Of a stretch of 64,000 nt of DNA, positions 1 through 64,000 are shown one piece after another. The position numbers and the translations under genes are program-made. Source of the DNA: an uncultured bacterium (lineage in GTDB: Bacteria > Patescibacteriota > Minisyncoccia > UBA6257 > GWB1-50-10); NCBI GenBank assembly GCA_963768835.1, contig CAVYJB010000001.1, positions 216,420 through 280,419 of the forward strand. Reading direction: 5' to 3'. Positions within the stretch are counted from its first letter, which is position 1. Every line of letters begins with the position of its first letter. The notes beneath the pieces were generated by a model that was not told where the DNA came from, ran no database searches, and was given only the letters and a program-made list of their open reading frames with translations.

Positions 1-51
1 ACGCTCTCCAGACCTGATGTGTTTTGGTCTAGATTTGGAGCAAGTTAGTCA

Positions 52-570
52 CTATTCTTTTTTGGTATTCAAATCTTCCACTCGCTTTGCCAACTCGGAT
101 AATGGTCGCACGTGGAAGCGGGCGCGCTCTTCGTCAGTAATAGAAGGATCGACTTGGTATAAGTACCATGGCCCCTCCATAGTGTCCCTCTTGCTCTGGG
201 TTCCATATAATTGTGGTTTTCCTTGAGACATTAGGCTCCTATCTTTTGCTGCAGCGGCGAGCCAGAGCGGGTTCACCTCGCCCACTTCAGGAACATAGCC
301 TTGATCAGCAGCCTTTTGTGCAAGTTCATGAGCCAGCTCATAATGGCGGGTTTCTGAGCCGTGTTGCAGGATCATTGCGGCGTGAAGAAAATCCGACGGC
401 TTTACCAGTTGATCGTTCTCAACCAGTTCTAGAACCTTCCTTAAACGAGACAAATCTCTTTCCGCCATCAGTTCAGGATCTTTCTCCCACAACCTCTCGG
501 TCCTGTCTTTTTGATCCTCGTCGTAAATAATGCCCAACTCGCTTCTCATGGGTTTTTCGAAACTAGTCAT
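52..570 (-). CDS. hypothetical protein
   Basis: 172-aa intact ORF; no diagnostic motif recognised. Confidence 0.45.
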   Translation of the reverse strand: MTSFEKPMRSELGIIYDEDQKDRTERLWEKDPELMAERDLSRLRKVLELVENDQLVKPSDFLHAAMILQHGSETRHYELAHELAQKAADQGYVPEVGEVNPLWLAAAAKDRSLMSQGKPQLYGTQSKRDTMEGPWYLYQVDPSITDEERARFHVRPLSELAKRVEDLNTKKE

Positions 571-661
571 ATCTTAAATAGTAAATTAGACAGCCTAATT
601 ATCTTTCTGCAATTGGTAGGGTGGTTTTTCGAGATTGCATTAGACTGCGGGGCGCCCGCGG

Positions 662-1153
662 TCAGGAACCGGTGGGGCGCATCAGCGGATGGATGCTCAC
701 CGTGTCCCCCACCTGAACTCCCAGCGACTGCACGCGTCCCGCTGAAAGTTCGAGAACCTTATCGACCGGAGAGGACGGATAGTAATTCCGAAGCTCCGCA
801 TCGGTCGCGCCAATCTGAGGGTCGACGTTCTGCTCGAACCCGACAATGCGATTTCCCGCGATCCAGACAAAATCGAGAGGGAAACGCATGTCCTTCATCC
901 AAAAGCCATAGAGGTCCGCCGACGGGAAGGTAAAAAGCATGCCTTCGTTCGGCCCGAGACTCGCGCGACCACCCAGCCCTTGGTGCTGGGCCTCAGGTGT
1001 GCTCGCCACATCCACCGTGAGAGTCGAGTTGCCGATCTGCACCACCGCCTTGCCCGGCACCGCATTGTAGCGGTCGAGAAATAGCACCGCGACCACCACG
1101 AGCGCGATGGCGATACCGACGAGAACGACTCCAACCTTCAATCGGCCCGACAT
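662..1153 (-). CDS. DUF192 (ACR, COG1430-like) domain protein with N-terminal membrane anchor
   Basis: N-terminal TM helix then MLFTF...FPLDFVWI motif pattern typical of DUF192. Confidence 0.7.
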   Translation of the reverse strand: MSGRLKVGVVLVGIAIALVVVAVLFLDRYNAVPGKAVVQIGNSTLTVDVASTPEAQHQGLGGRASLGPNEGMLFTFPSADLYGFWMKDMRFPLDFVWIAGNRIVGFEQNVDPQIGATDAELRNYYPSSPVDKVLELSAGRVQSLGVQVGDTVSIHPLMRPTGS

Positions 1154-1421
1154 ATCGTTAGTATAGCGCGGGTGCGGTCTCTGAGGCGAGCCCTGCCCTC
1201 AAGGAATCTGAAAATAAAAAGAGCTCCGGGGACCATTGGTCCTACGGAGCTCCGCGGAAAGAGTGCACGGAGGGGCGCACCGCCGAGCCGGGGGGAGGCT
1301 CAGCAGCGACACCCCTCACCCGCCTCACCCACCCACCAGAAGTCGGGTGTTGCCCGTGCACCGCACCAGAGATCGGGCAAAACCTCGACCGAACTCGAGA
1401 ACTGCGTTCAAAGTACCAGAG

Positions 1422-1854
1422 TCATCGCGCGTGGTCAATTCTCCTCTCGCTGTGCCTCGCATCCTCGGCGGAGGGCGGCGGCTGCAGATAGAAATCGCCG
1501 AGCGAATTCTCGGCCACCGTGAAGGCGTAGGGCGGTTTCTCCTGGAAACCGTCGCAGATGCACCGGCTGCCCCGCTTGTCCTGCAGTAACGCATAGTACA
1601 TCCTGTGATCTCTGGACGGCCATGCCTCGATAACGACATACGGTTCTCCCTTCGGCAACTCGTCCCACGAATAGCTGGGGATTATGCCGCGCGAGCGTCG
1701 GACGAGCACGAGGACAACCACGATGAGCGTGAACATGACGAGAGTGTAGAGCCAAGACAGAGCATCGGAGCGATAGAGTGCGAGGGCTATGGAGATGAAA
1801 AAAGCGAAGCAGATACCTCCGCATAATAACAGAGCGAGACGAAAAGGTTTCATG
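1422..1854 (-). CDS. hypothetical membrane protein
   Basis: ORF 1422..1919; probable start at internal MKPFRLALLL (atg at 1854-1852); two hydrophobic helices. Confidence 0.5.
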
Positions 1855-1930
1855 GCGTCTCTGGTTGATAGTGAATAAACGGTGAACGTACTGAATTCTT
1901 TGTAACATATACAATACAATTATGTCAAGC

Positions 1931-1971
1931 TGTGCGAAAGAAAAGGCCCCGACTTAAAAAGAGTCGGGGCC
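1931..1971 (-). terminator. rho-independent terminator downstream of the minus-strand tRNA
   Basis: 10-bp GC stem ggccccgact/agtcggggcc with 7-nt loop, followed on the minus strand by ttttctttcgc. Confidence 0.6.
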
Positions 1972-2041
1972 GAAGATTGTGCGGCGGACGCGCACCGCAT
2001 CCGTGTATCCCCCGATCTTGGGACGGAGCACGCCGCCGCCG

Positions 2042-2137
2042 TGCGAGAGGCAGGGTTCGAACCTGCGACCTTCGATTTCGAGATTGCCGCGTAACCGGTT
2101 CTCTCTAACGCTGCTCTACCAACTGAGCTACTCCCGC
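2042..2137 (-). tRNA. tRNA-like gene with ~20-nt insertion between D-arm and T-arm (isotype undetermined)
   Basis: reverse complement gives GCGGGAG acceptor, canonical D-arm GCTCAGTTGGTAGAGC, T-arm GCAGGTTCGAACCCTGC and 7-bp acceptor closure with G4:U wobble; 45 nt instead of ~22 between D- and T-arms; no encoded CCA. Confidence 0.5.
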
Positions 2138-2395
2138 TGCACAACAAACAGGTGTAAATAAAGAAGGAGGGCGAGGCTGAACTCAGCCCCGAACCGCGCC
2201 GGCCAGGTACGGTCGCGCCGCAGGGGCCGCAGTGTTCCTTCCCGTCAGCCAACACCGCCTACCCCGATTGTCTTGCGTCGCCTCCTTCCTCGTATATGCT
2301 GCGGGGCAGTGTACCGAAACCCGTCTTAGGTGTCAACCTAGTGTATTCAACAAACCACTCACGTCGCCATGTTGCGAGCACCTCTGCGCTCGGCG

Positions 2396-2950
2396 TTAGC
2401 ATCGCATGAAGATGCGCCCGCCGCGATGCCGCGCGGGAGGTCTATTACACTCAGCGCGCAGAATCCAGATTCCTCTTTTCTTGTACCAGCGTGCCATCAC
2501 GAAGGCCATGGTACCCACATTCTCGAGAACGTAAAAGACGTTGTACTCCCCCTCTACATGCAGGTCTCCTTTTCTCCCGTCCGATTGTTTCGAGAGCATC
2601 CCATATAAGATATTCAAAATCTGTGTTTGGGTGAAGAAATACTGATGGTCGTGGAACTTCGCCTGGATCTCGGCATCTGTCATGTCCCTTGTGTTTTCGT
2701 ATGCACTGACGAAATCGCTGTATGCGGGTATCATGACCGGAGCCTGCGGAACAATCTGGAAGGCAAACGAGTCTTCAGGGTGGACTTTTACCCCGAGCTC
2801 CGATAAAAGAAATTGTTCTTTCCGGAATTCTCTTGTCCCCACCTCGATGCGCGGCGCCAACAGTTTAAGATCAGCGTCGCCCATGAAGCTGGAGCGCGGT
2901 ATCTGTGCCTCAGTGCGTCCCATAAGTACGACCTCCTTGATTCTGGCCAC
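2396..2950 (-). CDS. hypothetical protein
   Basis: 184-aa ORF in AT-richer stretch; no motif recognised. Confidence 0.4.
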   Translation of the reverse strand: MARIKEVVLMGRTEAQIPRSSFMGDADLKLLAPRIEVGTREFRKEQFLLSELGVKVHPEDSFAFQIVPQAPVMIPAYSDFVSAYENTRDMTDAEIQAKFHDHQYFFTQTQILNILYGMLSKQSDGRKGDLHVEGEYNVFYVLENVGTMAFVMARWYKKRGIWILRAECNRPPARHRGGRIFMRC

Positions 2951-3140
2951 ACGCCGCTTCTTACTATTTTTCGGAAGGGGTGGGTGTGCCGTTATTAATT
3001 TGCCTGTTTTCTTATACCATAACTGAATATCAACGTCAATATGGTCAATATGTTTGACCCCACCCGCCTTCCGGCATACCCTGATACTAGCAACCTGCGA
3101 TACCTAACCAATCATCTATCACAATATAAGGAGCGCGGCC

Positions 3141-3626
3141 ATGAGCGCTGTCGCTGAAGCGCCTGTCATGCAGGAGAAACGAGCGGTCTTACCCTACAAG
3201 CCTCTCGTCTCCGGCAAACTGTGGAACCGGCTGGTCGGTCGAATTCAAAAGGACCACCCGGAGATAAAAAAGAACGAAGCGGAAGCCATCATGGATGCGG
3301 CGCTGGGTTTCCTGAAACTCTGCGCGAATCATCCGGAGAATCGGTTTGCGCCTTCGGAGAAGGTGGATATCGGATGGCATACTTTCCTGATGTACACGCG
3401 GGAATACCACGAGTTCTGCAGGGACCTTGGCGGGAACTACATCCACCACGTCCCGAACGACGATCCGAGGGTACCGCAGGAACGCGGAGCTCTGGGCAAG
3501 ACGGTCCGGTTCATGCGGACCAACGGTGTCACCTTCAGCCCTCGGCTCTGGTTTGGGAATGCCGACTGCACGGTGGACTGCAGGGATGACTGCTCGAATT
3601 GTTCACAGAATAGCTGCACCAAGTAA
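3141..3626 (+). CDS. hypothetical protein with Cys/Asp-rich C-terminus (DCTVDCRDDCSNCSQNSC)
   Basis: AGGAGC RBS 8 nt upstream; intact 161-aa ORF; C-terminal C-x-x-D motifs resemble the downstream precursor core. Confidence 0.55.
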   Translation: MSAVAEAPVMQEKRAVLPYKPLVSGKLWNRLVGRIQKDHPEIKKNEAEAIMDAALGFLKLCANHPENRFAPSEKVDIGWHTFLMYTREYHEFCRDLGGNYIHHVPNDDPRVPQERGALGKTVRFMRTNGVTFSPRLWFGNADCTVDCRDDCSNCSQNSCTK

Positions 3627-3713
3627 CGGGCATGTGTAGGAGATAAAACGAAGGGGCCGGTACCGAAAGGTTCGGCTCTTTATTTTTGTACGGGCAGACC
3701 CTATGATTGAGCC

Positions 3714-4292
3714 ATGCCGAACTCGTGGGATGAGACATTCTCCTCCGGACGGGAGTTCCCTCCCCTGAACCGCTTATTCCTGAAGAAGCTCCTTTCGGCT
3801 GTCAGCCCGAACCCGAAGACTGCGCTCGACCTGGGCTGCGGCACAGGGGACGATCTCGTCCTCCTCGCATCGGCGGGACTTGCAGTGAAGGGCGTGGATG
3901 GCTCGGCGGTGGCCATCAAGAAAGCTAAAACTAAGACGGCCGGCCGGGGCATCGAATTAATTGAGCATGACCTTGAAACCCTCACGGCGGCGGATTTGCA
4001 GAATCGGAACTTCGATATCGTCCTTTGCAAGCTCACTATCGCATTTATCACGGACCGCGAGCGGTTCCTTGGCCTCATGGCGGAGTTTCTCTCCCCCGCC
4101 GGCACCTTCGTACTCATCACGCCGGTGGTCTACGCCGGAGAAACGTACGCCGAGCCGCGGGTCAAGAAGATCTCGGTGGAGTTCAACGAGACTCTCTCGC
4201 TCCTGAAACGTCATTTCAAGACCGTCTCGGTCTTCCAGGAAGATTTCGCGGGAGCAGAGGAGGTGAAAATCGCCTTCTTGGCCCGCAACTAG
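3714..4292 (+). CDS. class I SAM-dependent methyltransferase
   Basis: LDLGCGTGDDLVLLA glycine-rich SAM-binding motif I. Confidence 0.8.
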   Translation: MPNSWDETFSSGREFPPLNRLFLKKLLSAVSPNPKTALDLGCGTGDDLVLLASAGLAVKGVDGSAVAIKKAKTKTAGRGIELIEHDLETLTAADLQNRNFDIVLCKLTIAFITDRERFLGLMAEFLSPAGTFVLITPVVYAGETYAEPRVKKISVEFNETLSLLKRHFKTVSVFQEDFAGAEEVKIAFLARN

Positions 4293-4403
4293 TATCACAA
4301 CAACAAGCTGTCGGACCGCGCGGTTTTTGATTTGACGCACTGCGGTGTTGTTGTATAGTCAGGCCAGCAGAATCCACACAATAAAACATGGAAGGGGTGC
4401 GCG

Positions 4404-4658
4404 GTGGAAACGAGCAAGAAGAAGAAACAGCCTTTTCTGGTCCGGTGGCTATCGAGGATTTGGAGTTGGCTCATAAAACCTTTCCCAATGGAGATCTCAG
4501 ATTCCAGAAAATCTGGGGAGGCGGAAGATCCAGAACTCGGGGGCTCCTACTACAGCCCGCTTAATGGCAGGGATTACAAAGAAAGAGGGCGACGTGAGAA
4601 TTTCGAGAATTACAGCGGCCCAGAAAGAGATTCTCCCGGCAGAGACGAGTTCTTCTAA
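4404..4658 (+). CDS. small hypothetical protein (GTG start, low complexity)
   Basis: 84-aa ORF, Lys/Arg/Glu-rich, weak signals. Confidence 0.25.
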   Translation: METSKKKKQPFLVRWLSRIWSWLIKPFPMEISDSRKSGEAEDPELGGSYYSPLNGRDYKERGRRENFENYSGPERDSPGRDEFF

Positions 4659-4794
4659 ACGGAGGTGTCGAGGAAAGACATGGGACGCACCGCACCAAGG
4701 ACATAACGGTGACAACACAAAAGGCCTGACGGGGTAATCCCATCAGGTCTTCCTTTTCATATCGTTTCTCTACCGATTTCGCAGCTATAGGGCC

Positions 4795-4824
4795 TTGACT
4801 TACGACAGCAATTATTGGTATATT
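4795..4824 (+). promoter_or_regulatory. sigma70-like promoter upstream of RiPP precursor gene
   Basis: TTGACT - 17 nt - tgGTATATT (extended -10) about 50 nt upstream of precursor ATG. Confidence 0.5.
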
Positions 4825-4872
4825 GTTCCTAGCAATGCACTTCACAAACGAAGAGAAAGGAGGCAAGCGGAG

Positions 4873-5139
4873 ATGAGCAAAAAAGGAAGCGTAGCGATTG
4901 AGAAATTGGACAGAATCGCTTCTCGTAGCGCTCGGCTTTCGGCACAGCACAGTGCTATCGGTAACGCATCGGGATGTCCGGTTGATGATTGCAGATCCGA
5001 CGGCGAGGGCTGCCAAGTCGATGTCGACCCAGGACAGTATCGTCCTGGTATTCCGTTCGCAGACAGCTGCGAATGTGAAGACGACGGCTGCTTCGGAGAC
5101 AAGGACAGCTGCGGAGAATCGGGATGTAGTTCTGTCTGA
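4873..5139 (+). CDS. RiPP precursor-like peptide, Cys/Asp-rich core with four C-x-x-D repeats
   Basis: AAAGGAGG RBS 9 nt upstream of ATG at 4873; 88 aa; leader-like N-terminus then CPVDDCRSDGEGCQVDVD...CECEDDGCFGDKDSCGESGCSSV; immediately upstream of a radical SAM/SPASM gene. Confidence 0.6.
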   Translation: MSKKGSVAIEKLDRIASRSARLSAQHSAIGNASGCPVDDCRSDGEGCQVDVDPGQYRPGIPFADSCECEDDGCFGDKDSCGESGCSSV

Positions 5140-5146
5140 AACTCAT

Positions 5147-5171
5147 GCGAGGGGGTAGTATACCCCCTCGC
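5147..5171 (+). promoter_or_regulatory. perfect 9-bp hairpin between precursor and radical SAM genes (attenuator/processing site candidate)
   Basis: gcgaggggg-tagtata-ccccctcgc directly after the precursor stop and before the RBS of the next gene. Confidence 0.5.
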
Positions 5172-5194
5172 TCATTACTATAGGAGGTGGGAAA

Positions 5195-6475
5195 ATGGTT
5201 TCTAAGAGATTTAAACTCTTCAAAATCCCGGAAGGTGGGGATACTGTTGTTTTTGTCCCTGCGCTCGCGAGAGTGTACAGAATTCCAGAGAAAATCGCTG
5301 CGGCGTTACCGAATTTTGTCACCGCAGAGATGGCTATTGCCGAGGATGCGGAATGGAAATCTCATGATCGAAATTTCACATCTGTCGTTCTGGCGCTGAC
5401 AAATAAATGCAATCTGCAGTGTGTTTACTGCTATGGCGATTTCGGACGCCCGAGAAACGGGACCGGGATAGTGATGGAATCAAGAATCGCAAGGGCTGCA
5501 ATCGACTACATCGTCGAGCAGGCTAGAGGAACAGACAGGAAGAGAGTTCATCTGGGCCTGTTTGGCGGCGAGCCCACACGCGCCTGGGAACTTCTCATCG
5601 AATCGGTGGGTTATCTCCGCTCTACAACACATCGCAACGGACTCCAGAGTACGGCCGGGATTATCACGAATGGCTTTATGAATTCCAAGATGGCCGGCTG
5701 GTTGGCGACCAATTTGGACGGCGTCACCATTTCTTTTGACGGCTATAAATCTATCCAAGATTCACAGAGAAGCGGCAGTTTCGAGAGAGTATTTGCTACC
5801 GCCAAAAAGATTTATGGCTTAAGTCCAAAGAAATTAACTTTCAGGGCCACGGTCACCGAATCAAGCGTGGGTTCATTGAGGGAAATAGTCGAGTTCTTCG
5901 GGATCAACTTCCCTGGATGTGTCCAAAGGTACGAGCCATTATTTCCGATGGGTAGAGGCGTAGGTTCCGGCACCGACGGGAAATCACTGCATTCAGTATT
6001 CTTCGATAAATTTCTGGAAGCAGTACCAACGGCGCGGAAATACGGTTCAAAGCTAAAGACGTCCGTATTGCGATTAAGGGGCGGAGAACACGATGTTTTT
6101 TGTGGTGCATCCGGCAGGAATTTTCTTGTGACTTACGATGGCAGCGTAGTGTCTTGCAATCGAATGATGGAAGCTAATATCAACGAGGCCTCCGATTTCT
6201 TCCACTATGGCCGCTTTGATAAGAAGTCGTGTAGCTTCATCTTCGATGAAGAAAAATACGCGAGACTCAAAATCCTGTCTCTGAAGACAGTTCCTGACTG
6301 CGAGAATTGCTTTGCACAATTCAGCTGCAAGGGAGATTGCCCAGCCAATAAGGCCGTAACCCTCCCCTCTTCTTTCTGGAAGGAAAAAAGTTATCGGTGT
6401 AGCGAAATACGTGATTTCCTACAGAAAGTCCTTTCTTATGTTCTAGATAATGGAACTGATGGGCTGTTCATCTGA
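5195..6475 (+). CDS. radical SAM/SPASM domain peptide-modifying enzyme
   Basis: CNLQCVYC (CxxxCxxC) cluster, GGEPT SAM motif, C-terminal SPASM-type CENCFAQFSCKGDCP; ~60-aa N-terminal extension (possible RRE). Confidence 0.9.
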   Translation: MVSKRFKLFKIPEGGDTVVFVPALARVYRIPEKIAAALPNFVTAEMAIAEDAEWKSHDRNFTSVVLALTNKCNLQCVYCYGDFGRPRNGTGIVMESRIARAAIDYIVEQARGTDRKRVHLGLFGGEPTRAWELLIESVGYLRSTTHRNGLQSTAGIITNGFMNSKMAGWLATNLDGVTISFDGYKSIQDSQRSGSFERVFATAKKIYGLSPKKLTFRATVTESSVGSLREIVEFFGINFPGCVQRYEPLFPMGRGVGSGTDGKSLHSVFFDKFLEAVPTARKYGSKLKTSVLRLRGGEHDVFCGASGRNFLVTYDGSVVSCNRMMEANINEASDFFHYGRFDKKSCSFIFDEEKYARLKILSLKTVPDCENCFAQFSCKGDCPANKAVTLPSSFWKEKSYRCSEIRDFLQKVLSYVLDNGTDGLFI

Positions 6476-6582
6476 ACAGCTCATTTTTTTATGCCATCAA
6501 GAGGACCGCGGGCGTAAGCCCGTGAAGTTTCATTTGTCAATTGATTTTTCTTATGGTTTAATAGGTACAGGTAGATACAAGG

Positions 6583-7836
6583 ATGCTGAGTTTTAAGAGG
6601 TTAGAAAATCGAGGTACGCCCATCTACTGGATGGGTATGAATTCCGCCGAATCGCTCGCCATCGGTATATTTGTCAACGCCGGGACACGCGATGAGCGGT
6701 GGCCTGAGGAGGCCGGGCTGGCTCATGCACTCGAGCACATGAATCTGCGAGGGACCAAGAAATTCCCTACAAGCGAATCCTTGAACAGCTATATTGAGGG
6801 AGTCGGGGGAAACAAGGGTGCGTGGACGGACAAGGAAGGGACTTTCTACTACGGCCGAGCTCCCTACCAATACCGAGAGAGACTGTTCGAGGTCCTTTTT
6901 GAGGCAGTTCAAAATCCCCTGCTTCTCGAGGAGCGTATCTCCGTAGAAAGGGGAAGTATCCTGAAGGAAATAAGAAGGAAGATCGATAATCCGCCTGAAA
7001 CGCTTTATGACCTTACGCTAGATTTCATATTCAAGGAACACCCGCTTTCGCGAAAGACACTGGGAACTGAGGAAGCGGTGGAAGGATTCCAGAGGAAGGA
7101 TTTCGTGAAATTCAGAGAGAAATTCTACAACTCGGCGAACTATGTTATTTTCTTCATCGGCAACGCAGGAGAGAACGAGGTAATAGAATTGGTGGAAAAA
7201 TACTTCAAGAATGAAAAGTTCTCCGGAAAGAACATACGAAAGGAAGTGGCCTGGAAACCGGGGAGTGAGCAGGCGCTCTATAAGCACCGGGATGTAAGCC
7301 AAGCCTATTTCTCTTTGGCAGCACCCTTCCGCGAGACACCGCGCGATTATAGCTCATTAAGGGCGCTGGATATGTTCTCAGTTATGATATCGGGCGGCAC
7401 CGCTTCTCCGCTGTTCCAAGAAATGAGAGAGAAGCGGGGGTTGTGCTATACAGTCCAATCCGGTGTCCGGCATTTCTCGGATCTGGGCTTCTTCTACATT
7501 CAAGCCGGTACAGATCCAAAGCAATACAGGGAAGCTATCGACACGGCACGCAATGTTATGGAGAGAAGCAAGAAGGATGATGCGTTGCTCCAGAGAACCA
7601 AGAAATACCGGCTCGGCCAGTTGCGGTTGGGCTACGAGAATACCGGTGATATCCTGGGCACCGCGGCGCACCAAATGCTTTCGTACGGAGAACCGAGGGA
7701 TTTCTTCAAGATAGAGAAAGAGATCAATGATTTTAAAATCAGCGACATCGAGAAAGTTGTAGATTCATACCTAAAACCCGATCTGATAAAGGAAGTTGCT
7801 ATATTCCCGAAGCAAAGCGAAGCCCCTTCGAACTGA
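6583..7836 (+). CDS. M16 family (pitrilysin/insulinase-like) zinc peptidase
   Basis: inverted zinc motif HALEHM (HxxEH) near the N-terminus, 417 aa. Confidence 0.85.
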   Translation: MLSFKRLENRGTPIYWMGMNSAESLAIGIFVNAGTRDERWPEEAGLAHALEHMNLRGTKKFPTSESLNSYIEGVGGNKGAWTDKEGTFYYGRAPYQYRERLFEVLFEAVQNPLLLEERISVERGSILKEIRRKIDNPPETLYDLTLDFIFKEHPLSRKTLGTEEAVEGFQRKDFVKFREKFYNSANYVIFFIGNAGENEVIELVEKYFKNEKFSGKNIRKEVAWKPGSEQALYKHRDVSQAYFSLAAPFRETPRDYSSLRALDMFSVMISGGTASPLFQEMREKRGLCYTVQSGVRHFSDLGFFYIQAGTDPKQYREAIDTARNVMERSKKDDALLQRTKKYRLGQLRLGYENTGDILGTAAHQMLSYGEPRDFFKIEKEINDFKISDIEKVVDSYLKPDLIKEVAIFPKQSEAPSN

Positions 7837-7857
7837 CCCGGGACAATCAAAAGAATA

Positions 7858-8526
7858 ATGGTTTATAAGTTGAGCCTGACAAAATCCAGCGACAGGTTTG
7901 TCGAAGGGGTCTTTTGTAAGTCCATGAAGGATCTCGGTAAATTTTATGCCATCCACTGGACAACAAATACACCCAAAATTGTCTTACTGAAAGACAGAAA
8001 AACAATTGACTTGTTGCGTGCGAGAAAAACTGAACCGTGGCTCGTCGGTTGGGCCAACGGAGAAATGCGGATTGTTTTCGTATTGGACAGAAGGAGTCTG
8101 GGGAAATACAGTTCCCACAAATACTCTAAGGAGCATTATTCCTCTTTGATCAAACACGAACTCAGCCACCTATTCTATAAAATACTCACCGGCGACAAAC
8201 GGGGCCCCGTATGGCTGTCCGAAGGCGTGGCAATTTATACCTCTGGCCAACATAAATCGAGAACAGTGCCTAGCGAATTCAAGAATTTCTTGACGTTTTA
8301 CAGTCATGGCGGTTCTGGAGTATACGCAGAATCGGGCTTCGTTGTTGAAATACTTGTTAGAAACTTTGGCAAGAATAAATTACTTAAACTTATAAAATCT
8401 TTGCGAAGCATATCCGATGAAAAGCAATTCAATAGGGTCTTTAAAAGAATTTATGGATTTCAGATTAGTTATAGAAGCATAAATAACTATTATACAAACA
8501 GCTCTCCTCCACGATTAAGAACATGA
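7858..8526 (+). CDS. HExxH zincin-like protein, paralog 1 (peptidase MA-like)
   Basis: HELSH followed by WLSEGVAIY (gluzincin third-ligand-like). Confidence 0.65.
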   Translation: MVYKLSLTKSSDRFVEGVFCKSMKDLGKFYAIHWTTNTPKIVLLKDRKTIDLLRARKTEPWLVGWANGEMRIVFVLDRRSLGKYSSHKYSKEHYSSLIKHELSHLFYKILTGDKRGPVWLSEGVAIYTSGQHKSRTVPSEFKNFLTFYSHGGSGVYAESGFVVEILVRNFGKNKLLKLIKSLRSISDEKQFNRVFKRIYGFQISYRSINNYYTNSSPPRLRT

Positions 8527-9215
8527 GGAAGCTCCGCTTCTATTTCAACAGAAATCTAGACAAGTTCATGGCTGCCCAGTTTCTCGACGAAAAAATGGGC
8601 GGCATTGATTTTGGGGTAAATATTGTTAAGCTCCATCCCCTACTAAGGTCCTCCAAAAAGGATCGGGGGGCGAGAAAGAAAACATTGGATAAATATTTCA
8701 AACAATACTACCGTAGCCATCGCCGTGAAATGTCTCAGAAGGCATCGAGGATAAAAGAGGCGTGGCGTGACGTCGAGGACGAGTTTGTGATCACGACGGA
8801 ACGTTTGTTAGGTGGATTCCGTTTCCCATCCGGCCGGTACATCGCATACCCCTCGATTGTGGACTGTAACCCCCGCTTTCTGGTATCAAAAACGTTCCAG
8901 TTCTACTATCGGAAGGTCCCCACGGATGCCGTGCACACCATTGCCCACGAGCTTCTGCACTTCATCTTCTTTGCATTCGTCAAATCGAGGTTGAAGAATG
9001 CCATCAAGAAACTTCCTGAGGAGAAGCTCTGGGACCTCTCGGAACTTTTCAACGTCATAATTCTTCAATCGCCGTCTTACCGGAAACTCATCAATCCGCA
9101 CTATGCCCATCCCTATCCAGACCACCAAAAGTACGTCTCTCGATTTGAGACCGCCTATCGAAAGTCCCGCGCCATAGAGGAATTCATCCGGAACGGGATC
9201 GCAATTATAAAATGA
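8523..9215 (+). CDS. HExxH zincin-like protein, paralog 2
   Basis: HELLH motif; ATGA start/stop overlap with upstream gene. Confidence 0.6.
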   Translation: MRKLRFYFNRNLDKFMAAQFLDEKMGGIDFGVNIVKLHPLLRSSKKDRGARKKTLDKYFKQYYRSHRREMSQKASRIKEAWRDVEDEFVITTERLLGGFRFPSGRYIAYPSIVDCNPRFLVSKTFQFYYRKVPTDAVHTIAHELLHFIFFAFVKSRLKNAIKKLPEEKLWDLSELFNVIILQSPSYRKLINPHYAHPYPDHQKYVSRFETAYRKSRAIEEFIRNGIAIIK

Positions 9216-10036
9216 AGCACAAGAAGAGCATCGGCAGCATGAAAACACCCAGACTCGAATATAGAAATTCCTATGAAGTGTTCGTTCTTTTCGCTGCCCT
9301 GAACGCGCTGGGGTACGACGATGAGAGCCGGATCAGCGGGATGTCCCTTCTCCGAAGGAGAACAAGAGGGTCCCTGCGCAGGCATGTTCGGAGCCAAAAA
9401 TACCCTCAGCTGAAGAGATTCTTTCATGCACACAGCCCGTGGCATCTTCTGATCTTCACGCTCCGCGGCAGTTCAATCCCGGCCCTCCGGAGTTTCTCTA
9501 AAGAACCAGCAGTGCGGGCGCTATGGAGGGAAGCGCGAACGCGCCAAGAGGCGGAGTTGGGAAAAATCTCCACGCTTTTCGCGCGTGAAACGGTGCGCCT
9601 TATTCGACTCGTCGGAAAACCGGTTCGCCCCATCGACCGAATTGTGCTTATCCCAAATCTCCTTGATGCGTACTGGCGCGGATACTGTCTCCGCGTGAGG
9701 CGGGTCTGCTACATCGTAGTAGGGCCAGGGGCCGAGAAGAACGGCGGCGAGCTTATCCGGCACGAACTCCTGCATCTCCTGGCCCCGAATATCCACCTCC
9801 CGCTCCCCGCTCACTCGCCCAAAATCCGTGCCCGCCTTTCGCGCCAGGGTTACTCTAACCAATCTATTATTAATCGTGAGTATGTCGTCCGCGGCCTAAA
9901 CCTTCTCTATGAGTCAGAGTTTTTGAGTAAGAATATCCGCGCATCAGTCGTACGAGAACGAAGAAATTTCCCCTATATTAGGAAGGTTATAAAATCTCTG
10001 AAAACAAAGATGGGGCTGGCATTTTCGAAATCATGA
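9212..10036 (+). CDS. HExxH zincin-like protein, paralog 3
   Basis: HELLH motif; translationally coupled. Confidence 0.6.
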   Translation: MKHKKSIGSMKTPRLEYRNSYEVFVLFAALNALGYDDESRISGMSLLRRRTRGSLRRHVRSQKYPQLKRFFHAHSPWHLLIFTLRGSSIPALRSFSKEPAVRALWREARTRQEAELGKISTLFARETVRLIRLVGKPVRPIDRIVLIPNLLDAYWRGYCLRVRRVCYIVVGPGAEKNGGELIRHELLHLLAPNIHLPLPAHSPKIRARLSRQGYSNQSIINREYVVRGLNLLYESEFLSKNIRASVVRERRNFPYIRKVIKSLKTKMGLAFSKS

Positions 10037-11040
10037 AACTCTTCATCCAAATCTCAAAATTACATAACTACTTCTTCTTTGTTTCGAACCTTGCCGAGTG
10101 GAGCCCCTATTGTCGAAAGCAATACAACGAAGTCTGGCTTCGCGGTAATCCTCTCACTGCACCAGAGCGGACAGCGCTTAAAAAGGTGGCTGGTGTCTTT
10201 AAGAAGCATGGGTTCTCGGATCGATTCGCCTCATCCGAATCTCCTGATGTGATATGGGACACCATCGCGAAAACTCTGAAACCGGATGAGTATGCGGCAC
10301 TTCGGAACGCTTTTGCTACGCTCACTCCGCGATTTGAGAAGGTATGGCGGCGCGAGAAGGGAAATCTAATGCGGGTGCAAAAGGAAATGAAGAAATCGCT
10401 CTCGCTCTCCAAAAGAGCTCTTGGTGTGTTAGAAACTCTTTACGGCGCTCCGTCAAAAAGTTTGACCCTCGAGATATTCCTCCTCACAAATCCCATCTCC
10501 AAGCGCCTAGTGGGAGGCGGAAGCGGCATCGGGGAAAACAAAATCGAGCTTGAGTGCTCAAGGGTGACGAAACACAACAACCCAAAAGGGTGGCTGGGCA
10601 GGGTTATACTCCATGAATTCGTCCATGTGGCGCTTGAGAAAGAACTCCGAGACAAGATCGGGGCCTTTGTAGGCAGCAAGGATTTCCGAAAGCGCCACGA
10701 ACCGTTTTTGAAGCACTCCGCTATCTATTGTGAGACTCGATCGTTCGTCGGACCTATCAAGGAGATGGTTGCTGTATCCCTTCTCCCCGAAGGATATCTA
10801 GCCGAGAAGATTTATGGCGCGCGCGTCGTCGAGAGCCTGAAACAGCGGAACGCGGTCCGGACCCACACCTTCCGGAAGGACTACTACGACCTGATGCTTT
10901 TCTCTCTGTGGGGGCTCTATGATATCGCCAAGGAGTACTCCGACCAGCGGAAGCCGATTGACAGGAGGTACATCGAAACCGTGGTGCGGAATTGGGAATC
11001 CTTCGAGAGCATGGATCTTTCGAGGTTTGACCCCGAATAA
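10033..11040 (+). CDS. HExxH zincin-like protein, paralog 4
   Basis: HEFVH motif; translationally coupled. Confidence 0.6.
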   Translation: MKLFIQISKLHNYFFFVSNLAEWSPYCRKQYNEVWLRGNPLTAPERTALKKVAGVFKKHGFSDRFASSESPDVIWDTIAKTLKPDEYAALRNAFATLTPRFEKVWRREKGNLMRVQKEMKKSLSLSKRALGVLETLYGAPSKSLTLEIFLLTNPISKRLVGGGSGIGENKIELECSRVTKHNNPKGWLGRVILHEFVHVALEKELRDKIGAFVGSKDFRKRHEPFLKHSAIYCETRSFVGPIKEMVAVSLLPEGYLAEKIYGARVVESLKQRNAVRTHTFRKDYYDLMLFSLWGLYDIAKEYSDQRKPIDRRYIETVVRNWESFESMDLSRFDPE

Positions 11041-11041
11041 A

Positions 11042-11077
11042 AGGCACGCGACATCTTTTCAGATAGCGCGTGCTTTG
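11042..11077. terminator. bidirectional terminator-like hairpin between convergent genes
   Basis: aaggcacgcg...cgcgtgcttt: 7-bp GC stem flanked by A-run and T-run. Confidence 0.4.
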
Positions 11078-11162
11078 GGGCCCAATGCTTGAGTGATATG
11101 CCCGAAAAGCGTTCTTTGATTCTCAATAAACTCTTTGACTAGCCGGCTTCTTTAGCGATTAG

Positions 11163-11930
11163 CTATTTCAGATACCCCCTTAATATCGGTTCATGAAGAA
11201 AGGAGTGCCCACTTCCACACACCACAAAGAGGCTCTTGCCTGTGCCCCACTCCTTCCTAAGCCGTTTCAGAATTTCCGCATCTCGAATATCGTCTGAGGT
11301 TCTCGTGATTTGATTCACAATGGTGTCCGCTCGATTCGGATTAACCATTCTATTGAAGAGGCGCAGGTTGTGAAGGCTGAAGGCCTTCCCCAACAGCCTT
11401 TTATGCACAGCTTTCATTTTCGGAAAGGTGAAATCTTTCCAACCGAATTGTCTGACATATATCGCCATGACCTCCGCCATCCATTTCTTAAAGTCCGGTC
11501 GAGGGTTATGACGTCCCCAGGTATCTACCAAGCCCGCAAACCAGTGATAATAGATCTCATCTTTTGAAAACTCCTTCTTAAGAGCGGCAGCGACTCTGTC
11601 GCGGGAAGGCTCGGGGCAAATGATCGGGATATTCGCATGGTGAGCCCAGAGCGTCACGACCGAACCTTCGGCCCCGCTTTCTATCGCCGCCTTTTCGTTA
11701 GCGTGAACCTTACGCAAGTTTCCCTCAATGACTACTAATTTCTTGGTACTCCGCGTTTTCAGGAACGTTTTCCAGAATTTCCGCAGAATGGAGTATTGCT
11801 TATCTTTCGGATCGTGGCTGTGATTCGCACCGAAATAGAAAAGGACTTGATTCCGTTTCTTGATCTCAAAGCAGTAGGGCACGGGCTTGCCTCTGCTTAG
11901 TTCTTCGTATTTCTCGCGATCAACTTTCAT
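11163..11930 (-). CDS. hypothetical protein (possible TraB/GumN-family-like)
   Basis: 255-aa intact ORF; LFYFGANHSHD resembles the TraB/GumN N-terminal motif; weak. Confidence 0.5.
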   Translation of the reverse strand: MKVDREKYEELSRGKPVPYCFEIKKRNQVLFYFGANHSHDPKDKQYSILRKFWKTFLKTRSTKKLVVIEGNLRKVHANEKAAIESGAEGSVVTLWAHHANIPIICPEPSRDRVAAALKKEFSKDEIYYHWFAGLVDTWGRHNPRPDFKKWMAEVMAIYVRQFGWKDFTFPKMKAVHKRLLGKAFSLHNLRLFNRMVNPNRADTIVNQITRTSDDIRDAEILKRLRKEWGTGKSLFVVCGSGHSFLHEPILRGYLK

Positions 11931-12047
11931 TGTCTAGTTACTATGAATTAAAACGGTTTCCGACGGGGATACTGTCAATATACCCCGACCTGTGGATAAC
12001 TCGCTTCAAAAATACCGCGGCGCGAAACAAGCATGAGGCTTGGTCTG

Positions 12048-14570
12048 CTAAGAAACGGGATTGGACAGCCGCCTTCGCCGCGTTCTGCGGAACACAGAGA
12101 ACCCTAGGAATCCAATGATACCGGCGCCGGTAAGGATAGAAAGCCATTCCCCGACCGTGGCATCCATCCCCGCGCGGTAGGTAAGCGTCGTCCGTCCGTT
12201 CGAAAGCACGAGCATTTGCCCCGGCGTCACAGGGAACACGCGTCCCCCGTCCGTCCGCCGCCAATACGGGAAGTACCCGAGATTCACGATCGTGGGGCCC
12301 TCGGAGTAGAAATCGACCGTGTGGTCCGAAAATTCACCAATCGGCACGGATGTGCTCGCAACCGGATTCGGAACCGCATTGGAATGAATGAAGGTGTCGA
12401 GAGCGCTGAGCGCGTTAAGATTCGGCTGCGTCACCCCCCCTGCCCCGTCGCTTAATGAAACCAATTCTGCTCCATCCGCTTCCTGCGTGGAACTCGGAGC
12501 GCCTCCGAGCCCGAGCGGCGTTGTCCCCGTGTTCAGAACGAGAATCGGCTTCCCAAAACTCTCCAGGTATTGCAGAAGGGACGGATTGGGGCGCGAGAGG
12601 CCGACAATGATGAAATTGAAAGGACGCGCCGCATCCGCGGAAAGCGCATCGGTCGCGCCGGGCCACCCCGCGACGGGATAGGAGAGAAGATCCGGTTCCG
12701 AGTACCAGCCGAGCGCGAAGATGCGGAACGGAATCGAGCCGTCCGCGTCGAGGTAGAGGCCGGGCATGTGGTCCGCCGTATACACGAACGGCTTGCTCCC
12801 TTTGACCCAGAAAAGCGCGAAGGTGCCGTACGTTTGGACCAGCGTGGTTCCCGGGATGGCCTGCGACTGGAGGGTGAAACCGGGCGTCGCGCTCAGGAAG
12901 TAGTTGACCCCGAAGAGCCGCAGCCGGTCCACCATGCTTTCGGGAGTCTGCCCCTCAAAATAGTTGTTGTTCTCAAGATAACTCACCTTCCCCCACTCCA
13001 TATGGTCGCCTGTGAGCGCATTGGTCGCCGGGAAAATGAACGGAAGCTGCCAGGCCGACTCGGCATAGAGACCGAAAATGGAACGCTGGCCGTTCAGGAG
13101 CGGCAGAAGCGAATTGAAGAAGTGCATCGAACCGAGATCTCCGGATTCCGACTGGACCATGGTAGGCAACACGCGTCGCACGGGCTCGGGAAGGGCGGTC
13201 TCTCCCCCGAGAGTTTTGATGATCGCCATCCCGGGAGCAAAATCCTTGAATTGGTCGAACGTCCAATAATACGGGATGTCCTCCGAGATTCCCGACACTC
13301 GCGCTTTATCGGGGACATCATTGGAGCCGGCACCCAGGTTATATTTCCCCACAAGATTCACGAGGCCGAAAAGAAAAACTCCGAGGACGACATACCCTAA
13401 GGCCTTTTTCCGCTGCGCCAACACGTCGTAGGTTCGCACGAGCCCCCAGGCGGCAACCGCAAGGAGTACCGCGAACTCTCCGCTGAAAAACCGGTAGTAG
13501 TGGAGCGTGAGGTCAGGGAACATCGCGTTCAGGTAGTCGAGTTCGAGGATCACGAACGAAACACCGACCAGGAACGGCAGGAATGCATCGTGCTTCCGGA
13601 TGAGCCCCCACGCGCCTATGAAAAAGAGGAGCGCCAGGAAGAGCCAACCGTAGTCGACCGTGAAAAAGTGGCCGGCCACAAGTTCGCCCAGATCAAATGG
13701 GAAGAGCCCGGACAGGGGGGTCCGCGAATAGCTGACCGTATCGATCCGCTCCGCCGACGTAAACGATTGATGGAGCGCAAACGGTATAAGCCAGAACGCA
13801 GAAAGAAGCGCCCCGATCATCGCAACCGCCACAAGCATTGCAATCCTCTTCCGGTCAAAGAGCGCGCGCACGTGGTAGAGGACAAAAAGAATGGTCCAGA
13901 TAAACGCGAGGACAAGGGTAAGCGTGTGTGCGAGGACAAGAAGTGCGAGGGCGGCACCACCGGAGACACAAAGACCGAATTGAAATTTTTGACCTTTTAG
14001 AATCCGACGCAACACCATGAGGTACCAGAGAAGAAAATTGACGGCAAGGACCTGCGAAAAAAGCCCGAAAAACACAGCTCCGGCCGCTCCCACGCCGCTT
14101 GAGCTGGGAAGTTTAGGGAAAAACACCCAGAAGAACGAGAACCAAAGCCCCCAGCGCGCCACGCGGGCACCGTAGTATTCCTTCGTAAAGAAATAGAACG
14201 CGATGGGGAAAACCGCGAAGGTCAGGAACACAAACCAACGGAAAATGAGCAGGAGCGGTAACGCCGGACCCGTTAGAAGCGCAATGCCGCCCATCACAAG
14301 GAATGAGAGGGGCGCATAAAAGAGAAATAAAGGGGACCCCCCGAACCAGGTGCTGGAGTAGGTGAAGAAATGCCCCGAAGCGAGCTCAGGGAGATACTCG
14401 TTCAGCGCGAGGTAGTGCCCTACGGTGTCCCAGCCGGGCAGAAGCTCGTTTGTGAAGAGAAGGCCTTGGAATCGGAACAAGAGAACACCGATGTAGATGG
14501 CGATAAAGGCGTAGAGCCATGCCCTACGCCTTATCTCTCCATTGAATCGCCGGAGTATCGCTAACGGCAC
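12048..14570 (-). CDS. large polytopic membrane protein (about 14 TM helices plus ~350-aa extracytoplasmic C-terminal domain); possible glycosyltransferase/YfhO-like
   Basis: ORF extends to 14648 (ATG, 88-nt overlap with upstream gene); GTG at 14570 avoids the overlap; many hydrophobic helices. Confidence 0.65.
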   Translation of the reverse strand: MPLAILRRFNGEIRRRAWLYAFIAIYIGVLLFRFQGLLFTNELLPGWDTVGHYLALNEYLPELASGHFFTYSSTWFGGSPLFLFYAPLSFLVMGGIALLTGPALPLLLIFRWFVFLTFAVFPIAFYFFTKEYYGARVARWGLWFSFFWVFFPKLPSSSGVGAAGAVFFGLFSQVLAVNFLLWYLMVLRRILKGQKFQFGLCVSGGAALALLVLAHTLTLVLAFIWTILFVLYHVRALFDRKRIAMLVAVAMIGALLSAFWLIPFALHQSFTSAERIDTVSYSRTPLSGLFPFDLGELVAGHFFTVDYGWLFLALLFFIGAWGLIRKHDAFLPFLVGVSFVILELDYLNAMFPDLTLHYYRFFSGEFAVLLAVAAWGLVRTYDVLAQRKKALGYVVLGVFLFGLVNLVGKYNLGAGSNDVPDKARVSGISEDIPYYWTFDQFKDFAPGMAIIKTLGGETALPEPVRRVLPTMVQSESGDLGSMHFFNSLLPLLNGQRSIFGLYAESAWQLPFIFPATNALTGDHMEWGKVSYLENNNYFEGQTPESMVDRLRLFGVNYFLSATPGFTLQSQAIPGTTLVQTYGTFALFWVKGSKPFVYTADHMPGLYLDADGSIPFRIFALGWYSEPDLLSYPVAGWPGATDALSADAARPFNFIIVGLSRPNPSLLQYLESFGKPILVLNTGTTPLGLGGAPSSTQEADGAELVSLSDGAGGVTQPNLNALSALDTFIHSNAVPNPVASTSVPIGEFSDHTVDFYSEGPTIVNLGYFPYWRRTDGGRVFPVTPGQMLVLSNGRTTLTYRAGMDATVGEWLSILTGAGIIGFLGFSVFRRTRRRRLSNPVS

Positions 14571-16108
14571 GATTGCGTAAACGGAGTGTTGTTCGGAGCA
14601 CCGGGCCGACCATAACCGCCGGCCGCGAGCGATGCCTGGAACGCACAAGAGTTATTGCTTGACGGACCGCCGCCATTCGGCCATCCACAGTAGACGGTCT
14701 GGATCTTGGTACCAGGATCTGTTGCGCCGCAGGGGAGCACCATCGCCGACGCATAAACAACATTGTTGTTGATATGATCCACGACGGTGCCGTTGATCGT
14801 AGGGCAAAAGAGCTGGCCCGAAGTATAATATCCGCAGTAGTCGGCGGATCCGTAGGTGGTTATCTCAGCACCTCCCGCACTCGCATCGTAAAGATGGACC
14901 TTCTGTATCAACGTGCCTCCGTTATAGGTTTGCTGCCCCGCCCAGTCCGTTATGTAGTAGGGATCGTAGTACTGCACCACTCCGCTGCAGTTGTAGTCCC
15001 AACTGCCGCCGCTTGAAGAAGTAAACCATGCGGTTTGCCCAGGGAACACATTCCCGTCCGAATCTTTGCAATCGAGAGTGGGAGCCGCACTCGTGACGTT
15101 AGCCTGGTTTGGCAATACGTTTGCACCCGAAACATAGCCGCTGCCGCACGAAGAAGATTGTGGGACAACGTTCGCGCTCGGAGTATATTTATCTCCATCC
15201 GCATCGGTGTAACAGACGTAATTCTCTTGCATAGCCCCTGATCCCGCGATACCAACCTGGGCCGAAGCTCCCAATGTCATGGCAGTACCAGGACTCTTTG
15301 CGAGTATGGCGGTGCCAGAAAGATTGATTGAAACATTGGAAAGCGTCGAGTTCCCATCGTAGCCGTAGCCGCCGGTTGAGACAGTGCAACTAGCCAAAAG
15401 TTGTCCGGAGCTGTTATACGAGCACGTGGGGTCAGACCATGGAATAGACCAGGCATCTTGGCGGTTCTGGTTATCGGTTGCTACGAAGCTCGTGCGGTAG
15501 GTGGTCTGGTGCGTATCGTGCACAGTCCAAGAACCTTCGTAGGTGTATTCCATCGCACCTTCAGCGTTCGCAGAGGAAATGAGCGAGGCGATAACGCTCG
15601 CGATCTCGCTCTTTGTGGCAGGAAGTGTAGCACCGTTATTTATCACAACAACGCCCTTCTGATCCACTAGGATTTCCCTATTCTGAAGCTCATTCTCCGC
15701 CATCGCCTTTGTACCCATAAGTTGCAACGGAACCGTATCTTCCCCGTTGTCATGTTGGACGGTGGCGACAACAGATTGGGGCTGTCCGATAGAGAGGACC
15801 ACCACCGTCATCGTCTGCGTGCTTCCGGGCCGCGCGTCCACGGGATCTACCTTTCCAGAGAGAAAGCGAGGGTAGTTGTCGGGGCGTGAGGAAACCTGGA
15901 ACTCTTCCGAGCCTTTGGGAACTTGCCAAGCTTTCCCCTGCGCATTCACATACGTGGTCCATTTCCCAGGCATGATCTGCAAAGCTAATGTGTTCAAAAT
16001 AGTTGGCTCACCCTTGGAACCGAAAGCGGAGAGGGCCCAAGCTGTGACCGCAAGAAGAACCACGATGAGGATGGCCATGTAGATAACCGTGTCCTGACGC
16101 TTTTTCAT
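14561..16108 (-). CDS. secreted Thr/Ser/Gly/Cys-rich protein
   Basis: N-terminal signal anchor MAILIVVLLAVTAWALSAF; 515 aa with repeated Cys-containing segments. Confidence 0.7.
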   Translation of the reverse strand: MKKRQDTVIYMAILIVVLLAVTAWALSAFGSKGEPTILNTLALQIMPGKWTTYVNAQGKAWQVPKGSEEFQVSSRPDNYPRFLSGKVDPVDARPGSTQTMTVVVLSIGQPQSVVATVQHDNGEDTVPLQLMGTKAMAENELQNREILVDQKGVVVINNGATLPATKSEIASVIASLISSANAEGAMEYTYEGSWTVHDTHQTTYRTSFVATDNQNRQDAWSIPWSDPTCSYNSSGQLLASCTVSTGGYGYDGNSTLSNVSINLSGTAILAKSPGTAMTLGASAQVGIAGSGAMQENYVCYTDADGDKYTPSANVVPQSSSCGSGYVSGANVLPNQANVTSAAPTLDCKDSDGNVFPGQTAWFTSSSGGSWDYNCSGVVQYYDPYYITDWAGQQTYNGGTLIQKVHLYDASAGGAEITTYGSADYCGYYTSGQLFCPTINGTVVDHINNNVVYASAMVLPCGATDPGTKIQTVYCGWPNGGGPSSNNSCAFQASLAAGGYGRPGAPNNTPFTQSCR

Positions 16109-16241
16109 ATTAGTTCTATTATATCATATTTCCCTTGAAAATCCTTGAAAAACTTGACTTTTCTGCTCTTGTTTGCTATAATGGAGACAGAAATAAGTTT
16201 GTAAACCGAATATTCACTTTAGCGATAGAAGGGGGTGTGGA

Positions 16242-17897
16242 ATGAAGAAATTAATTGTTTTAGTGCTCGGCATCGTTATGCTTGGCACAATCGGTGGGCG
16301 TGCGGGTCAGAAAACCGCTACGACGCTCGCAAACGGCGCTACGGTCTTGAATGTGGATGGGCGAATCCTTTCGTCCAACCCCGTGCTTGACCCGAACTAC
16401 AGAAATATTCTCGACCCTGCGTCAAACCTAGCGAAGTCCTCTGGGTTCACGGAAATTCCACAGAACATAACCCAGGTATGGACGGATTCGTTCACACTCG
16501 GAGGGACACAGGATGTTCCGCTTTTTGTGAAAGTGGACGGGCTCGGGAACTCGTATGTCAACGGGTGGCGATCGGTTTATCCTGCCCCTTATGACTACGC
16601 GCGTGCGGTACTCCGGAAGTTCTCGCCTTCAGGTGTCCCTCTCTGGTCCATACAGACCATGCAGGACACTACCGCCTCCGGCTGGAACCAGATAACCACG
16701 CTCTCCGACAATTCTGTTGTGTGGGCATGGTCCGGGTTCATCAACATCGACAGTACGCACATCGAGAAGCTTTCCCCGACCGACGGTTCGCTCATCTGGC
16801 AGACCGCTATCCGTGGAGACGTCCTCTTGGGTTCATACGGGAATACAGTCATCGCGGTGCAATGCAGCTACACGAGCGGCAGAATCTTCCTGCTCGACTC
16901 TACGGGAACGATCTTCCGAAGTTTCCCGACGAGCAATGATTCGGCAGGCTCCGCAGTGACGGGGAATGTCACAACTCGCGTCTGGAACGGAAGGCTCTAC
17001 TTGTTTGCTGGGCGTCCAGGCGGGGTCGCGATTTCTCTTTCCTCGTATGCGGCCTGCTATGACCTCGCGTCAGGCTCGTTTCTCTGGAGACAGGATTTCG
17101 TGGACCTCGAGCGGCTCTTCGGCGACGTCGACATCGATGGTAACGTCTATGCCGGAGGCAGCTTATGGACCGACGATTTCCCGCAGTTCGGCAATATGCG
17201 CTTCGTCATGAAGAAGTTCTCTCCGGACGGAGCACCGCTCTGGGCAACAGGATGGTTTCCGAAGTCCAATCCGGACGGCAACTGGGAAAACTGGGGGAAC
17301 GGAATCGCCGTTTCCCACCAGAGCTCTCCGGGGCAACGGGTCGTCGTTCTGCTCGGAATCACCGAACGGGATACAGTGGACACGGGAGCTCGCCTGAACT
17401 ACGTTCTAGGACGAAAGGCTTCAACCGGCGATTCACTCTTCGTCATGACCTGGGAGTATGGCACGGATGCGATCGTGAACGGGGTGAACGGTGGTCAGTT
17501 CGATTCAGACAATGACCTTATCGTTCTCGGACAAGAGTACCGAGGCTCTGGGCCTGTTTGGGGATACGGACATCTGCATAAGTTCGAAGGAATTGTTGCT
17601 TCTGTAGAGGTGTTGCCGGGTCTCGTGCCAACCAGTTTCATCCTCCATCAGAACTACCCCAACCCCTTCAACCCTTCGACCGTCATCCGGTTCGAGGTGA
17701 AGAAGGAAGTTCCTGTCTCACTGTTCATTTACAGTGTCACGGGAGCGAGGGTGGCGACTCTTCTGGAGAACGAGCGGAAGGCTTCGGGAGTCTATGAAGT
17801 CTCCTGGAACGCTTCGCAGTTCGCTTCGGGGATCTACTTCTATCGCCTTATCGCTGGATCGTTTGTTGAGACGAAGAAGATGGTGTTCCTGAAGTGA
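16242..17897 (+). CDS. secreted protein with T9SS-type C-terminal sorting domain
   Basis: signal peptide; C-terminal ~80 aa (NYPNPFNPSTVIRFEV...GIYFYRLIAGSFVETKKMVFLK) match the Por/T9SS CTD pattern; GGGTG RBS. Confidence 0.85.
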   Translation: MKKLIVLVLGIVMLGTIGGRAGQKTATTLANGATVLNVDGRILSSNPVLDPNYRNILDPASNLAKSSGFTEIPQNITQVWTDSFTLGGTQDVPLFVKVDGLGNSYVNGWRSVYPAPYDYARAVLRKFSPSGVPLWSIQTMQDTTASGWNQITTLSDNSVVWAWSGFINIDSTHIEKLSPTDGSLIWQTAIRGDVLLGSYGNTVIAVQCSYTSGRIFLLDSTGTIFRSFPTSNDSAGSAVTGNVTTRVWNGRLYLFAGRPGGVAISLSSYAACYDLASGSFLWRQDFVDLERLFGDVDIDGNVYAGGSLWTDDFPQFGNMRFVMKKFSPDGAPLWATGWFPKSNPDGNWENWGNGIAVSHQSSPGQRVVVLLGITERDTVDTGARLNYVLGRKASTGDSLFVMTWEYGTDAIVNGVNGGQFDSDNDLIVLGQEYRGSGPVWGYGHLHKFEGIVASVEVLPGLVPTSFILHQNYPNPFNPSTVIRFEVKKEVPVSLFIYSVTGARVATLLENERKASGVYEVSWNASQFASGIYFYRLIAGSFVETKKMVFLK

Positions 17898-17918
17898 GCT
17901 GAAAATCTGTAGATTTAA

Positions 17919-17960
17919 CAAAAAGGCCCCGATACGTTATGTATCGAGGGCCTTTTATAT
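17919..17960. terminator. bidirectional rho-independent terminator between convergent genes
   Basis: caaaaa-ggccccgatacg-ttat-gtatcgagggcc-ttttat. Confidence 0.65.
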
Positions 17961-17976
17961 TGCTTGAAATCGGGGG

Positions 17977-19638
17977 CTACTGCGCCAGATATTTGTCCAG
18001 GTTCAAGCCTTGGACATTTGTATGAGCAGTGTTCGGCCAGTTGGCGGCATCGAAGCGGGGCGCCGTCAGGCGGTAGGAGACCTGTCCGGCAGCGCTCCCA
18101 CGAATGGTGAGTGTCTCGCGGGAGACGTCCTTCTCGTACCACACGTCCCCGTCGAAGGACGGGAGAAGGAGCACCGCCACTTGCCTGAAGTTCGAAGCAA
18201 GATTCGCCGCGTTGGCGAAAAGCCAGAGATCGGATCCTTTCGGCGCGCCAGCAAGGTCAAGGGTTGCCGCATAGCCATTCCCCTGTTTTGTGAGCGTCGC
18301 CGTCCCCGCCGTCTCCTCCTTCTGCCCCGTCATACCGGTTCCGTAGGTCGCGTACTGTTTGCCACCAATGGTGTAAACCGGGTCCCAGGTAGCGACTGTG
18401 ATCTTCCCCCCGGCCAAGGAAAGCCATCCGCCGGCCGCGCTCGTAAGGGTCATGTTGCCGCTCGTGCCCGCCTGGAACCAGAGAGTCCCACCGTTGATAC
18501 CGATGGCATACTTGTTCGAACCATCATCCCAAAGAATGAGCCGGTCGCCACTTGCAATAGCTCCCGCCCCGCCGGGCCCAGAGTAGCCGCCATTGGAGAT
18601 AAGGACGGCGCCGTTTACATATAACGCCTCACCCACCACCGAAGAGTTCCCGACATCCATCTTGTAGCCGGTGGAATTGGGGTAAAGACCGCTTCCGGAG
18701 AGGGTCCAGTAAGGCGATGCAGCGCCCGCGGAACCCGTGGGGCCAGCGGGGCCGTTCGCGCCCGCGAAACCTCCGGTAGGACCTCGCGGACCGGTAGAGC
18801 CCTGCGCACCCGCGAAACCTCCGGTCGGACCTTGCGGACCGGTAGGGCCGTTTGCGCCCGCGAAACCTCCGGTCGGACCTACGGGCCCGGTCGAGCCGTT
18901 TGCTCCGTTCGTGCCGGTCGGACCTCGCGCACCCGTCGGACCCGCGGGACCCGTCCCGCCCGCAGAACCGTTCGTCCCGGCGGCTCCCTGTGGACCCTGC
19001 GGACCTGTTGCTCCGTTAGAACCGTTTGAGCCAGTAGGCCCCCTGGCGCCCGTAACTCCTCCGGGACCGGTTGCGCCGATCGCGCCGTTCGTGCCGGTCG
19101 GACCTTGGGCACCCGTAGGACCGCCAGGGCCTGTACCGCCAGTAGAACCGTTCGCGCCATTCGTGCCAGTCGGACCCCGCGGACCGGTCGGACCAGTTGG
19201 GCTTGCGCCATTCGCTCCCGCAGGACCTCCGGGGCCTGTGGGGCTCGTACCGTTCGCGCCCGCGGGCCCCGTGGAACCTGTGGGGCCCTGCACGCCAGTC
19301 GGACCCGCGGTCCCCGAAGGGCCGGTAACACCGGCGATTCCCTGGGGACCCGTTGGAGAAATTCCATTCGTGCCTGCAGGCCCCATGGGACCCGAAGGGC
19401 CAGTCGCACCTTGCGCTCCATGCCAGTTCACCCACGATGAACTGTTGCAAATTAAGTGTGACCCCGTCGTGGAGGAGAAGTAAACCGTACCGGCGTTAGC
19501 TGAGTTGCAGGTGACGGGCGGCGTCGAGGTCGGCACAAAATTGAGCGTTGTAAGTTGCTGCCCGCTCGCAACCAAAGCGACGCCCATTCCGGCAATGAGG
19601 ATGACGCCAGCGAGGTTGTGGAGAGTGCGTCGATCCAT
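17977..19638 (-). CDS. collagen-like triple-helix repeat protein (GPT/GXY repeats) with conserved C-terminal globular domain
   Basis: signal peptide, about 80 Gly-X-Y triplets rich in GPTG/GATG, C-terminal ~240 aa shared with 19651..21369 and 31237..32307. Confidence 0.8.
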
Positions 19639-19650
19639 AGCAGTACAGGC

Positions 19651-21369
19651 TTATCGGGAAAGGAACGTGTCGAGGTTCAGCCCTTCTGTTGCTTCGTTGG
19701 AGGTATTCGGCCAGTTGGCACTGTCAAAGCGAGGTGCGGTCAGACGATAGCTCACCTCGTACGGTCCGGCATCGGAAGCGCTGCTGTTCTCTCGGCCGAG
19801 AATCGTGAGTGTCTTCGCAGCTATGTCCTTCTCATACCACACGCGACCGGGGAACGAGGGGGTCACGAGTGCCGTGAGCCCGTCGAAAGCGTTCACAAGG
19901 TTGGTCGCCTTTCCGAAAAGCCAAACGTCCGAACCCTGGGGGAGATTATTAAAATCAAAAACGTACGCGAGGAGACCTGGCGTACCCGTCGGCTGGAGAT
20001 CGACAAGCCCCGCCGTCTCCTCCTTTTGTCCTGTCATACCGGTTCCGTAGGTCGCGTACTGTTTGCCACCAATGGTGTAAACCGGGTCCCAGGTACCCAC
20101 GGTAATTTTCCCCGCCCCTCCATAAGGACCGTTGCCCACGGTGAGTGTGCCCCCAGAGCCGTTTGAAAGACTCATATATCCGCTCGTGCCCGCTTGGAAC
20201 CAGAGGTTTCCACCGACGATCCCGATGCTGTACTTGTTCGAACCATCATCCCAGAGGATAAGCCGGTCGCCCGTGCTGATACTGCCCGCGGCTCCTGGGC
20301 TGTTCACCGTGCCGGGGTTTATGAGCGCAGCGCCCGTGACATTCAGTTTATAATTCCCCGGCGAGGAGTTCCCGATACCGACATTGTAGGTAGTGGAATT
20401 CGGGTAGAGACTGCTTCCGGAGAGGGTCCAGTAGGAACTCCCTGCGCTGCCCCCAGGACCCGTGGGGCCGGTCGAACCGGTTGGGCCCGCAGGACCCTGA
20501 ATACCTGTAGGACCAGCGATACCGGTTGGGCCCGCAGGACCCTGAATACCTGTAGGACCAGCGATACCGGTCGGACCCGCAGGACCCTGGATACCCGTAG
20601 GACCTACGCCACCGTTCGTGCCTGCAGCACCTTGAAGACCCGTGGGGCCGTTGGGACCGGTAGGGCCTACACCACCGTTAGAGCCGTTCGAGCCTGTATT
20701 GCCAGTGGGACCGGTAGGACCCGCACCACCGTTGGAACCTCCGGCGCCTGTAAGACCCGTGGGACCGGTGGGACCGGTGGGACCCCCACCGCCATTGGAG
20801 CCGGCAGAACCCGTGAGCCCCGTCGGGCCTGTGGCACCCGTGGGACCTGCACCACCGTTAGAGCCGTTCGAGCCTGCTGCACCTTGAAGACCTGTCGGGC
20901 CTCCCGGACCTGTTGAACCATTGGTTCCTGCGCTTCCCGTCGGACCTGTCGGGCCTGTTGAACCGTTCGAACCTGCACCTCCCGTGGGACCTGCCGAGCC
21001 AGTAGGTCCGGTCGGACCCTGCCCTTGACCCGTAGGGCCGGTCGCACCCTGAAGACCTGTGGGACCGTTCGAGCCGTTCGCGCCCGCCGAGCCTGAGGGA
21101 CCCGTAGGGCCGGTCGCGCCTGTGGCGCCAGCGTAGGTACTCCACCCTACACCATTACAGATGTACTCATTATTATCTGTGCCGAAATAGACAGCTCCTT
21201 TATTGGATCCGCCGCTGCAGCTGAGAGGCGCCGAAGCCTGAGGCACGAATTTAATGCTTTGAAGCAACTGGGCCTGCGCAAGGTAGGCAACACCGCTTGC
21301 GACAACTGCAAGCGCGAGTCCGATAACGACATGCTCGATCCTAAAATGTTTCCGCATGCGGGGGAACAA
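19651..21369 (-). CDS. collagen-like triple-helix repeat protein, paralog
   Basis: same architecture as 17977..19638; conserved [28 protein letters not shown] block. Confidence 0.8.
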
Positions 21370-21375
21370 TATCCG

Positions 21376-21858
21376 TCACTTCGCAAGACTGAGACATGAA
21401 GCGACCCGCGTTTTATCGGTGAGGGTCGAGCAGAGGGACGGGTTTTTGGAATCGCGCGCCATCACAATGATCGTGCTGTCCACACACCCACTTTGATAGA
21501 CCGGATTTTCTATATTGTTACAGATGGAAGTGTTCTTTGCGTCTCCTGCCTGCGCCGTAAATACGGCGACGCGGCAATATTCTTTTGAAGAAGAAATCCC
21601 GATCATATCGCACTTTGTGAGGTCGCGGTTGTTCTGCGCATCCGTCGTCATCGCGCGGATGGCAGCCGGGTCGGTCACAAGAGGCACTGAAGGCACGGGC
21701 TGCGGAGATACGGCTGACCCTCCCCCCGCGCCAGGGTTCATCTGCCCTGACCCGATGACACCACCAAGATAAAGCACCGCGACGAATGCGAAGACGATGA
21801 CCGCAATGACGCCTGCTAGAACCTTAGGATCCTTTTTCCAATCAGCTCCGTTTTCCAT
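21376..21858 (-). CDS. small membrane-anchored Cys-rich protein
   Basis: ORF runs to 22305 but overlaps the + strand gene; start at MENGADW (21858) gives 160 aa with one TM helix. Confidence 0.45.
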   Translation of the reverse strand: MENGADWKKDPKVLAGVIAVIVFAFVAVLYLGGVIGSGQMNPGAGGGSAVSPQPVPSVPLVTDPAAIRAMTTDAQNNRDLTKCDMIGISSSKEYCRVAVFTAQAGDAKNTSICNNIENPVYQSGCVDSTIIVMARDSKNPSLCSTLTDKTRVASCLSLAK

Positions 21859-21987
21859 AAATAAATGTGTTTTCTCGCGTATGAAAATTCCGAGGACCTT
21901 TCTATTTCCTCTATTATAGCACACGCCACTCACCGCCTGATGCGGGAGACGGGAGAATAGTCTCAAGCCTCCACTGGAACCGAAAAA

Positions 21988-23766
21988 ATGGGATATACTT
22001 ACCGCATGGAATCCCGACCGCGCATGCCCGCACGCACCCGAACCTTCGTGGCGTGTGCCCTCGGGGTACTCGCGCTCACCATTCTCGCCTACTCGAATCA
22101 CTTCGGTAATACCTTCCATTTCGACGATACGCACACCATCGTGGATAACGCCTATGTCCACGACATCACGAACCTCCCCCGCTTCTTTACAGACGTCCGG
22201 ACAAACAGCGCGACACCGAACAACCAGGTCTATCGTCCTCTCCTTCTCTCTCTCTTCGCGCTTGACTACTGGATCGGCGGCGGGCTGAACCCCGTCGTTT
22301 TCCATCTCACAATCTTCGCATTCTTCCTCCTTCTCGGTTTCCTTCTCTTTCTTGTCCTCAAGAAGGTGATGGACCAGGCGCGCCCAGGACCCCGGAACGA
22401 TATCATCGCACTCATCGGGACCGCGCTCTTCCTTCTCTCCCCCGCAAACACCGAAGGTGTGAACTATATTTTCTCAAGCTCGGAGGTCCTGGTGACCGTG
22501 TCCGTACTCGCTGCGTTCGCGCTCTACCTCTACCGCCCTGCGTGGAGGAAGTATTGCCTCTACCTCATCCCCATCGTCCTCGGCTCGCTCGTGAAGCTCT
22601 CGACTGTGATGTTCGGCCCGCTCCTTTTCGTCTACCTCTTCTTCTTTGAGCATGAGGACCCCACACCGCGTTTCGCGCGCCGCTTCGCCCGCGCACTCGC
22701 GCAGTCGGCGCCCGCCCTGATCCTTTCGGGCATCCTTTATCTTTTCGTCCGTTCGATGGACGCGCCCTGGGTCGTCCTCTCGACCACGCCGGTCTGGAAC
22801 TATCTCATCACGCAGCCGTTCGTTCTTTTGAGCTACGTCACGACGTTTTTCCTCCCGATCCATCTCTCGGTCGACACGGACTGGGGTGTCGCGACCGGCG
22901 TGCTCACCCCCGGGGTGCTCATCGGCGTCGCGTTCATTATTCTCTCGCTCATCGCCGCCTACCGTACCTCCCTCAAGCGCGAAATGCGGCCCATCGCGTT
23001 CGGCATCCTCTGGTACTTCATCGCCGCGCTTCCCACCTCAAGCATCGTCCCTTTCTCCGAGGTGACGAACGACCACCGCGCTTTCTTCTCCTACGTCGGG
23101 CTCGTGCTCGCGCTTGTGTGGTCCCTCTATCTTCTCTTCGAGCGCCACCACGAGCTGTTCGCCCGCGACCGGCGCCTCCGAGCCCTCCTCTACGCTCTCA
23201 TCTTCGCGGTCCTCGCGGCGAGCGCCATCGGAACGTACAACCGTAACAAGGTATGGAAAACCGAGGAATCGCTCTGGCAGGACGCCGCGGAAAAGAGTCC
23301 CTTGAACGGCCGGGCACTCATGAACTATGGCTTAACGCAGATGGCGAGGGGGCACTACAGCACGGCGAAGGAATACTTCGAGCGGGGGCTCACGCTCCTG
23401 CCGGCGTATCCCTATCTCGAGATCAACCTCGGCATCGTGAACAACGCGCTGGAGAACACCGCGGACGCGGAGGCGCACTTCGCCCGCGCGTACGCGCTCG
23501 CGCCCGACCTCCCGCAGGCAGCATTCTACTACGGGCAGTTCCTTTACACGCACGGTAGCTCGACCGACGGGTTCCCGCTTCTCGCCAAGGCGCTTACGGA
23601 GAGCCCCGGAGCACTCGACGCGCGGGATTCCATTATGCAGACCCTCGCCGACGCCCACGATTACGCGCGGCTCGCGGACATCGCACGTCAAGTCCTTGCG
23701 TCCTCACCGAACGACCCGACCGCCCTCCGGTACCTCGGGATGGCCGCAACATCCACCGCGCCGTAG
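21988..23766 (+). CDS. polytopic membrane protein with C-terminal TPR repeats (GT-C/PMT-like glycosyltransferase candidate)
   Basis: about 11 TM helices then TPR-like ALMNYGLTQMARGHYSTAKEYFERGL repeats. Confidence 0.7.
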   Translation: MGYTYRMESRPRMPARTRTFVACALGVLALTILAYSNHFGNTFHFDDTHTIVDNAYVHDITNLPRFFTDVRTNSATPNNQVYRPLLLSLFALDYWIGGGLNPVVFHLTIFAFFLLLGFLLFLVLKKVMDQARPGPRNDIIALIGTALFLLSPANTEGVNYIFSSSEVLVTVSVLAAFALYLYRPAWRKYCLYLIPIVLGSLVKLSTVMFGPLLFVYLFFFEHEDPTPRFARRFARALAQSAPALILSGILYLFVRSMDAPWVVLSTTPVWNYLITQPFVLLSYVTTFFLPIHLSVDTDWGVATGVLTPGVLIGVAFIILSLIAAYRTSLKREMRPIAFGILWYFIAALPTSSIVPFSEVTNDHRAFFSYVGLVLALVWSLYLLFERHHELFARDRRLRALLYALIFAVLAASAIGTYNRNKVWKTEESLWQDAAEKSPLNGRALMNYGLTQMARGHYSTAKEYFERGLTLLPAYPYLEINLGIVNNALENTADAEAHFARAYALAPDLPQAAFYYGQFLYTHGSSTDGFPLLAKALTESPGALDARDSIMQTLADAHDYARLADIARQVLASSPNDPTALRYLGMAATSTAP

Positions 23767-23772
23767 CAGCCG

Positions 23773-25956
23773 CTACGGCGTTTTCTTCATGGCGGCGGTC
23801 AGCTGGTCCAGGTTATTCTTGGCCCGCGTGAAGTCGGGCTTCAGGGCGAGCGCTGTTTTGTAGGCTGCGAGAGCGCTGTCGTCCATCCCCTTCGACTGGT
23901 AAACGAATCCGAGATTGTTGTAGGCCTCGGCGTAGGAGGAATTCTCCCGTATAGCCTCTTTGGTGGCCGCGAGCGCGGTATCCCAGTCACCCGCCTCGAT
24001 GGCCACGAAGCCGAGATTGAAGAAATTCTCCGGCGTGGGAGTCGCGTCCGCGACACGCTGCGCGGTCGCGACGTTCGCGGCGTTCTGCGCCGCGATGCCC
24101 GGCGCGGTGTCATTGATATAGTACACAAAGATGGAGTGGCCGATGGTCGTGACGGGCCGGTAGGCTCCGAGCCATCGGTAGGAATCGCTGGACCAACCGT
24201 TCCTCGGGCCCGGTTCTGTCTGTCCCCACGCGAGCGCGCGGGCCGGGATCGCGACCCATCCCAGGACCGGGGTTGCAGGAGGAAGTTCGCGGTACCGGTT
24301 CCCGAGGTAGTACGGGAAACTGGAGCTGAACGCGGCGGCGGAGAAAAGCCCCGGCGTGCCCTCGTACGAGACGGCGACCTGCGACGCAACCTGGATGGTC
24401 GGAATACCCTGAGCCCCGACCCAGTCCGCGAGACGCCGGGCATCCTGTCCCCAATCGAGATCGGTGTCGACCACGTAGCGGTAGCCGCCATCGGGGCCGC
24501 CCACGAGTTCGTTGAAGTAGGCGAGGAAGGAGGGATAGACCGAGGCAACCGCGATCACCTGCCACGCGATGAGCGCGGTCACCACGATGACGCGCCAGAC
24601 TTTGCCGTTCTCGAGCCATTGGGCGACTCCGGCGCCAATCAGGAGAAACACGAAGGGGAGCGTCGGGATGAGATATCGGACGCCGGTGTTGATGGAATTC
24701 GGCACGATGAGAACGAACCAGTAGAAAAGTACCCAGAGGACCGCCGCGGCCGTGAAGAGATGTGCGCGGATCCACGGCGCGACGACGGTGGTGTAGGTCT
24801 CGCGCACTTTCTTGCGCGTGAGCGCTCCGAGCCCGACGAGAATCGTGATCAGCGTGAGGATATGGAATGCGAGCGGCTCCTTGATGGCGTACCCGACCGG
24901 GAAGAAAAGCGGGAAACCGGTCGTCGAGCCCTGGCCCTCGAAGTACGCGAACGCGGATCCTCGCGTGTACTGCCAGAGAACTCCGGTCAGGTATTCGGCG
25001 AACGGCCGCAGCACCGGAACGGTCGCGAGCGACGAGATCTCCGGCGCAAGAGGCGCCCATTTTGTCGAGGTTATGATGGTCCGGATATCGTCGGCCTGCT
25101 GCCCGGCCGGGTACCGGGCGATGTGGAGCTGGTAAACGGCTCCCACCACCACGATGCAGACAAGCCCTATAAGGAGTAGTTTGGGGAGAATCGCCCGGAC
25201 GCCCTTCCAGAAGGAACGCCACCCTGCGCTCCGCGCGACGGCCCACACGACCACGAGCAGAAGGAAGAACGGAATGAGGAGGAGGAGCGAGAACTTCACA
25301 AGCTCCGCGATGCCGAGCACGACGCCGGCGGCGAGCGCGGTCTTGCGGGTGGGCGAACCGAGAAACCGGACAAACCAGTAGGTCGCCAAGAACGCGGCGA
25401 ACGCCGTCATCACGTCCGTCGTCACGAGACGCCCATGCCCCAAGATGAGCGGCGAGGTCGTGAAGAGCGCAAGCGCGATGAAGCCCGCGGTCGTTCCCCA
25501 GTGCCGGCGGGTCAGCGCGAATACGCACCACCCGAAGAGGAGTGTGAGAAGGATCATGGGCAGGCGAGCCCACCAGAGAATCACATCGACCGGCTTCGTC
25601 TGGTTGAACAGGAATTGCTCACCAAAGGACCACACCGCATCGCTCAGGTTGGTGCCCGGCGGAAGATTCAAGAAATCGGAGGCGGGACGAAGGTTGAGAA
25701 ACAGGAGCGGAATCGCCGCGATATCCCGCACGAGGGGCGGGTGCTCGAACCCGACACGCATCGTCTGTTCCGTAAGATAGAGATAGCCGGTGGGAAGATA
25801 GAGGGACTCGTCCGTCGTATAGGTATCGCCATGCACGGAGAACGCCATCGCGGTCCCCATCCCGAGGAGCAGCGCGCACGCGAGAACCGTTTGCCAGGAG
25901 GGCTGCCGGAACCTCTTTTTCGGATGCTCGTCCACGCTACAGAGTATACTCGACAA
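23773..25956 (-). CDS. GT39/ArnT-PMT-like membrane glycosyltransferase with C-terminal TPR repeats
   Basis: N-terminal multi-TM domain typical of polyprenyl-phosphate-sugar dependent GT-C enzymes; C-terminal TPR (AYNNLGFVYQSKG...). Confidence 0.75.
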   Translation of the reverse strand: MSSILCSVDEHPKKRFRQPSWQTVLACALLLGMGTAMAFSVHGDTYTTDESLYLPTGYLYLTEQTMRVGFEHPPLVRDIAAIPLLFLNLRPASDFLNLPPGTNLSDAVWSFGEQFLFNQTKPVDVILWWARLPMILLTLLFGWCVFALTRRHWGTTAGFIALALFTTSPLILGHGRLVTTDVMTAFAAFLATYWFVRFLGSPTRKTALAAGVVLGIAELVKFSLLLLIPFFLLLVVVWAVARSAGWRSFWKGVRAILPKLLLIGLVCIVVVGAVYQLHIARYPAGQQADDIRTIITSTKWAPLAPEISSLATVPVLRPFAEYLTGVLWQYTRGSAFAYFEGQGSTTGFPLFFPVGYAIKEPLAFHILTLITILVGLGALTRKKVRETYTTVVAPWIRAHLFTAAAVLWVLFYWFVLIVPNSINTGVRYLIPTLPFVFLLIGAGVAQWLENGKVWRVIVVTALIAWQVIAVASVYPSFLAYFNELVGGPDGGYRYVVDTDLDWGQDARRLADWVGAQGIPTIQVASQVAVSYEGTPGLFSAAAFSSSFPYYLGNRYRELPPATPVLGWVAIPARALAWGQTEPGPRNGWSSDSYRWLGAYRPVTTIGHSIFVYYINDTAPGIAAQNAANVATAQRVADATPTPENFFNLGFVAIEAGDWDTALAATKEAIRENSSYAEAYNNLGFVYQSKGMDDSALAAYKTALALKPDFTRAKNNLDQLTAAMKKTP

Positions 25957-25987
25957 CCTTTCTTGATGGAACCTCAGGAATGCGGGT

Positions 25988-27028
25988 ATGATGAGACCAA
26001 TGACGACACCTCGTCACATCCTCGTGACCGGCGGCGGCGGATTCCTGGGGTCAGTGCTTGTCCCTCTTCTCCTCGACCACGGGTACCACGTGACTGTCCT
26101 TGACCGTTTCTTCTTCGGGCGTGGCACGCTTGCCGCGTGCTCCTCGAACCCCCGCTGCAAGCTTGTCGAAGCCGACACGCGCACCGCGCCGGAGACCCTC
26201 TTCCAGGGCATCGATTCCGTCGTCGACCTTGCGGCGCTCTCGAACGACCCCTTGAGCGAGCTCAAACCCGAAACGACCCTCGACATCAACTTCCACGCCC
26301 GGGTGCGCACCGCGACGCTCGCGAAAAGGCACGGAGTGGGACGGTACGTGCTTGCCTCGACCTGCAGCGTCTACGGGTTCCAAAACGGCGTTCTCACAGA
26401 GACCGCCGTTTTGAATCCGCTCACGACCTACGCGCGCGCGGCCGCGCGCGCCGAGGAACGCACCCTCGCGCTCTCCGACGGAACCTTTGCGGTGACCGCC
26501 CTGCGGCAGGGAACGCTCTATGGCCTTTCGCCGCGAATGCGCTTCGACATCGTGGTGAATACCCTCACGCTGTCGCTCTTCCGCGACGGGAAACTCCACC
26601 TCAACGGGGGCGACCAGTGGCGTCCCCTCCTCCATGTGGGAGACTCCGCCCGCGCGTTCCTTGCCGTGCTGGAGGCGCCCCCCGCGGCCGTCGGAGGCCA
26701 GGTCTTCAACGTCGGTGCAACAGCCCAGAACTTCCAGCTGAACCACCTCGCCACGCTCATCGTACGCACCCTCGATATCCCGCCAAGGATAGAGACGACG
26801 GAGGCGTACGACCATCGTTCGTACCGAACCTCCTCCGCGAAAATAGAGCGGACCCTCGGCTTCATGACGCAGAAAACGCCGGAGCACGGCGCGCGGGAGG
26901 TGTACGGGGCGCTCCGCACGGGAAGCGTCACTGCAGAAAAAAGCACCATCACGCTTGAGTGGTACAAGCATCTCCTCTCAGGCGACCCGGGGATTCTCGA
27001 TCCCCGCGATATCTCCCACACCGCATAA
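25988..27028 (+). CDS. NAD-dependent epimerase/dehydratase (SDR family)
   Basis: ILVTGGGGFLGSVLV Rossmann motif. Confidence 0.85.
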   Translation: MMRPMTTPRHILVTGGGGFLGSVLVPLLLDHGYHVTVLDRFFFGRGTLAACSSNPRCKLVEADTRTAPETLFQGIDSVVDLAALSNDPLSELKPETTLDINFHARVRTATLAKRHGVGRYVLASTCSVYGFQNGVLTETAVLNPLTTYARAAARAEERTLALSDGTFAVTALRQGTLYGLSPRMRFDIVVNTLTLSLFRDGKLHLNGGDQWRPLLHVGDSARAFLAVLEAPPAAVGGQVFNVGATAQNFQLNHLATLIVRTLDIPPRIETTEAYDHRSYRTSSAKIERTLGFMTQKTPEHGAREVYGALRTGSVTAEKSTITLEWYKHLLSGDPGILDPRDISHTA

Positions 27029-27034
27029 CGGCCT

Positions 27035-28312
27035 ATGACTACCACAGCTCTCCACGAAGGACGGGCGCCTCTCCGCCATTCCGCTGCATGTCTTATCTGC
27101 GGCGGCACGAAACTCACGCCGTACCTCGACCTCGGAAGGACCGCGCTCGCGAACTCGTACCTTACCCCGCGCGACCTCGGGAAACCGGAGTTCACGGCCC
27201 CGCTTGTCGTCCACTGGTGCCACACCTGCCACTTGGCGCAGCTTCTCGATATCGTGGATCGCGAGCTTCTCTTCCGGGACTACGCCTACTTTTCATCGAC
27301 CTCTCCGCAGCTTTTCCAGCATTTCGGCGAGTACGCCGAGGACGTCATGCGCCGATATCCGAACCAGGCCAAACGCCTCGTTCTTGAGATCGCCTCGAAC
27401 GACGGAATACTCCTCGAGCCGTTCAAGGCGCGCGGGTGCAAGGTGCTAGGCGTTGACCCGGCACGGAACGTCGCGGAGACCGCGAACGCAAAAGGGATTC
27501 CCACGATGCCTGAGTTCTTCGGTGTGAAATTAGTCCCCGAGATCCTCGCGCAGCATGGTCCGGCAGGAGTCGTGACCGCGAACAACGTTCTTGCGCACAC
27601 GGACACGCTCCATGATATCGTCGCGGGAACGAAAGCGGTCCTTGCGCCCGACGGAATCTTCGTCTTTGAAGCGCAGTATCTCGCTGACCTTCTGGACCAC
27701 AACGAATTCGACAATACATACCACGAGCACATCTGTTACTTCTCATTCTCCCCGCTTGAGTTTCTTCTCGAACGCCACGGCCTGAAGGTCATTGACGTAC
27801 AACACGTCGGCACGCAGGGCGGTTCTCTCCGCGTCTTTGCCTCGCACGCCGCTGCGACGTTCACAGAGACCTCCGCCGTCGGAGCGCTACGAGCCGTGGA
27901 GCACGAACGAGGCCTTGACCGTGCGGAAACCTTCCTCGCGTTTTCCGCTCGGCCCGCGGAGGTCAAAAAACGCCTGACGACGCTCCTCGGCAACCTGAAG
28001 AAGAACGGGAAGCGGATCGCCGGATACGGCGCGCCGGCGAAAGGCAACACCCTTCTTCAGTATTGCGGTTTGGGGAACGAAACCTTCGATTATCTTGTTG
28101 ATACCGCACCCTCGAAGCAGGGTACCTACGCGCCGGGGAGCCACATCCCCATCTTTCATCCCGACCACGCGAAAGGGAACCGGCCCGATTACCTCGTCAT
28201 CCTTGCCTGGAACTACGCGGACTCCATCCGAGAACGGGAACGATGGTTCACTGATGCGGGCGGGACGTTTATCGTTCCGATACCCGAGCCCCAAGTATTT
28301 GCAACCGCATGA
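27035..28312 (+). CDS. NDP-hexose C-methyltransferase-like class I SAM methyltransferase
   Basis: N-terminal Cys4 zinc-ribbon (CLICGG...CHTCHLAQL), central methyltransferase fold, C-terminal C-methyltransferase-like domain. Confidence 0.75.
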   Translation: MTTTALHEGRAPLRHSAACLICGGTKLTPYLDLGRTALANSYLTPRDLGKPEFTAPLVVHWCHTCHLAQLLDIVDRELLFRDYAYFSSTSPQLFQHFGEYAEDVMRRYPNQAKRLVLEIASNDGILLEPFKARGCKVLGVDPARNVAETANAKGIPTMPEFFGVKLVPEILAQHGPAGVVTANNVLAHTDTLHDIVAGTKAVLAPDGIFVFEAQYLADLLDHNEFDNTYHEHICYFSFSPLEFLLERHGLKVIDVQHVGTQGGSLRVFASHAAATFTETSAVGALRAVEHERGLDRAETFLAFSARPAEVKKRLTTLLGNLKKNGKRIAGYGAPAKGNTLLQYCGLGNETFDYLVDTAPSKQGTYAPGSHIPIFHPDHAKGNRPDYLVILAWNYADSIRERERWFTDAGGTFIVPIPEPQVFATA

Positions 28313-29142
28313 ACGCGCGAAACGACACGATCCTTCTGACCGGGGGAGACGGCACGGTGGGAAACCAGTTTCCGGCTGATGTAAAACCTCCGCGGAGCGA
28401 GTTTGATATTCTGGACCCCGAAAGTATTTCCCGAGCTCTCGCGCGGTACCGCCCCTCGGTCATTGTCCATCTCGCGGCAATGACCGACATGCTCGCGTGC
28501 GAGCAGAATCCGGATGCGGCGCACGCGACTAATGTCACGGGAACCGCGAATCTCGCGACCGCGTGCCGTGGACATGGCGTTTTCCTTGTATATGTTTCGA
28601 CATGCGCGGTATTTGACGGGTCGAAGGCCACTCCTTATACCGAGCAGGATAAGCCAAGTCCTCGCTCCGTCTACGGAAAAACCAAACTTCTCGGCGAGCG
28701 CGCCGCGCTCGAAACCGTTCCCCATGCGCTCGTCGTGCGGACGGGTTGGCTTTTCGGCGGCGCGGGCAAACAAGGCAACCACTTCGTGGAAAAAGCGATC
28801 GCGACATTCAAGCAAAACAGACCCGTCAGAGCGACCGATGACCGCTATGGCTCGCCGACCCTCATCTCCGACTTCGCGATCGCGGTCCGTTCGCTCATTG
28901 AATCCCGGGCGTCTGGCGTGCGCCACGTCGTGAATGACGGCTTAGCGTCGTACCTCGACATCGCGAATGCGATCCAAACCGCAGGGTCGTTTGCCGCGCC
29001 CGTCACCCCCGTTCCCGCGAAGGTCGTCGAAAATCCGGTTGTCTACCGCGGGGCGATGGAAGGACTCATTTCGGAGCATATGCGCTTGCGGCGCTGGAAT
29101 GATGCGCTCCGAGAATACATGGGAAGCGGGATGTTAGGATAG
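28309..29142 (+). CDS. dTDP-4-dehydrorhamnose reductase (RmlD)-like SDR
   Basis: ILLTGGDGTVG motif, 277 aa, overlaps upstream stop. Confidence 0.75.
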   Translation: MNARNDTILLTGGDGTVGNQFPADVKPPRSEFDILDPESISRALARYRPSVIVHLAAMTDMLACEQNPDAAHATNVTGTANLATACRGHGVFLVYVSTCAVFDGSKATPYTEQDKPSPRSVYGKTKLLGERAALETVPHALVVRTGWLFGGAGKQGNHFVEKAIATFKQNRPVRATDDRYGSPTLISDFAIAVRSLIESRASGVRHVVNDGLASYLDIANAIQTAGSFAAPVTPVPAKVVENPVVYRGAMEGLISEHMRLRRWNDALREYMGSGMLG

Positions 29143-29161
29143 ACCGCGCGAGGCGTGCGGT

Positions 29162-29908
29162 CTATTTCTTCCGCCGGAATAGCGCGTCGTGTATGAGCCC
29201 TACGCGGGCGAGAAGGTAGCGCGTGAGAATGGAAAGGTTCCAGGTTGCCGTCGGAAGCGCGGCGTGCCAGAAATTTTCGGAGGTATGCTCCCCCCGATAA
29301 TCGCATCGGACCGGGATCTCTTCGATCCGAAGGCCGAAATATTTTGCCTGGACGATGACCTCGAAGCTGAAAGCGTAGTTGTCGCCCGTCGGACTGAAAT
29401 CGAGTGTCTCGACAAGCCGCCGGCTGTACCCCCGAAAACCTGAGAAGAATTCGGAAAGCGGGATGCGGAGCACGATGCGACAGAGGAGGCTGAATGCTCT
29501 GTTTGTGGCATACCGGGAGAACGGCATCCCGTCGCGGAGGGCCTGGCGCGGATCGGAGAATCGCGTGCCGAGCAACATGTCGCATCCCGCCCGCATGCAT
29601 TCGAGCGCCGCAGGAATCACCGCCGGGTCGTACTGCCCGTCACCGTGGATCTCAATGCAGCAGTCGGCTCCGAGCTCCATCGCCCGCGCGAGCCCGTACT
29701 TGATATTCCCGCCATACCCCGTGTGCGGATGCTTGAACACCGTGAGACCGAGCTTTCGGGCGATCGCCACCGTACCGTCGGAGGAACCGTCATCGGACAC
29801 GATCACCGCGTCGAGCATCCCTTTCGGAATTCTCCGCACGGTGCTCTCCAGCATCGAGGCGCAGTTGTACGTCAAAATAATCCCTATCGCTTTGGAGGTA
29901 GTGGGCAT
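29162..29908 (-). CDS. GT2 family glycosyltransferase (polyprenol-phosphate sugar synthase-like)
   Basis: GIILTYN...VSDDGSSDGT...HGDGQYDP motifs of GT2 DPM1/ArnC-like enzymes. Confidence 0.85.
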   Translation of the reverse strand: MPTTSKAIGIILTYNCASMLESTVRRIPKGMLDAVIVSDDGSSDGTVAIARKLGLTVFKHPHTGYGGNIKYGLARAMELGADCCIEIHGDGQYDPAVIPAALECMRAGCDMLLGTRFSDPRQALRDGMPFSRYATNRAFSLLCRIVLRIPLSEFFSGFRGYSRRLVETLDFSPTGDNYAFSFEVIVQAKYFGLRIEEIPVRCDYRGEHTSENFWHAALPTATWNLSILTRYLLARVGLIHDALFRRKK

Positions 29909-29914
29909 GCAAAT

Positions 29915-31240
29915 TTAGAGAAATTTCACGTTGTATTCGAGCAGGATGCGGTCGATGACCGGCGACCGCTGAGTCGTCGTACCGGGCGTCATCCGGGCGC
30001 GCCAGAAAAACTGCGTCCCATGCGGATTGTCGAACACGACGGTTTCGCCCACGTGCGCAGCCTTCCATGCCACGCCGTCATTCGAGACCGAAAATTCGAT
30101 GGAGCCTCCCCCCGTCGTCGAATCAAGCTCACGGATGGTCGCGCCCCGCACTTCCGCATGGTAATTATTGATGTTTGTCGATACCACATCGACCGGGCGA
30201 CTGGTATCGAAACCCTCGTCCGTGAAACGGTAGACTCCGACCGTCCCGTCTTCGGAGCGCACCGTGACCGACAACTCCGAACCTCCCGCCGGGACGGCCG
30301 TGACCGTCCGGTTCTGGTTACCCGGGAGGACGAGCGGAGTCAGGTCGACGGCGCCTTCAATAGACCCGGCCCCGTTCTCGAACAATTTAATGAGGCGGGA
30401 GGTACCGAAGCTCGCGTTCGTCACGTACCAGGCATCGCCCTGACGCACAACCGCGGGAGTGAAACCTCCCGCCATCGCCCGCATATCGAAGAATTGAGAG
30501 ATGTCCTCATGGGAGCCGTCGCCTTTGAAAAGATCCGCGCTCCCGACCACTGAACCATAGAGCGCAATCCACGCATCTCCATCGCCGCCGATTCCAAACT
30601 CCGCAGGCGCGGACGAGTAGAAATGGTACGCCGCCCCGCTTGCAATGAGCGTAAAGCGGTTCCCGTCGAATCCGTAGAGCGACCCCTCATACTGTGACGA
30701 CATTTTTTCGACAAACCCCACGACCCAACGATCCCCCACCACCTGCGCGGTAATCGAGGTCACCTCGGCAGGGGTCACGCTCGGAGGGAAAGTAATCTCC
30801 TGGCCGTTCAGTACCAGATGCGAGGCATCGGTCCGAAGGCATGCGCTGCCTATGCAGGTTACGTGGCTTCCTCCCGCCGCTTGGTTCGCAGGAGCCGTGC
30901 TTGAGGGTTCCGGTTCCCACACGAACTTCGGGCGCAACATCACCGCGGTCTCCGACATATCCAGATACGCTGTCGTGGATGCTTCGTCGAGGCGCGCGTA
31001 TCCGGAGAAGAGATCGGTAAAGGTTGTCGGGACCACATCCTCGGGAGCCCCCGCGACGGATGTGGTCTTGACCACCCCGAGCCGGGTAAGAAAAGTGTCC
31101 GCGACAGAAAGATACGCGGCGTGGTCCAGATTGAGGAACACCAAGAGGAGAATGATCCCTCCTAGGACGAAAAGAAAACCGGCGGAACAGAGCCGCCGCA
31201 TTTTTGCATCGCGTTCACCGTTGAGCAACTCGCATCTCAC
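29915..31240 (-). CDS. secreted hypothetical protein
   Basis: signal anchor FLFVLGGIILLLVFL; ATGA overlap with upstream gene. Confidence 0.6.
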   Translation of the reverse strand: MRCELLNGERDAKMRRLCSAGFLFVLGGIILLLVFLNLDHAAYLSVADTFLTRLGVVKTTSVAGAPEDVVPTTFTDLFSGYARLDEASTTAYLDMSETAVMLRPKFVWEPEPSSTAPANQAAGGSHVTCIGSACLRTDASHLVLNGQEITFPPSVTPAEVTSITAQVVGDRWVVGFVEKMSSQYEGSLYGFDGNRFTLIASGAAYHFYSSAPAEFGIGGDGDAWIALYGSVVGSADLFKGDGSHEDISQFFDMRAMAGGFTPAVVRQGDAWYVTNASFGTSRLIKLFENGAGSIEGAVDLTPLVLPGNQNRTVTAVPAGGSELSVTVRSEDGTVGVYRFTDEGFDTSRPVDVVSTNINNYHAEVRGATIRELDSTTGGGSIEFSVSNDGVAWKAAHVGETVVFDNPHGTQFFWRARMTPGTTTQRSPVIDRILLEYNVKFL

Positions 31241-32307
31241 TGGCTAAGATTGAAACTTGCGGCTTCGGTCTGGTCTTTCACGAACGTTGGCCACGCGGCG
31301 TGATCGAAGCGTTCCCCGGAAAGCCGGTAAGAGAACTCGATTGGTTGATCCCCGCGGAACACGATCTGATCGTTGCCAATAGTGTAGTACATGTTTGCAA
31401 ACCCTCCATAGGGAGTTGCAATCGCATCGACGGTATCGCGCGAGAAATCCACGACCTTCCGCCACAGCCAAAGGTCGGAACCTTGCGGCAGGCTCGCAAA
31501 GTCGATCACGTATTCATACTCGCCCGCCGGGGTGTTCCCGTCCGCCGCAAGCTTCGCATGCCCTACGTATTCCTCGCGTACCCCTCCGGCGATCGAGGGG
31601 CCGAATGTCGCGTATTTCTTGCCCCCGATGTCGTAGAGCGGATCGACGGTCGTCACGGTTATCTTGCTGACCGCGGTAATCTGGTTGCCGTTCATGTTGA
31701 GGTTGCTCTGCGCCGCACCGCCCATGAACCAGCCGCCCGTCGCCCGGAACGTGCCTCCCACGTCAAGCAAATAGGAGGGTGAAACGACGCCAATCCCGAC
31801 GCTCGTCGCGAAGTACCCCCCGCCGTAGACCGAGAGTGCCTGAGGAAGTCCGAGGTTCGAAGAGGTGGAAACACCGAGGTTCCCCGGAAAGGCGTAGTGG
31901 CCATTCCCCGTGTTCGATCCAAAGACGCCAGATTGGACCCAGCCGGCCCCCACGGCGCCGGAGAACGGACCTATAAAGCCTAGCGCCTGCACGTTACCGT
32001 TCACGGTAAGCGCCTGAGGCGGCGTCGAGGTTCCGATGCCGACGTTACCGTTCGGAAAGAAAAGGATGTGTTGGTTCGAACCTCCCTGCGTGAGAAAGGT
32101 CATTGTGGGTTGCGTCGAGTAGATGGTCGTGGTGCCGATGCCGAGAGCTCGTGATGAACTCGCGAAGAGAAGCCAGCAATTGCCGGAAGGCGGCGTGGCA
32201 CAGGGCCCTTGGAAAGTTTGCGCGTTCGCGAGAGGGATCAATGTCGCGAATGCGCCCACGAGAAGGACTCCTAATCCGATACTGAAATGCTGAAGATTGA
32301 TTTTCAT
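31237..32307 (-). CDS. secreted Gly-rich protein sharing the collagen-like proteins' C-terminal domain
   Basis: signal peptide; C-terminal ...TVDPLYDIGGKKYATFG...LPQGSDLWLW aligns with C-termini of 17977..19638 and 19651..21369. Confidence 0.65.
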   Translation of the reverse strand: MKINLQHFSIGLGVLLVGAFATLIPLANAQTFQGPCATPPSGNCWLLFASSSRALGIGTTTIYSTQPTMTFLTQGGSNQHILFFPNGNVGIGTSTPPQALTVNGNVQALGFIGPFSGAVGAGWVQSGVFGSNTGNGHYAFPGNLGVSTSSNLGLPQALSVYGGGYFATSVGIGVVSPSYLLDVGGTFRATGGWFMGGAAQSNLNMNGNQITAVSKITVTTVDPLYDIGGKKYATFGPSIAGGVREEYVGHAKLAADGNTPAGEYEYVIDFASLPQGSDLWLWRKVVDFSRDTVDAIATPYGGFANMYYTIGNDQIVFRGDQPIEFSYRLSGERFDHAAWPTFVKDQTEAASFNLSQ

Positions 32308-32311
32308 GGAA

Positions 32312-32845
32312 TTAGGGGATGACTACGAAAAGCCCTTTTATTTTCCCCGACGAGGGGCATAAGTCTCGGCACTGGAAGTCGAAGGAACCCACCGCAGTCG
32401 CTTGGAAACCGACCAACTGCGTTTCTCCTTTGCGTATCGTCTGGTAGATGCCGAGGTATGGAAACTCGATATCATAGTTGCTATCCTTGGCCGTGATGGC
32501 TATCTGCACGTCCGCGCCCTTCCGGACCGTGATTAACGAGGGACTAAATCCTCCCGCATCCACCGTCATAGTGAAAAATTTGAATGCGGCGCTCAAGTTC
32601 TGCGACGGAGAAGGAATGACATTCGTCGGCTTTGTGGGGACGACACCTGCAGGCGTCGCGTCCACGTAACCCTGCGGAGCGACGGTAGGAGGCGCAGCGG
32701 CTTCATTTATTCCGCTCCCCGCGGGGACGGTCGCAACGGGCGCAGTGGTGGGAGAAGAAGAACGGAGCAAAAGCACCGCGAGTAATACGATGATAACCAA
32801 CCCCCCGATGGTCCCACCCACGATGGTGAGTTGCTCGCGCTTCAT
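32312..32845 (-). CDS. membrane-anchored hypothetical protein (possible cupredoxin-like fold)
   Basis: N-terminal TM helix, Pro/Thr/Ala linker, ~100-aa beta-rich C-terminal domain. Confidence 0.5.
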   Translation of the reverse strand: MKREQLTIVGGTIGGLVIIVLLAVLLLRSSSPTTAPVATVPAGSGINEAAAPPTVAPQGYVDATPAGVVPTKPTNVIPSPSQNLSAAFKFFTMTVDAGGFSPSLITVRKGADVQIAITAKDSNYDIEFPYLGIYQTIRKGETQLVGFQATAVGSFDFQCRDLCPSSGKIKGLFVVIP

Positions 32846-32960
32846 GTCTTTCTATTATAGCACAGTGCTCCAAGACCCTTTTCTCCTTTCGCTTCCGTAA
32901 AATTACCGGCGGGGCCAGGAACGCTCTGTCAGCCGCCGGCGGGTCTGATATAATAAACCC

Positions 32961-33926
32961 ATGAAGGCGCACCGCGCAGCGCTCCTCTATGCAGCCGCCA
33001 TCCTCCTGGTGCTGGCGTTCCCTATTCTTTTTGCCCCGCGAGCCGAAGCTTCAACAAATATAAGCGCGGTCGCCACGGAACACTTCTCCTGGAACGACGC
33101 TATCGGCTGGATGGATTACTACGGAGATGGGGTGACGCAGAACGTGAATGTGACCGGTATCGCCCTTTCCGGCTACGCCTCATCCAGCATCGGCCCCATC
33201 TCTCTCGACTGCGCCACCTCCCCCAGCGGGAACATCTGCGTTTCCAAATCGAACTACGGCGTCTGTAACGGACGGTCGGGCGTGCACCAGACCAACGGCA
33301 CCTGCACGGGCGGCGAGGGCGACGGGAACCTCTCCGGCTACGGATGGAACGATCAGGTGGGGTGGATTAGCTTCAGCTGTGCAAACCGAGGGATAGTCCC
33401 CTGCAGCCAGGAACAGGTTAGCATCGACTCGAACGGCAATTTCACGGGATGGGCATGGAATGACACGGTGGGATGGATCAGTTTTAACTGCTCGGACCCG
33501 GGCGTCTGCGGAACCTCAACCTACAAGGTGAAGAGTACGTGGGCTCCCACAAGCACCGTCGCGACACTCGATTCGCAGGTTCTGGACACCCAGATTACGA
33601 CCGGCGCGACGCTCAATAGCCTCCAGTGGGCGGGCTTGAGCCCGAACGCCACCTGTGTGAACTTCCAGGTCGCCGGTTCCATGACCTCAAGCGGTCCCTG
33701 GACCTTCCAAGGCCCGACGGGCGACACCACCAGTTGGTACGGCGCCCTCTGCAGCGTGAGCATCTGGGGTGGGACAGGCTGCGCGCCGCCCTCGACCGCC
33801 ATTTGCGTGAACCCCCAAAACCTCTCGGGCTATCGCTACTTCCGATACCGTGTGCAACTCCAGACGAACCCGCAGGGCACCTCCTCACCGCGCATCGATG
33901 ACGTCATTTTGAACTGGTCCCGCTAG
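32961..33926 (+). CDS. secreted Trp-rich repeat protein
   Basis: signal peptide; three repeats WNDxxGW(I/M)(S/D)FxC. Confidence 0.65.
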   Translation: MKAHRAALLYAAAILLVLAFPILFAPRAEASTNISAVATEHFSWNDAIGWMDYYGDGVTQNVNVTGIALSGYASSSIGPISLDCATSPSGNICVSKSNYGVCNGRSGVHQTNGTCTGGEGDGNLSGYGWNDQVGWISFSCANRGIVPCSQEQVSIDSNGNFTGWAWNDTVGWISFNCSDPGVCGTSTYKVKSTWAPTSTVATLDSQVLDTQITTGATLNSLQWAGLSPNATCVNFQVAGSMTSSGPWTFQGPTGDTTSWYGALCSVSIWGGTGCAPPSTAICVNPQNLSGYRYFRYRVQLQTNPQGTSSPRIDDVILNWSR

Positions 33927-33929
33927 AAC

Positions 33930-34832
33930 ATGGTAACGAAAACCACCATCAACCCCGCGCTCACGTGGATCCATCTCACAAACCCGCGCGAGGCGGATGT
34001 GCGGGCCTTGAAATCCTACCTCAATATCCACCCCATTATCCTTGATGAGATCATGGGGCCCTCCGATCGCACGCGCGTGGAGCAGCACGAGGATTATCTG
34101 TTCCTCGTTTACCATATCCCTATCTACAACGAGATAGACCGCACCTCGCGGCGCGCGGAAATCGATATGATCGTTGGGAAAGAGCTCCTCATCACGGTCG
34201 TGTACGAGAAGCTCGAGCCGATGGCGACCTTCGAGCACCGTGTCGCAGGCACCCTGGCCTCTTCCCTCACCTCCACGGCCCAGCTCGTCTACTACCTTCT
34301 TGAGGATGTAAACGAGTACTCCATGCGTCAGCTGAAGCACGTCGAGAAAAAACTGAACTTCGTGGGGCATCAGCTCTTCCAGCGGCAGAACAGTCATCTT
34401 CTGGAAGAGATCTCCTACATCCGCCGCGACCTCCTGGAGTTCTCCATCGTCGCCGTCCCGCAGCGCTCGAACCTTGAGTCGCTTCTCGAGGCGAGTTCGT
34501 TCTGGGGCCCGCGCTACCGCGTCTATTTCACGGACCTCATGGGCGACTTCCTAAAGGTTCTCTACCGGCTCGAGAACCTGAAAGGCACCATTGAGTCCTA
34601 TAGCGATACCCTTTCGCAGATTTTCGAGTTCAAGACTTCTGAGATCGTGCGGCGTTTCTCCATCCTTGGCTTCCTCACCTTCCCTCTCATCCTCTACACG
34701 TCCATTTCTCTCCAGCCAACGGTGGAGGGAGCTATTATCAAGAGTCCCTCGGATTTCTGGATACAATTCGGAGGCGTAACGGCGCTTATCTTGCTCGTAG
34801 CCTGGATCTACCGCCGGAAGGGGTGGCTGTAA
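33930..34832 (+). CDS. CorA-family transporter (divergent, no GMN motif)
   Basis: N-terminal IHPIILDEI and EDYLFLVYH blocks, two C-terminal TM helices ending RRKGWL. Confidence 0.75.
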   Translation: MVTKTTINPALTWIHLTNPREADVRALKSYLNIHPIILDEIMGPSDRTRVEQHEDYLFLVYHIPIYNEIDRTSRRAEIDMIVGKELLITVVYEKLEPMATFEHRVAGTLASSLTSTAQLVYYLLEDVNEYSMRQLKHVEKKLNFVGHQLFQRQNSHLLEEISYIRRDLLEFSIVAVPQRSNLESLLEASSFWGPRYRVYFTDLMGDFLKVLYRLENLKGTIESYSDTLSQIFEFKTSEIVRRFSILGFLTFPLILYTSISLQPTVEGAIIKSPSDFWIQFGGVTALILLVAWIYRRKGWL

Positions 34833-34885
34833 AGACCGGACACCATTTCATTGCACCTGCCACGCTGACCCAGTAGAATGGGGGC

Positions 34886-36373
34886 ATGCGCATCTGGAAC
34901 ACGCTCACAAGGAAGAAGGAGGAGTTCCAGCCTATCCAAGCCGGCCATGTCGGCCTCTATACCTGCGGGCCGACCGTCTATAACTACGCGCACATAGGGA
35001 ATCTTCGGACCTACATTTTCGAAGATATCCTTGAGCGTACCTTGGTACTAGAAGGGTACCGCGTGAAACGGGTGATGAACATCACAGATGTGGGGCATCT
35101 GACCTCGGATGCGGATGCCGGGGAAGATAAGCTCGAAAAGGAAGCGAAGAAGGAAAGCCGCTCGGTGTGGGACATCGCAAAATTCTATACGAACGCGTTC
35201 TTCGAGGACCTCACGGCGCTGAATATCAAAAAACCTGAATTCATCGAACCGGCTACTAGTTTTATCCAGGAGCAAATCGCGATCATCGAGCGCCTCTTCA
35301 AGAACGGATACGCCTACGAGACACCGACGGCGGTATACTTCGACGTTTCAAAATTCAAGAACTACACCGCGCTTTCGCGCCAAAAACTGGAAGGGAAGGG
35401 TACCGCGGTCCGCACCGAGGTTGTGGAAGACTCCTCCAAACGAGGATCGCATGACTTTGTCCTTTGGTTCAAACTGGTCGGTCACTTCGCAAACCATACG
35501 ATGCGGTGGCCTTCGCCGTGGGGCGAGGGATTCCCCGGCTGGCACATCGAGTGCTCGGCCATTTCCTCATCTCTCCTTGGGCAACCCTTCGACATTCACA
35601 CGGGCGGCATTGATCATATCTCCGTGCACCACACAAATGAGATTGCGCAGTCGGAGGGCGCATTCGGAAAACCCCTTGCACACTATTGGATGCACGGTGA
35701 ATTTCTTATCATTGACCAGGCGCGGATGGGAAAATCCCTCGGAAACTTCCTGACGCTTGCGACGTTGCGAGAGAAAGGGTTTAATCCCCTCGCCTACCGT
35801 TACTTCGTACTCACCGCGCACTATCGATCACCCCTTAACTTCACCTGGGACAATCTTTCGGCGGCCGAAGCCGCATACCGAAAACTTCTCGGGAAAATCC
35901 AACTGGTAGCGGGCGGCGGAGGTGAAGAGCCGCAGAAAACCGAAAGCGCCTCTGGGGTTGAGAACCTCATTACGGCCTTCACGGAGCGTTTCGAGACGGC
36001 TCTCGCGGACGATCTAAACACTCCTCAAGCTCTCGCCGCGCTTCATGATCTGGTAAACGACCTGTTGACCCTGAAAGCGAAGGGGTCACTCTCGCCCGTG
36101 GAGAGCCTCTCATTCCTCGCTGCCGTCAAAAAAGCGGACTCGGTTCTCGGCCTCGACCTCGCCGCGGCAGCCAAGATCCCGGCCTCTGTCCGGAAGCTTG
36201 CGGAGGAGCGGGAGTTATGCAGGAACCGTAAACAGTTTACCCCCGCCGACGACTTGAGGAAACGCATACGAGCGCTAGGATATGAGGTGGACGACACCCC
36301 GCTCGGGCCTTTCGTTCACCCCATCTATGGCAGCCACAACGAACCCGGGAAAACTCCCGCCGCAGGATCTTGA
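34886..36373 (+). CDS. cysS: cysteine--tRNA ligase
   Basis: CGPTVYNYAHIGN (HIGH-class) and RMGKSLGN (KMSKS) motifs. Confidence 0.95.
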   Translation: MRIWNTLTRKKEEFQPIQAGHVGLYTCGPTVYNYAHIGNLRTYIFEDILERTLVLEGYRVKRVMNITDVGHLTSDADAGEDKLEKEAKKESRSVWDIAKFYTNAFFEDLTALNIKKPEFIEPATSFIQEQIAIIERLFKNGYAYETPTAVYFDVSKFKNYTALSRQKLEGKGTAVRTEVVEDSSKRGSHDFVLWFKLVGHFANHTMRWPSPWGEGFPGWHIECSAISSSLLGQPFDIHTGGIDHISVHHTNEIAQSEGAFGKPLAHYWMHGEFLIIDQARMGKSLGNFLTLATLREKGFNPLAYRYFVLTAHYRSPLNFTWDNLSAAEAAYRKLLGKIQLVAGGGGEEPQKTESASGVENLITAFTERFETALADDLNTPQALAALHDLVNDLLTLKAKGSLSPVESLSFLAAVKKADSVLGLDLAAAAKIPASVRKLAEERELCRNRKQFTPADDLRKRIRALGYEVDDTPLGPFVHPIYGSHNEPGKTPAAGS

Positions 36374-37694
36374 GGCCGAGCGCTCCGTGCTAGGAGCGCT
36401 CATGCTCGACAAGAACGCGATCATCCGGGTCGCGGATCTTCTCACATCCACCGATTTTTATCACCCCGCGCATCAGAAGATCTACGACGCCATTCTAGAT
36501 CTTTTCGCGCGCGGAGATCCCATCGACCTCCTGACCGTCACGCATACGCTCCGAGCTAAGAAGCAGCTTGTGGGAACCGGCGGCAGCGACTATCTCGCGG
36601 AACTTGTGGGCGGCGTTCCCACCTCCGCACACGTAGAGCGCTATGCGGAAATCGTACGGGAGAAGCGGGTGCGCCGCGACCTTCTTCGTGCCTCTTCCGA
36701 GATCACCGAAGAAGCGACGGAGGCGCGGGATTTTGAGGAGCTCCTGGACGATGTCGAAGCGAAGATCTTCTCCATCTCGGAGCGCTCGCGGCCCCAGAAG
36801 TTCGTGCCCCTGAAGGAGGAGCTTATCGCCGCCTACGAACGGTTAGAGAAGCTCCATAAGGGCGAGGGGCCCAGCACCCGCGGAGTCGCGACGGGATTCC
36901 CCCAGCTCGACAATCTTCTTTCAGGCCTCCAGCCTTCCGATCTCATTATCGTCGGAGCGCGCCCCTCCTACGGGAAAACCTCCTTCGTTCTCGACATCGC
37001 GCGGTATGCGGCGCTCCACGACAAGAAGGTGGGGGTTTTCTCCATTGAGATGTCGAAGGAGCAGATCATCGACCGCGTCATCGCAAGCCAGGCGCAGGTG
37101 AACCTTTTCAACCTCCGCGCGGGGCGGCTGAAGGACGAGCTCGAGTTCGCTCTGGTCCAGCAAGCCCTGGACGAGCTCTCGAAGGCCTCGCTTTTCATCG
37201 ACGACAGCGCGTCCCCGAACATCCTCCAGATGCGCTCGATGGCGCGGCGCCTCCAGATTGAGCACGGCCTGGATCTTCTCGTCATCGACTACCTCCAGCT
37301 CATCCAGCCGCGCACGAACTCAGACAATATCGTCCAGCAGGTGACGGAGATATCCCGCGGCCTCAAATCCCTCGCCCGCGAGCTCGGCGTTCCCGTTCTC
37401 GTGGTCTCTCAGCTCTCCCGTGAGGTGGAAAAGCGGGAAACTAAGATCCCCCGCCTCTCCGACCTCCGCGAATCGGGCTCCCTCGAACAGGACGCCGATG
37501 TGGTCGTCTTCATCTACCGCAAGGACCGCGATCGATCCGATCTTCCGGAGGAGGAAAAAAACATCGTGGACATCATCATCCAAAAACATCGGAACGGACC
37601 TTTGGGAAGCTTCCAGCTCCGCTTTGATCCGGAGAAAATCAGTTTCCGGACCATCGATACGACGCACACGCCCGAGGCGGGGATGATAGAATAG
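36327..37694 (+). CDS. dnaB: replicative DNA helicase DnaB
   Basis: EAERSVLGALMLD N-terminal block, Walker A GARPSYGKTSF, RecA-like C-terminal domain; ORF begins 36282, probable start 36327. Confidence 0.9.
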   Translation: MAATTNPGKLPPQDLEAERSVLGALMLDKNAIIRVADLLTSTDFYHPAHQKIYDAILDLFARGDPIDLLTVTHTLRAKKQLVGTGGSDYLAELVGGVPTSAHVERYAEIVREKRVRRDLLRASSEITEEATEARDFEELLDDVEAKIFSISERSRPQKFVPLKEELIAAYERLEKLHKGEGPSTRGVATGFPQLDNLLSGLQPSDLIIVGARPSYGKTSFVLDIARYAALHDKKVGVFSIEMSKEQIIDRVIASQAQVNLFNLRAGRLKDELEFALVQQALDELSKASLFIDDSASPNILQMRSMARRLQIEHGLDLLVIDYLQLIQPRTNSDNIVQQVTEISRGLKSLARELGVPVLVVSQLSREVEKRETKIPRLSDLRESGSLEQDADVVVFIYRKDRDRSDLPEEEKNIVDIIIQKHRNGPLGSFQLRFDPEKISFRTIDTTHTPEAGMIE

Positions 37695-37706
37695 TCTTCA
37701 AAACGT

Positions 37707-38306
37707 ATGGTTCCCGAGAAGATACAAAAATTCATCGACGCGTTTTCCCGCTTGCCCTCTCTGGGGCCGCGGCTTGCCACCCGGCTCGCGTTCTTTCTGA
37801 CGGGCGCGGACCCCGCGACACTCCACGAGCTTGAGGGGGCTCTTGCCGGACTGAAGTCGCTTGCGCGCTGCGAGCGATGTTTCTTTCTCCGCGACGCAAA
37901 GCAAAAACTCTGCACGTTCTGCGCGGACCCGCGACGAAACCCCAAAATCATCGCCATCGTGGAGAAGGAGATGGACGTTCTCGCCCTTGAGCGCACCGCG
38001 CAGTTCAGGGGGCAGTACCTCGTGCTGGGGGAGCTCCCCGAGAAAGGGGTCCTAGAGAGCGCACAGCGTCTCCGGTTGGCAGCCCTCAAATCCCGCATCC
38101 AGAACGAACTCGGAGGGCAGGCCGAGGAGATTATCCTCGCGGTAAACTCCACCACGGTCGGAGATTTCGCGTTCGACCTGGTCCGGCAGGAATTCAGAGG
38201 CCTCGCGGGGAAAATCACCCGCCTCGGGCGCGGTATCCCGACCGGCGGCGAGATAGAGTTCGCAGACGAAGAAACGCTCTCGAGCGCATTGGAACGGAGA
38301 GTATAG
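37707..38306 (+). CDS. recR: recombination protein RecR
   Basis: LGPRLATRLAFFL HhH motif, C4 zinc finger CERCFFLRDAKQKLCTFC, Toprim domain. Confidence 0.9.
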   Translation: MVPEKIQKFIDAFSRLPSLGPRLATRLAFFLTGADPATLHELEGALAGLKSLARCERCFFLRDAKQKLCTFCADPRRNPKIIAIVEKEMDVLALERTAQFRGQYLVLGELPEKGVLESAQRLRLAALKSRIQNELGGQAEEIILAVNSTTVGDFAFDLVRQEFRGLAGKITRLGRGIPTGGEIEFADEETLSSALERRV

Positions 38307-38367
38307 GAATAAGGATGTAGAAAAGAGCGCCGACTATGAAAGTCGGCGCTTTAGGTATCCCCGCATA

Positions 38368-39558
38368 TCATCCCGCAGGCTTCGCGATCCGCTTCTGGTA
38401 GGAACGATAACTGAGAAGCCCCAGGCCAAGAACCGCCATCCCGAGAATGGTAAGGGAACGGAGCAGATCGAGCTCGTGGATCATGAACCCGAATCCCGCC
38501 AACCCAACGATGGCGACGAGATTCGAGGTGGAAGACTGCACCGAAAGCACGGTGGCGCGTATCTCGCTCGTGATGTGCCGGTTCAGATAGTCTCCCACGA
38601 AAGGGCGCATGAACCCCCGCACGATGTTCTGCACGATCACGAGGTACGCGAACGGGCCTATCGGCACGAGCCCCATCAGGAGAATCGGAACCCCGATGCA
38701 CAGCACCATGCCAAGCAGGCAGCGCCGTTCCCCCACAATGCGTTCCAGCTGATACGCATGGGAACTCGCGAGCCACGCGACGGCGTTCAGAAGAAAGAAG
38801 ATGAGGCCGTACTGAGCGATGTCCACGCCCACGAGCTCAAAATAAGGATTGTACGTGAAGAACCACAGCTTCGAGGTCGTGGCGAGAAGCGCCGCAAACC
38901 CCACCATCCATCGAACTTCGACGGAGCGGGCCACGAAGGCACCTCCCCCTTTCAAGATCCCCAGCTGCCTTCGTATGGAGTAGCGTTCCGTCCGCACAGG
39001 CTCCTTCCAGAAGAGCGACGCGGCGAGCGGGATAAGCAGGAAGGGCAGACCCAGATAAATCGGAAAGCGAAGATTGATGCGCGCCAGAAAGCCCACCCCA
39101 AGCGAACAGAAGGCGACGAGGATTAGGCGCGACCCGATCGCTCCTCCCTCAATGCGCTTGTACTCACCCTGCCTCCCCTGCTCCTTGAGTGTATCGTAGA
39201 GCAGCGCCGTGTCCGCCCCCGACTGCAGCGAGAAACCGAATGCCCAGAGAATGTCCGCGATCCAAGCCACAAGCGGGCTCGACATGACCGCGAAGAGGAC
39301 GGCACTCCCCAGCAGAAACAGTCTCCCGATCGTAATGGTCCGCTGTCGACCAATGAGGTCCGCCAGGGCTCCTGACGGGACATCGGTCAGCACGCAGATA
39401 CCGAGTACCACCGCCTCCATATAGTAGATGTCCGGCAAGGACATCTGGGCCAGGCTCCGGAGCGCGGTGATGAGGATAGGACCCCAGAAAAGAGGTTCGT
39501 TGAAGATGGCGTAGAAGCGGTACAGAGAAACATTCCGGTTGCTTTCGTTCTCGTTCAT
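38368..39558 (-). CDS. MFS transporter
   Basis: 12 predicted TM helices, 396 aa. Confidence 0.8.
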   Translation of the reverse strand: MNENESNRNVSLYRFYAIFNEPLFWGPILITALRSLAQMSLPDIYYMEAVVLGICVLTDVPSGALADLIGRQRTITIGRLFLLGSAVLFAVMSSPLVAWIADILWAFGFSLQSGADTALLYDTLKEQGRQGEYKRIEGGAIGSRLILVAFCSLGVGFLARINLRFPIYLGLPFLLIPLAASLFWKEPVRTERYSIRRQLGILKGGGAFVARSVEVRWMVGFAALLATTSKLWFFTYNPYFELVGVDIAQYGLIFFLLNAVAWLASSHAYQLERIVGERRCLLGMVLCIGVPILLMGLVPIGPFAYLVIVQNIVRGFMRPFVGDYLNRHITSEIRATVLSVQSSTSNLVAIVGLAGFGFMIHELDLLRSLTILGMAVLGLGLLSYRSYQKRIAKPAG

Positions 39559-39845
39559 GACGTCCTCCTAGTGGATGAATGTGAGTTGTAAAGGAACTGG
39601 CTGAATAAAAACCTCGGCTTCTATTCAGCCGAGGTTCTTCTAAGAGGACGATGAATGTGTTTCCTTAGGAAGAGATATAAAAACCGCGGCTGAATACAAT
39701 TTGTTCACCATTGCCATCGACAATGGAGAAGGACGCCCACGACTGCGGGGCGGTATACTTCATATTCAGGCTGCAATTTTTCCTATGCATGATTCTATTA
39801 ATCCATACCCCTGAAGATGTGTCAACCGGGGGGCTTGTGGCGCCA

Positions 39846-39878
39846 GACAAAAAGAGCGCCCCGATTCGTCGGGGCGCT
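39846..39878 (-). terminator. rho-independent terminator downstream of rplU
   Basis: agcgccccga-ttcg-tcggggcgct hairpin followed on the minus strand by ctctttttgt. Confidence 0.75.
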
Positions 39879-39880
39879 TT

Positions 39881-40189
39881 CTAGATCTTCGTTACCTCCA
39901 CCTCGGTGAAATCCTGGCGGTGGGTCTTTTTCTTGCGATAGCGGGTCTTCGCATGATAGCGAAAAACGATGACTTTCGGCGTGCGACCAATCCGCAGGAC
40001 CTTCGCTTCCACTGCGGCGCCCGGAAGATAGGGCGTGCCGATCTCGGCGGAGCCCGCCTTGCTCTTCAAGAGCACTCGGTCAAATTTGACCGACGCCCCC
40101 GCCTCCCCAGGGACGATCTCCACCCGAAGCTTCGTGCCGGGGGATACCCGGTACTGTTTTCCCCCAGTTTCGATAATAGCGAAATCCAT
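39881..40189 (-). CDS. rplU: 50S ribosomal protein L21
   Basis: MDFAIIETGGKQYRVSPG...KVIVFRYHAKTRYRKKKTHRQ; ORF extends upstream but L21 homology starts at 40189. Confidence 0.9.
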   Translation of the reverse strand: MDFAIIETGGKQYRVSPGTKLRVEIVPGEAGASVKFDRVLLKSKAGSAEIGTPYLPGAAVEAKVLRIGRTPKVIVFRYHAKTRYRKKKTHRQDFTEVEVTKI

Positions 40190-40241
40190 AGCAAGGAGAG
40201 TGTAGCATAGGGGGGCCCGCCAATGCAACCCAGAAACGAAC

Positions 40242-40272
40242 GCCGCCCCGACGTCTGTCGGGGCGGGTTTTG
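40242..40272. terminator. terminator-like 10-bp GC hairpin
   Basis: ccgccccgac-gtct-gtcggggcgg then gttttgc; lies between the membrane-protein gene and rplU. Confidence 0.45.
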
Positions 40273-40293
40273 CAATCGATTCTGCGCGAAGGC

Positions 40294-40977
40294 CTAGTGG
40301 GATTCCAACCGGTCCTTCAGACGACCAATAAGAGTCTCCGCATAGCCCTTGCCGCCCAGCCCGAACGCGATACCTCCGCCGATGGCAATCATGGCCACGA
40401 TGCCCGTCACGAGGGACTGAATGATGGCCGACGCGATGCCCAGCTGCTGAAGAGCGGCCAGGAATCCGAATACCACCACCGCCCACCACGTGAGCGAGGA
40501 AAGGAAGTGCGATCCGTTGAGCTCCGCGCTCTTCACAGAGGCCCGGACGATGTGCCGGAGGAAGTTCCCCAGCACGAACGCCGCGAGCATGATAAGGACC
40601 GCCGCGATGACGTTCGGAACATAGAGAAGCGCCGCATTCAGGAAGTTCGAAAGCGAGTAGAAGCCGAGGACGTTGCTCATGACAAGCAGCGTGAGGACGA
40701 CAAAGAACCAGTACACCAATTTCCCTAGGAAATGGGAGCTGTTAATCTGCATCCCCGCTCGGTCAAAGAACGACTTAAGGCCCAGACTCACCAGAAACTT
40801 ATCGAGTTTCGCGAGCCGCACCAGCCGCTCCACAAGGGCCCCAATACCACTGGCAACAATAAGGCCCACCACGAGCACGATGAGTGCCCCGATGATGACC
40901 CAGAGGGTTCCAATGAAGCCGGACCAGAGATTCACAAGCGAACTCACGATAACCGACGCCCAATCTTGAACAACCAT
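40294..40977 (-). CDS. membrane protein with repeated TM helices (MscS-associated TM-helix-repeat-like)
   Basis: 227 aa, about 6 TM helices, Gly/Ala-rich. Confidence 0.65.
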   Translation of the reverse strand: MVVQDWASVIVSSLVNLWSGFIGTLWVIIGALIVLVVGLIVASGIGALVERLVRLAKLDKFLVSLGLKSFFDRAGMQINSSHFLGKLVYWFFVVLTLLVMSNVLGFYSLSNFLNAALLYVPNVIAAVLIMLAAFVLGNFLRHIVRASVKSAELNGSHFLSSLTWWAVVVFGFLAALQQLGIASAIIQSLVTGIVAMIAIGGGIAFGLGGKGYAETLIGRLKDRLESH

Positions 40978-41046
40978 GTCTTGTTAGATGTATTTCTGTG
41001 TACGTATCGACCTTTGGCTACCCAGTGGTTATAGTATAGCATACCG

Positions 41047-41814
41047 ATGGCCCCTTCGCCGACGAACCGCGGCGCGAGCGGAAACCCCTCAGGATTTTCA
41101 AGCAGAATGAAACTCAAAGCGAATCTTCATCTTCATACATCCGACGATCCCGAAGATGCCGTCTCCTACACCTGGCACGACGCCGTGGATGAGGCGCAGC
41201 GGCTCGGCTTTGACGTCCTTGCCCACTCCTGCCACCACGTATTCATCGACCGCCCCGAGTATCGGGCCTACGCAGCCGAACATGGTGTTCTCTGCATCCC
41301 TGGCGTCGAGCGTGACATCGAAAAACGCCACGTTCTCATCCTGAATGCGGACCGTTCCATCGAGTCCGTCAACACGTTTCAGGGCCTTGCAGCATACCGT
41401 GCCAACCACCCCGAAGCTTTCGTCATCGCCCCGCACCCTTTCTACTATGGAGATTTCTCCCTGAAGGAGAAGCTGGAGCCTAATATCCGCCTCTTCGACG
41501 CCATCGAGGAGTCTTGGTTCTACTCAAAGTGGTTCAACCGTAACCTCCGCGCCGCGCGGGTCGCGGAACGCTACCACCTTCCCTTCATCACCACATCGGA
41601 TACCCACGTTCTCCGGTTCCTCGGCGTGAGCTACGCGGAGATCGACGCAGAAGCAAAGACCGTCGAGGCCGTGTTCGCGGCCATCCGCGCGAAGCGGTTC
41701 CGGAACGTGAACGAACCTCGACGGTTCTGGCACGACATGGTCGGAGATACCCTTGTCCCTGAAGTCATGAAGCGCCTTCGGCGCACTCTCGGTCCGAAAA
41801 GCCCCCCAAAATAA
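41047..41814 (+). CDS. PHP-domain metal-dependent phosphoesterase
   Basis: LHLHTSDDPEDAVSYT...AHSCHH histidine clusters typical of PHP family. Confidence 0.75.
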   Translation: MAPSPTNRGASGNPSGFSSRMKLKANLHLHTSDDPEDAVSYTWHDAVDEAQRLGFDVLAHSCHHVFIDRPEYRAYAAEHGVLCIPGVERDIEKRHVLILNADRSIESVNTFQGLAAYRANHPEAFVIAPHPFYYGDFSLKEKLEPNIRLFDAIEESWFYSKWFNRNLRAARVAERYHLPFITTSDTHVLRFLGVSYAEIDAEAKTVEAVFAAIRAKRFRNVNEPRRFWHDMVGDTLVPEVMKRLRRTLGPKSPPK

Positions 41815-41861
41815 AACGCGGCGCAACTCAGAGAGCGCGCCGCGCCGCAAAACCCATCCCG

Positions 41862-42575
41862 CTACGGGTGCCACCGCTCCAAACCCGTTTCATCCATCCG
41901 ATCATACTGGTACCCTCTCCCATCAAGAGAATCGAGGAGGGTCGGCAAGGCGTCCACGATGCACTCTCGCTCCGGAAAAACGAGAACGTGGAAATATCTT
42001 CCTTTCCGCTCGCGCTCTCGGACCAGCTCCCAGGCTCGCTGGAACGCCGCCAGCGGCGTGAACCCGGGGTCGGTGTAGGAGGCGGCCGCCACGTACGGGC
42101 TGTTCGCATCCAGAACTGTTAGGTGGTACTTTTCCATCAAGAGATTATCCAGCGCGGGAGAGGACTTCCAGAACGGAGGAAGGAAGAATCGCGGTGGGCG
42201 CCGAGTCGCTTCCCTAATAACATCCGCTGTCTTCTGGATTCCCTCGACTGCCGTGTCCGGATTCTCCCGATACCACTTTGCAATATCGATGTGTTCCCAA
42301 CCGTGACTCTCCACTTCATGCCCCTCATCATCCTCTCGCATGACCCATGTTTCCTCCTGTTCGGCCGTCTCGCCAGTGACGAAAAATGTCGCTCTGATGT
42401 GCCGCTTTGCCAGCAGCGGAAGAAGTTTTTCTAGAACCTCAGGCTCCGGCCCTCCTGTGAAGACCAGGGCTACGCGCCGAGTCCGATCCTCGCGTTCCAA
42501 GCAGCGGAACTCGAGGAAAAGCAGCCCGACTGCGAAAACCACGAACACGACCCAGGTAAAGCGTCCTTTTCGCAT
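41862..42575 (-). CDS. polysaccharide deacetylase (NodB-fold) with N-terminal anchor
   Basis: VFTGGPEPE, ATFFVTG and HGWEH motifs of the CE4 family. Confidence 0.8.
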   Translation of the reverse strand: MRKGRFTWVVFVVFAVGLLFLEFRCLEREDRTRRVALVFTGGPEPEVLEKLLPLLAKRHIRATFFVTGETAEQEETWVMREDDEGHEVESHGWEHIDIAKWYRENPDTAVEGIQKTADVIREATRRPPRFFLPPFWKSSPALDNLLMEKYHLTVLDANSPYVAAASYTDPGFTPLAAFQRAWELVRERERKGRYFHVLVFPERECIVDALPTLLDSLDGRGYQYDRMDETGLERWHP

Positions 42576-42648
42576 CGCAGGACCCTTTCAGATTGTTACC
42601 GAATGCTGCAATGCTTATACATCGAACACGCGCATGCGTCAAGATTAG

Positions 42649-42676
42649 TTGACCACCAACGGATTTTGCCCTATGG
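42649..42676 (+). promoter_or_regulatory. candidate promoter for tRNA-Pro
   Basis: TTGACC - 16 nt - TATGGT, about 18 nt upstream of tRNA 5' end. Confidence 0.35.
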
Positions 42677-42693
42677 TTGATGATGCTCCTGCT

Positions 42694-42764
42694 CCGGGGC
42701 GGAGTATGCCGGTAGTACGCACGCTTCGGGTGCGTGTAGACTGGGTTCGATTCCCAGCGCCCCG
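42694..42764 (+). tRNA. tRNA-Pro (anticodon CGG), C1:G72, no encoded CCA
   Basis: manual fold: 7-bp acceptor CGGGGCG/CGCCCCG, D-arm GTAT-GCCGGTA-GTAC, anticodon arm CACGC-TTCGGGT-GCGTG (U33, CGG, G37), T-arm CTGGG-TTCGATT-CCCAG. Confidence 0.8.
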
Positions 42765-42769
42765 ACACT

Positions 42770-43444
42770 ATGAAGGTTCTCATCTTCGGAAAAGAGGATG
42801 CTGTCATCCCGAAACTTGCGCAGGACGCCGGCCTCGAGGTCGTGTCTTCCAACCCTGAATTCGTTCTTTGCTATGGAGGCGACGGGACTCTGATGCAGGC
42901 GGAACACGCATTCCCTGGTATCCCCAAGGTGCTTCTGCGCGGGAGCGCCGTTTGCAAGAAGTGTTCGCGGCTTCCCAACGATGAGGTTCTACGGCGCATC
43001 GTGAAGGGAACCTACCGCATCGAGGAGCTCCCCAAGCTCGAGGCGCGCGCGAAGGGAAAGGCGCTTTGGGCGTTGAACGATATTATCGTGCACAATCAGA
43101 ACCCCCGGCACGCAATTCGGTACCGGCTCACGGTGGATGAGACACCAGAAGGAGAAGAGATTATCGGAGATGGGGTGGTGGTCGCAACCCCGTTCGGGTC
43201 GAGCGGCTACTACCGCAGCATCACGGACAGTTTCTTCGAGGTTGGCATCGGACTCGCTTTCAATAACTCGACGGAACAGTCCGACCACATGGTGCTCCGG
43301 GACGACCGGACCGTCCGACTCACGATCCTCAGGGGCCCCGCGGTGGTCTATGCAGACAACCAAGAGGAGAACATCGCGCTCGCCGAAGGCGACGTGATCG
43401 AGGTGAAAAAATCGGAAAAGCTTGCTAGAATGGTAGCCGTGTAA
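42770..43444 (+). CDS. nadK: NAD(+) kinase
   Basis: GGDGT motif (VLCYGGDGTLMQA) and NE/DD catalytic regions; 224 aa. Confidence 0.9.
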   Translation: MKVLIFGKEDAVIPKLAQDAGLEVVSSNPEFVLCYGGDGTLMQAEHAFPGIPKVLLRGSAVCKKCSRLPNDEVLRRIVKGTYRIEELPKLEARAKGKALWALNDIIVHNQNPRHAIRYRLTVDETPEGEEIIGDGVVVATPFGSSGYYRSITDSFFEVGIGLAFNNSTEQSDHMVLRDDRTVRLTILRGPAVVYADNQEENIALAEGDVIEVKKSEKLARMVAV

Positions 43445-43518
43445 GGGCCTATGGTTCAGTGGTAGAACGCGGCATTCGCATTGCCGAGACGGGAGTTCGA
43501 TTCTCCCTAGGTCCACCA
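43445..43518 (+). tRNA. tRNA-Ala (anticodon CGC), CCA encoded
   Basis: manual fold: acceptor GGGCCTA with G3:U70, D-arm GTTC-AGTGGTA-GAAC, anticodon arm CGGCA-TTCGCAT-TGCCG, T-arm GGGAG-TTCGATT-CTCCC, ACCA 3' end. Confidence 0.9.
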
Positions 43519-45013
43519 AAGTTCATCTCTCTCAAAAATATTTTGGACGCTTCGCGTCTTCTCCTGCGTTTCGGCCAGAGAGGAAAAGGGTTTTTTGAAA
43601 TCCACTACGAGCGTTCCCGAGGCAAGGCGGCGGTTCGAGCCGATGGCGGCAAGAAAATCTTTCATCGGTATCGGATTTTCTTGGTTAGTCAGATTTAGGG
43701 CTTGGTTGGCTTCGATTATCCAGTTTCTGAAAAGTCCGAGCCAACGATTTCCCTTTCGCTCAAAATCGCCCAGTTGCTCGTCGAGCGTCTTCTTTTCGGA
43801 CAGGAGCCGGTTCTTCGTCTCCTGATATTCTTGAAGCTCGAACGAGCCGGAAAGATAGCCGTCGTTGAGGCGGTCAATCTTCATTTTAACGGCGGCTATC
43901 TTCGTCCTTAGATTTTGCGCGAAAGCGTCCGACGAGCGGCGGGCTTCGCCCGTTTCCCCGTCCAGTTTCAATAAATATTTATCTCGCCACTCGTCGGGCA
44001 AAGAAGCTTTTTGGACTAGCTCCTTAACTTGTCCGGCAAGAACCTCCTCCCGCACAAAGCGGGTTTGCGAACAGACCTGCGTCTTGCTCTTGAAGGTGCA
44101 GTGATAGTAATGGTAAGTCCTGCCGTTCTTCTTCACCTTCCGCTCGCCCGTGATGGCATAGCCGCACTCGCCGCAGAGTCGCAAACCCGAGAAACGGGAA
44201 ATTCTTGTCGCCGCGCTTTTTGCGGGGCTTGCCGTTCAAGACCAGTGCCTCCTGTATCTCATCAAAAAGCTTCTTGGAAATCATCGGCGTATGCGAACCC
44301 TCGTGCACCTCGCCACGATAGCGGAAATGGCCGTAGTAGAACGGGTTGGTCAAAATCTTCTGAATGGAGGATAAGGCGAGGGGTTTGCCGTCCCTGCTCG
44401 TGAGCCCCACGGAAAACATCTTGTCCCGTATGGCCGTCTTCGTGTACCGCCCCGTGGCAAAAGCTTCAAGACATTCCTTCACTTTATTAAAAGTATTTTT
44501 ATCCGGCTCGATCGTACGCAAGCGCGGCTCGTTGAAATATCCCATCGGAGCTTTTGCCGACAGCTCGCCCCGCCGTATCTTCTGCCGTATGCCCCGCAAG
44601 ATGTTTTCCCGCAAATTGTCGGTGTAATACTTGGCCTGCCCGAACGCGACCGATAACATAAATTTTCCTTGCGGGGTCGGCTCAAACCAGAAGGTAGGAA
44701 ATTTGAGCGAAACAATATTGCCCGTGTCCACGAGATAGATGACCCTGCCGCCGTCCACGCTATTCCGTGCCAGTCGGTCGGGGTTCCACGCCAAGATGCC
44801 GGAAGCGACGCCCTGCTCAATCTGCGCCACCATCTCGCCGAACACAGGGCGGCCGGGTTCCTTCGCACTCTGGCTCTCGGTGTATTCGCGGACGATGAAA
44901 AGATTATTTTGCTCCGCGAACGCGCGAAGTTCGGCGAGCTGGGCTTCAATTGAAAGCACTTGACGCTCCTCGTCCTCCGACGACTTCCGGCAATAGATAA
45001 AATATTTATTCAT
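43507..45013 (-). pseudogene. large serine recombinase, frameshifted (N-terminal resolvase/recombinase domains 44024..45013; C-terminal zinc-ribbon/coiled-coil 43507..44184)
   Basis: N-ORF has [10 protein letters not shown] catalytic Ser region; C-ORF starts with zinc ribbon [12 protein letters not shown]; frames differ by 1 nt near 44175-44195 within ccc/aaa/ggg runs; C-terminus reads DELWWT through the tRNA-Ala 3' end. Confidence 0.8.
43513..43636. repeat. inverted repeat A, left copy (~125 bp, starts on tRNA-Ala CCACCA)
   Basis: reverse complement matches 45092..45216 with 1 mismatch seen. Confidence 0.85.
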
Positions 45014-45091
45014 AAGTTTGTACCGACAATTTTATAAATCTTCGCCGCCATCGGCTCTTGCGCGGATGAGCGCAAAACAAATTCCATTTGT

Positions 45092-45216
45092 AGAACCGCC
45101 GCCTTGCCTCGGGAACGCTCGTAGTGGATTTCAAAAAGCCCTTTTCCTCTCTGGCCGAAACGCAGGAGAAGACGCGAAGCGTCCAAAATATTTTTGAGAG
45201 AGATGAACTTTGGTGG
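45092..45216. repeat. inverted repeat A, right copy (ends in TGGTGG = inverted CCACCA)
   Basis: reverse complement of 43513..43636. Confidence 0.85.
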
Positions 45217-45478
45217 TGTTTGTATCATACAATTCGGACGCATTTCAAGCAAAATTCCTGACCGATTTACCCCATCACTTACCCCATCATGCGCTACCCC
45301 TCGGAGTGATGGGGTAGCAAGTCGAGATTGATCTGAAAAATATGGGCTTCGGGATGTCGCCGGAGAAAATCCAAAGTCCTACTTCACTCCGCTAGACCCC
45401 CTCCGAGATGGTGTGCTCAGCCCCTCGGCCTGCTGGCCTCGGGACTTCGCGTATGGCGCGCCCAAATTCCTCCCCCAA
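45211..45478. repeat. inverted repeat B, left copy (~268 bp, begins at the inverted CCACCA)
   Basis: reverse complement matches 48199..48465; contains internal palindromes (gctacccc...ggggtagc). Confidence 0.85.
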
Positions 45479-45528
45479 AAATAATATACCAAACTGGTAT
45501 ATTCCACAATCGATTATAACGTGTTAGT

Positions 45529-45753
45529 ATGTCTATGTCGAAGAAATACCAGCCAAAGTATCGGAAGCTAACACAGAAACTCCGCGCAGCACGCCTAGAA
45601 GCAGGATTTACTCAGGTAGAGGCGGGTAAGCGATTGAAAAGGCCGCAGGCTTATCTATCAAAAATCGAACGAGGTGAGCGCGGCGTGGATGCGGTAGAAT
45701 TGGCAGAGTTTGCAAATGTGTACGGCAAGAATATTAATTATTTCATAAAATAA
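45529..45753 (+). CDS. XRE-family helix-turn-helix transcriptional regulator
   Basis: LRAARLEAGFTQVEAGKRL...YLSKIERGER HTH_3 pattern; AT-rich. Confidence 0.85.
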   Translation: MSMSKKYQPKYRKLTQKLRAARLEAGFTQVEAGKRLKRPQAYLSKIERGERGVDAVELAEFANVYGKNINYFIK

Positions 45754-45758
45754 ACGGC

Positions 45759-47375
45759 ATGGAAGGAAGTGAGGATAACAAGGTTTTTTCCACTAGAACC
45801 ATCGTCATTACGATATTAATTATCGTGGGAGTTGTGTGCCTGGTAGCTTATATTAGCAACTCCTTTAGTAATAATGGAATTAGTACAAATAACAACACCG
45901 CTAACCAAAATTATTATTCGGCGCAAGGAAACTTCTCCGCCTATTTCCCCTCGCAACCAACATACTCGACTGCTTCTCAAGAATTAACCGCTAACAATGA
46001 AGTCGTTGAAGACGATTACTCTTGGGGACAAAGCGATGGATTCTGGAAGTCCCAACTTGAAGCGACTTATGTCGCTTCACCTTTTCCAAATTCAGCGTTG
46101 ACGCCGCAAAAGAATCTTGAAAGCGAGATACAATATACGGGCAACTCGAGCGCGTTTAATCTCATTTCCTCTACCTCTACAACATTAGATGGTTTTCCGG
46201 CCATCGCTTATGCCATTCAATCCAAATCAAATCCAACCGAATACAATATCGGGAAAGATGTGCTTACCAATCATGGTTTGTATATGCTCGGATATTTTTA
46301 TAGCGGCCAAGAAAATAAACAGCTAGAAAATACTTTTCTCAATTCTTTAACCTTTGGGACTCCTATCAACGCGAACGCGCCGCAAGCACCATCATCGCCA
46401 TCGCAACAAAATACGCAACCAACAAACCAGCAATCGCAAAACTCCGCTCCGAGTACCTCTGGTAGCTTGACGACGACATTAATCAATCGGATTGAGCCAT
46501 CCATTGTTGAGATAAATTGCTATTCAGCAAATGACAGCGTAGTAGTGAGTGGATCCGGCACATCCAATCTCAATAACGGAGTTCTTCATATTACAACTAA
46601 TTATCACGTTTATAATGAAGCTAGCGGAGGAGGAACGCCCACTTGCTATGCTGTTTATCCAGAGCCGCCAGATTTTTCGTACAACGCAGAATATGGAGAT
46701 TATCAACTCGTATTAGTTAGCCATGAATATGATACCGATACCTATGAAGATGAAGCAGAATTTACCATCGGCGCACTATATCCCTCAGCAACGCCATTGA
46801 ACCCTCTGCCATCAATTAATAATTTGCCGCTCACGGGAAGTGGCGGGGTAGGTTGTCCCGATGCAACTGTTGGCGATACCGTAACCGTTTTCGGCTATCC
46901 GGCATCGGGCAACTTACTTGGGATTTCAGAAACGGTAACGCAAGGAACGATAGCCGGCATTCTCCCGGGGCCGATTTATAAATTCGATGGCGCAATTGAT
47001 CATGGTAACTCTGGCGGCCTTGCTGTTTTGAATAAAGATAGTTGCGTTTTAGGCATTCCAACCTTAGGGGACTCGGGGCTTACGGCAGGAATCGGTTATA
47101 TTCAATCATTTAGTCTTGCAAGCCAGCCAGTAACGCAAACTAATGCCCAAATATGTCAAAACAATTATGGTGCATATAGTGTATGGAATGGACAAACCAA
47201 CAGTACAGGTGGGCCGACATGCGATTGCGAAAGAGGTTATGAGTGGAACTCGAACCAGACGGCGTGTGTTGCGCTTACGCCAGATCAAATATGCGAACGA
47301 GATATTGGTGCGGGAAGTTATTATCTGGGCTATGATAATCCAAACGGCACCTTGGCGTGTAGTAGCCCTAACTAA
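45759..47375 (+). CDS. membrane-anchored secreted trypsin-like (S1 family) serine protease with Cys-rich C-terminal domain
   Basis: N-terminal TM anchor; TNYHV (His), D, and DHGNSGG (Ser) catalytic triad context; Asn/Ser/Thr-rich linker; 10 Cys in last 90 aa. Confidence 0.7.
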   Translation: MEGSEDNKVFSTRTIVITILIIVGVVCLVAYISNSFSNNGISTNNNTANQNYYSAQGNFSAYFPSQPTYSTASQELTANNEVVEDDYSWGQSDGFWKSQLEATYVASPFPNSALTPQKNLESEIQYTGNSSAFNLISSTSTTLDGFPAIAYAIQSKSNPTEYNIGKDVLTNHGLYMLGYFYSGQENKQLENTFLNSLTFGTPINANAPQAPSSPSQQNTQPTNQQSQNSAPSTSGSLTTTLINRIEPSIVEINCYSANDSVVVSGSGTSNLNNGVLHITTNYHVYNEASGGGTPTCYAVYPEPPDFSYNAEYGDYQLVLVSHEYDTDTYEDEAEFTIGALYPSATPLNPLPSINNLPLTGSGGVGCPDATVGDTVTVFGYPASGNLLGISETVTQGTIAGILPGPIYKFDGAIDHGNSGGLAVLNKDSCVLGIPTLGDSGLTAGIGYIQSFSLASQPVTQTNAQICQNNYGAYSVWNGQTNSTGGPTCDCERGYEWNSNQTACVALTPDQICERDIGAGSYYLGYDNPNGTLACSSPN

Positions 47376-47383
47376 TAAATCAA

Positions 47384-48043
47384 GTGATGGACTATCTATT
47401 ATCTAACCCTAAATACGAAAAGGAGTTATTAGACGAACTGCCGGAAAAACTGAAACCTACTTTTCAAGAGAAGTTGTCGAGGGTGATGACGGGCTATTGG
47501 AAAACTTTGGCCGAGGCAAGGGCCATCGTTATTTTTTTCAAAAAGCTCAAGTTGTTACCTCCCGAATTTCAGGATATTGATATAAAGACATTCAAAGATA
47601 AAGATGTGGATTTTGCCTTTCTTTTTGATAAAGAAAAAATCAACGTCGAGGTTAAAGGATTTAATCCCGACGACGAAGCGTCCGAAGATTATAGTAGCTT
47701 CGCTATCAACACCGGAGACGATGATATTCGTAGGGCGTTAAAAAGAGCAAACAATAAGTTATTAGAAAATTCTTACAACATCGTCATAATCGCAGACGAA
47801 GACACTTTGCATCCGCTTGGTAATAAGAAGCAGGACGAGTTAGATAAAATTTTTGAAGAGGATTTTTATAAAAAGATAAGTGCTTTTATAATTCTCGGCC
47901 CACTTTGGGCAGGCGACCCATTCAAACAATCCGATTTTCTATCCGGTCCTGCGTTCAAATTTACTAGCATCGCCTACAATAAAAATGCACAAAACCCCTT
48001 ACCCTCAAAGTTAAGGGATGCGCTGGATAAAAATAGGGAGTAA
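47384..48043 (+). CDS. hypothetical protein
   Basis: 219-aa Lys/Asp/Glu-rich ORF, AT-rich, same cargo segment. Confidence 0.6.
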   Translation: MMDYLLSNPKYEKELLDELPEKLKPTFQEKLSRVMTGYWKTLAEARAIVIFFKKLKLLPPEFQDIDIKTFKDKDVDFAFLFDKEKINVEVKGFNPDDEASEDYSSFAINTGDDDIRRALKRANNKLLENSYNIVIIADEDTLHPLGNKKQDELDKIFEEDFYKKISAFIILGPLWAGDPFKQSDFLSGPAFKFTSIAYNKNAQNPLPSKLRDALDKNRE

Positions 48044-48198
48044 TAATCGTCTCTTGCCCGCGCAATGGGAGAGCTGGGGCAAGGGCAAGAACCGCTTTCT
48101 TGAGGGTCAGGCACGCAAGACGTAGGATTTTCCCGCCAGACAGGAATAGGGTCGCAAAACGTGGAACTACCACCTCTGAGCGCGCCCCAAAGGAGGGG

Positions 48199-48465
48199 TT
48201 GGGGGAGGAATTTGGGCGCGCCATACGCGAAGTCCCGAGGCCAGCAGGCCGAGGGGCTGAGCACACCATCTCGGAGGGGGTCTAGCGGAGTGAAGTAGGA
48301 CTTTGGATTTTCTCCGGCGACATCCCGAAGCCCATATTTTTCAGATCAATCTCGACTTGCTACCCCATCACTCCGAGGGGTAGCGCATGATGGGGTAAGT
48401 GATGGGGTAAATCGGTCAGGAATTTTGCTTGAAATGCGTCCGAATTGTATGATACAAACACCACC
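48199..48465. repeat. inverted repeat B, right copy (ends CCACC)
   Basis: reverse complement of 45211..45478. Confidence 0.85.
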
Positions 48466-48510
48466 CGACACTGCTTATAAACCAACACCGCCCCCGAGGG
48501 CGGTGTTGCG

Positions 48511-49977
48511 CTATTTCACGTGATGCCTTTCCTTCATTTCCTCTTCCGCCCCCGCCTCGAACTCGTCTTTCTTCTCGCGGGCCTTGGAAGATAGCTTCTG
48601 GAGTTCCGCATCGGAGAGCATTCCAAGCTCCCGGGCTCGGGTTTCAAGATAAACCTTCTCGTTTCGTCTCGGATCGTCCAGCACGTCCTCGAGAAGGATA
48701 GAAAGAACGGCGCCTATTTTCGGTCCCGCCGGAATATTGAGCATCCGCATCACATCATCGCCCTTGACCGCAAGCATCTTCGGATGGATGGGGTCTCGGC
48801 GCACCTTATCGATCATGAACAGCAGGTGACGGAGTTTGTATGGGAAGGCCTTCGGGACGCCGGAGCCGATGCGATCAGCCTCGCGAACCTTCAAAAGATC
48901 GTCCACGTGCTCGGGGCCCACGCGCACCAGGAACCGCCGCACGCCGGCTTCGGTTACCTCCCCCACGTTGTAGTAGAAGAGATGGCAACGTACGAGATGA
49001 GTTACCTCTTCCACAATCTCTTTCGAGAAGCGCAACCGATCCAGTATTTTTGCAGTCATCCGTGCGCCCACCATCTCGTGGTTATAGAAAGTGGAGTCGG
49101 GTCCATCCCCGCCCTTCGTGCGGGGCTTCCCTACGTCATGCAGTAGCGATGCGAGCCGCACCACGAACGAGTAGTTCTTCTCGGCCGCGTAGTTCAAGGC
49201 CCGCACATTGTGATCGAAAACCGTGTAGATGTGGTGTTTGTTCTGGCCGCACCCGATGCCCTCGCGCAACTCGGGGACGATGAACTGGAGGAGTCCTAAC
49301 TCCTCAAGCAGCACGATTCCTTCCGCCGCGCGCGCCGTGAGTAACATCTTCGTAAATTCGTCTCGCACGCGCTCCTTTGCGATCATCTCAAGATGCGGGG
49401 CTCCTGCCTGGATGGCTTCCCGGGTCTTGGGCTCAATAGCAAAACCCAGCTCCACCGCGAAACGCACCGCCCGAAGAAGCCGCAGCGCGTCCTCCCCAAA
49501 CCGTGCGGCAGGGTCCCCCACCGTGCGGATGGTTTTCCCCTTGAGGTCTTCCCGGCCCCCATAGGGGTCGATGATGCTATCCGCTCTATCCCCCGCAAGA
49601 CTGAGGGCGAGGGCGTTCACGGTGAAGTCGCGACGCGCGAGATCCTCTTCGATGGTTTTCGCGAACTTTACTTCGTCAGGATGTCGCTGGTCCGTGTAGC
49701 GCCCCTCAATACGATAGGTGGTCACCTCGACGACTTTGAGTTTTGAGTCCTCGGACTCGGTCTTCACGCCCACCGTGCCGAAGGTGTTCTCGTAAACGGA
49801 ATCGGGGAAGAGCTTCTGGATTCCCTCCGGCTTCGCGTTCGTTGCCACATCCCAGTCCTTCGGGTCGCGTTTCAGGAGCAGGTCCCGTACGCACCCCCCC
49901 ACCGCATATGCCTCGAAACCGGCGCCCGTGAGCGCCTTCGCGATGGCCCGTACTTCCTTCGGAACCTTGAATTCCAC
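48511..49977 (-). CDS. cca: CCA-adding tRNA nucleotidyltransferase with HD domain
   Basis: N-terminal Pol-beta-like NT motif GGCVRDLLL...DWD, central HD domain, 488 aa. Confidence 0.9.
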   Translation of the reverse strand: MEFKVPKEVRAIAKALTGAGFEAYAVGGCVRDLLLKRDPKDWDVATNAKPEGIQKLFPDSVYENTFGTVGVKTESEDSKLKVVEVTTYRIEGRYTDQRHPDEVKFAKTIEEDLARRDFTVNALALSLAGDRADSIIDPYGGREDLKGKTIRTVGDPAARFGEDALRLLRAVRFAVELGFAIEPKTREAIQAGAPHLEMIAKERVRDEFTKMLLTARAAEGIVLLEELGLLQFIVPELREGIGCGQNKHHIYTVFDHNVRALNYAAEKNYSFVVRLASLLHDVGKPRTKGGDGPDSTFYNHEMVGARMTAKILDRLRFSKEIVEEVTHLVRCHLFYYNVGEVTEAGVRRFLVRVGPEHVDDLLKVREADRIGSGVPKAFPYKLRHLLFMIDKVRRDPIHPKMLAVKGDDVMRMLNIPAGPKIGAVLSILLEDVLDDPRRNEKVYLETRARELGMLSDAELQKLSSKAREKKDEFEAGAEEEMKERHHVK

Positions 49978-50093
49978 ATGTTCATTCTAACCGACTCTCC
50001 CCTAAATGGAAGTTTGCGACCAAAAGTTGACAGAGGGTCGTGCGCGCCCTACCCTGGGTGCAGATCATTGCAACTATAAGGAAGGGAATCGTC

Positions 50094-50483
50094 ATGGAAG
50101 AGATGGAGCATCTCACGAGGATTGTTGAAGTTCTACAGGAAGAGGTCAAGAAGGTCCGCGCAGGCCAAGGCATTTTAGTGGACATACGGAGATTTCTGGA
50201 TGCCACGGACCGCCTCGCCACGATGGCGATTGAATTTTCCGGCACCGTGACGGCCGTAGAGAAAGAAATCGCGGAACAAAAATCGCTCGCCGAGGACAAG
50301 ATCACGGAAGAGAAGGTAAGAACCCAGCATGAAGCCGGCAGCGTCATTGAACGTATCCTCCAGGAACAATCGGATCCCTCTCTCCGTCCTGCCCTTGAAG
50401 CGCTCAAGGACGCGCTCCGAAGGGGCAGCTACTACAAGGAACCAGACGAGCTTCTGTTCTTGGTCGGGAAGGAAATCGCCTGA
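50094..50483 (+). CDS. hypothetical coiled-coil protein
   Basis: ORF from 50040; likely start MEEMEHL at 50094. Confidence 0.45.
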   Translation: MEEMEHLTRIVEVLQEEVKKVRAGQGILVDIRRFLDATDRLATMAIEFSGTVTAVEKEIAEQKSLAEDKITEEKVRTQHEAGSVIERILQEQSDPSLRPALEALKDALRRGSYYKEPDELLFLVGKEIA

Positions 50484-50531
50484 CCGCCGCGGGGCTATCA
50501 CACGATTCATAAGCCGCCCCCGCGGCTTTTT

Positions 50532-52130
50532 TTATTCCCGCGAGCAGGATAGAATGCTTGAGAAGCGCCCGTAGCTCAACTGGATAGAGCATTTGCCTTC
50601 GAAGCAAAGGGTTCCAGGTTCGAGTCCTGGCGGGCGCACAAAGTGAGACGTTTCGCCGTCAAAGTCCCTGTTTAGCGAGAAGACAAGGGATAGTTCGGCG
50701 GTTCCAAATTTCCCGTCCGCAAAAGTTACTTTTTGCGGGAATACTAGGTTTTGGAACCTAACCTTGAGGGGGTACTTAAGCCGCCGCCACGTCTCGGATG
50801 AATTCCGGACGAACTGGAAGCAGTAATCGAGAGCCGCCTCCATGTTGAATTCCTCGATATGGTTTTCTCGCAAAAGGCGATGCTTCTCCGCAATTCGTTC
50901 GTTAATAATCGCTTTTTGTTCCGTAAATTCGTCGTCGGTGTATTTGCCCGCCCGGTGCAAATCAAACACCTTGAGCCGTTCCTGTTCTAGCTCTCCTATC
51001 TCCCGCCGGGTTCGTTCGCTAACCTCATTGAACTGCTTATAGTTCGTTTTCCATACGTCAAGGACCACAGCGCGAAATAGTTTTTCAAACCGCGCGGACG
51101 GGCTAATTTCCGTGAGATACTTGGCGAACTGGTCCTCAAACTCCTTTTGCGCGATGAACTTCGCCTCTGTGCATCCCTGAATATGGTGATGGTAATAGGC
51201 GTAGCGCTTGCCCTTGCGCCCCGTTGAGGTACTTCCTGTAAGCGCTCGCTTACACACGGGACAGTGAACGAAGCGCCGAAGGGGAAAGTCTGGGTTCGCT
51301 ACGTTGCGGACCAAAGGGCGCGCTCCGCCCTCGCGGACCAAGCGGCACTCCTCGAATACTTCTGGCGTCACTAAACTCTCGAACGTCCCATTGTTTCGTT
51401 CTCCAAATGCTTCAATGATGCCGCAATAGAGGGGGTTCTCTAGAACACGCTGAATAAACTGTTTCCTCGGTTTCTTGCCCGTCGTGGTCCGCAAACCGCG
51501 CTCAGCCATATACTCTGCTAACGATTCGTAACTGTGGGTTCCCTCGCGCCATTCGTCAAATATAAGCCGGTAAAGGTGCTTTGTTGCTTCAATGGGGGCG
51601 ATATTCGAGCCCTTTGCACCCCTTAGGGGCCGATAATAACCAGGTGGTTCTCTCCACTGCCAAATGCCCTTTCTAACATTTTCTAACATCCCGCTTTTAG
51701 AGCGCTCGGTACGCACGTTGTTATCGAACTCTGCAAAAACGGATAACATCCCCTCCATCGCCGCGCCTACTGGCGTGCTATCTATTGGTTCAGTTGTTGA
51801 GCAAAGCTCGGTGCCGTGTTTGTTGAGAATCGCACGGACCGTCGCGTGGTCATACTGCTTACGCGAGAAGCGGTCAATTTTGTAGACGATGAAATAATCT
51901 ACAGGGTGCCTTTTGTCCGAGCAAAACGCAATCGCTTTAAGGAATTCCGGTCTATTGGCGGTCTTCGCGGATTCTCCCCGATCCACAAACACCTTGAGTA
52001 ACTCGATACCGTTCCGGGCGGTGTACTCCCGAATGTTTTTCTCCTGCATTTCCAAGCTAGTGCCCTCCACTTGCTCTTTCGAGGAGACGCGGCAATACCC
52101 AATCCCAGTTTTCTTCTCTATGACGCTCAT
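50532..52130 (-). CDS. large serine recombinase (integrase); 3' end reads antisense through tRNA-Arg
   Basis: GYCRVSSKEQ catalytic Ser region, recombinase domain, zinc ribbon HCPVCKRALTG, coiled-coil; 532 aa. Confidence 0.85.
   Translation of the reverse strand: MSVIEKKTGIGYCRVSSKEQVEGTSLEMQEKNIREYTARNGIELLKVFVDRGESAKTANRPEFLKAIAFCSDKRHPVDYFIVYKIDRFSRKQYDHATVRAILNKHGTELCSTTEPIDSTPVGAAMEGMLSVFAEFDNNVRTERSKSGMLENVRKGIWQWREPPGYYRPLRGAKGSNIAPIEATKHLYRLIFDEWREGTHSYESLAEYMAERGLRTTTGKKPRKQFIQRVLENPLYCGIIEAFGERNNGTFESLVTPEVFEECRLVREGGARPLVRNVANPDFPLRRFVHCPVCKRALTGSTSTGRKGKRYAYYHHHIQGCTEAKFIAQKEFEDQFAKYLTEISPSARFEKLFRAVVLDVWKTNYKQFNEVSERTRREIGELEQERLKVFDLHRAGKYTDDEFTEQKAIINERIAEKHRLLRENHIEEFNMEAALDYCFQFVRNSSETWRRLKYPLKVRFQNLVFPQKVTFADGKFGTAELSLVFSLNRDFDGETSHFVRPPGLEPGTLCFEGKCSIQLSYGRFSSILSCSRE
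50565..50638 (+). tRNA. tRNA-Arg (anticodon TCG), no encoded CCA
   Basis: manual fold: acceptor GCGCCCG/CGGGCGC, D-arm GCTC-AACTGGATA-GAGC, anticodon arm TTTGC-CTTCGAA-GCAAA, T-arm CCAGG-TTCGAGT-CCTGG. Confidence 0.85.
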
Positions 52131-52414
52131 GGTGTAATTTTACCCTCGTCCTCTACACGATGTAAGCCCCAAGCGGGACTTTTGGAACCGCCCCCTATCC
52201 CTAAATATCCACCATTTTCCACCCAGTCATCGAACATAACACCCGCAAGCCCGTACAGTGCCCCCAATACGCGTTCCAATTCGTCGTCTGGGACGCTTTC
52301 TAGGCTTGGGTCTACCTTTCTAGCTTGGTCAACAGATAACATGGATTTCATAGGCACCCGCCAATCTACCAAAATCAACCATTTCCTACCGTTTACTACC
52401 GATAAAATCGGATG

Positions 52415-52855
52415 CTACATAACCTGCTCATCGGCCCATGTATGAGCCCTTTCACGCATATCTGTGATATTTTTTGCAACAAACATGAGAAACGCCGGAT
52501 TCTTAAAATAGCCGTTTAAGCCACCGACAATGACGACCTGTTTCTGTATCTCCTTGCACTCCCCGTAGGAGGCGGAAAACTCTTCATCTTGCTTTCTATA
52601 GCTCTCTAGGGTGTCAGCTGATACATTTATCGTCCGGGCAAAATCCCTAAAGAATGGAATCGCTTTCCGCTCGCTTAAATGATCGAGGCAATCCTCGAAA
52701 TAGCGGATCATTTCCTGTCCGAGCTCAGGCAAAGACTCTTTGGGGTAGGCGCGCGGCCTCCCTCCATTATTTCCAACTGCATATGTGTTTCCTTTTGGTG
52801 CTGGCATAAAAGAAAAACCCTCAAGAGAGGGCACAAAAACGCTTGCTTTGTGCAA
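52415..52855 (-). CDS. small-terminase-like DNA-binding protein (KGNxxAxGNxGGRP motif)
   Basis: probable start MPAPKGNTYAVGNNGGRPR at 52807; C-terminal FVAKN...W.DEQ resembles TerS tails. Confidence 0.5.
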   Translation of the reverse strand: MHKASVFVPSLEGFSFMPAPKGNTYAVGNNGGRPRAYPKESLPELGQEMIRYFEDCLDHLSERKAIPFFRDFARTINVSADTLESYRKQDEEFSASYGECKEIQKQVVIVGGLNGYFKNPAFLMFVAKNITDMRERAHTWADEQVM

Positions 52856-53244
52856 TCTCTTGAGGGTTTGCCACCGACAGCCTCTGCCGCTTACAAAAGT
52901 AAAGTTTTGTAAGGGCTAGGGAGGGCTCCCAACAGGCCAACTGCGGCTTTCGCCGCCGAGCTTGGGTTCATTTCCCTATGTTTTTCGTGTACCTCCTGTA
53001 ATGGTCAAGGCATTACACCTTCCATTAATGATTCTAGGTACCTTATCGCGCCCAACGTAATAGGTTTGGGAATTACGTTAAACTTGTCTCCGAAATGAGC
53101 TATCCAATCCTAGTACAAGTATAGCACGATTATTTGCGAAAATCAAATCGAGCTCGCCAAAAAATCGAGATTCCCTTAATTCTCTTATAAATTATATTAA
53201 AATATACCAATACTTCCGAATCTATGATTTCCCGGGTGTAAGTA

Positions 53245-55950
53245 TTAGAAAGCCCCATCAAATACCTTCTCGAATGCTGTTTCCTCATCGCGGTTGTAAA
53301 ACGGCAACCCTAAAACCCGATATTGATCCGTGTCTAATAGCGTCTTAACTAGACCTGCCACTTGAAGGTCTTTCAGAAAATTCTCTTTTGGCTTGTCCTC
53401 GGCCGACAAAAATTCACCTTTAGGCTCGATAAAAATCTGCCAAACACGATTTGCGCTCCGCTTACCGACTTTAGCTTTGCGTTGCACAAGACATAGAAGA
53501 TAGTCGGGCTGAAACGCTAGTCCTTCCTTAAAGGTGTAAAGCGTAATAACCCTCTCGTTTCGAATGAGATAAATCTCGCTGTAGCGCTTTTTTAATTTTT
53601 CAATGCGTCCATCGACAAATTTCACTAACCATTTTTCCTGATCTGTCCCAAAATCATCCTCATACACGTACCAATCACGCACATCAAGATTTAACCGCAG
53701 TGCTTGGTCTGTCGGCGGCACACGCACGCCATTCTTAGCCTCATATTCCCTACCGGACATAGAGCGTCCTCGCTCTTGTACTCCGGTCGGCATAGTCACC
53801 TGTATCTTTTTGTCGTTAATGAGCGTCGCTAGTTGTTGGGGTTTGAATTCCCTACTTCCGCGATATGTTGCTGTATGGGCAAGAATAGCGGTCTGTACTT
53901 CTCCTAAAATATGGACCAGTTGAATGAATACCTCGGAAGTCATCACCAAATCCCCGCCTTGCGGAATATGTATATCCACACGGATACGTCCGAGATATTT
54001 CGAGCCAGCAATAAATTCTTTGATGGAGGTGAGTTTGGGAAAATAGCGCCGGAGGTTGTCATAGTGGAAGAATGGCAACTTATCCATTGCTTTCCGTACA
54101 GCGTGCGCTGAGAGGTCGCCAAGCACCATACTAGTCGTCTTGTATTCGGGGTCCCTACCTCTGCCGTTCGTTTCGAATGCCGCTGTATCTCCGGAAAATC
54201 CCGATGCAACATGAATTTCAAGCGGCCTTCCTACCGCATCCGAAAATTTAGCAACCCCTATCCCAGTAGTTTCCTCCCGCGAATTCACAAAGACTCTTGC
54301 CCGACGGTAGAAGGGGGATTTTCGAAAATTACCCTTAAGCCGCAGGGGTAGTTCAACCGATTCATCAATCGCAAATCCTGTTTGTTTTAGAGCCTCTTTA
54401 AGTTCGCCAATATATCGGTGGTCCTCTTTGCTATGAAAATGCATCTGCTCCAGGGCCCGAAGCGGATTGCCTAAATCATTGTCGAACTTCCGTCGATCTA
54501 ACGGCTGACTGTCGTTCAATCGAAATGGCCAATATCGCGCTCCGCGCCCAATCAATTGAGCCTCGCGAATCGTGGCACGAATCCTACCCCTCTCGTCGTA
54601 AAGACGCACAATATCAAAGAGATTCAATACATCCCATCCCTCATTCAGAACCTCGACATCGAAAACTGCGCGAATTGGGTTGGTGGCATCTTCCAAATTT
54701 ACTAAGGTATTCAATAGTTTCGGATTGCGCCCAGTAATGGTGCCGTTAATAACCACACAGCGCTCGTGAGAAAACTCTGCCCTTAATATTCTCGCTAGCT
54801 GTGAATCAGAAATGTTGCTTTCTTCGTAAAACGTCAGGGCATCAAGCAGAATCCTGCTTTCAGATCGCCTCATCGCGATTTTCTTGAGCGCGGCAATATC
54901 TTTTGCTTCCAGGACATCAACCAATGCCCGGAATCGCTCGTAGTCATACTGTTGGGCATTAATGCGGTTAGATTTCAATAAAACCACGGGCTTAAGGGCT
55001 TTTTTGCGGCTTTCAGCAAGCTGTCGGCGGTATTCGGATATAACAAGTGCCTGGAGAATCCGCCCCTCAAGGCTTGCTTCTGAACGATGCAAAAACACAT
55101 CTTTTGAGTATCCGTCATTACGGAACTGTGGAAGGTCGTACTCAATAAGCACTCGTTCCGCATATTTCCGCGCGATGTTCTGATCGTTCCATCCAATGGT
55201 TGCTGTGAATTCTAGAAGCACGTTGTCCCGATGACTTTCAACAAGTTGTCGGATGGTCCATTCCCAAGAGGCCTCTAGCTCTCGTTCTTCCTGTTCACCG
55301 GCCCGAGTCAATGCATTAACGTGATGGGCCTCGTCAGAAATGAAAACCGTTTTCTCTCTTTTGAAGTCGTCCAAGGTAACGCTGTTTTCTTGAGAGTTGC
55401 GAATTCGGCTATGTAACCCGGCTAGCGTAGTGAAGATGATATTGATTGCATCAGGACTTCCAGATTCAAAGTTTTCTACCTCTCGAATCACAACCTCGTT
55501 CCCATGAATCACTACCGGGTCACGAAAAAGATATTTTGCGGATGATTTCTGTAAAAAATTATCCCTTGTTTTTAAGACAATGTTTGTCTTATCAACGAAA
55601 AATACAAAGTTACGGTAACCACGAGAATACAGATACAAAATCGCGCCCGCCATCACAACGGTCTTTCCACTGCCGGTCGCCATACTAAAGAGGAGTTCAG
55701 TGGGGCGTTTACGGTGGTCGTCCTTCTCAAGGTGGAAAACAAACCGAGAAAGAGCGGTTAGTTGGTACGGACGGAGGATGATCCCTGGCCGAAGATTTTC
55801 GGTAATGAGCCTCGGTATGGGGGTGACGCTACGCTCCTCAAGAACCTCATACCGCTGCGCTAGTCGTAGCGTGCTAGTGGTTGGCATAAAACGCTCGTGA
55901 ATGTTCTTTATCCTTTGCTGACACCTTGAATGTTGCGTCCTCCATGTCAC
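53245..55950 (-). CDS. res: Type III restriction endonuclease Res subunit (SF2 helicase-nuclease)
   Basis: helicase motif I ATGSGKT, DEAH box FISDEAHH, 901 aa, overlaps mod 3' end. Confidence 0.9.
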   Translation of the reverse strand: MTWRTQHSRCQQRIKNIHERFMPTTSTLRLAQRYEVLEERSVTPIPRLITENLRPGIILRPYQLTALSRFVFHLEKDDHRKRPTELLFSMATGSGKTVVMAGAILYLYSRGYRNFVFFVDKTNIVLKTRDNFLQKSSAKYLFRDPVVIHGNEVVIREVENFESGSPDAINIIFTTLAGLHSRIRNSQENSVTLDDFKREKTVFISDEAHHVNALTRAGEQEERELEASWEWTIRQLVESHRDNVLLEFTATIGWNDQNIARKYAERVLIEYDLPQFRNDGYSKDVFLHRSEASLEGRILQALVISEYRRQLAESRKKALKPVVLLKSNRINAQQYDYERFRALVDVLEAKDIAALKKIAMRRSESRILLDALTFYEESNISDSQLARILRAEFSHERCVVINGTITGRNPKLLNTLVNLEDATNPIRAVFDVEVLNEGWDVLNLFDIVRLYDERGRIRATIREAQLIGRGARYWPFRLNDSQPLDRRKFDNDLGNPLRALEQMHFHSKEDHRYIGELKEALKQTGFAIDESVELPLRLKGNFRKSPFYRRARVFVNSREETTGIGVAKFSDAVGRPLEIHVASGFSGDTAAFETNGRGRDPEYKTTSMVLGDLSAHAVRKAMDKLPFFHYDNLRRYFPKLTSIKEFIAGSKYLGRIRVDIHIPQGGDLVMTSEVFIQLVHILGEVQTAILAHTATYRGSREFKPQQLATLINDKKIQVTMPTGVQERGRSMSGREYEAKNGVRVPPTDQALRLNLDVRDWYVYEDDFGTDQEKWLVKFVDGRIEKLKKRYSEIYLIRNERVITLYTFKEGLAFQPDYLLCLVQRKAKVGKRSANRVWQIFIEPKGEFLSAEDKPKENFLKDLQVAGLVKTLLDTDQYRVLGLPFYNRDEETAFEKVFDGAF

Positions 55951-57673
55951 TGTAGTTCAGATATAGGTGGTTCATATCCAAACAATCAAGTAAGGCCTTT
56001 TTTTGGTGCAGGATGTCCAGCTTTTCAAACTTCTCTCTGCCGAACTTTTCCGGTCGCACAGGATAGCGGAAAAACGCTTCCTTCTGCATCTTTTTCCAAA
56101 TACTAAGTAAATCTTTTGTTGTTTTAGCATGTTCAATTTGTGTAACGTACCCAGCATTGAGTTGGTATAGTTCCATGTAAACAAAGCTACCACCTCCCCC
56201 CCAACCAACCTCCTGAGAAATTCCCGTCTGATCGCCCTTGATAATTTTTCTCAGTCTAGCGGTCGAATCGTTCTTGCTGTAATTGAGTTGCTCTATCCCG
56301 ATATAGCGACGTTTCATTTTGTGAGCTACCGCACAAGTCGTGCCACTGCCCAAATGATAATCCATCACTAAGTCGCCTTCGTTTGAGGCCATCTCTACAA
56401 TCCTTTTCAATAACTTTTCCGGCTTCTGAGTTAGAAATTCTTTGATTAGTTCAGTGTGATCTCTTTGGCTTTCTATGTAGGCTCGAGGATCTGCATAAAC
56501 TTGCCGAATATCAGTCCAAACAGTGGAAAGAGGGGTGCCCTTACTTTCATCAAGATACTGCTTAACCCAAATAGTCTTACCGTTTTTGTCGCGCCCGCGC
56601 ATTCTTTTTTGGTAACGCCTTCCATCCTCATCTACGTTTTTGAACCAGTCTTTTAGATACTTTTCTGAATACTCAATGTAGACCTTGTTTTGTTTTCGTT
56701 GAGTATAGTCTTTTGCATAATGCAGAATGTAATTGTGGATACCTACCGGCTTCGCTGTCGCGGCACGCCCACCGGAAGGTGAACCGTAGGACGAAACTAT
56801 CTCTTCAACAAAATTGTCTCTCCCAAAAACCTCATCGCACAGGACCTTGAGATAATGTGCTTCGTTGTCATCTATGTGAATAAAAATGTTTCCATCGCTC
56901 GATAAAAGATCACGAGCCACGCTTAGCCTATTCTTCATAAAAACCAACCAAGTAGAATGACTAAACTTGTCGTTGTACTTAAACTCATCCGAAGTGGTAT
57001 TAAAGGGTGGGTCTATGTATATCAGATTCACTTTTCCCCAGAAACGAGGCAAGAGCGAATATAGGGCCAAAAGATTATTGCCTCGAATGAGCAGGCTGTC
57101 ATTGGGACGAACGGTGTCAAGTGGCCACTTTCCTTTTTTATCAAAGCGCGTCCAGTTCGTGAGCACCTTCGGTTCGCGAAGTCGATCTACTTCGTCTGGC
57201 GCTAGTGTCGTGTTGTAAAAAATTTCCTCGCGCTTCTCGTCCGTTCTTTCCTGACCGCCCTCTAACACACAATCTTTATAGGGGAATGCTAGAACGACGT
57301 CGCGCGATTGCTTCAGTAAATCCCGGTCCGTCGTAGAAAGTCCAATATCGTTCCGAAATGCTGTGTACGAGCCGGGAAGAAAATCTGTCATTGCCACGAA
57401 GTCAATAAGTTTTTCTCGGAGCAGAACGGCTCCTACGCCAGGAACGGTTACAAAAAAATGTGCCCGTAAGACGGGCGCCGAGAATAACAACTTTACTAAT
57501 ATCGGATCAGCTCCGGCGGACAACTGTTCTAACTCCGTAATAAGCAACTGCGGCTTTTCGTCGTGGGACCACGATCGCTTATCTCTCCGCAGGACCGCAT
57601 CAAGAATAGCGCTTAGCTTCCCCCGTCCGCGACGACCACCGTCCTTCTTTTCCTCGTGTTTTTTGGTGGCCAT
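55874..57673 (-). CDS. mod: Type III DNA methyltransferase Mod subunit (N6-adenine)
   Basis: LIYIDPPF motif IV, SAM motif, 599 aa; 77-nt overlap with res typical of Type III systems. Confidence 0.9.
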   Translation of the reverse strand: MATKKHEEKKDGGRRGRGKLSAILDAVLRRDKRSWSHDEKPQLLITELEQLSAGADPILVKLLFSAPVLRAHFFVTVPGVGAVLLREKLIDFVAMTDFLPGSYTAFRNDIGLSTTDRDLLKQSRDVVLAFPYKDCVLEGGQERTDEKREEIFYNTTLAPDEVDRLREPKVLTNWTRFDKKGKWPLDTVRPNDSLLIRGNNLLALYSLLPRFWGKVNLIYIDPPFNTTSDEFKYNDKFSHSTWLVFMKNRLSVARDLLSSDGNIFIHIDDNEAHYLKVLCDEVFGRDNFVEEIVSSYGSPSGGRAATAKPVGIHNYILHYAKDYTQRKQNKVYIEYSEKYLKDWFKNVDEDGRRYQKRMRGRDKNGKTIWVKQYLDESKGTPLSTVWTDIRQVYADPRAYIESQRDHTELIKEFLTQKPEKLLKRIVEMASNEGDLVMDYHLGSGTTCAVAHKMKRRYIGIEQLNYSKNDSTARLRKIIKGDQTGISQEVGWGGGGSFVYMELYQLNAGYVTQIEHAKTTKDLLSIWKKMQKEAFFRYPVRPEKFGREKFEKLDILHQKKALLDCLDMNHLYLNYSDMEDATFKVSAKDKEHSRAFYANH

Positions 57674-57700
57674 GACTTATAAATCTTTAGCTCTTCATTG

Positions 57701-58141
57701 TTATTCTCTCAAGCTCTGCGGCCATATTATTTTCTGTACAATCCGGCGGGCAGGAATTACCCCCTCAATTCCGTGCTTCTTCGCAATTTCTAACGGGAGA
57801 TGGATAAGGATAGGAACAGGAAGTTGACGATCTGCTTCTGGGACCACAGCCTTATTCACGTAGTACCCGACCCGGTCAAGTATGTCCCGGCAGGCATTCA
57901 GTCTCACGCTCTCGCTCCGTGCCTTCTGCGAGAGGTGAAATACCATCGAGGCGACATCTCCCGCTCGTTCCTCCAAATACGCCCGAATGTTAGGTTTTGT
58001 TAGGTTCTCACTCCCCACAGAACGCGCTGTAGCCCTGTTCTGAGGCTTGTAGGCGCGGCTAGCGGCTTCTGTAGCGTTTCCCGTTTCAAGATAGGCGCTC
58101 GCAAATTTTCGCTGTTTTTTAGAGAGCCCCTCCATTTTCAA
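57701..58141 (-). CDS. terS: phage terminase small subunit (P27/Terminase_2 family)
   Basis: LSKKQRKFASAYLETGNATEAASRAY N-terminal signature. Confidence 0.8.
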   Translation of the reverse strand: MKMEGLSKKQRKFASAYLETGNATEAASRAYKPQNRATARSVGSENLTKPNIRAYLEERAGDVASMVFHLSQKARSESVRLNACRDILDRVGYYVNKAVVPEADRQLPVPILIHLPLEIAKKHGIEGVIPARRIVQKIIWPQSLRE

Positions 58142-58149
58142 GTTGTATT

Positions 58150-59261
58150 CTATTTGTCTTCAGCCCATTCAAACCTATCCTTGAGTCGGGCATATCTACT
58201 AAAAGGAATTTTTCCGAAGTGCTCAAGTCTGCCGATAACAATGCCCGTATCAATTTTTTCCTTCTCGGAGAATTTCTTTATGCATTCCATCGTATAGCAG
58301 TTGCCTTCTAGAAACTCATGAAAGTCTTTGCTTGGAATTAAGACCTCAGAAGCAAACTCGTTTGCCTTTAGCTCCTTCTCGCTTTTCTCATTAAGCCCAT
58401 TCTCAAAATCGATATTGAGCTCTCTTTTCCCATGAAGTAGGAGATGCCCTATCTCATGGAACAAACTTGAACCAAAATATATCGCATGACCGGTAGAGTA
58501 TACTCATTTGTATCATGGCTTTTTCTGGAGAAAGCCCACCTAGACACTCCATTGATGGGGGTGTTTTTTAGGCTCGGGGTTACAGTAAAGGCAACGCCAC
58601 ACTTCGATAAGATATTTTGGATCCCGTCTTGTATGGCCTTTGGTTTTTCAAGAATCAAGGCGCGGATTTGTGGTACGGCATCTCGAAGTTTTTCTGCATC
58701 GAATTTCTCTGTTGGAGCGCCCTGACAATCAACAATCCCTTTTCTCAGCCAAGCGGCCACAGATTGGGGAGATACCTTTCTTTTTTCAGACTTCCTGTAG
58801 AGTAAGGTGAGATCTCCCATTAACTCTCTCTTTACAACATCTTTTAAAGAAACGGCGCCGAAAAAGGAGCGAAGATTACCCACCATTTCAATCGAATCTC
58901 TTGTGGCAGGCACCCAATTCAGTTTCTCCATTTCAATATATGGGTAGGACGTTGAGATTTTTATCTCCTTACTCATAGCTTCTTGATCCCGAATTCTAGC
59001 TTTCACGTCCTGATAGTTAGATTCCAAGTTGTTCCAGACACCCGCGGGAATGCTCAAGACCTGTTCGAGTTGAATTACCGTCTCTGCAGTGATTGCTGTC
59101 TTGCCCTTTATAATTTCGTTTACCACTTGTAATGGCCGTTGCATTCTGCGGGCGAGATCGGCCTGGGTCATATTTCTTTCCTGAAGTGCCTCAAGTAAGG
59201 TTTCTCCCGGCGCTATCGGCAGTATTGGATAGTATGAAGTGAATTTTTTGAGCATGGTCAC
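58150..59261 (-). pseudogene. XRE-HTH / ImmA-IrrE metallopeptidase fusion (HigA-like antitoxin), frameshifted
   Basis: 58449..59261 carries HTH (MTQADLARRMQRPLQ) and peptidase N-part; 58150..58464 starts FHEIGHLLLH (HExxH); 16-nt overlap in different frames. Confidence 0.7.
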
Positions 59262-59605
59262 TTTTCCTTGTGGTAATTAATTTTTATCTCTGCGACTGAC
59301 AATGAGTCTATTTTATTCCAATCAACCCCCCCGTTCTCTTGAGTGTAAGTTCCAGGGTCGTTTTCAATATTAAAGATGATTCTGTCCGGCTCTACCAAAT
59401 GGACCCCAATTTGATGTTTCCTGTCATATTTTAACTCGTGCCACTTTCCTGGTGCATGCCGTAAATCAGCAAGGGTATTTGCGGAACGCGCTTGATCAAG
59501 TCGAAGAAAAATTTTCTTTGCCATAGGAACACCAAACGCTGCCTTGCATGTTCGGAGCGAAGTTAATTGGTGTCTGAGTTTCTGGGAAATAAAAACTTGC
59601 ATCAT
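59258..59605 (-). CDS. HigB-like (RelE/ParE superfamily) toxin
   Basis: PGKWHELKYDRKHQIGVHLVEPDRIIFNI matches the HigB killer-protein pattern; ATGA overlap with downstream antitoxin. Confidence 0.7.
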   Translation of the reverse strand: MMQVFISQKLRHQLTSLRTCKAAFGVPMAKKIFLRLDQARSANTLADLRHAPGKWHELKYDRKHQIGVHLVEPDRIIFNIENDPGTYTQENGGVDWNKIDSLSVAEIKINYHKEK

Positions 59606-60031
59606 TACTCAATTGGTGACTGATAGGTGGCCTAAGAATCGCTTTCTTAGCTTTGTCGGGTGAAAAGGCAATCATACTCATTATTATAGCATTCACCCTT
59701 TAGGTGAATACAATTGAAGCATATACGGCTCCGCTTTGCAAGAGCATACCTATACTGGTCGCTTCAAATCCCACTAGGCACTAATAGCCCCTGCCAGACC
59801 GACCTTTTTGGCTTCTCTTGCAAATAGCGCCCAATTATTCAACTCTAGTAGTATTGGGTTCCAACTTCGCATCACTTGGGGCACATGGTAGTGAGACCGA
59901 CCGAGGTGCGTCAATGCTGACGATTTCCGAGTCCGTCAAGGCGCACCCCGGAAGGACTCGAACCGAACCAAACGCTTTTTATCGGAAGGGTCGATAGGGG
60001 GTTCAGGTCTTGTTACCCGGATTTGAGCCCT

Positions 60032-61076
60032 TTATGTCCAGAACCAAATCTCGTTCTTGAGCCGCTCGCGGAGCGCATGGCCGTTCGCGTGCGAGAGCAC
60101 GCCAAGATACGACTGGAGCGATTGTTCGAGGCTTTGCATGCCGATGTCACCACGATGGTATTCCCGAATCCTTTCTCGGAACTTCTTGAATATCCGCCTC
60201 CTCGTTTTCGTGCGGACGAGACGGTGGTTCGGGAATACGTTGTATCCCAAGAAGTCCACCCCTTGATGCAGGGCGCGAATAGCAACCTTTTGCGGATGAA
60301 GCTCCAGCGAGAGCCGTTCCTTCAGAAAACGCGCAATCGGTGGTAGCATATCTTCCAGGTAGCCCTTGGTAGGAGAGACCACGACGAAATCGTCGGTATA
60401 TCGGAAGTAGTCCTTCACCCGCAGCTCGTGCTTCATAAAATGATCGAATTCGTGCATATATACGTTGGCGAAAAGCTGGGAGGTCAGATTGCCTATCGGC
60501 AATCCCTTGTGACTCTCTCTCTCTCGAGAGAGAGAGAGAGTAGCTCCCGACGATAGACTGGAGGAGCCACAGCGCGTTCTCGTCTGCTATCCTCCGTGCC
60601 AGGAGCGAGAGGAGGATTGCGTGATCCACGCTGTCGAAGAACTTCCGAATGTCACACTTGAGGACGAAGCACGGGCACGTGCCGTTCCTCCCGAGAGCCC
60701 GCGCACGTTCTTCAAGCCTCGCAACCCCCTTGTGGGTGCCGTAGCCCACGCGGCAGGAAAAGGAGGTCGGGATGAACGTTTCCTCGAAGATCGGGTTCAG
60801 GACCGCAACCACGGCGTGGTGCAGCACCCGGTCCCGCACCGTCGCTTTGTGGATGTGCCGCTGCTTCGGGTCGCGGATGTAGAAGCTTTGGTACGGGCCG
60901 TGCTGGTAGGTTTGGTTTTTCAGCTCGCGGTGGAGGCCGAAGATGTGCTCCTCAAGATGCCGCTCGAACCGCATGACATCGGGCTTATTCCGTTTTCCCC
61001 TCTTGAAGGAATCCCATGCTGAAAAGAGATTCTCCGGCGCGATGAGCCGGTCGAACAGGCCTCTATACACTTTCAT
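60032..61076 (-). pseudogene. DGR-type reverse transcriptase interrupted by a 28-nt palindromic insertion
   Basis: N-ORF 60147..61076 has RT motifs 1-3 (FVLKCDIRKFFDSVDH); C-ORF 60032..60502 has motif 4 LPIGNLTSQLFANVY (DGR-specific IGxxxSQ) and YTDDFVV; removing 60513..60540 restores frame. Confidence 0.85.
60513..60540. repeat. 28-nt (CT)6C/(GA)7G perfect palindrome inside the RT gene
   Basis: ctctctctctctc gagagagagagagag; exactly the length needed to explain the frame break. Confidence 0.9.
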
Positions 61077-61090
61077 GCTCTTATAAAGCC

Positions 61091-61441
61091 ATGGACGATT
61101 TCGACATCCCGATCTTCAAGAGAACCTACGACCTCTACAAAACCTTCTACGGGTACCGTGACGGCATCCAGAAGCAGGACCGCCACACCATCTGGCAGAA
61201 GTGCGAGAACATCATCCTCGAGATTCTCGAAGGGATACTCCTCGCGAGCCAGGCGTATAAATCCGAGAAGCTGCCGATCCTCGAGAGGGTCAGCGTGAAG
61301 CTGAATGTGCTGCGCGTCTTTCTCCGGCTGATGAAGGACGTCAAGATAATCGATAACAAGAAATACACGACCTTGGAGGGACTGGTGGACGAGATCGGAC
61401 GCATGCTCGGCGGGTGGATCAAGTCCTCGAGAGACCGATAA
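61091..61441 (+). CDS. avd: Avd-like accessory variability determinant (four-helix-bundle, 23S IVS protein family)
   Basis: 116 aa, IPIFKRTYDLYKTFYGY N-terminus typical of Avd/IVS proteins; located between RT and TR; divergent from RT with a 14-nt gap. Confidence 0.65.
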   Translation: MDDFDIPIFKRTYDLYKTFYGYRDGIQKQDRHTIWQKCENIILEILEGILLASQAYKSEKLPILERVSVKLNVLRVFLRLMKDVKIIDNKKYTTLEGLVDEIGRMLGGWIKSSRDR

Positions 61442-61487
61442 AAGAATGCCCCGCGTGGCGGGGCATTCAGCAATGGATGGAGGGGTG

Positions 61488-61607
61488 ACTGCCGGGCGGA
61501 GGCAAGACCGATGTTGTCGTTGCGGTTGTCGTCCCAGTTGTTGTTGACGTTCAAGCCGTCGGAATCGAAGTTGCCGACGTTGACCCGGTTGCCGTCCGAA
61601 TCCACAT
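61488..61607 (-). repeat. DGR template repeat (TR)
   Basis: 120 bp; differs from VR at 15 positions, all T on + strand (A on coding strand); coding-strand translation rich in AAC (Asn). Confidence 0.9.
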
Positions 61608-61962
61608 ATTGCCCGCTTCCGTCCGTGGCACCGGAGGTCGAGGGTTGCCGCTCAAAAGGAGCTTATATCCTCTCCCCCCTGAATTTCATTCGGGAGTAGC
61701 CCCTCCTGGGGCACCTCCACTAGAAGCGAGCAAGAAGTCCATCTCCATCCTTCGCCGCACGCTGCCGCAATCCGTGGACGGCGGCATTCTGGCGACATCT
61801 CAAAGGAGAGATATCTTGCGAGGCAAAGCCGTGACCGCGCCTGCATGAGCAAGATATGAAGAGTATAGCAAGCGGGCGTATGAAAAGAAATGAGCCTCCG
61901 GCGAAAATATCGCGCGGAGGCTCAAGGAATCAAGAGGGTCAAGCCCTCAAAGCTTCGAGGTT

Positions 61963-62739
61963 CTACCCGGACTTCCGGGCGGAGGCAAGACCGATGCTGT
62001 CGCCGCGGCCGCCGTCCCAGCCGCCGCTGACGTTCAAGCCGTCGGAACCGAAGCTGCCGACGATGACCCGGTAGCCGTCCGAATCCACATCCGAGGAGCG
62101 GACGTAGATCTTCTCGAAGAGCCGTTCGCCCGTCGCGAGGAAGTGGCCGATGATGGTGTAGACCATCACGCGTGCCGTGGGCACCTCCTCGTTCTTGCCG
62201 AGGAGCAGTTGCTGCTCGTCCCATGTCTTGCTCGTCGAGTTCTCGACCGGAGTCTTCCGCACAAGCTTCCATCCCATCTCTCCGCGATCCTTGGCGAAGG
62301 CCTGCTTGTTGTACCAATCCTGGCCATAGAACAGGCGCTGGCCGCTCGGGATTTTTCCGCCACGGATTTCGAGGATAGAGAGCGGGAAGACAACGACGAG
62401 AACGTGAGTGTCCTTGCAGCTCTCCAGCACGCCTTCCGTGAACGGGATCTCCGCGAGGGCGGCGAGTTGCTGCTTCGAGGGATTGAACCCGAAGTGCCCG
62501 ATCGCCTCCGCGACGCCGAAGAAGTTCTTGCCCATGATCTCGCAGGCACGCTTCTGACTCGTCGTCGGTTCGAAGCCACCGTTCTGGATCAGTCTCACCA
62601 CCTTCGTAGCGAGATCGTTCTCCTTCGAGATGATGACTTTCTGGGCGAGCTCGTCGGTGAGACCTGCGGCCTCGAGCTTCAGGAGCACTTCGTGTTCCTT
62701 ATGCACCGACAGGGTGCGGCTCATGATGGGTTCCATCAC
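61963..62739 (-). CDS. DGR target protein with C-terminal variable region (CLec-like ...GGWDGGRGDSIGLASA tail)
   Basis: 258 aa; AGGAGG RBS; VR encodes last ~40 aa. Confidence 0.8.
   Translation of the reverse strand: MMEPIMSRTLSVHKEHEVLLKLEAAGLTDELAQKVIISKENDLATKVVRLIQNGGFEPTTSQKRACEIMGKNFFGVAEAIGHFGFNPSKQQLAALAEIPFTEGVLESCKDTHVLVVVFPLSILEIRGGKIPSGQRLFYGQDWYNKQAFAKDRGEMGWKLVRKTPVENSTSKTWDEQQLLLGKNEEVPTARVMVYTIIGHFLATGERLFEKIYVRSSDVDSDGYRVIVGSFGSDGLNVSGGWDGGRGDSIGLASARKSG
61971..62090 (-). repeat. DGR variable repeat (VR) at the 3' end of the target gene
   Basis: 13 T-to-C and 2 T-to-A substitutions relative to TR (A-to-G/T on coding strand); palindrome cccggacttccggg at 61966..61979 at the VR end. 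Confidence 0.9.
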
Positions 62740-62808
62740 ATACCTCCTGTGGTTATAGATGACCGGAAATCTGTCCGGCGCAGTACCGCTTTTTCAAAGG
62801 GCAGTTAC

Positions 62809-62837
62809 ATTATACACTATAATATCGAGAATGTCAA
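62809..62837 (-). promoter_or_regulatory. consensus sigma70 promoter driving the DGR target gene
   Basis: minus strand reads TTGACA - 17 nt - TATAAT, about 65 nt upstream of the start codon. Confidence 0.7.
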
Positions 62838-63093
62838 ATCTAGCAGCAGGAGACCTGTTATGCTCAGCGGGCCGTCTTTCTAGGAGATTTTGACCTCCTT
62901 CTTCGCCATCGTGATCTTGCTCCGCAGGCAGGCCAAGAGTTCCCGCTTCTCAGGTATCGTCCCGTCCCGCAGGACGCATCAAATGGCACCAAGGAGTGGG
63001 GATCACCATTGCGCTCACCAGCGTGCTTATCCTTTTCGCTCTCACAGCACGATAACACACCACTTTTCAAACAGGATCGGATCGGTTATACAT

Positions 63094-63166
63094 AGGTAGA
63101 CATCCCCCCATAGCTCAATTGGTAGAGCTGCTCCCTCTTAAGGAGAAGGTTCTAGGTTCGAGTCCT
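63094..63166 (+). tRNA. tRNA-Lys (anticodon CTT), C1:G72, no encoded CCA
   Basis: manual fold: acceptor CCCCCCA/TGGGGGG, U8 A9, D-arm GCTC-AATTGGTA-GAGC, anticodon loop CTCTTAA, T-arm CTAGG-TTCGAGT-CCTAG; one G:A mismatch at 27:43. Confidence 0.75.
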
Positions 63167-64000
63167 AGTGGGGGGACCGAGATAGTCATGCGGCGCAGCA
63201 TTTTTGATCCAGCCCCCTTCCGAGGCTCCTTTTCTGTTTTTGGTCTCTTAATAGAGACTGCGGCAATCCCTATTTAATTGACACTGGGTTCTAGAGAGCG
63301 ATAGGATGGGAAAAGCAATTCAGTACCTTCCTAATTGAACAATCATGCGGAGGATCCCGTGCAAACTCGACCCAACAATGGGTTGCGCCAAGACGGAATC
63401 CTTGCGCAACTCTCGAAAGTAATCCGAGCAAATGGAGAACGGGTGCCACACTATCGAGGTGGCTATCTCTCTCTGCGCCAGATCAATGTCCTTGCGCAAC
63501 CCCGAAAAACGTTCGCGAATGTGCGCGAACTCGCAGATGATAATGCACAGAAAGGGCAGCTGCATCCGATCGTCGTTGCGCGATTCACCCGAAGCGGATG
63601 CGAACGATACCTCGCGCTCGTAAATGAGCTCTGGGGGACTTCATTCCGAATGTCCGACCTCGTCGTGAATCGGATGCGTCACGACGTGTTCTTCGATGTG
63701 CTCCTTGCCGGCGAACGGAGATACCGCGCGCTCTCGCTCCTCTGGAGGGAAGGGTGCTCGAAGTGCAGGGAAGAATACGGCCGCGAACTAAAGGGTCGAT
63801 GTTTCCGGAGGCATTTCGGCCGGCAGAATGATACGATCGAAGCCCGCATTTCGACGTCTATCATCCCTCTCCACGCGCTCTTCCTGCAACTCTCGGAAAA
63901 TACGCACATGGCGGTGCCTCCCCATGAAGAGGCACATGCGTATACTCTTCTTTTCCGGCTGATCCGACACGGGAATGCCGATTTCACACTCGCCGCATTC

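Follow-up and report, generated by a model that had tools for sequence, protein, structure and literature searches.

A tRNA-derived gene with its anticodon arm replaced in a Parcubacteria-type CPR bacterium

The gene and its transcription unit

The window, by which is meant the whole 64-kb stretch of DNA that was analysed, carries a tRNA-derived gene at positions 2042-2137 on the minus strand. A search with the Rfam tRNA model (RF00005), a check that the sequence-only reading had proposed, returns a match with exactly these ends, at 49.6 bits where the gathering score is 29 (E=1.3e-7 over the whole window). The alignment treats the gene as class I and matches all positions of the model except those of the inner anticodon arm, where 34 nt stand for 11 positions. 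Read in order, the RNA consists of GCGGGAG, UA, GCUC, AGUUGGUA, GAGC, A, a segment of 40 nt, AGGUC, GCAGG, UUCGAAC, CCUGC, CUCUCGC and A. The 5' strand of the acceptor stem (GCGGGAG; 2131-2137, minus strand) pairs at all seven positions with 2043-2049, G4.U69 being one of the pairs; the 3' strand, CUCUCGC, together with the discriminator A73, occupies 2042-2049 (minus strand), and CCA is not encoded. The D arm (GCUC-AGUUGGUA-GAGC; 2113-2128, minus strand) has a 4-bp stem and an 8-nt loop, with A14, G15, G18, G19 and A21 present. The variable loop AGGUC (A44, G45, G46, U47, C48; 2067-2071, minus strand) is of class I and has its usual tertiary partners, and the T arm (GCAGG-UUCGAAC-CCUGC; 2050-2066, minus strand) has a 5-bp stem and a loop, UUCGAAC, that conforms to UUCRANY.

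The body of the molecule is therefore that of a canonical tRNA, as had been noticed from the reverse complement alone: all 16 stem pairs of the acceptor, D and T arms are formed (one of them G4.U69), uncompensated mismatches number zero, and the elbow and core bases are all kept (U8, A14, G15, G18, G19, A21, G46, C48, U54, U55, C56, A58). The acceptor stem, the D/T elbow and a variable loop of 4-5 nt, which are features of class-I tRNAs, are all present, whereas the class-I anticodon arm, with its 5-bp stem, 7-nt loop, U33 and purine at 37, is not. The distance from the D stem to the T stem is 46 nt (A26, the 40 nt and AGGUC) vs 23 in a class-I tRNA, so the earlier count of 45 nt instead of about 22 was right to within 1 nt. 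ARAGORN with default settings calls no tRNA at 2042-2137 (minus strand). The gene can securely be described as tRNA-derived, with a class-I body and a replaced anticodon arm, and it is best read as a tRNA-derived gene that does not decode. The tRNA lies within a 111-aa ORF (1920-2255, minus strand), which was considered as a coding sequence and rejected: the ORF is not a called gene on Logan contig L121, and it overlaps the 49.6-bit tRNA match.

The gene lies in a transcription unit with signals of its own. A sigma-70-type promoter (TTGACA-17 nt-TACACT; 2308-2336, minus strand) matches the consensus at 10 of 12 positions. It is followed by a GC-rich leader of ~163 nt (2138-2300, minus strand) with a strong predicted fold, at the site where relatives have a small ORF of 72-81 aa. 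The window leader contains no credible ORF, and tblastn with the small ORFs of the relatives gives no match there. Downstream of the tRNA lies a GC-rich trailer of 70 nt (1972-2041, minus strand) that is predicted to form a long hairpin and is not present in the relatives. The unit ends in an intrinsic terminator, GGCCCCGAC-UCUUUUUAA-GUCGGGGCC followed by a U tract (1935-1971, minus strand), whose stem sequence is kept in the relatives. The terminator hairpin (1971-1945) is strong, with a 10-bp stem, 8 G-C pairs and the U tract; the terminator that the sequence-only reading had reported downstream is thus there, though it begins 71 nt past the tRNA rather than immediately after it. The fold of the whole unit has a z score of -2.2. 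Searches of the leader and trailer with Rfam at permissive thresholds found no known RNA, only weak, terminator-like sRNA matches far below the gathering score. Because promoter and terminator are retained, the unit is probably still transcribed.

Host and genomic neighborhood

The host is, on the affinities of two of its proteins, a deep-branching CPR bacterium of the Parcubacteria type, because the best named relatives of the DUF192 protein and the CysRS of the window are all Parcubacteria-type CPR bacteria (Brenner-, Portnoy-, Jorgensen-, Harrison- and Sungbacteria). Identity to these relatives does not exceed 77% for CysRS and 51% for DUF192. The ORFs that directly flank the tRNA gene are orphans with no Pfam hits. 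Since the flanking 175-aa ORF yielded no homologue, synteny was traced through DUF192.

A CCA-adding enzyme is encoded at 48511-49977 (minus strand), with PolyA_pol head, RNA-binding, HD and tRNA_NucTran2_2 domains, which is consistent with the presence in the window of tRNA genes that encode no CCA. A canonical tRNA-Lys(CUU) is found elsewhere in the window by both ARAGORN and Rfam; the tRNA-Lys(CUU) at 63104-63178 has an unusual C1-G72 acceptor (CCCCCCA). ARAGORN also calls a tRNA-Leu(GAG) at 26943-27032 (minus strand), where Rfam finds no tRNA even at E<=0.1. This call is probably a false positive; it sits antisense in the 3' end of a gene for an NAD-dependent epimerase (25988-27028, Pfam 1.9e-36).

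Several other regions of the window deserve mention in their own right. The segment 43445-63178 has low GC (43-47% in parts), and two large serine recombinases within it directly adjoin tRNA genes, one (44024-45013) next to a tRNA-Ala and the other (50532-52130) overlapping a tRNA-Arg. The same segment holds a type III restriction-modification pair (53245-57673), an HTH protein and a reverse transcriptase (60147-61076), and its contents look like mobile elements integrated at tRNA genes. At 5195-11040 (plus strand), 3 kb from the tRNA-like gene, four consecutive ORFs, one or more of them peptidase-MA-like, share a co-directional cluster with genes for a radical SAM/SPASM enzyme and an M16 peptidase; the cluster resembles a RiPP maturation locus. 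The protein encoded at 16242-17897 has a T9SS-type C-terminal sorting domain, a domain that one would not expect in a CPR bacterium; the stretch 17977-21369 encodes two collagen-like repeat proteins.

The segment in place of the anticodon arm

In place of the 17-nt anticodon arm the gene has a 40-nt segment, GCGUUAGAGAGAACCGGUUACGCGGCAAUCUCGAAAUCGA (2072-2111, minus strand), which contains the palindrome AACCGGUU. The minimum-energy fold predicted for this segment is a weak, irregular hairpin with C-G and G-C pairs at its base, a GAGA/UCUC helix, a CCG/CGG helix and the hexaloop GUUACG. The hairpin contributes only a few kcal/mol, and its stability does not exceed that of shuffled sequence (z = 0.16). 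In an alternative register, the segment forms a continuous helix with tandem G.A pairs. Two of the pairs at the base of the 40-nt arm, G.A and U.U, are not Watson-Crick, and nothing is left of an anticodon loop.

Can a standard anticodon arm be recovered by removing part of the segment? All single contiguous excisions that return the gene to class-I length were tried, and none restores a 5-bp stem and 7-nt loop; at best, three of five pairs form. Moreover, no loop with U33, an anticodon and a purine at 37 exists at any position that can be reached from the 40-nt segment by one excision. The earlier statement that no standard anticodon arm could be folded is therefore borne out, in agreement with the silence of ARAGORN at default settings. 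On either side of the 4-bp GAGA/UCUC helix there are internal loops (3x3 and 3x5) rather than bulges. Cuts at these loops would leave an 8-nt loop on a stem with three of its five pairs formed (G.A/C-G/G-C/U.U/U-A). Searches with Rfam at permissive thresholds found no group I intron, tmRNA, Y RNA or other family at the locus.

The source of the segment was sought in and beyond the window. Copies of the insert, leader or trailer occur nowhere else in the 64 kb, and the window holds no att-like duplicate of the 3' end of the tRNA; a mobile-element origin of the insert was rejected on these two grounds. An origin by tandem slippage was also considered, as TCGAA can be seen by eye three times within 31 nt, yet TRF reports no array. 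Pattern scans of genome contigs (among the matches listed), metagenomes and viral sequences found no homologue with the same 40-nt arm. The genome-contig scan used the pattern D arm + N36-60 + GGTTCGAA, and the matches listed were mostly normal tRNAs with a chance GGTTCGAA downstream, or archaeal intron-bearing tRNAs. A stricter scan of metagenomes yielded no relative, only two long tRNAs (L140 and L141) that are unrelated, and the viral scan returned phage tRNA-like genes with long anticodon regions, again with no homologue among them.

The orthologous slot in relatives

Contigs of relatives were obtained through homologues of DUF192. Only three of them carry the tRNA slot: L142, which is a Brennerbacteria MAG, L150 and L151. 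The other contigs, L143-L149 and L152-L160, lack the slot or end there. The three share a unit that runs from a promoter through a small ORF, a tRNA, a terminator and DUF192 to GAPDH (gap). The small ORF encodes 72-81 aa, starts with MIEL and matches no Pfam family, and the tRNA begins 6-10 nt past its stop codon. A promoter of the form TTGACW-N17-TAYAST stands at the equivalent site in L151 and L142, with the same spacing as in the window. The terminator of the relatives follows 6-8 nt after the tRNA and has the conserved stem GCCCGAC...GUYGGGC. The order of promoter, terminator stem, DUF192 and GAPDH in the window is that of the relatives, with the small ORF missing, and because of this shared order the window gene is, judged by synteny, orthologous to the slot tRNAs of the relatives.

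The divergence among these genomes is considerable. Protein identity among the three relatives is 78-81% for DUF192 and 88% for GAPDH, and between the window and the relatives 70-73% for GAPDH. At third codon positions of GAPDH, L142 and L151 are 51% identical and the window is 44-45% identical to either, so that silent sites are near saturation throughout. The terminator stem GCCCGAC...GUYGGGC (window 1945-1971; L142 ~2476-2500; L151 ~2497-2521; L150 ~331-356) is conserved despite the saturated silent sites, which is unusual for a plain intrinsic terminator.

The tRNA itself has changed unevenly. In the 48 nt of body outside the D loop and anticodon arm, L142 and L151 agree at 44/48 positions, and the window agrees with these two at 38-40/48. 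The variable loop AGGUC is identical in the window, L142 and L151. Two stem pairs differ by compensatory changes: 7:66 is G-C in the window and A-U in the relatives, with G.U in L150, and 49:65 is G-C in the window and A-U in the relatives. The anticodon arms of L142 and L151 agree at 6/17 positions, and their anticodons differ (GGU vs CUU). This contrast between body and arm in the relatives (92% vs 35% identical) resembles a cassette-like turnover of the anticodon arm.

Each of the three slots also shows damage or remodelling of its own. The slot tRNA of L142 (2393-2467) is a Thr-GGU of 56.5 bits with three uncompensated A.C mismatches and the T loop UUAGAAU; its elbow is damaged, with C56 lost and an A53.C61 mismatch. 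That of L151 (2420-2490) is a Lys-CUU of 68.4 bits that lacks G18 and G19 and has U37. In L150 (~253-323), the outer 14 and 17 nt are kept, and the middle 40 nt are an unrelated sequence with a perfect 12-bp hairpin. A search of the L150 slot with the tRNA model gives no match at E<=1, and the D and T arms are absent. On its sequence, L150 offers a direct precedent for the one-step replacement of part of a tRNA by a hairpin at this slot.

Origin and possible function

The leading reading, to which we give somewhat less than an even chance, is that the window gene is a young relic of an accessory tRNA that is dispensable in this clade. The gene would have originated as an orthologue of the class-I tRNA that occupies a fixed slot in related Parcubacteria, a slot that would hold an accessory tRNA which changes identity and is repeatedly being lost. 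A single replacement or insertion event would have put a 40-nt irregular hairpin in the place of the 17-nt anticodon arm. With the acceptor, T and D parts intact, the tRNA elbow would still fold, and the signals and body suggest that the transcript would be cut by RNase P and receive its CCA from the CCA-adding enzyme encoded in the window. The arm, however, would be ~9-10 layers too long. Pairing with a codon in the ribosomal A site would not be possible for this RNA, because there would be no 7-nt anticodon loop at the right distance from the elbow. In the active tRNAs covered by a review, the anticodon stem is extended only from 5 to 6 bp (PMC7609411).

There is evidence on both sides of this reading. 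In its favor, the slot is decaying or remodelled in every relative examined (L142, L150 and L151), and the co-transcribed small ORF is already gone from the window, where neither an ORF nor a tblastn trace of it is left. The 40-nt hairpin is no more stable than shuffled sequence, and the window has a canonical tRNA-Lys(CUU) elsewhere. An element essential for decoding, the anticodon loop, has been lost, as in a pseudogene. Against it, promoter and terminator are intact, and the body has no uncompensated mismatch; uncompensated substitutions across the molecule, the other mark of a pseudogene, are seen in L142 and L150 but not in the window. Since the body is flawless, a pseudogene would have to be very young, and the compensatory changes at 7:66 and 49:65 indicate that the body was under selection through most of the divergence. 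Had a simple insertion been followed by neutral drift, the body would show damage too: two stem mismatches in 10 nt predict about ten in the body. The relic reading therefore fits only a single complex replacement event, if recent, and it is the possibility of such an event that reconciles it with the flawless body. The suggestion, made from the sequence alone, that the gene is a degenerating tRNA is thus plausible, and leads the field, with the amendment that decay is limited to the anticodon arm. Its companion suggestion of a short intron or insertion holds for the insertion, given the 34 nt at 11 model positions, and is not supported for the intron, as no excision restores an arm and there is neither a strict bulge-helix-bulge nor a group I intron.

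The flawless body and the scrambled arm can also be taken together as the sign of a functional, non-decoding tRNA-like RNA, in which the top half and elbow are selected and the anticodon arm is free to vary; this is possible, though we consider it somewhat doubtful. Such an RNA would be recognized by RNase P, the CCA-adding enzyme (which is encoded in the window) and possibly an aminoacyl-tRNA synthetase, EF-Tu or another tRNA-binding protein, and possible roles include an aminoacyl carrier outside translation, a signal for transcript processing, a decoy or a binding platform. Among the synthetases, GlyRS, ThrRS, AlaRS and LeuRS would be candidates, going by G1-C72, C2-G71, G3-C70, G4.U69 and A73. 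The comparison of L142 with L151 speaks for it: with the arm identical at 6/17 positions, GAPDH third positions at 51% and the body at 44/48, the arm evolves at least at the neutral rate and the body is constrained. So do the compensatory changes at 7:66 and 49:65 with their G.U intermediate in L150, the dedicated promoter and terminator conserved across lineages with saturated silent sites, and the perfection of the tRNA body beside an adjacent ORF that has decayed beyond recognition. The relatives, however, do not bear out a shared top half. The elbow is damaged in L151, which has no G18/G19, and in L142, with C56 lost and A53.C61 mismatched, and L150 has no D or T arm, so that no single structural feature is common to all four, which argues against a shared top-half function. 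The 40-nt arm, moreover, folds like a shuffled sequence, no homologue with the same arm was found in the genome-contig scan (among the matches listed) or the metagenome scan, and there is no evident partner protein, the flanking ORFs being orphans without Pfam hits. A bolder version, which is distinctly doubtful, would make all four loci members of a Parcubacteria tRNA-like family upstream of DUF192-gap, with the body under purifying selection and the anticodon arm a hypervariable, exchangeable cassette whose states would be the GGU arm, the CUU arm, the 12-bp hairpin and the 40-nt rod; the window copy would then be a working, non-decoding member. To our knowledge, no tRNA-like RNA family that uses only the top half of a tRNA, with the arm as an exchangeable cassette, has been described in bacteria.

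Readings in which the gene still decodes fare worse. It is unlikely that the gene is a decoding tRNA with an intervening sequence of ~23 nt, removed by an undescribed bacterial pathway, of the kind proposed for the tRNA introns of Lak megaphages, or cut and re-ligated by RNA repair enzymes. The 4-bp GAGA/UCUC helix with 3-nt unpaired stretches on both strands is a loose echo of a bulge-helix-bulge, but its flanking elements are internal loops rather than bulges, so that the strict motif is absent, and after cuts beside it the loop would have 8 nt and its stem would be poor. Some phage and bacterial contigs do carry tRNA genes that are good except for a short insert in the anticodon region (L093, L126, L137, L125 and L141), and "enigmatic introns" have been reported in tRNAs of Lak megaphages (PMC6784885); in the window gene, however, no contiguous excision yields more than three of five stem pairs. 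The ORFs scanned in the 64-kb window included neither a splicing endonuclease nor RtcB, and no splicing endonuclease would be expected, because the host is a bacterium of the CPR type. A group I intron is opposed by the lack of any Intron_gpI match even at permissive E-values and by the size of the insert, ~23 nt vs ~200 nt or more. Checking the locus with ARAGORN in intron mode, as had been proposed, does produce a tRNA, a class II tRNA-Leu(GAG) in which the variable arm has 21 nt and AACCGGUU is an 8-nt intron at 37/38. This solution (ARAGORN -i) has a stem of G-C, C-G, G-C and U-A with an A.G pair, and the discriminator A73 would fit Leu, but the A.G pair closes the stem, A33 stands in the place of U33, and the 21-nt variable arm is almost unpaired. 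The D arm is of the class-I type, with its 4-bp stem and 8-nt loop, AGGUC with its tertiary partners is the 5-nt class-I variable loop found in the class-I orthologues, the Rfam alignment is class I, and default ARAGORN makes no call. We regard Leu(GAG) as very improbable, and the idea of a class II tRNA with an unusual variable arm, offered in the sequence-only reading, is contradicted by the same D arm and variable loop. An assembly or sequencing artefact, such as a chimeric join inside the tRNA gene, might be suspected of an organism known only from metagenomic assemblies, the more so as the insert holds a palindrome. It is scarcely credible here: a 601-nt region around the gene is found without a difference in a Logan contig that was assembled independently (ERR11594402, 20.5 kb), besides the 353-kb record, and the window flanks are collinear with those of the relatives.

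Implications

What would these readings mean? If the gene is a relic, it provides a clean snapshot of the loss of an accessory tRNA in streamlined CPR genomes, by the replacement of an arm with a hairpin in one step rather than by point decay. If, instead, the pattern of conserved body and variable arm holds in more genomes, there would be a bacterial family of tRNA-like RNAs that uses only the top half, with a link to the long-armed tRNA genes in a Saccharibacteria genome and in phage contigs. These readings of the window gene draw on one sequence and three orthologues. The gene also serves as a warning for annotation, since Rfam says tRNA at 49.6 bits, and ARAGORN misses the gene or, in intron mode, invents a Leu-GAG with an intron.

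Comparison with known systems

The closest likeness is to class-I elongator tRNAs (RF00005), with which the window gene shares the acceptor, D arm, 5-nt variable loop, T arm, discriminator and elbow and tertiary bases, and from which it differs in having 40 nt where they have a 5-bp stem and a 7-nt loop. It resembles bacterial tRNA pseudogenes and relics in the loss of the anticodon loop, and the copies in the relatives show classic decay; however, its own body is without point-mutation decay and it has kept its own promoter and terminator. Long anticodon arms are known from tRNA-Pyl, tRNA-Sec and mt-tRNA-Ser(UCN), where the anticodon stem is one bp longer and the loop is a normal 7-nt loop (PMC7609411). 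The window gene is like these in having a long arm, but the arm is longer by 23 nt and has no anticodon loop.

Short extra sequence in the anticodon arm of an otherwise good tRNA is a trait shared with the BHB introns of archaea and eukaryotes and with the tRNA introns of Lak megaphages. The archaeal intron-bearing tRNAs examined (L003, L010 and L030 among them) have a recognizable anticodon loop and regain a 17-nt arm on excision, and the window gene does neither; it also differs from archaeal and eukaryal BHB-intron tRNAs in lacking a strict BHB motif and in having a bacterial host. Literature searches turned up no specific account of short tRNA introns, or of long-armed tRNAs, from CPR bacteria. 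A CPR tRNA gene of this general kind was nevertheless seen in a Ca. Saccharibacteria MAG (L093, JAECRG010000001, 7545-7645, minus strand; 50.7 bits), with 35 nt within a good 5-bp anticodon stem; its reading as Ala-CGC by ARAGORN requires a 30-nt "intron" at position 31. Long-anticodon-region tRNA genes were also seen in IMG/VR contigs (L126, L129, L131, L132, L133 (identical), L137, L125 at 2294-2400 and L127), in a Kaistella MAG (L008) and in a metagenome (L141). In these phage and bacterial genes the acceptor, D and T arms are perfect, and the anticodon region is enlarged by 14-32 nt. The L126 family has a 9-bp extended stem, some of the long-armed genes lie inside phage tRNA arrays, and the intron solutions of ARAGORN for them are mostly without U33 or R37. 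They may represent the same phenomenon as the tRNA "introns" of Lak megaphages, and long-armed tRNA genes may thus be a wider phenomenon than the window locus.

Hairpin-type intervening sequences of bacterial rRNA, which RNase III removes without re-ligation, offer another parallel, and CPR bacteria are known for insertions in their rRNA. The likeness is that, in a gene for a stable RNA, a conserved helix bears a hairpin-forming insertion at its tip. Removal of this kind from a tRNA, however, would give two halves without an anticodon, and the helix in the window gene, being short and irregular, would be a poor substrate for RNase III, unlike rRNA intervening sequences. The retention of the top half and elbow of a tRNA with a replaced anticodon arm is a trait of tmRNA and YrlA. 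tmRNA has no canonical D arm and has pseudoknots and a tag ORF, and neither a tmRNA nor a Y RNA was found at the window locus by ARAGORN or Rfam. YrlA has a circularly permuted topology whose open end lies at the position of the anticodon stem (PMC4201824), and it has an Rsr-binding stem. In the window gene, by contrast, the 5' and 3' ends form the acceptor stem, which gives it the normal tRNA topology, and the insert has just 40 nt.

Follow-up and report, generated by a model that had tools for sequence, protein, structure and literature searches.

The window analysed here is a 64-kb stretch of a 353-kb contig. Its plus strand harbors genes for a precursor peptide (88 aa, 4873..5139), a radical SAM/SPASM peptide maturase (426 aa, 5195..6475), a pitrilysin-type M16 zinc peptidase (417 aa, 6583..7836), and four consecutive HExxH proteins, H1 (222 aa, 7858..8526), H2 (230 aa, 8523..9215), H3 (274 aa, 9212..10036), and H4 (335 aa, 10033..11040), all located where an earlier note on this DNA had placed them except for the first start codon. 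That note had put the start of its Cys/Asp-rich precursor at 4795, which is the start of a TTG-extended reading frame and coincides with a −35-like box; the ATG lies at 4873, with GGAGG 8 nt upstream, so that the described peptide with a strong ribosome-binding site ahead of the radical SAM gene is indeed present. The box is part of a sigma-70-like promoter upstream of the precursor gene (4795..4824, plus strand; TTGACT, 18 nt spacer, TG-TATATT), with 10/12 consensus matches and an extended −10 TG, which is a consensus match only and uncalibrated for CPR promoters. Between precursor and maturase genes, a GC-rich stem-loop (5147..5171, plus strand; 11-bp stem, −22.3 kcal/mol, no T-run) is a candidate mRNA stabiliser or attenuator. 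An intrinsic-terminator-like hairpin (6458..6493, plus strand; 12-bp stem and T7, −17.7 kcal/mol) overlaps the maturase stop codon, and its position between the two gene groups suggests that precursor and maturase form a transcription unit apart from the peptidase operon. In the latter, 21 nt separate the M16 stop from the H1 start, and H1/H2, H2/H3, and H3/H4 each overlap by 4 nt, as expected from the translational coupling noted before. A further hairpin (11041..11076, −19.5 kcal/mol) between H4 and the convergent gene at 11163-11930(-) likely marks the operon end. No transporter linked to the cassette was found at the locus. The GC content of the cluster is 0.488 compared with 0.551 in the remaining window, the 17th lowest among 116 equal-size windows, with H1 as its lowest-GC gene (0.405). 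The region is hence AT-richer than its flanks, as had been claimed, and modestly so; the acquisition proposed from this has its basis in a dip with parallels elsewhere in the window.

The precursor leader contains VAIEKLDRI, the counterpart of (S/T)LEELExL in its orthologs, and the Cys/Asp-rich core ends ...SCECEDDGCFGDKDSCGESGCSSV. A homologous Cys/Asp precursor adjoins the maturase gene in all eight distinct related loci (L001, L004, L005, L087, L089, L090, L007, and L008). The earlier note had made its reading depend on conservation of the precursor next to the radical SAM gene, and a homologous peptide was found there in every related locus examined. Common to the related precursors are the (S/T)LEELExL leader and a core motif, DGC[FW]GDxDSCGE, and nearly all of their core Cys residues have an Asp or Glu within the next 0–3 residues. 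Core length and Cys number differ widely among loci (4 to 16 Cys), and the precursor of the window carries an extra three-Cys module of ~40 aa without counterpart in the orthologs.

In the maturase, the CxxxCxxC motif (C72/C76/C79) and seven SPASM cysteines (C303, C321, C369, C372, C378, C382, and C402) are invariant among 24 homologs; seven Cys is the pattern of a SPASM domain with two auxiliary clusters. The protein matches the Pfam Radical_SAM model (PF04055; 3e-9, 37.7 bits, cut-off 29.5), scores slightly below the cut-off of the SPASM model (20.5 vs 21.5 bits), and aligns via its C-terminal region with the SPASM regions of CteB and anSME, which upholds the initial radical SAM/SPASM assignment. 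CteB is also its closest solved relative (PDB 5WGG, E 9e-42). The top NCBIfam matches are the PapB, nif11, and SCIFF maturases, PapB first, and no equivalog cut-off is reached for any of them (115 of 340, 105 of 519, and 93 of 425 bits, respectively). This position far under every curated cut-off was counted against the interpretation preferred below. The segment preceding the radical SAM core is conserved within the family and ~37 residues shorter than in CteB, and Pfam and NCBIfam searches yielded no PqqD/RRE match in a maturase whose N-terminal segment comprises only ~60 residues.

The M16 peptidase, recognized before by its HxxEH motif after the radical SAM gene, has an intact active site (HALEH at residues 48–52, ERGSILKE downstream) and thereby both the zinc motif and the downstream Glu, together with the active and inactive domain pair of this family, each above the Pfam cut-off (Peptidase_M16 PF00675, 4.5e-23, 82 bits; M16_C PF05193, 1.5e-32, 113 bits). 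Its match to PqqF is weak (6e-11). Besides the window, M16 is found in two of the eight related loci, with orthologs downstream of the maturase in L087/L088 (51% identity) and L090 (32%). H1 carries HELSH at residue 100 and, 17 residues further, the Glu of WLSEGV, which is the xxEG motif reported for the first HExxH protein. With 40.2 bits against Peptidase_MA_2 (PF13485; cut-off 32.4), H1 is classified by its sequence as an ordinary gluzincin of that family. Its sole relative with genomic context (L099, 45% identity) has no radical SAM neighbor on its 1.4-kb contig. Membership of H1 in the peptide system is uncertain, contextual support being absent; this and the unlinked transporter were likewise counted against the preferred interpretation.

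H2, H3, and H4 harbor HELLH at 142, HELLH at 184, and HEFVH at 194, respectively. HExxH occurs in ~1% of shuffled sequences of each protein, and four consecutive instances would arise by chance at ~2e-8. The description of the four proteins as paralogs fared less well, as BLASTP detected no pairwise similarity among H1–H4 (best E 0.04), and H2 and H3 are tied to H4 at profile level only. In hhalign, H2 and the H4 family align across 139 columns, among them those of HExxH and of the downstream Glu (Prob 87.5%, E 3.6e-6), H3 reaches E 1.8e-5 in profile–profile comparison, and identities to the H4 family amount to about 9–16%; the profile match of H1 is marginal (Prob 55%). H2 and H3 are remote relatives of H4 and no recent paralogs.

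The H4 family comprises 524 unannotated clusters, without relatives in Pfam, NCBIfam, or PDB. Conservation across the family is 99% for H194 and E195, 100% for H198 and E244, and 92% for Y302. H3 has 49 relatives, the source-named ones all belonging to Patescibacteria lineages, with H184, E185, H188, and E223 invariant and a conserved Tyr pair. Both families share an invariant Glu 35–46 residues downstream of HExxH. In confident AF2 models (pLDDT 90.2 for H3, 89.8 for H4), both proteins adopt a zincin fold in which the active-site helix carries HExxH and a later helix the third-ligand Glu, the hallmarks of the gluzincin clan MA(E), and their best structural matches are catalytic domains of M1 aminopeptidases; a sequence-level relationship of H3 or H4 to M1 peptidases was not found. 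In H4, the strand ahead of the HExxH helix also bears a conserved Glu (E174), and the N-terminal helical domain, with its NxFFFxSNL motif, is family-specific. The H-proteins have no evident signal peptide, and their N-terminus is modeled as a structured strand and helix, so that they appear cytoplasmic. The model of the alpha-ketoglutarate-HExxH beta-hydroxylase family (TIGR04267/IPR026337), whose presence in the NCBIfam copy is assumed, had no match in H1–H4 at E up to 0.1, and with E relaxed to 10 it also had none in 16 members of the H4 family. Counted in favor of a hydrolase were the 99–100% conservation of HExxH, the invariant downstream Glu, the conserved Tyr, and this lack of an alpha-ketoglutarate-HExxH model match.

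Of the eight related loci, seven have an H4-like gene beside the maturase; the conserved partner of the maturase is H4, not M16 or H1–H3. From H4 outward, 3/3 loci adjoin an rSAM/SPASM gene, and the closest H4 relatives lie beside a Cys-free, triceptide-like-looking precursor (...HDQEHHDDWTWNDH). From H3 outward, all three contexts are convergent with a radical SAM gene of 440–478 aa and a CxxITCPGxCxCASK peptide, and an H2 homolog in L087 (49% identity) is convergent to a different radical SAM gene with its own Cys-rich peptide. The radical SAM cassettes that the H2 and H3 families accompany elsewhere are of other kinds and have different precursors, and these precursor and enzyme types are absent within the 64-kb window. 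In 80 more distant radical SAM loci, nearly all from other phyla, HExxH neighbors occur at background rate. Most cassettes contain one HExxH protein only and no M16, minimal ones contain no protease other than the HExxH protein, and conservation does not extend to any further genes for small-molecule tailoring. The HExxH partner gene is convergent to the biosynthetic genes in most loci and therefore separately transcribed; this orientation is as compatible with immunity as with processing, which was counted against the interpretation given next.

The reading we prefer, with modest confidence, is that a Patescibacteria-type bacterium carries here a ranthipeptide-like RiPP cassette, with the HExxH partner as processing (leader) peptidase. 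It retains the ribosomal-peptide maturation locus of the earlier note, with the radical SAM/SPASM assignment and the precursor conserved beside the maturase, and likewise its atypically large peptidase complement (M16 and H1–H4). A conserved leader helix would mediate binding of the 88-aa precursor, and the SPASM radical SAM enzyme would then cross-link the Cys/Asp-rich core, most plausibly by thioethers between Cys sulfur and an Asp or Glu side-chain carbon, as formed by PapB. The Cys-then-Asp/Glu substrate pattern fits a ranthipeptide thioether, which joins Cys sulfur to a non-alpha carbon. H4, as a cytoplasmic gluzincin-like metalloprotein, may remove the leader or trim the peptide, possibly assisted by M16 here. 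H2 and H3 are remote members of the H4 zincin superfamily, and in related bacteria their families work with other radical SAM cassettes; H1–H4 appear to have been gathered in this genome as one translationally coupled operon behind M16, probably transcribed apart from precursor and maturase. Cross-link chemistry, the hydrolytic role, and the peptide target of each HExxH protein are what we infer in this scheme.

The HExxH partners could instead be Fe(II)/alpha-ketoglutarate-dependent hydroxylases or oxidative cleavers (cf. ChlH, PflC, PesO), which would hydroxylate the cross-linked core at Asp or elsewhere. Triceptide clusters of the ChlBH/Fxs type have exactly this architecture of a radical SAM/SPASM enzyme and an HExxH partner (PMC12636437, PMC13060819), the precursor beside the nearest H4 relatives looks triceptide-like, and the cores are rich in Asp, a known substrate. 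We nevertheless consider this unlikely: TIGR04267/IPR026337, assumed to be in the searched NCBIfam copy, is unmatched, structural ranking puts peptidases higher, and the gluzincin-type Glu is invariant in the H3 and H4 families, along with the H4 Tyr (92%) and the H3 Tyr pair. A softer argument is that an O2- and alpha-ketoglutarate-dependent enzyme beside an O2-labile radical SAM enzyme is less likely in Patescibacteria, since these bacteria generally live by anaerobic fermentation and have an incomplete TCA cycle.

Rather improbable is a function in self-protection or counter-defence, with proteases degrading mature peptides and the H1–H4 array representing ‘orphan’ immunity genes against the peptides of neighbors. 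The separately transcribed, usually convergent partner genes, the terminator-like hairpin between the biosynthetic genes and the operon, and the absence from the window of the cassette types that the H2 and H3 families partner would all suit this idea. The proteins, however, appear cytoplasmic, minimal three-gene cassettes would be left without a leader peptidase, and the other cassettes may lie outside the window, elsewhere on the contig. Still less probable is a small cofactor-like product, for which a short motif is cross-linked and the rest digested by peptidases, as for PQQ (PqqE with the M16 proteins PqqF/G) or mycofactocin. The combination of SPASM enzyme, M16, and several further metallopeptidases with no transporter, the tightly conserved core motif, and the M1-like, exopeptidase-type structural neighbors with E174 of H4 point this way, but core length and Cys number vary among loci as is typical for peptides rather than for cofactors, most cassettes lack M16 and have a single HExxH protein, and conserved small-molecule tailoring genes are absent. 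That M16-H1-H2-H3-H4 is a general protein-turnover operon merely adjoining a two-gene RiPP cassette, as the hairpin after the maturase, the H1 homolog without a radical SAM neighbor, and the absence of M16 from most related loci might suggest, is the least credible option, given that each of the H4, H3, and H2 families has members next to radical SAM genes in independent genomes, that orthologous maturases precede M16 in two other loci, and that frequencies of 7/8, 3/3, and 3/3 are inexplicable by chance adjacency.

Radical-SAM RiPPs are well known, and recent work has described HExxH proteins in RiPP clusters as peptidases or iron oxygenases. To our knowledge, leader removal in minimal cassettes without a transporter-protease is often obscure, and we know of almost nothing on peptide natural products of uncultured ultra-small Patescibacteria. 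The analysis has shown which genes are present, how far their motifs are conserved, which fold is predicted, and how the genes co-occur, and a recurrent three-gene module emerges from these data; its third member is an unannotated zincin-fold family of hundreds of sequence clusters. A wider proposal, which we make tentatively, is that H2, H3, and H4 might represent a zincin-like superfamily that is so far undescribed, is widespread in Patescibacteria, and is the standard third component of minimal cassettes of precursor, radical SAM enzyme, and HExxH protein, whichever of several maturase clades and precursor chemistries is involved. Such a superfamily would constitute a new RiPP leader peptidase class or a new tailoring or immunity enzyme, members of three such partner families being pooled here with M16 and MA_2 as a multi-specificity processing/immunity operon. 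What is unusual here is the regular company of an uncharacterised, zinc-protease-like HExxH family and radical-SAM peptide enzymes in these bacteria, and four HExxH genes in one operon; in other respects the locus is ordinary among thioether-type radical SAM RiPPs. Because either activity, peptidase or iron oxygenase, occurs among the HExxH proteins of RiPP clusters, this new and structurally distinct partner family offers itself for heterologous reconstitution as a direct and inexpensive target, and the RiPP toolbox could gain from it a leader peptidase or a tailoring activity.

Among known systems, CteA/CteB (SCIFF, thermocellin; 5WGG) resembles the locus in an alignment spanning the radical SAM core and the twin-cluster SPASM domain, whereas the N-terminus of CteB contains an RRE, the SCIFF cut-off is far from reached, and the window’s precursor is not SCIFF-like. 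An M16 gene directly after a SPASM maturase gene recalls the subtilosin (AlbA with AlbE/F) and PQQ (PqqE with PqqF/G) pathways. The M16 peptidases PesP1/P2 likewise accompany a radical SAM/SPASM enzyme in the pes cluster (PMC13060819). Here, by contrast, M16 is a single 417-aa protein, neither a pair nor a long PqqF, and is confined to two of eight related loci plus the window. The alpha-ketoglutarate-HExxH enzymes (ChlBH/Fxs triceptides; PflC, PesO), partnered or fused to radical SAM/SPASM proteins, share the zincin-like-fold HExxH protein beside the maturase and differ from the H-proteins, which have no match to the family HMM (its presence assumed), are structurally nearer to peptidase catalytic domains, and combine the invariant gluzincin-type Glu and conserved Tyr with the NxFFFxSNL helical domain. 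AplP-type M1-family zinc gluzincins are leader peptidases of class III lanthipeptides. H3 and H4 would resemble them in their M1-like catalytic domain, as judged from the structural matches, but are single-domain proteins of 270–335 aa without the GxMEN motif or the M1 N- and C-terminal domains. PapA/PapB (freyrasin, a ranthipeptide of Paenibacillus polymyxa) is likened to the locus by its SPASM radical SAM maturase, the top NCBIfam match, and by a precursor core in which Cys is closely followed by Asp or Glu. It differs in the low score of the window’s maturase against the PapB model and its ~24% identity to a Paenibacillus homolog, in the leader, in spacing (dominantly CX0-2D/E here, not CX3D), and in the conserved HExxH partner, missing ABC transporter, and CPR lineage of the window’s system. 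The links made by PapB run from Cys sulfur to the C-beta of Asp or the C-gamma of Glu, at spacings that may range over 0–6 residues; the core Cys residues followed by Asp or Glu within 0–3 residues match the Cys-then-Asp/Glu requirement of PapB (PMC9413430).

The cluster consists of seven consecutive plus-strand genes at 4.8-11.0 kb of the window. A promoter-like TTGACT-18-TATATT sequence (4795-4824, a consensus-type match) and a GGAGG ribosome-binding site precede the 88-aa precursor gene (4873-5139, +), whose product has a Cys/Asp-rich C-terminal half. The 426-aa radical SAM (rSAM)/SPASM maturase (5195-6475, +), identified by Pfam and Cys motifs, is followed by an M16 peptidase (6583-7836, +), both domains of which exceed Pfam cut-offs and whose site HALEH...ERGSILKE is intact. 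Next come H1 (7858-8526), H2 (8523-9215), H3 (9212-10036) and H4 (10033-11040), all on the plus strand, each with one HExxH and with 4-nt overlaps at the H1/H2, H2/H3 and H3/H4 junctions. HExxH arises in ~1% of shuffles of each protein, hence four in a row by chance would occur at ~2e-8. An 11-bp GC stem-loop occupies the precursor-maturase gap (5147-5171, -22.3 kcal/mol), a 12-bp hairpin with T7 spans the maturase stop (6458-6493, -17.7 kcal/mol) and a further hairpin lies at the 3' end of the operon (11041-11076). Because the terminator-like hairpin with T7 sits at the maturase stop codon, precursor and maturase probably form one transcription unit and M16-H1-H2-H3-H4 another, a layout read from these signals that agrees with other loci, where the partner gene (the HExxH gene beside the maturase) is convergent and has its own transcription. 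The cluster is AT-richer, as had been noted (GC 0.488 versus 0.551), but the acquisition proposed on that ground was rejected as weak, its GC being only the 17th lowest among 116 equal-sized windows. Within the cluster, GC is lowest in H1 (0.405 versus a window mean of 0.545), which also has no Shine-Dalgarno sequence and may be the latest addition to the operon.

The maturase matches Pfam Radical_SAM at 3e-9 and SPASM at 20.5 bits, slightly below cut-off; C72/C76/C79 of the CxxxCxxC motif and seven SPASM cysteines are invariant in an alignment of 24 homologs, which upholds the rSAM/SPASM assignment. Its top NCBIfam matches are the PapB, nif11-peptide, SCIFF, QhpD and CcpM maturases (E 1e-33 to 1e-22), all scoring far under the equivalog cut-offs. 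The solved structure nearest to the family profile is the SCIFF ranthipeptide maturase CteB (5WGG, E 9e-42), followed by anSME, the radical SAM domain of ChlB and SkfB. The family is small, with 31 clusters at E < 1e-10 in a search of 5.8 billion proteins, among which Candidatus Paceibacterota is the sole taxon named. A one-genome-per-species scan returned no close relative (best 36% identity, in Berkelbacteria), and most of its 80 loci served as background and nothing more. A single CxxxCxxC ORF of 200 aa or longer is present in the window, and no second radical SAM gene rose above noise elsewhere in these 64 kb.

Relatives of the maturase were recovered in eight distinct loci (L001/2, L003/4, L005/6, L087/8, L089, L090/1, L007 from Berkelbacteria and L008 from Patescibacteria). 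In all eight, a small ORF with an (S/T)LEELExL leader and a Cys/Asp core adjoins the maturase, with ...C[DE]xDGC[FW]GDxDSCGE as the core in the closest relatives; the earlier proposal of a RiPP maturation locus with a precursor-like ORF conserved next to the rSAM gene thus gains support. The position of this ORF is not fixed: mostly it is found 5' of the maturase, in L087 after M16, in L003/4 after the convergent partner and in L008 between maturase and partner. The window precursor has an additional ~40-aa insertion bearing three more cysteines. When all window proteins were compared with the loci by tblastn, an H4 relative lay directly beside the maturase in seven of the eight, mostly convergent, the exception being L087. 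M16 relatives occur 3' of the maturase in just two of the loci, L087/8 (51% identity) and L090 (32%). An H2 relative (49%) is confined to L087, convergent there with an additional, dissimilar radical SAM gene having its own Cys-rich peptide, and H1 and H3 relatives occur in none.

The closest maturase ortholog (~59% identity; L087 6238-7522, also L088) is split by a frameshift near 6594, reflecting either a pseudogene or an assembly error. RiPP genes are densely packed in the 17.5 kb retrieved of L087, an island that includes four or more radical SAM genes, several small Cys-rich ORFs and a methyltransferase. In L090, a 534-aa protein (9595-11199) between M16 and the H4-like gene matches only the Mom family, and weakly (E 0.009, sub-cut-off). 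A 161-aa ORF of the window (3141-3626, +), located 1.2 kb 5' of the precursor and beyond a SAM methyltransferase (3714-4292), has a good RBS and a Cys/Asp-rich tail (NADCTVDCRDDCSNCSQNSCTK); it and the precursor are the only two ORFs of the window with Cys/acid-rich tails. The 161-aa ORF has no Pfam, NCBIfam or PDB match and no homolog at the related loci, and might represent an additional substrate whose leader is long. Convergent with H4, a 255-aa protein (11163-11930, -) without Pfam, NCBIfam or PDB match displays, by eye, motifs (FGANHSH...GSGH) that recall TraB/Tiki-type metalloproteases; L087 encodes a 35%-identical homolog (16455-17210), ~9 kb from the orthologous maturase. A 96-nt Rfam tRNA match at 2042-2137 (-) is uncalled by ARAGORN and an ARAGORN tRNA-Leu at 26943-27032 (-) is missing from the Rfam gathering list; one of the two may have an intron or a long variable arm.

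H1 belongs to Peptidase_MA_2 (40.2 bits, cut-off 32.4), and neither Pfam nor NCBIfam has a family that matches H2, H3 or H4. The H4 family comprises 524 representatives at 50% clustering, with H194 and E195 conserved at 99%, H198 and E244 at 100%, E174 at 93%, Y302 at 92% and D310 at 90%. In the H3 family H184, E185, H188 and E223 are invariant, and some members match DUF4932 (best E 4e-11). Neither family profile has a PDB relative. The H4 AlphaFold model is confident (pLDDT 89.8, pTM 0.86) and gave no significant Foldseek match; the H3 model (pLDDT 90.2) has the same order of elements, namely a strand and helices at the N-terminus, next a single long helix, then a sheet of three strands and the HExxH helix. 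The four genes had been taken for paralogs, which is not supported in that form: BLASTP detects no similarity among them, and recent paralogy was rejected on the basis of BLASTP and single-sequence hhalign. Profile-profile comparison links H3 to H4 (Prob 78%, E 1.8e-5, 172 columns in register) and joins H2 to the broad H4 family (Prob 87.5%, E 3.6e-6) over 139 columns that take in both HExxH and the invariant Glu, the link of H1 being marginal (Prob 55%). Because these links hold where pairwise BLAST finds nothing, H2, H3 and H4 are, as far as sequence profiles tell, remote members of one zincin-like superfamily and not recent tandem duplicates.

Partners of this kind also accompany other maturases. 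The closest H4 relatives (42-48% identity) are convergent to a different rSAM/SPASM enzyme, 22% identical to the window maturase, and the precursor beside them is Cys-free (...YGYDDEHDQEHHDDWTWNDH); at L092, one of the three loci concerned, H4 is adjoined by no more than a fragment of a SPASM domain, and a second rSAM gene lies ~1 kb off. Precursors at L093 2389-2571 and L094 2885-3058 (- strand), each neighbored by a short gene for an rSAM/SPASM enzyme and by the closest H4 relatives, are Cys-free and His/Asp/Trp-rich (...YDDEHDQEHHDDWTWNDH) and look like cyclophane (triceptide-type) rather than thioether substrates. H3 has 49 relatives, all source-named ones from Patescibacteria lineages, and in three of three contexts the gene is convergent with a 440-478-aa radical SAM gene whose product is 31% identical to the window maturase. 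The gap between them holds a conserved, uncalled 60-aa peptide, ...ERRIVYLKDH..CxxITCPGxCxCASK, directly 3' of the rSAM gene (L096 8849-9031, L097 8898-9083, L098 8907-9089, all -), probably the precursor of an H3-type cassette. L096 also has, at 2399-4707, a gene for a 449-aa radical SAM enzyme and, after it, one for a 241-aa HEIMH protein without family match, near an MvdD-type ATP-grasp gene and a 47-aa peptide. For H1, a metagenome scan yielded one 1.4-kb contig without useful context, and a viral-contig scan with the H4 family gave no match. The control set comprised 80 rSAM/SPASM loci that are more distant, nearly all of them from other phyla. Around their maturase genes, HExxH ORFs are no more frequent than background (5 per 227 kb versus 32 per 1025 kb further off), none being partner-like except in L007. 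Pairing in the CPR (Patescibacteria-type) loci together with this background rate indicates that the rSAM-HExxH pair appears to be a recurrent feature of CPR cassettes, across several maturase clades and precursor types.

We propose that the HExxH partner would serve as the processing (leader) peptidase of its cassette, supplemented by M16 in some genomes. Together, HExxH, an invariant Glu further along and a conserved Tyr form the gluzincin catalytic constellation. As the structures nearest to the partner are peptidase domains and other proteases and transporters are absent from minimal cassettes, a leader peptidase is the most economical reading. Peptidase precedents are AlbE/F, PqqF/G and AplP-type M1 peptidases. 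The pes cluster carries two M16 peptidases (PMC13060819). It is improbable, though worth weighing, that the partners are instead Fe/alpha-KG hydroxylases, as was shown for RiPP-cluster HExxH proteins of zincin-like fold, at least one of which also hydrolyses peptide bonds (PMC12636437, PMC13060819); the partners do not match the alpha-KG-HExxH family model, the alpha-KG-HExxH enzyme ChlH ranks below peptidases in the structural comparison and, as a softer argument, the lineage is anaerobic.

There are three possible readings of why one operon has four partners. H2-type cassettes have precursors of the CNCTACGSCRCTPCK type and H3-type cassettes of the CxxITCPGxCxCASK type, and no cognate rSAM or precursor of either type rose above noise within the window, which covers 64 kb of a 353-kb contig. 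The extra partners may be pooled peptidases for cassettes elsewhere in the genome, may extend the range of processing for the two-module precursor, which is unusually long, or may be orphan immunity-type proteases.

The cluster is a true RiPP locus whose general kind is already known, combining a SPASM rSAM maturase, probably of the thioether type, with a Cys/Asp precursor. Its partner family, recurrent and of zincin fold, is undescribed, and its operon with five peptidases is unusual; we found no description of a CPR rSAM + HExxH module in the literature, and the main significance of the locus lies in the HExxH partner family. Nearly all core cysteines of the precursors are followed by Asp/Glu 0-3 residues on, a pattern that fits a ranthipeptide-type cross-link. 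PapB forms thioethers from Cys-S to Asp-C-beta or Glu-C-gamma and accepts spacings of 0-6, and cores of the window type share the Cys-then-Asp/Glu arrangement that PapB requires (PMC9413430).

Follow-up and report, generated by a model that had tools for sequence, protein, structure and literature searches.

Several described peptide systems that are matured by radical SAM (rSAM) enzymes with SPASM domains resemble the locus analyzed here. In the freyrasin system of Paenibacillus, PapB links Cys sulfur to the C-beta of Asp or to the C-gamma of Glu and requires that the acceptor is located C-terminal to the donor; the motif found in its natural substrate PapA is CX3D, present six times, and synthetic CX1-5D peptides are cross-linked to completion in vitro. 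In the SCIFF/thermocellin system of Clostridium thermocellum (CteA/CteB), the acceptor is a Thr and not an Asp, and the open site of the auxiliary cluster of CteB takes a substrate Cys. QhpC, the gamma subunit of quinohemoprotein amine dehydrogenase with its Trp-derived quinone, displays wider spacings (e.g., Cys41-Asp49, or CX7D). The SPASM rSAM enzyme QhpD introduces several Cys-to-Asp/Glu thioethers into this acidic, leader-bearing polypeptide, before a dedicated protease cuts the leader (PMC7876137). Sactipeptides such as StsA, matured by StsB, also have Cys-rich cores with conserved Gly residues that are cross-linked by SPASM rSAM enzymes, with linkages made to the C-alpha.

In the stretch of DNA analyzed here (64,000 nucleotides, hereafter the window), an ORF at 4873..5139 of the forward strand encodes an 88-residue peptide rich in Cys and Asp, of which residues 35-88 form a 54-residue core with 8 Cys (positions 35, 40, 47, 66, 68, 73, 80 and 85), 10 Asp, 4 Glu and no Trp; 30 of these 54 residues are Cys, Asp, Glu or Gly. 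Public records of the source contig call no gene at this position, so pipelines relying on such calls would miss this precursor. Its exact sequence was also absent from a collection of 15 billion proteins (exact look-up), a word-index search for homologues returned zero candidates and an exhaustive phmmer search against 1.84 billion representatives found no true homologue: its two matches (P0050 and P0051) are long repeat proteins that match the leader-like low-complexity part and that were judged spurious on inspection. Pfam and NCBIfam models, including that of SCIFF precursors, gave no family match at E values up to 0.01. The missing gene call, the exact look-up and the two homologue searches are what one would expect of a chance open frame, intergenic and unexpressed. 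We nevertheless consider that explanation extremely improbable, and the conservation described below already contradicts it: peptides sharing its leader and core motifs occur beside divergent rSAM homologues at no fewer than 15 independent loci, several of them carry gene calls at their own loci, and the ORF is preceded by a ribosome-binding site and a promoter-like site. Since it is also followed by a hairpin, ORF 4873..5139 is, on this evidence, a genuine gene that has never been annotated.

ATG 4873 is the credible start codon of this gene, because a GGAGG sequence is located nine bases 5' of it and a promoter-like site, whose putative function is suggested by a pattern match, is found about 50 nt 5' of it (Table 1). 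A mechanically longer ORF starting at TTG-4795 was rejected, as this codon falls within the promoter-like site, 5' of the ribosome-binding site. The hairpin that follows (centroid structure of -22.3 kcal/mol; minimum free energy of -24.7 kcal/mol, z = -2.4, for the 71-nt stretch folded) is possibly a partial terminator or a transcript-stabilizing structure. Run ERR11594402, assembled independently in Logan, was identical to the window across 7,281 bases, precursor ORF included.

Table 1. Features of the precursor locus and its downstream genes (positions in the window)
Feature	Position	Strand	Basis
Promoter-like site (TTGACT, 18-nt spacer, TG-TATATT)	4795..4824	+	Consensus scan, 10/12 matches, extended -10
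Ribosome-binding site GGAGG	4859..4863	+	Read from sequence; 9 nt before ATG 4873
Leader region, residues 1-34, with IEKLDRIAS	4873..4974	+	Alignment A3 of 14 precursors beside rSAM homologues
Core module 1, residues 35-50, CPVDDCRSDGEGCQVD	4975..5022	+	Cys spacing 4,6 as in canonical module
Linker between modules, residues 51-65, VDPGQYRPGIPFADS	5023..5067	+	Translation; without counterpart in homologues
Core module 2 and stop codon, residues 66-88, CECEDDGCFGDKDSCGESGCSSV	5068..5139	+	Family-conserved core
Perfect 11-bp GC-rich hairpin	5147..5171	+	Between precursor and rSAM gene; no T-run after
Radical SAM/SPASM peptide maturase, 426 aa	5195..6475	+	Pfam Radical_SAM above cut-off
Terminator-like stem-loop and T-run, 12-pair stem then TTTTTTAT	6458..6493	+	Consensus scan; overlaps rSAM stop codon
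M16 (pitrilysin-type) zinc peptidase	6583..7836	+	Peptidase_M16 PF00675 82 bits, Peptidase_M16_C PF05193 113 bits, both above cut-offs
H1, HExxH protein, HELSH at 8155-8169	7858..8526	+	Peptidase_MA_2, Pfam 40.2 bits vs cut-off 32.4
H2, HExxH protein, HELLH at 8946-8960	8523..9215	+	Start overlaps H1 end; family-less
H3, HExxH protein, HELLH at 9761-9775	9212..10036	+	Family-less
H4, HExxH protein, HEFVH at 10612-10626, zincin-like fold	10033..11040	+	

The sequence IEKLDRIAS is the version, in the window peptide, of a family leader motif L-E-x-L-E-x-L-A/S (in a looser form, L-E-x-L-x-x-[LI]-[AS]), and the leader residue Leu12 is invariant in alignment A3. The core that follows contains five C-x-x-D motifs (CPVD, CRSD, CQVD, CEDD and CFGD), while CECE adds one C-x-x-E and CGES a C-x-E. 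When the core was shuffled 100,000 times with its composition preserved, five or more C-x-x-D motifs arose at a frequency of 0.0028 and six or more C-x-x-[DE] motifs at a frequency of 0.0020. The original prediction of a core with periodic C-x-x-D motifs and eight Cys in 54 residues was exact by translation; the four C-x-x-D motifs and the CGES that it listed are all present, but its count was one short, as CEDD had been missed. The Cys periodicity is real: spacings are 4,6 across residues 35-47 and 4,6,4 across residues 68-85, and because these spacings match, the core reads as two tandem copies of one module, C-x2-D-x-C-x2-D-x3-C. A recent tandem duplication of this module was rejected, since the DNA of modules 1 and 2 is identical at 23/54 positions. 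The second module contains the family-conserved core D-G-C-x-G-D-x-D-S-C-G-E-x-x-C; the first is located in an insertion of about 33 residues that is unique to the window peptide (absent from the other 13 precursors in alignment A3) and that also holds the three N-terminal C-x-x-D motifs, CPVD, CRSD and CQVD. All the relatives found have a single module as compared to two in the window peptide, which makes the window peptide a natural test case for how one rSAM enzyme handles repeated modules.

About 15-16 Cys/Asp-rich peptides adjoin homologues of the window rSAM enzyme (32-58% identity), and this peptide-enzyme pairing is conserved at 15 loci or more, in Parcubacteria, Paceibacterota, Berkelbacteria and unassigned metagenome contigs (mostly CPR where named). 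C-x-G-D was found in 14 of the 16 collected peptides, comprising all those beside rSAM homologues of at least 38% identity plus those of loci L091 (36%) and L096 (32%), and all sequences in alignment A3 have Cys73, the Cys of CFGD. The distant members L006 (zero C-x-x-[DE]) and L093 (CCED and CEDD only) lack this motif. C-x2-[D/E] was the sole enriched Cys-acid spacing in the family (40 observed vs 20.7 expected, 0 of 20,000 shuffles; 34 vs 18.7 if the window peptide is left out), while CX3 was not enriched (17 vs 19.7); the family sequences being related, this shuffle statistic gauges motif conservation and not independent recurrence. The expectation that C-x-x-D would be conserved across homologous clusters was thus borne out for C-x-G-D and for the enriched C-x2-[DE] spacing, but not for the three motifs of the insertion, which are no family feature. 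The Gly residues of C-x-G-D and C-G-E are conserved as strictly as the Asp: type-A peptides conserve a Gly two positions after the invariant Cys and another directly following the next conserved Cys, and the cores of type-B peptides read C-D-G-D-C-G-G-D-C. No acidic residue is conserved downstream of Cys85, the last of the conserved Cys. As the wider rSAM clade always adjoins Cys-rich peptides, Cys is the common denominator. A literature search for core motif strings (e.g., GDPDSCGE and CDGDCGGD) gave zero papers, papers naming both ranthipeptides and Patescibacteria held nothing specific on such clusters and no experimentally characterized RiPP from CPR bacteria was found in the literature searched.

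The rSAM enzyme carries its CX3CX2C motif at Cys72/76/79 and a complete seven-Cys SPASM motif (Cys303, 321, 369, 372, 378, 382 and 402), with a SPASM Pfam match (20.5 bits) just under the 21.5-bit cut-off. All ten of these Cys are invariant in 23 homologues, and no other Cys is. Its best NCBIfam match is PapB (NF047865, 115 bits vs a cut-off of 340), with SCIFF maturases (TIGR03974, 93 vs 425) and QhpD (TIGR03906, 85 vs 453) further down; a nif11-type maturase model, from a curated family of unstated chemistry, scored 105 bits, and the sactisynthase models RumMC and GggB scored 54.7 (cut-off 720) and 43.7 (cut-off 650) bits. By these scores, the enzyme reaches the curated cut-off of no named maturase family, and its wider-clade relatives also fall short of the cut-offs for ranthipeptide maturases. 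CteB is the closest solved structure over the rSAM core and SPASM domain, both by sequence (E = 2e-38 with the family profile) and by fold (TM 0.73 for an AF2 model with pLDDT 86.8), at an identity of about 17%; since identity to solved enzymes is only about 17-20%, similarity does not reveal which type of reaction is catalyzed. In profile alignments to 5wgg and 4k37, the rSAM family had FCG where CteB has TGCG and anSME has SSSCGMNGTC, so that the window enzyme, like CteB, has seven and not eight SPASM Cys, with a single Cys where anSME has Cys255 and Cys261. By analogy with CteB, this single-Cys arrangement implies that one site of an auxiliary cluster is left open, where a substrate Cys could bind. 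The N-terminal domain is only about 60 residues long, and residues 1-70 matched nothing in Pfam at E values up to 10, PqqD/RRE models included.

The family thus conserves the peptide-enzyme pairing as well as the leader and the C-x-G-D core, and the enzyme has the fold and the cluster-binding Cys described above. The reading that we prefer, and to which we give about an even chance, is that ORF 4873..5139 encodes a RiPP precursor in which the rSAM enzyme makes Cys thioethers with C-x-x-D/E acceptors, the leader then being removed. Thioether cross-linking is most likely the modification introduced, while we infer the choice of Asp/Glu as acceptors, the ring topology and the removal of the leader. 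The leader (residues ~1-34) would dock the peptide onto the rSAM enzyme through its L-E-x-L-x-x-[LI]-[AS] motif, and the CteB-like seven-Cys SPASM enzyme would most likely turn core Cys into intramolecular thioether bridges. The best-fitting acceptors would be the acidic residues three positions downstream, and small 13-membered rings of the ranthipeptide type would result if Cys sulfur were joined to the C-beta of Asp or to the C-gamma of Glu, in a CX2D register as compared to CX3D in freyrasin. The co-encoded M16 peptidase and/or the zincin-like HExxH proteins may remove the leader. This proposal is supported by the gene signals, by the conserved pairing, leader Leu12 and Cys73, by the enriched C-x2-[DE] spacing, by the invariant rSAM and SPASM Cys, by the fact that the curated matches (PapB, SCIFF and QhpD) are thioether maturases, by CteB being the closest structure and by the chemistry of PapB and QhpD, which make Cys-to-Asp/Glu thioethers, PapB accepting CX2D in vitro. 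Against it count the scores far under all three cut-offs, the lack of C-x-G-D in L006 and L093, the rSAM N-terminal domain without any Pfam match (PqqD/RRE) and Cys85, which is followed by no conserved acid whereas PapB needs an acceptor C-terminal to the donor.

The precursor has Cys residues with acids at a regular downstream spacing and the adjoining enzyme has CX3CX2C and SPASM motifs, as in ranthipeptide systems. As with PapA/PapB, a repeated Cys-x(n)-Asp precursor adjoins an rSAM/SPASM maturase, but the window core has six C-x2-[DE] and two C-x3-[DE], the leader differs, the host is an ultra-small bacterium of the CPR phylum, M16 and HExxH genes are added and the enzyme, by its score, is no PapB equivalog. 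Unlike SCIFF precursors (six Cys in forty-five), the peptide matches no curated SCIFF model. QhpC/QhpD also combine a SPASM rSAM enzyme with an acidic, Cys-bearing polypeptide with a leader (as proposed for the window), but the window core has no Trp, a scan of the genes between 3141 and 11930 recognized no qhpA/B/E/F/G-type gene, and the neighbors are instead an M16 peptidase, HExxH proteins and a methyltransferase. By its sequence, the precursor is thus not a member of the freyrasin (repeated CX3D), SCIFF or QhpC families. The original prediction of a leader-plus-core precursor beside a SPASM rSAM enzyme held, given the family leader motif and the thioether-forming PapB, SCIFF/CteB and QhpD as nearest enzymes. 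Its claim of a new spacing stood in that no characterized natural ranthipeptide has CX2D, but has to be restricted in view of the synthetic peptides that PapB cross-links. If the CX2D thioether reading is true, this natural family of genome-reduced CPR bacteria would resemble ranthipeptides but have a ring register unseen in characterized members; small thioether rings are in demand as stable peptide scaffolds.

A sactipeptide-type chemistry is a live rival, as Cys-Gly sactionines in the style of StsA/StsB would fit the sequence equally well, although we regard it as unlikely overall. The same rSAM enzyme would then link Cys sulfur to an alpha-carbon, most plausibly that of the conserved Gly of C-x-G-D and C-G-E, and the Asp would have a role in solubility, in the binding of metal or in recognition by the enzyme. 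The equal conservation of Gly in these motifs, seen in both type-A and type-B peptides, counts against Asp as the acceptor, and StsB reportedly introduces three Cys-Gly sactionines (PMC10288494); work on PapB indicates that the substrate can dictate whether the C-alpha or the C-beta is linked and that the divide between sactipeptides and ranthipeptides is partly arbitrary. However, invariance is just as strict for the Asp at +3 as for the Gly, a co-conservation that sets these peptides apart from sactipeptides, and the top curated matches of the enzyme are of the ranthipeptide type, with RumMC and GggB scoring lower. The composition of the core, with its many Cys, Asp, Glu and Gly, would also suit a product that is mainly a Cys/Asp chelator or a small metalloprotein with most thiols free or in disulfides, the rSAM enzyme then making a minor or unrelated change (epimerization, a single cross-link). 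Some other Cys-rich RiPPs do serve as copper chelators. Nevertheless, a chelator that depends on composition would not require features as specific as a fixed Cys-to-acid register and an invariant C-x-G-D, the seven-Cys CteB-like SPASM domain fits substrate Cys binding and no transporter or metal-related gene was recognized in the cluster (Pfam, NCBIfam), making such a product distinctly improbable.

It is also improbable that the rSAM enzyme makes some cross-link or other change while one or more of H1-H4 are not peptidases but ChlH/PflC-type alpha-KG/Fe hydroxylases that beta-hydroxylate Asp. CPR bacteria are mostly anaerobic fermenters, and an oxygen-dependent enzyme is disfavored if the host is anaerobic. 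Zincin-like alpha-KG HExxH enzymes, earlier mis-annotated as metallopeptidases, do hydroxylate Asp/His in rSAM-modified RiPPs (PMC12636437), and H4-type proteins recur beside SPASM rSAM enzymes in other clusters. H1-H4 nevertheless gave no significant NCBIfam match, no HExxH-hydroxylase family being detected among the NCBIfam models searched, and H4 matches peptidase domains more strongly than alpha-KG HExxH hydroxylases. Unlike ChlB-H, PflC/PosC and BpmH, to which H1-H4 have no sequence-detectable relationship, the window encodes four separate and mutually dissimilar HExxH proteins (pairwise BLASTP E values of 0.04 or worse). Hydroxylation would in any case be compatible with thioether formation to Asp/Glu and not exclusive of it. 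More speculatively, and with little likelihood, the family may represent a distinct RiPP class, mostly in CPR/Patescibacteria, in which a divergent CteB-like enzyme would form very tight CX2D (and perhaps CX1E or E-x-x-C) thioether rings on a modular Cys/Asp scaffold. The recurrent HExxH partners would then not be ordinary peptidases but tailoring oxygenases or leader-processing enzymes of a new type, and the product would be a compact, highly acidic multi-ring peptide with which ultra-small symbionts interact with a host or capture metal.

Returning to the proposed thioether precursor, the M16 protein is a candidate leader peptidase: by sequence it has both M16 (pitrilysin) domains and the zinc motif HxxEH (HALEH at 6724-6738, residues 48-52), and homologues are found beside the rSAM gene in L085, L088, L166 and L170. 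M16-family peptidases near a SPASM rSAM gene are also found in the subtilosin operon (AlbA), which carries AlbE/AlbF. H2 and H3 matched no Pfam or NCBIfam model, but have homologues in L166 (49% identity) and L090 (45% identity), respectively. H4, which is conserved beside the rSAM enzyme in the family more often than any other partner, could be a leader peptidase or one of the recently recognized alpha-KG HExxH oxygenases. The upstream 161-aa protein and the methyltransferase were rejected as conserved cluster members, as they had no credible counterpart in related loci; the sole match of the methyltransferase there was a marginal 50-residue hit in L166 (E = 0.001). Finally, the terminator-like element at the end of the rSAM gene suggests, by pattern match, that the precursor and rSAM genes form a two-gene unit.

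Translation of the precursor ORF bore out the periodic C-x-x-D pattern and the eight cysteines in 54 residues described in the original prediction, except that the motif occurs five times (CPVD, CRSD, CQVD, CEDD and CFGD) and not in the four copies listed there. The core (residues 35-88) also contains ten Asp and four Glu, as well as CECE (C-x-x-E) and CGES (C-x-E), and five or more C-x-x-D arise at a frequency of 0.0028 in composition-preserving shuffles of this core. Since the cysteines are spaced by 4 and 6 residues (Cys35-40-47), then by 18 and 1 and then by 4, 6 and 4 (Cys68-73-80-85), the core can be read as two copies of a C-x2-D-x-C-x2-D-x3-C module. The second copy, with CPVD, CRSD and CQVD, lies in an insertion about 33 residues long, spanning roughly positions 33-65, that the window peptide alone carries in its family; a recent duplication was considered and rejected, with no sign of it in a DNA identity of 23/54 between the copies.

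A GGAGG lies nine bases 5' of the start codon and an independent Logan assembly is identical across 7,281 bases; the public assembly has no gene call here. Using the peptide as query, a word-index search returned no candidates and an exhaustive phmmer search only two matches, both spurious repeat proteins, while its exact sequence is absent from a collection of 15 billion proteins.

Features of the window and of fetched loci (L numbers) encoding homologues of its radical SAM enzyme
Locus	Feature	Position	Strand	Details
Window	DUF192 protein	662..1153	-	
Window	tRNA (Rfam)	2042..2137	-	96 nt; 49.6 bits
Window	161-aa protein	3141..3626	+	precomputed Pfam PF27765, UCP032817-like; 1.2 kb upstream of precursor
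Window	SAM-dependent methyltransferase			upstream of precursor
Window	Promoter-like site	4795-4824		upstream of ATG 4873
Window	Precursor ORF	4873..5139	+	88 residues, MSKKGSVAIEKLDRIASRSARLSAQHSAIGNASGCPVDDCRSDGEGCQVDVDPGQYRPGIPFADSCECEDDGCFGDKDSCGESGCSSV
Window	Perfect 11-bp hairpin	5147-5171		between precursor ORF and next gene
Window	Radical SAM enzyme (rSAM)	5195..6475	+	426 aa; CNLQCVYC = Cys72/76/79
Window	Terminator-like element	6458-6493		overlaps end of rSAM gene
Window	M16 peptidase	6583..7836		HALEH motif
Window	H1-H4, four HExxH proteins	7858..11040	+	consecutive, translationally coupled; 4-nt overlaps H1/H2/H3/H4
Window	tRNA-Leu(gag) (ARAGORN)	26943..27032	-	90 nt
L002	DUF192 protein	8781..9260		
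L006	Extra radical SAM/SPASM gene	7517..8494		
L090	Extra radical SAM/SPASM gene	5005..6030	-	
L166	Extra radical SAM/SPASM genes	1814..3181, 9348..10448		
L168	Related peptide			C-terminal part ...LEELEALAITSAVLPTNSQPRGCDVDGCFGDKDSCGETSCRPND
L166	Related peptide			C-terminal part ...LEELEKLSVVSVQLQNGPNNASTDCDSDGCWGDRDSCGEPSCDSVG
L088	Related peptide			C-terminal part ...LEKLDQLANKVISLRVKFGIGDACEDDCDCNGDPDSCGEGPCPIG
L002	Related peptide			C-terminal part ...CEDKCSDNCQDSDGCDGDCGGDCEDSAS

About 30 rSAM homologues were found at 34-58% identity, and the DNA around these and their relatives was fetched from genome and metagenome collections and scanned for small Cys-rich ORFs. Sixteen distinct Cys/Asp-rich peptides, the window's own included, adjoin an rSAM gene or lie one or two genes away, their named sources including Parcubacteria, Paceibacterota and Berkelbacteria. 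An alignment of 14 precursors showed a conserved leader motif, L-E-x-L-E-x-L-A/S, with an invariant Leu12, and a conserved core of two flavours (type A, D-G-C-x-G-D-x-D-S-C-G-E-x-x-C; type B, C-D-G-D-C-G-G-D-C), in which the C-x-G-D cysteine (Cys73 in the window peptide) is invariant. C-x-G-D is found in 14 of the 16 peptides, the exceptions being those of L006 and L093, whose rSAMs are only 35-36% identical. Over the family cores, C-x2-[DE] was observed 40 times versus 20.7 expected (0/20,000 shuffles), and 34 versus 18.7 times without the window peptide, which reflects conservation of a register and not independent recurrence since the sequences are related; Cys-to-[DE] spacings of 0, 1, 3, 4 and 5 showed no enrichment. 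Extra radical SAM/SPASM genes lie within a few kb of the peptide cluster in L166, L090 and L006. L166 has three rSAM genes and a precursor downstream of the M16 gene, not upstream of rSAM; in both L166 and L005, frameshifts apparently split the rSAM genes.

The enzyme has a complete seven-cysteine SPASM motif (C303-x12-G-x4-C321, C369-x2-C372-x5-C378-x3-C382 and C402), and all its ten cluster-binding cysteines are invariant in 23 homologues. None of its best NCBIfam matches reaches its cut-off, all being far below: 115 bits versus 340 for the PapB family ranthipeptide maturase, which scores best, 105 versus 519 for the nif11-type maturase, 93 versus 425 for the SCIFF maturase and 85 versus 453 for QhpD. 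The family profile matches the thioether-forming CteB (5wgg) over the rSAM and SPASM domains with E = 2e-38 (1e-24 for anSME), and CteB is also the best match of the AlphaFold model (pLDDT 86.8; TM 0.73). The N-terminal 60 or so residues have no Pfam match and are modeled as a beta-rich domain. As in CteB, the SPASM region of the family has one cysteine where anSME has two, an arrangement that, as Grove et al. reportedly found in 2017, leaves auxiliary cluster I open to bind a substrate cysteine. This fits thioether chemistry, which is not proof of it, and the 17-20% identity to structurally solved enzymes does not fix the reaction type.

We are confident that the peptide is the precursor of a RiPP and that the adjacent rSAM modifies it, and we consider it likely that the modification is a thioether, while a link specifically from Cys to Asp/Glu has about an even chance. 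The conserved C-x2-[D/E] register would place the acceptors three residues downstream (C-x-x-D/E), and by ring-atom count the ring formed by a CX2D link would have 13 members. Such linkages would be analogous to those of PapB, which joins Cys to C-beta of Asp or C-gamma of Glu within CX3D and, in synthetic peptides, acts on CX2D as well, and of QhpD, which forms three Cys-to-Asp/Glu links (PMC7876137). A real rival is a Cys-Gly sactionine, as reported for StsB (PMC10288494): glycine is co-conserved in the family core. Another weak point is Cys85, which no conserved acid follows, though there is a conserved E-x-x-C on its upstream side.

In the account with the best support, the leader would dock on rSAM, the core thiols would form intramolecular thioethers, and the M16 and/or HExxH proteins would then take off the leader. 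The M16 peptidase accompanies rSAM in L085, L088, L166 and L170, and an H4-type protein is the most frequent partner (L001, L002, L005, L091, L165, L168 and L170). H1 belongs to Pfam Peptidase_MA_2 and H2-H4 to no Pfam or NCBIfam family, with no detectable similarity among the four (BLASTP E of 0.04 or worse). They may be peptidases or oxygenases: alpha-KG HExxH enzymes that beta-hydroxylate Asp and His in RiPPs were once mis-annotated as peptidases (PMC12636437), and H1-H4 have no sequence link to that family. Closer H4 homologues adjoin other SPASM rSAMs with different small peptides, and in L172 and L173 the H4 family turns up again beside unrelated SPASM radical SAM genes. The methyltransferase was rejected as a conserved cluster member, its sole match in related loci being a marginal 50 residues in L166 (E = 0.001). 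The 161-aa protein, which has no homologue in these loci, ends in a Cys/Asp-rich tail (...NADCTVDCRDDCSNCSQNSCTK; two C-x-x-D, Cys spacing 3,3,2,5) that resembles type B cores and may be a second rSAM substrate.

The system resembles ranthipeptide and sactipeptide systems in mode of action; it belongs to none of the named families it was tested against, namely PapB, SCIFF and QhpD, nor does it fit the CX3D pattern or the precursor model of SCIFF. Pfam, NCBIfam and the searchable literature contain neither the precursor family nor its leader motif, CX2D/C-x-G-D register, two-module version or HExxH partner family. Genome mining regularly yields new rSAM-RiPP families, so the system is not categorically new, and what makes it of interest is that it comes from CPR bacteria, that its precursor gene is unannotated and that its HExxH partners are unexplained.

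More distant clade members, beside other Cys-rich peptides, likewise score below curated NCBIfam cut-offs. The rSAMs of L007, L017, L098 and L104 (31-33% identity; Gammaproteobacteria, Acidobacteriota and unassigned metagenome contigs) lie upstream of proteins of about 150 aa ending in long C-x-C-N-x-V-C-[ST]-C repeats, e.g. CSCNKVCTCNLVCTCQSVCSCQSVCSC, and the DPANN archaeal relatives L012 and L013 accompany other Cys-rich peptides. The window and the related MAG contig L002/L003 each encode a DUF192 protein no more than a few kb from the rSAM cluster (47% mutual identity), which may be residual synteny and not a functional link. The Rfam tRNA was not called by ARAGORN, and tRNA-Leu(gag) is absent from the Rfam list; the unusual length of the tRNA may reflect a long variable arm or an intron.
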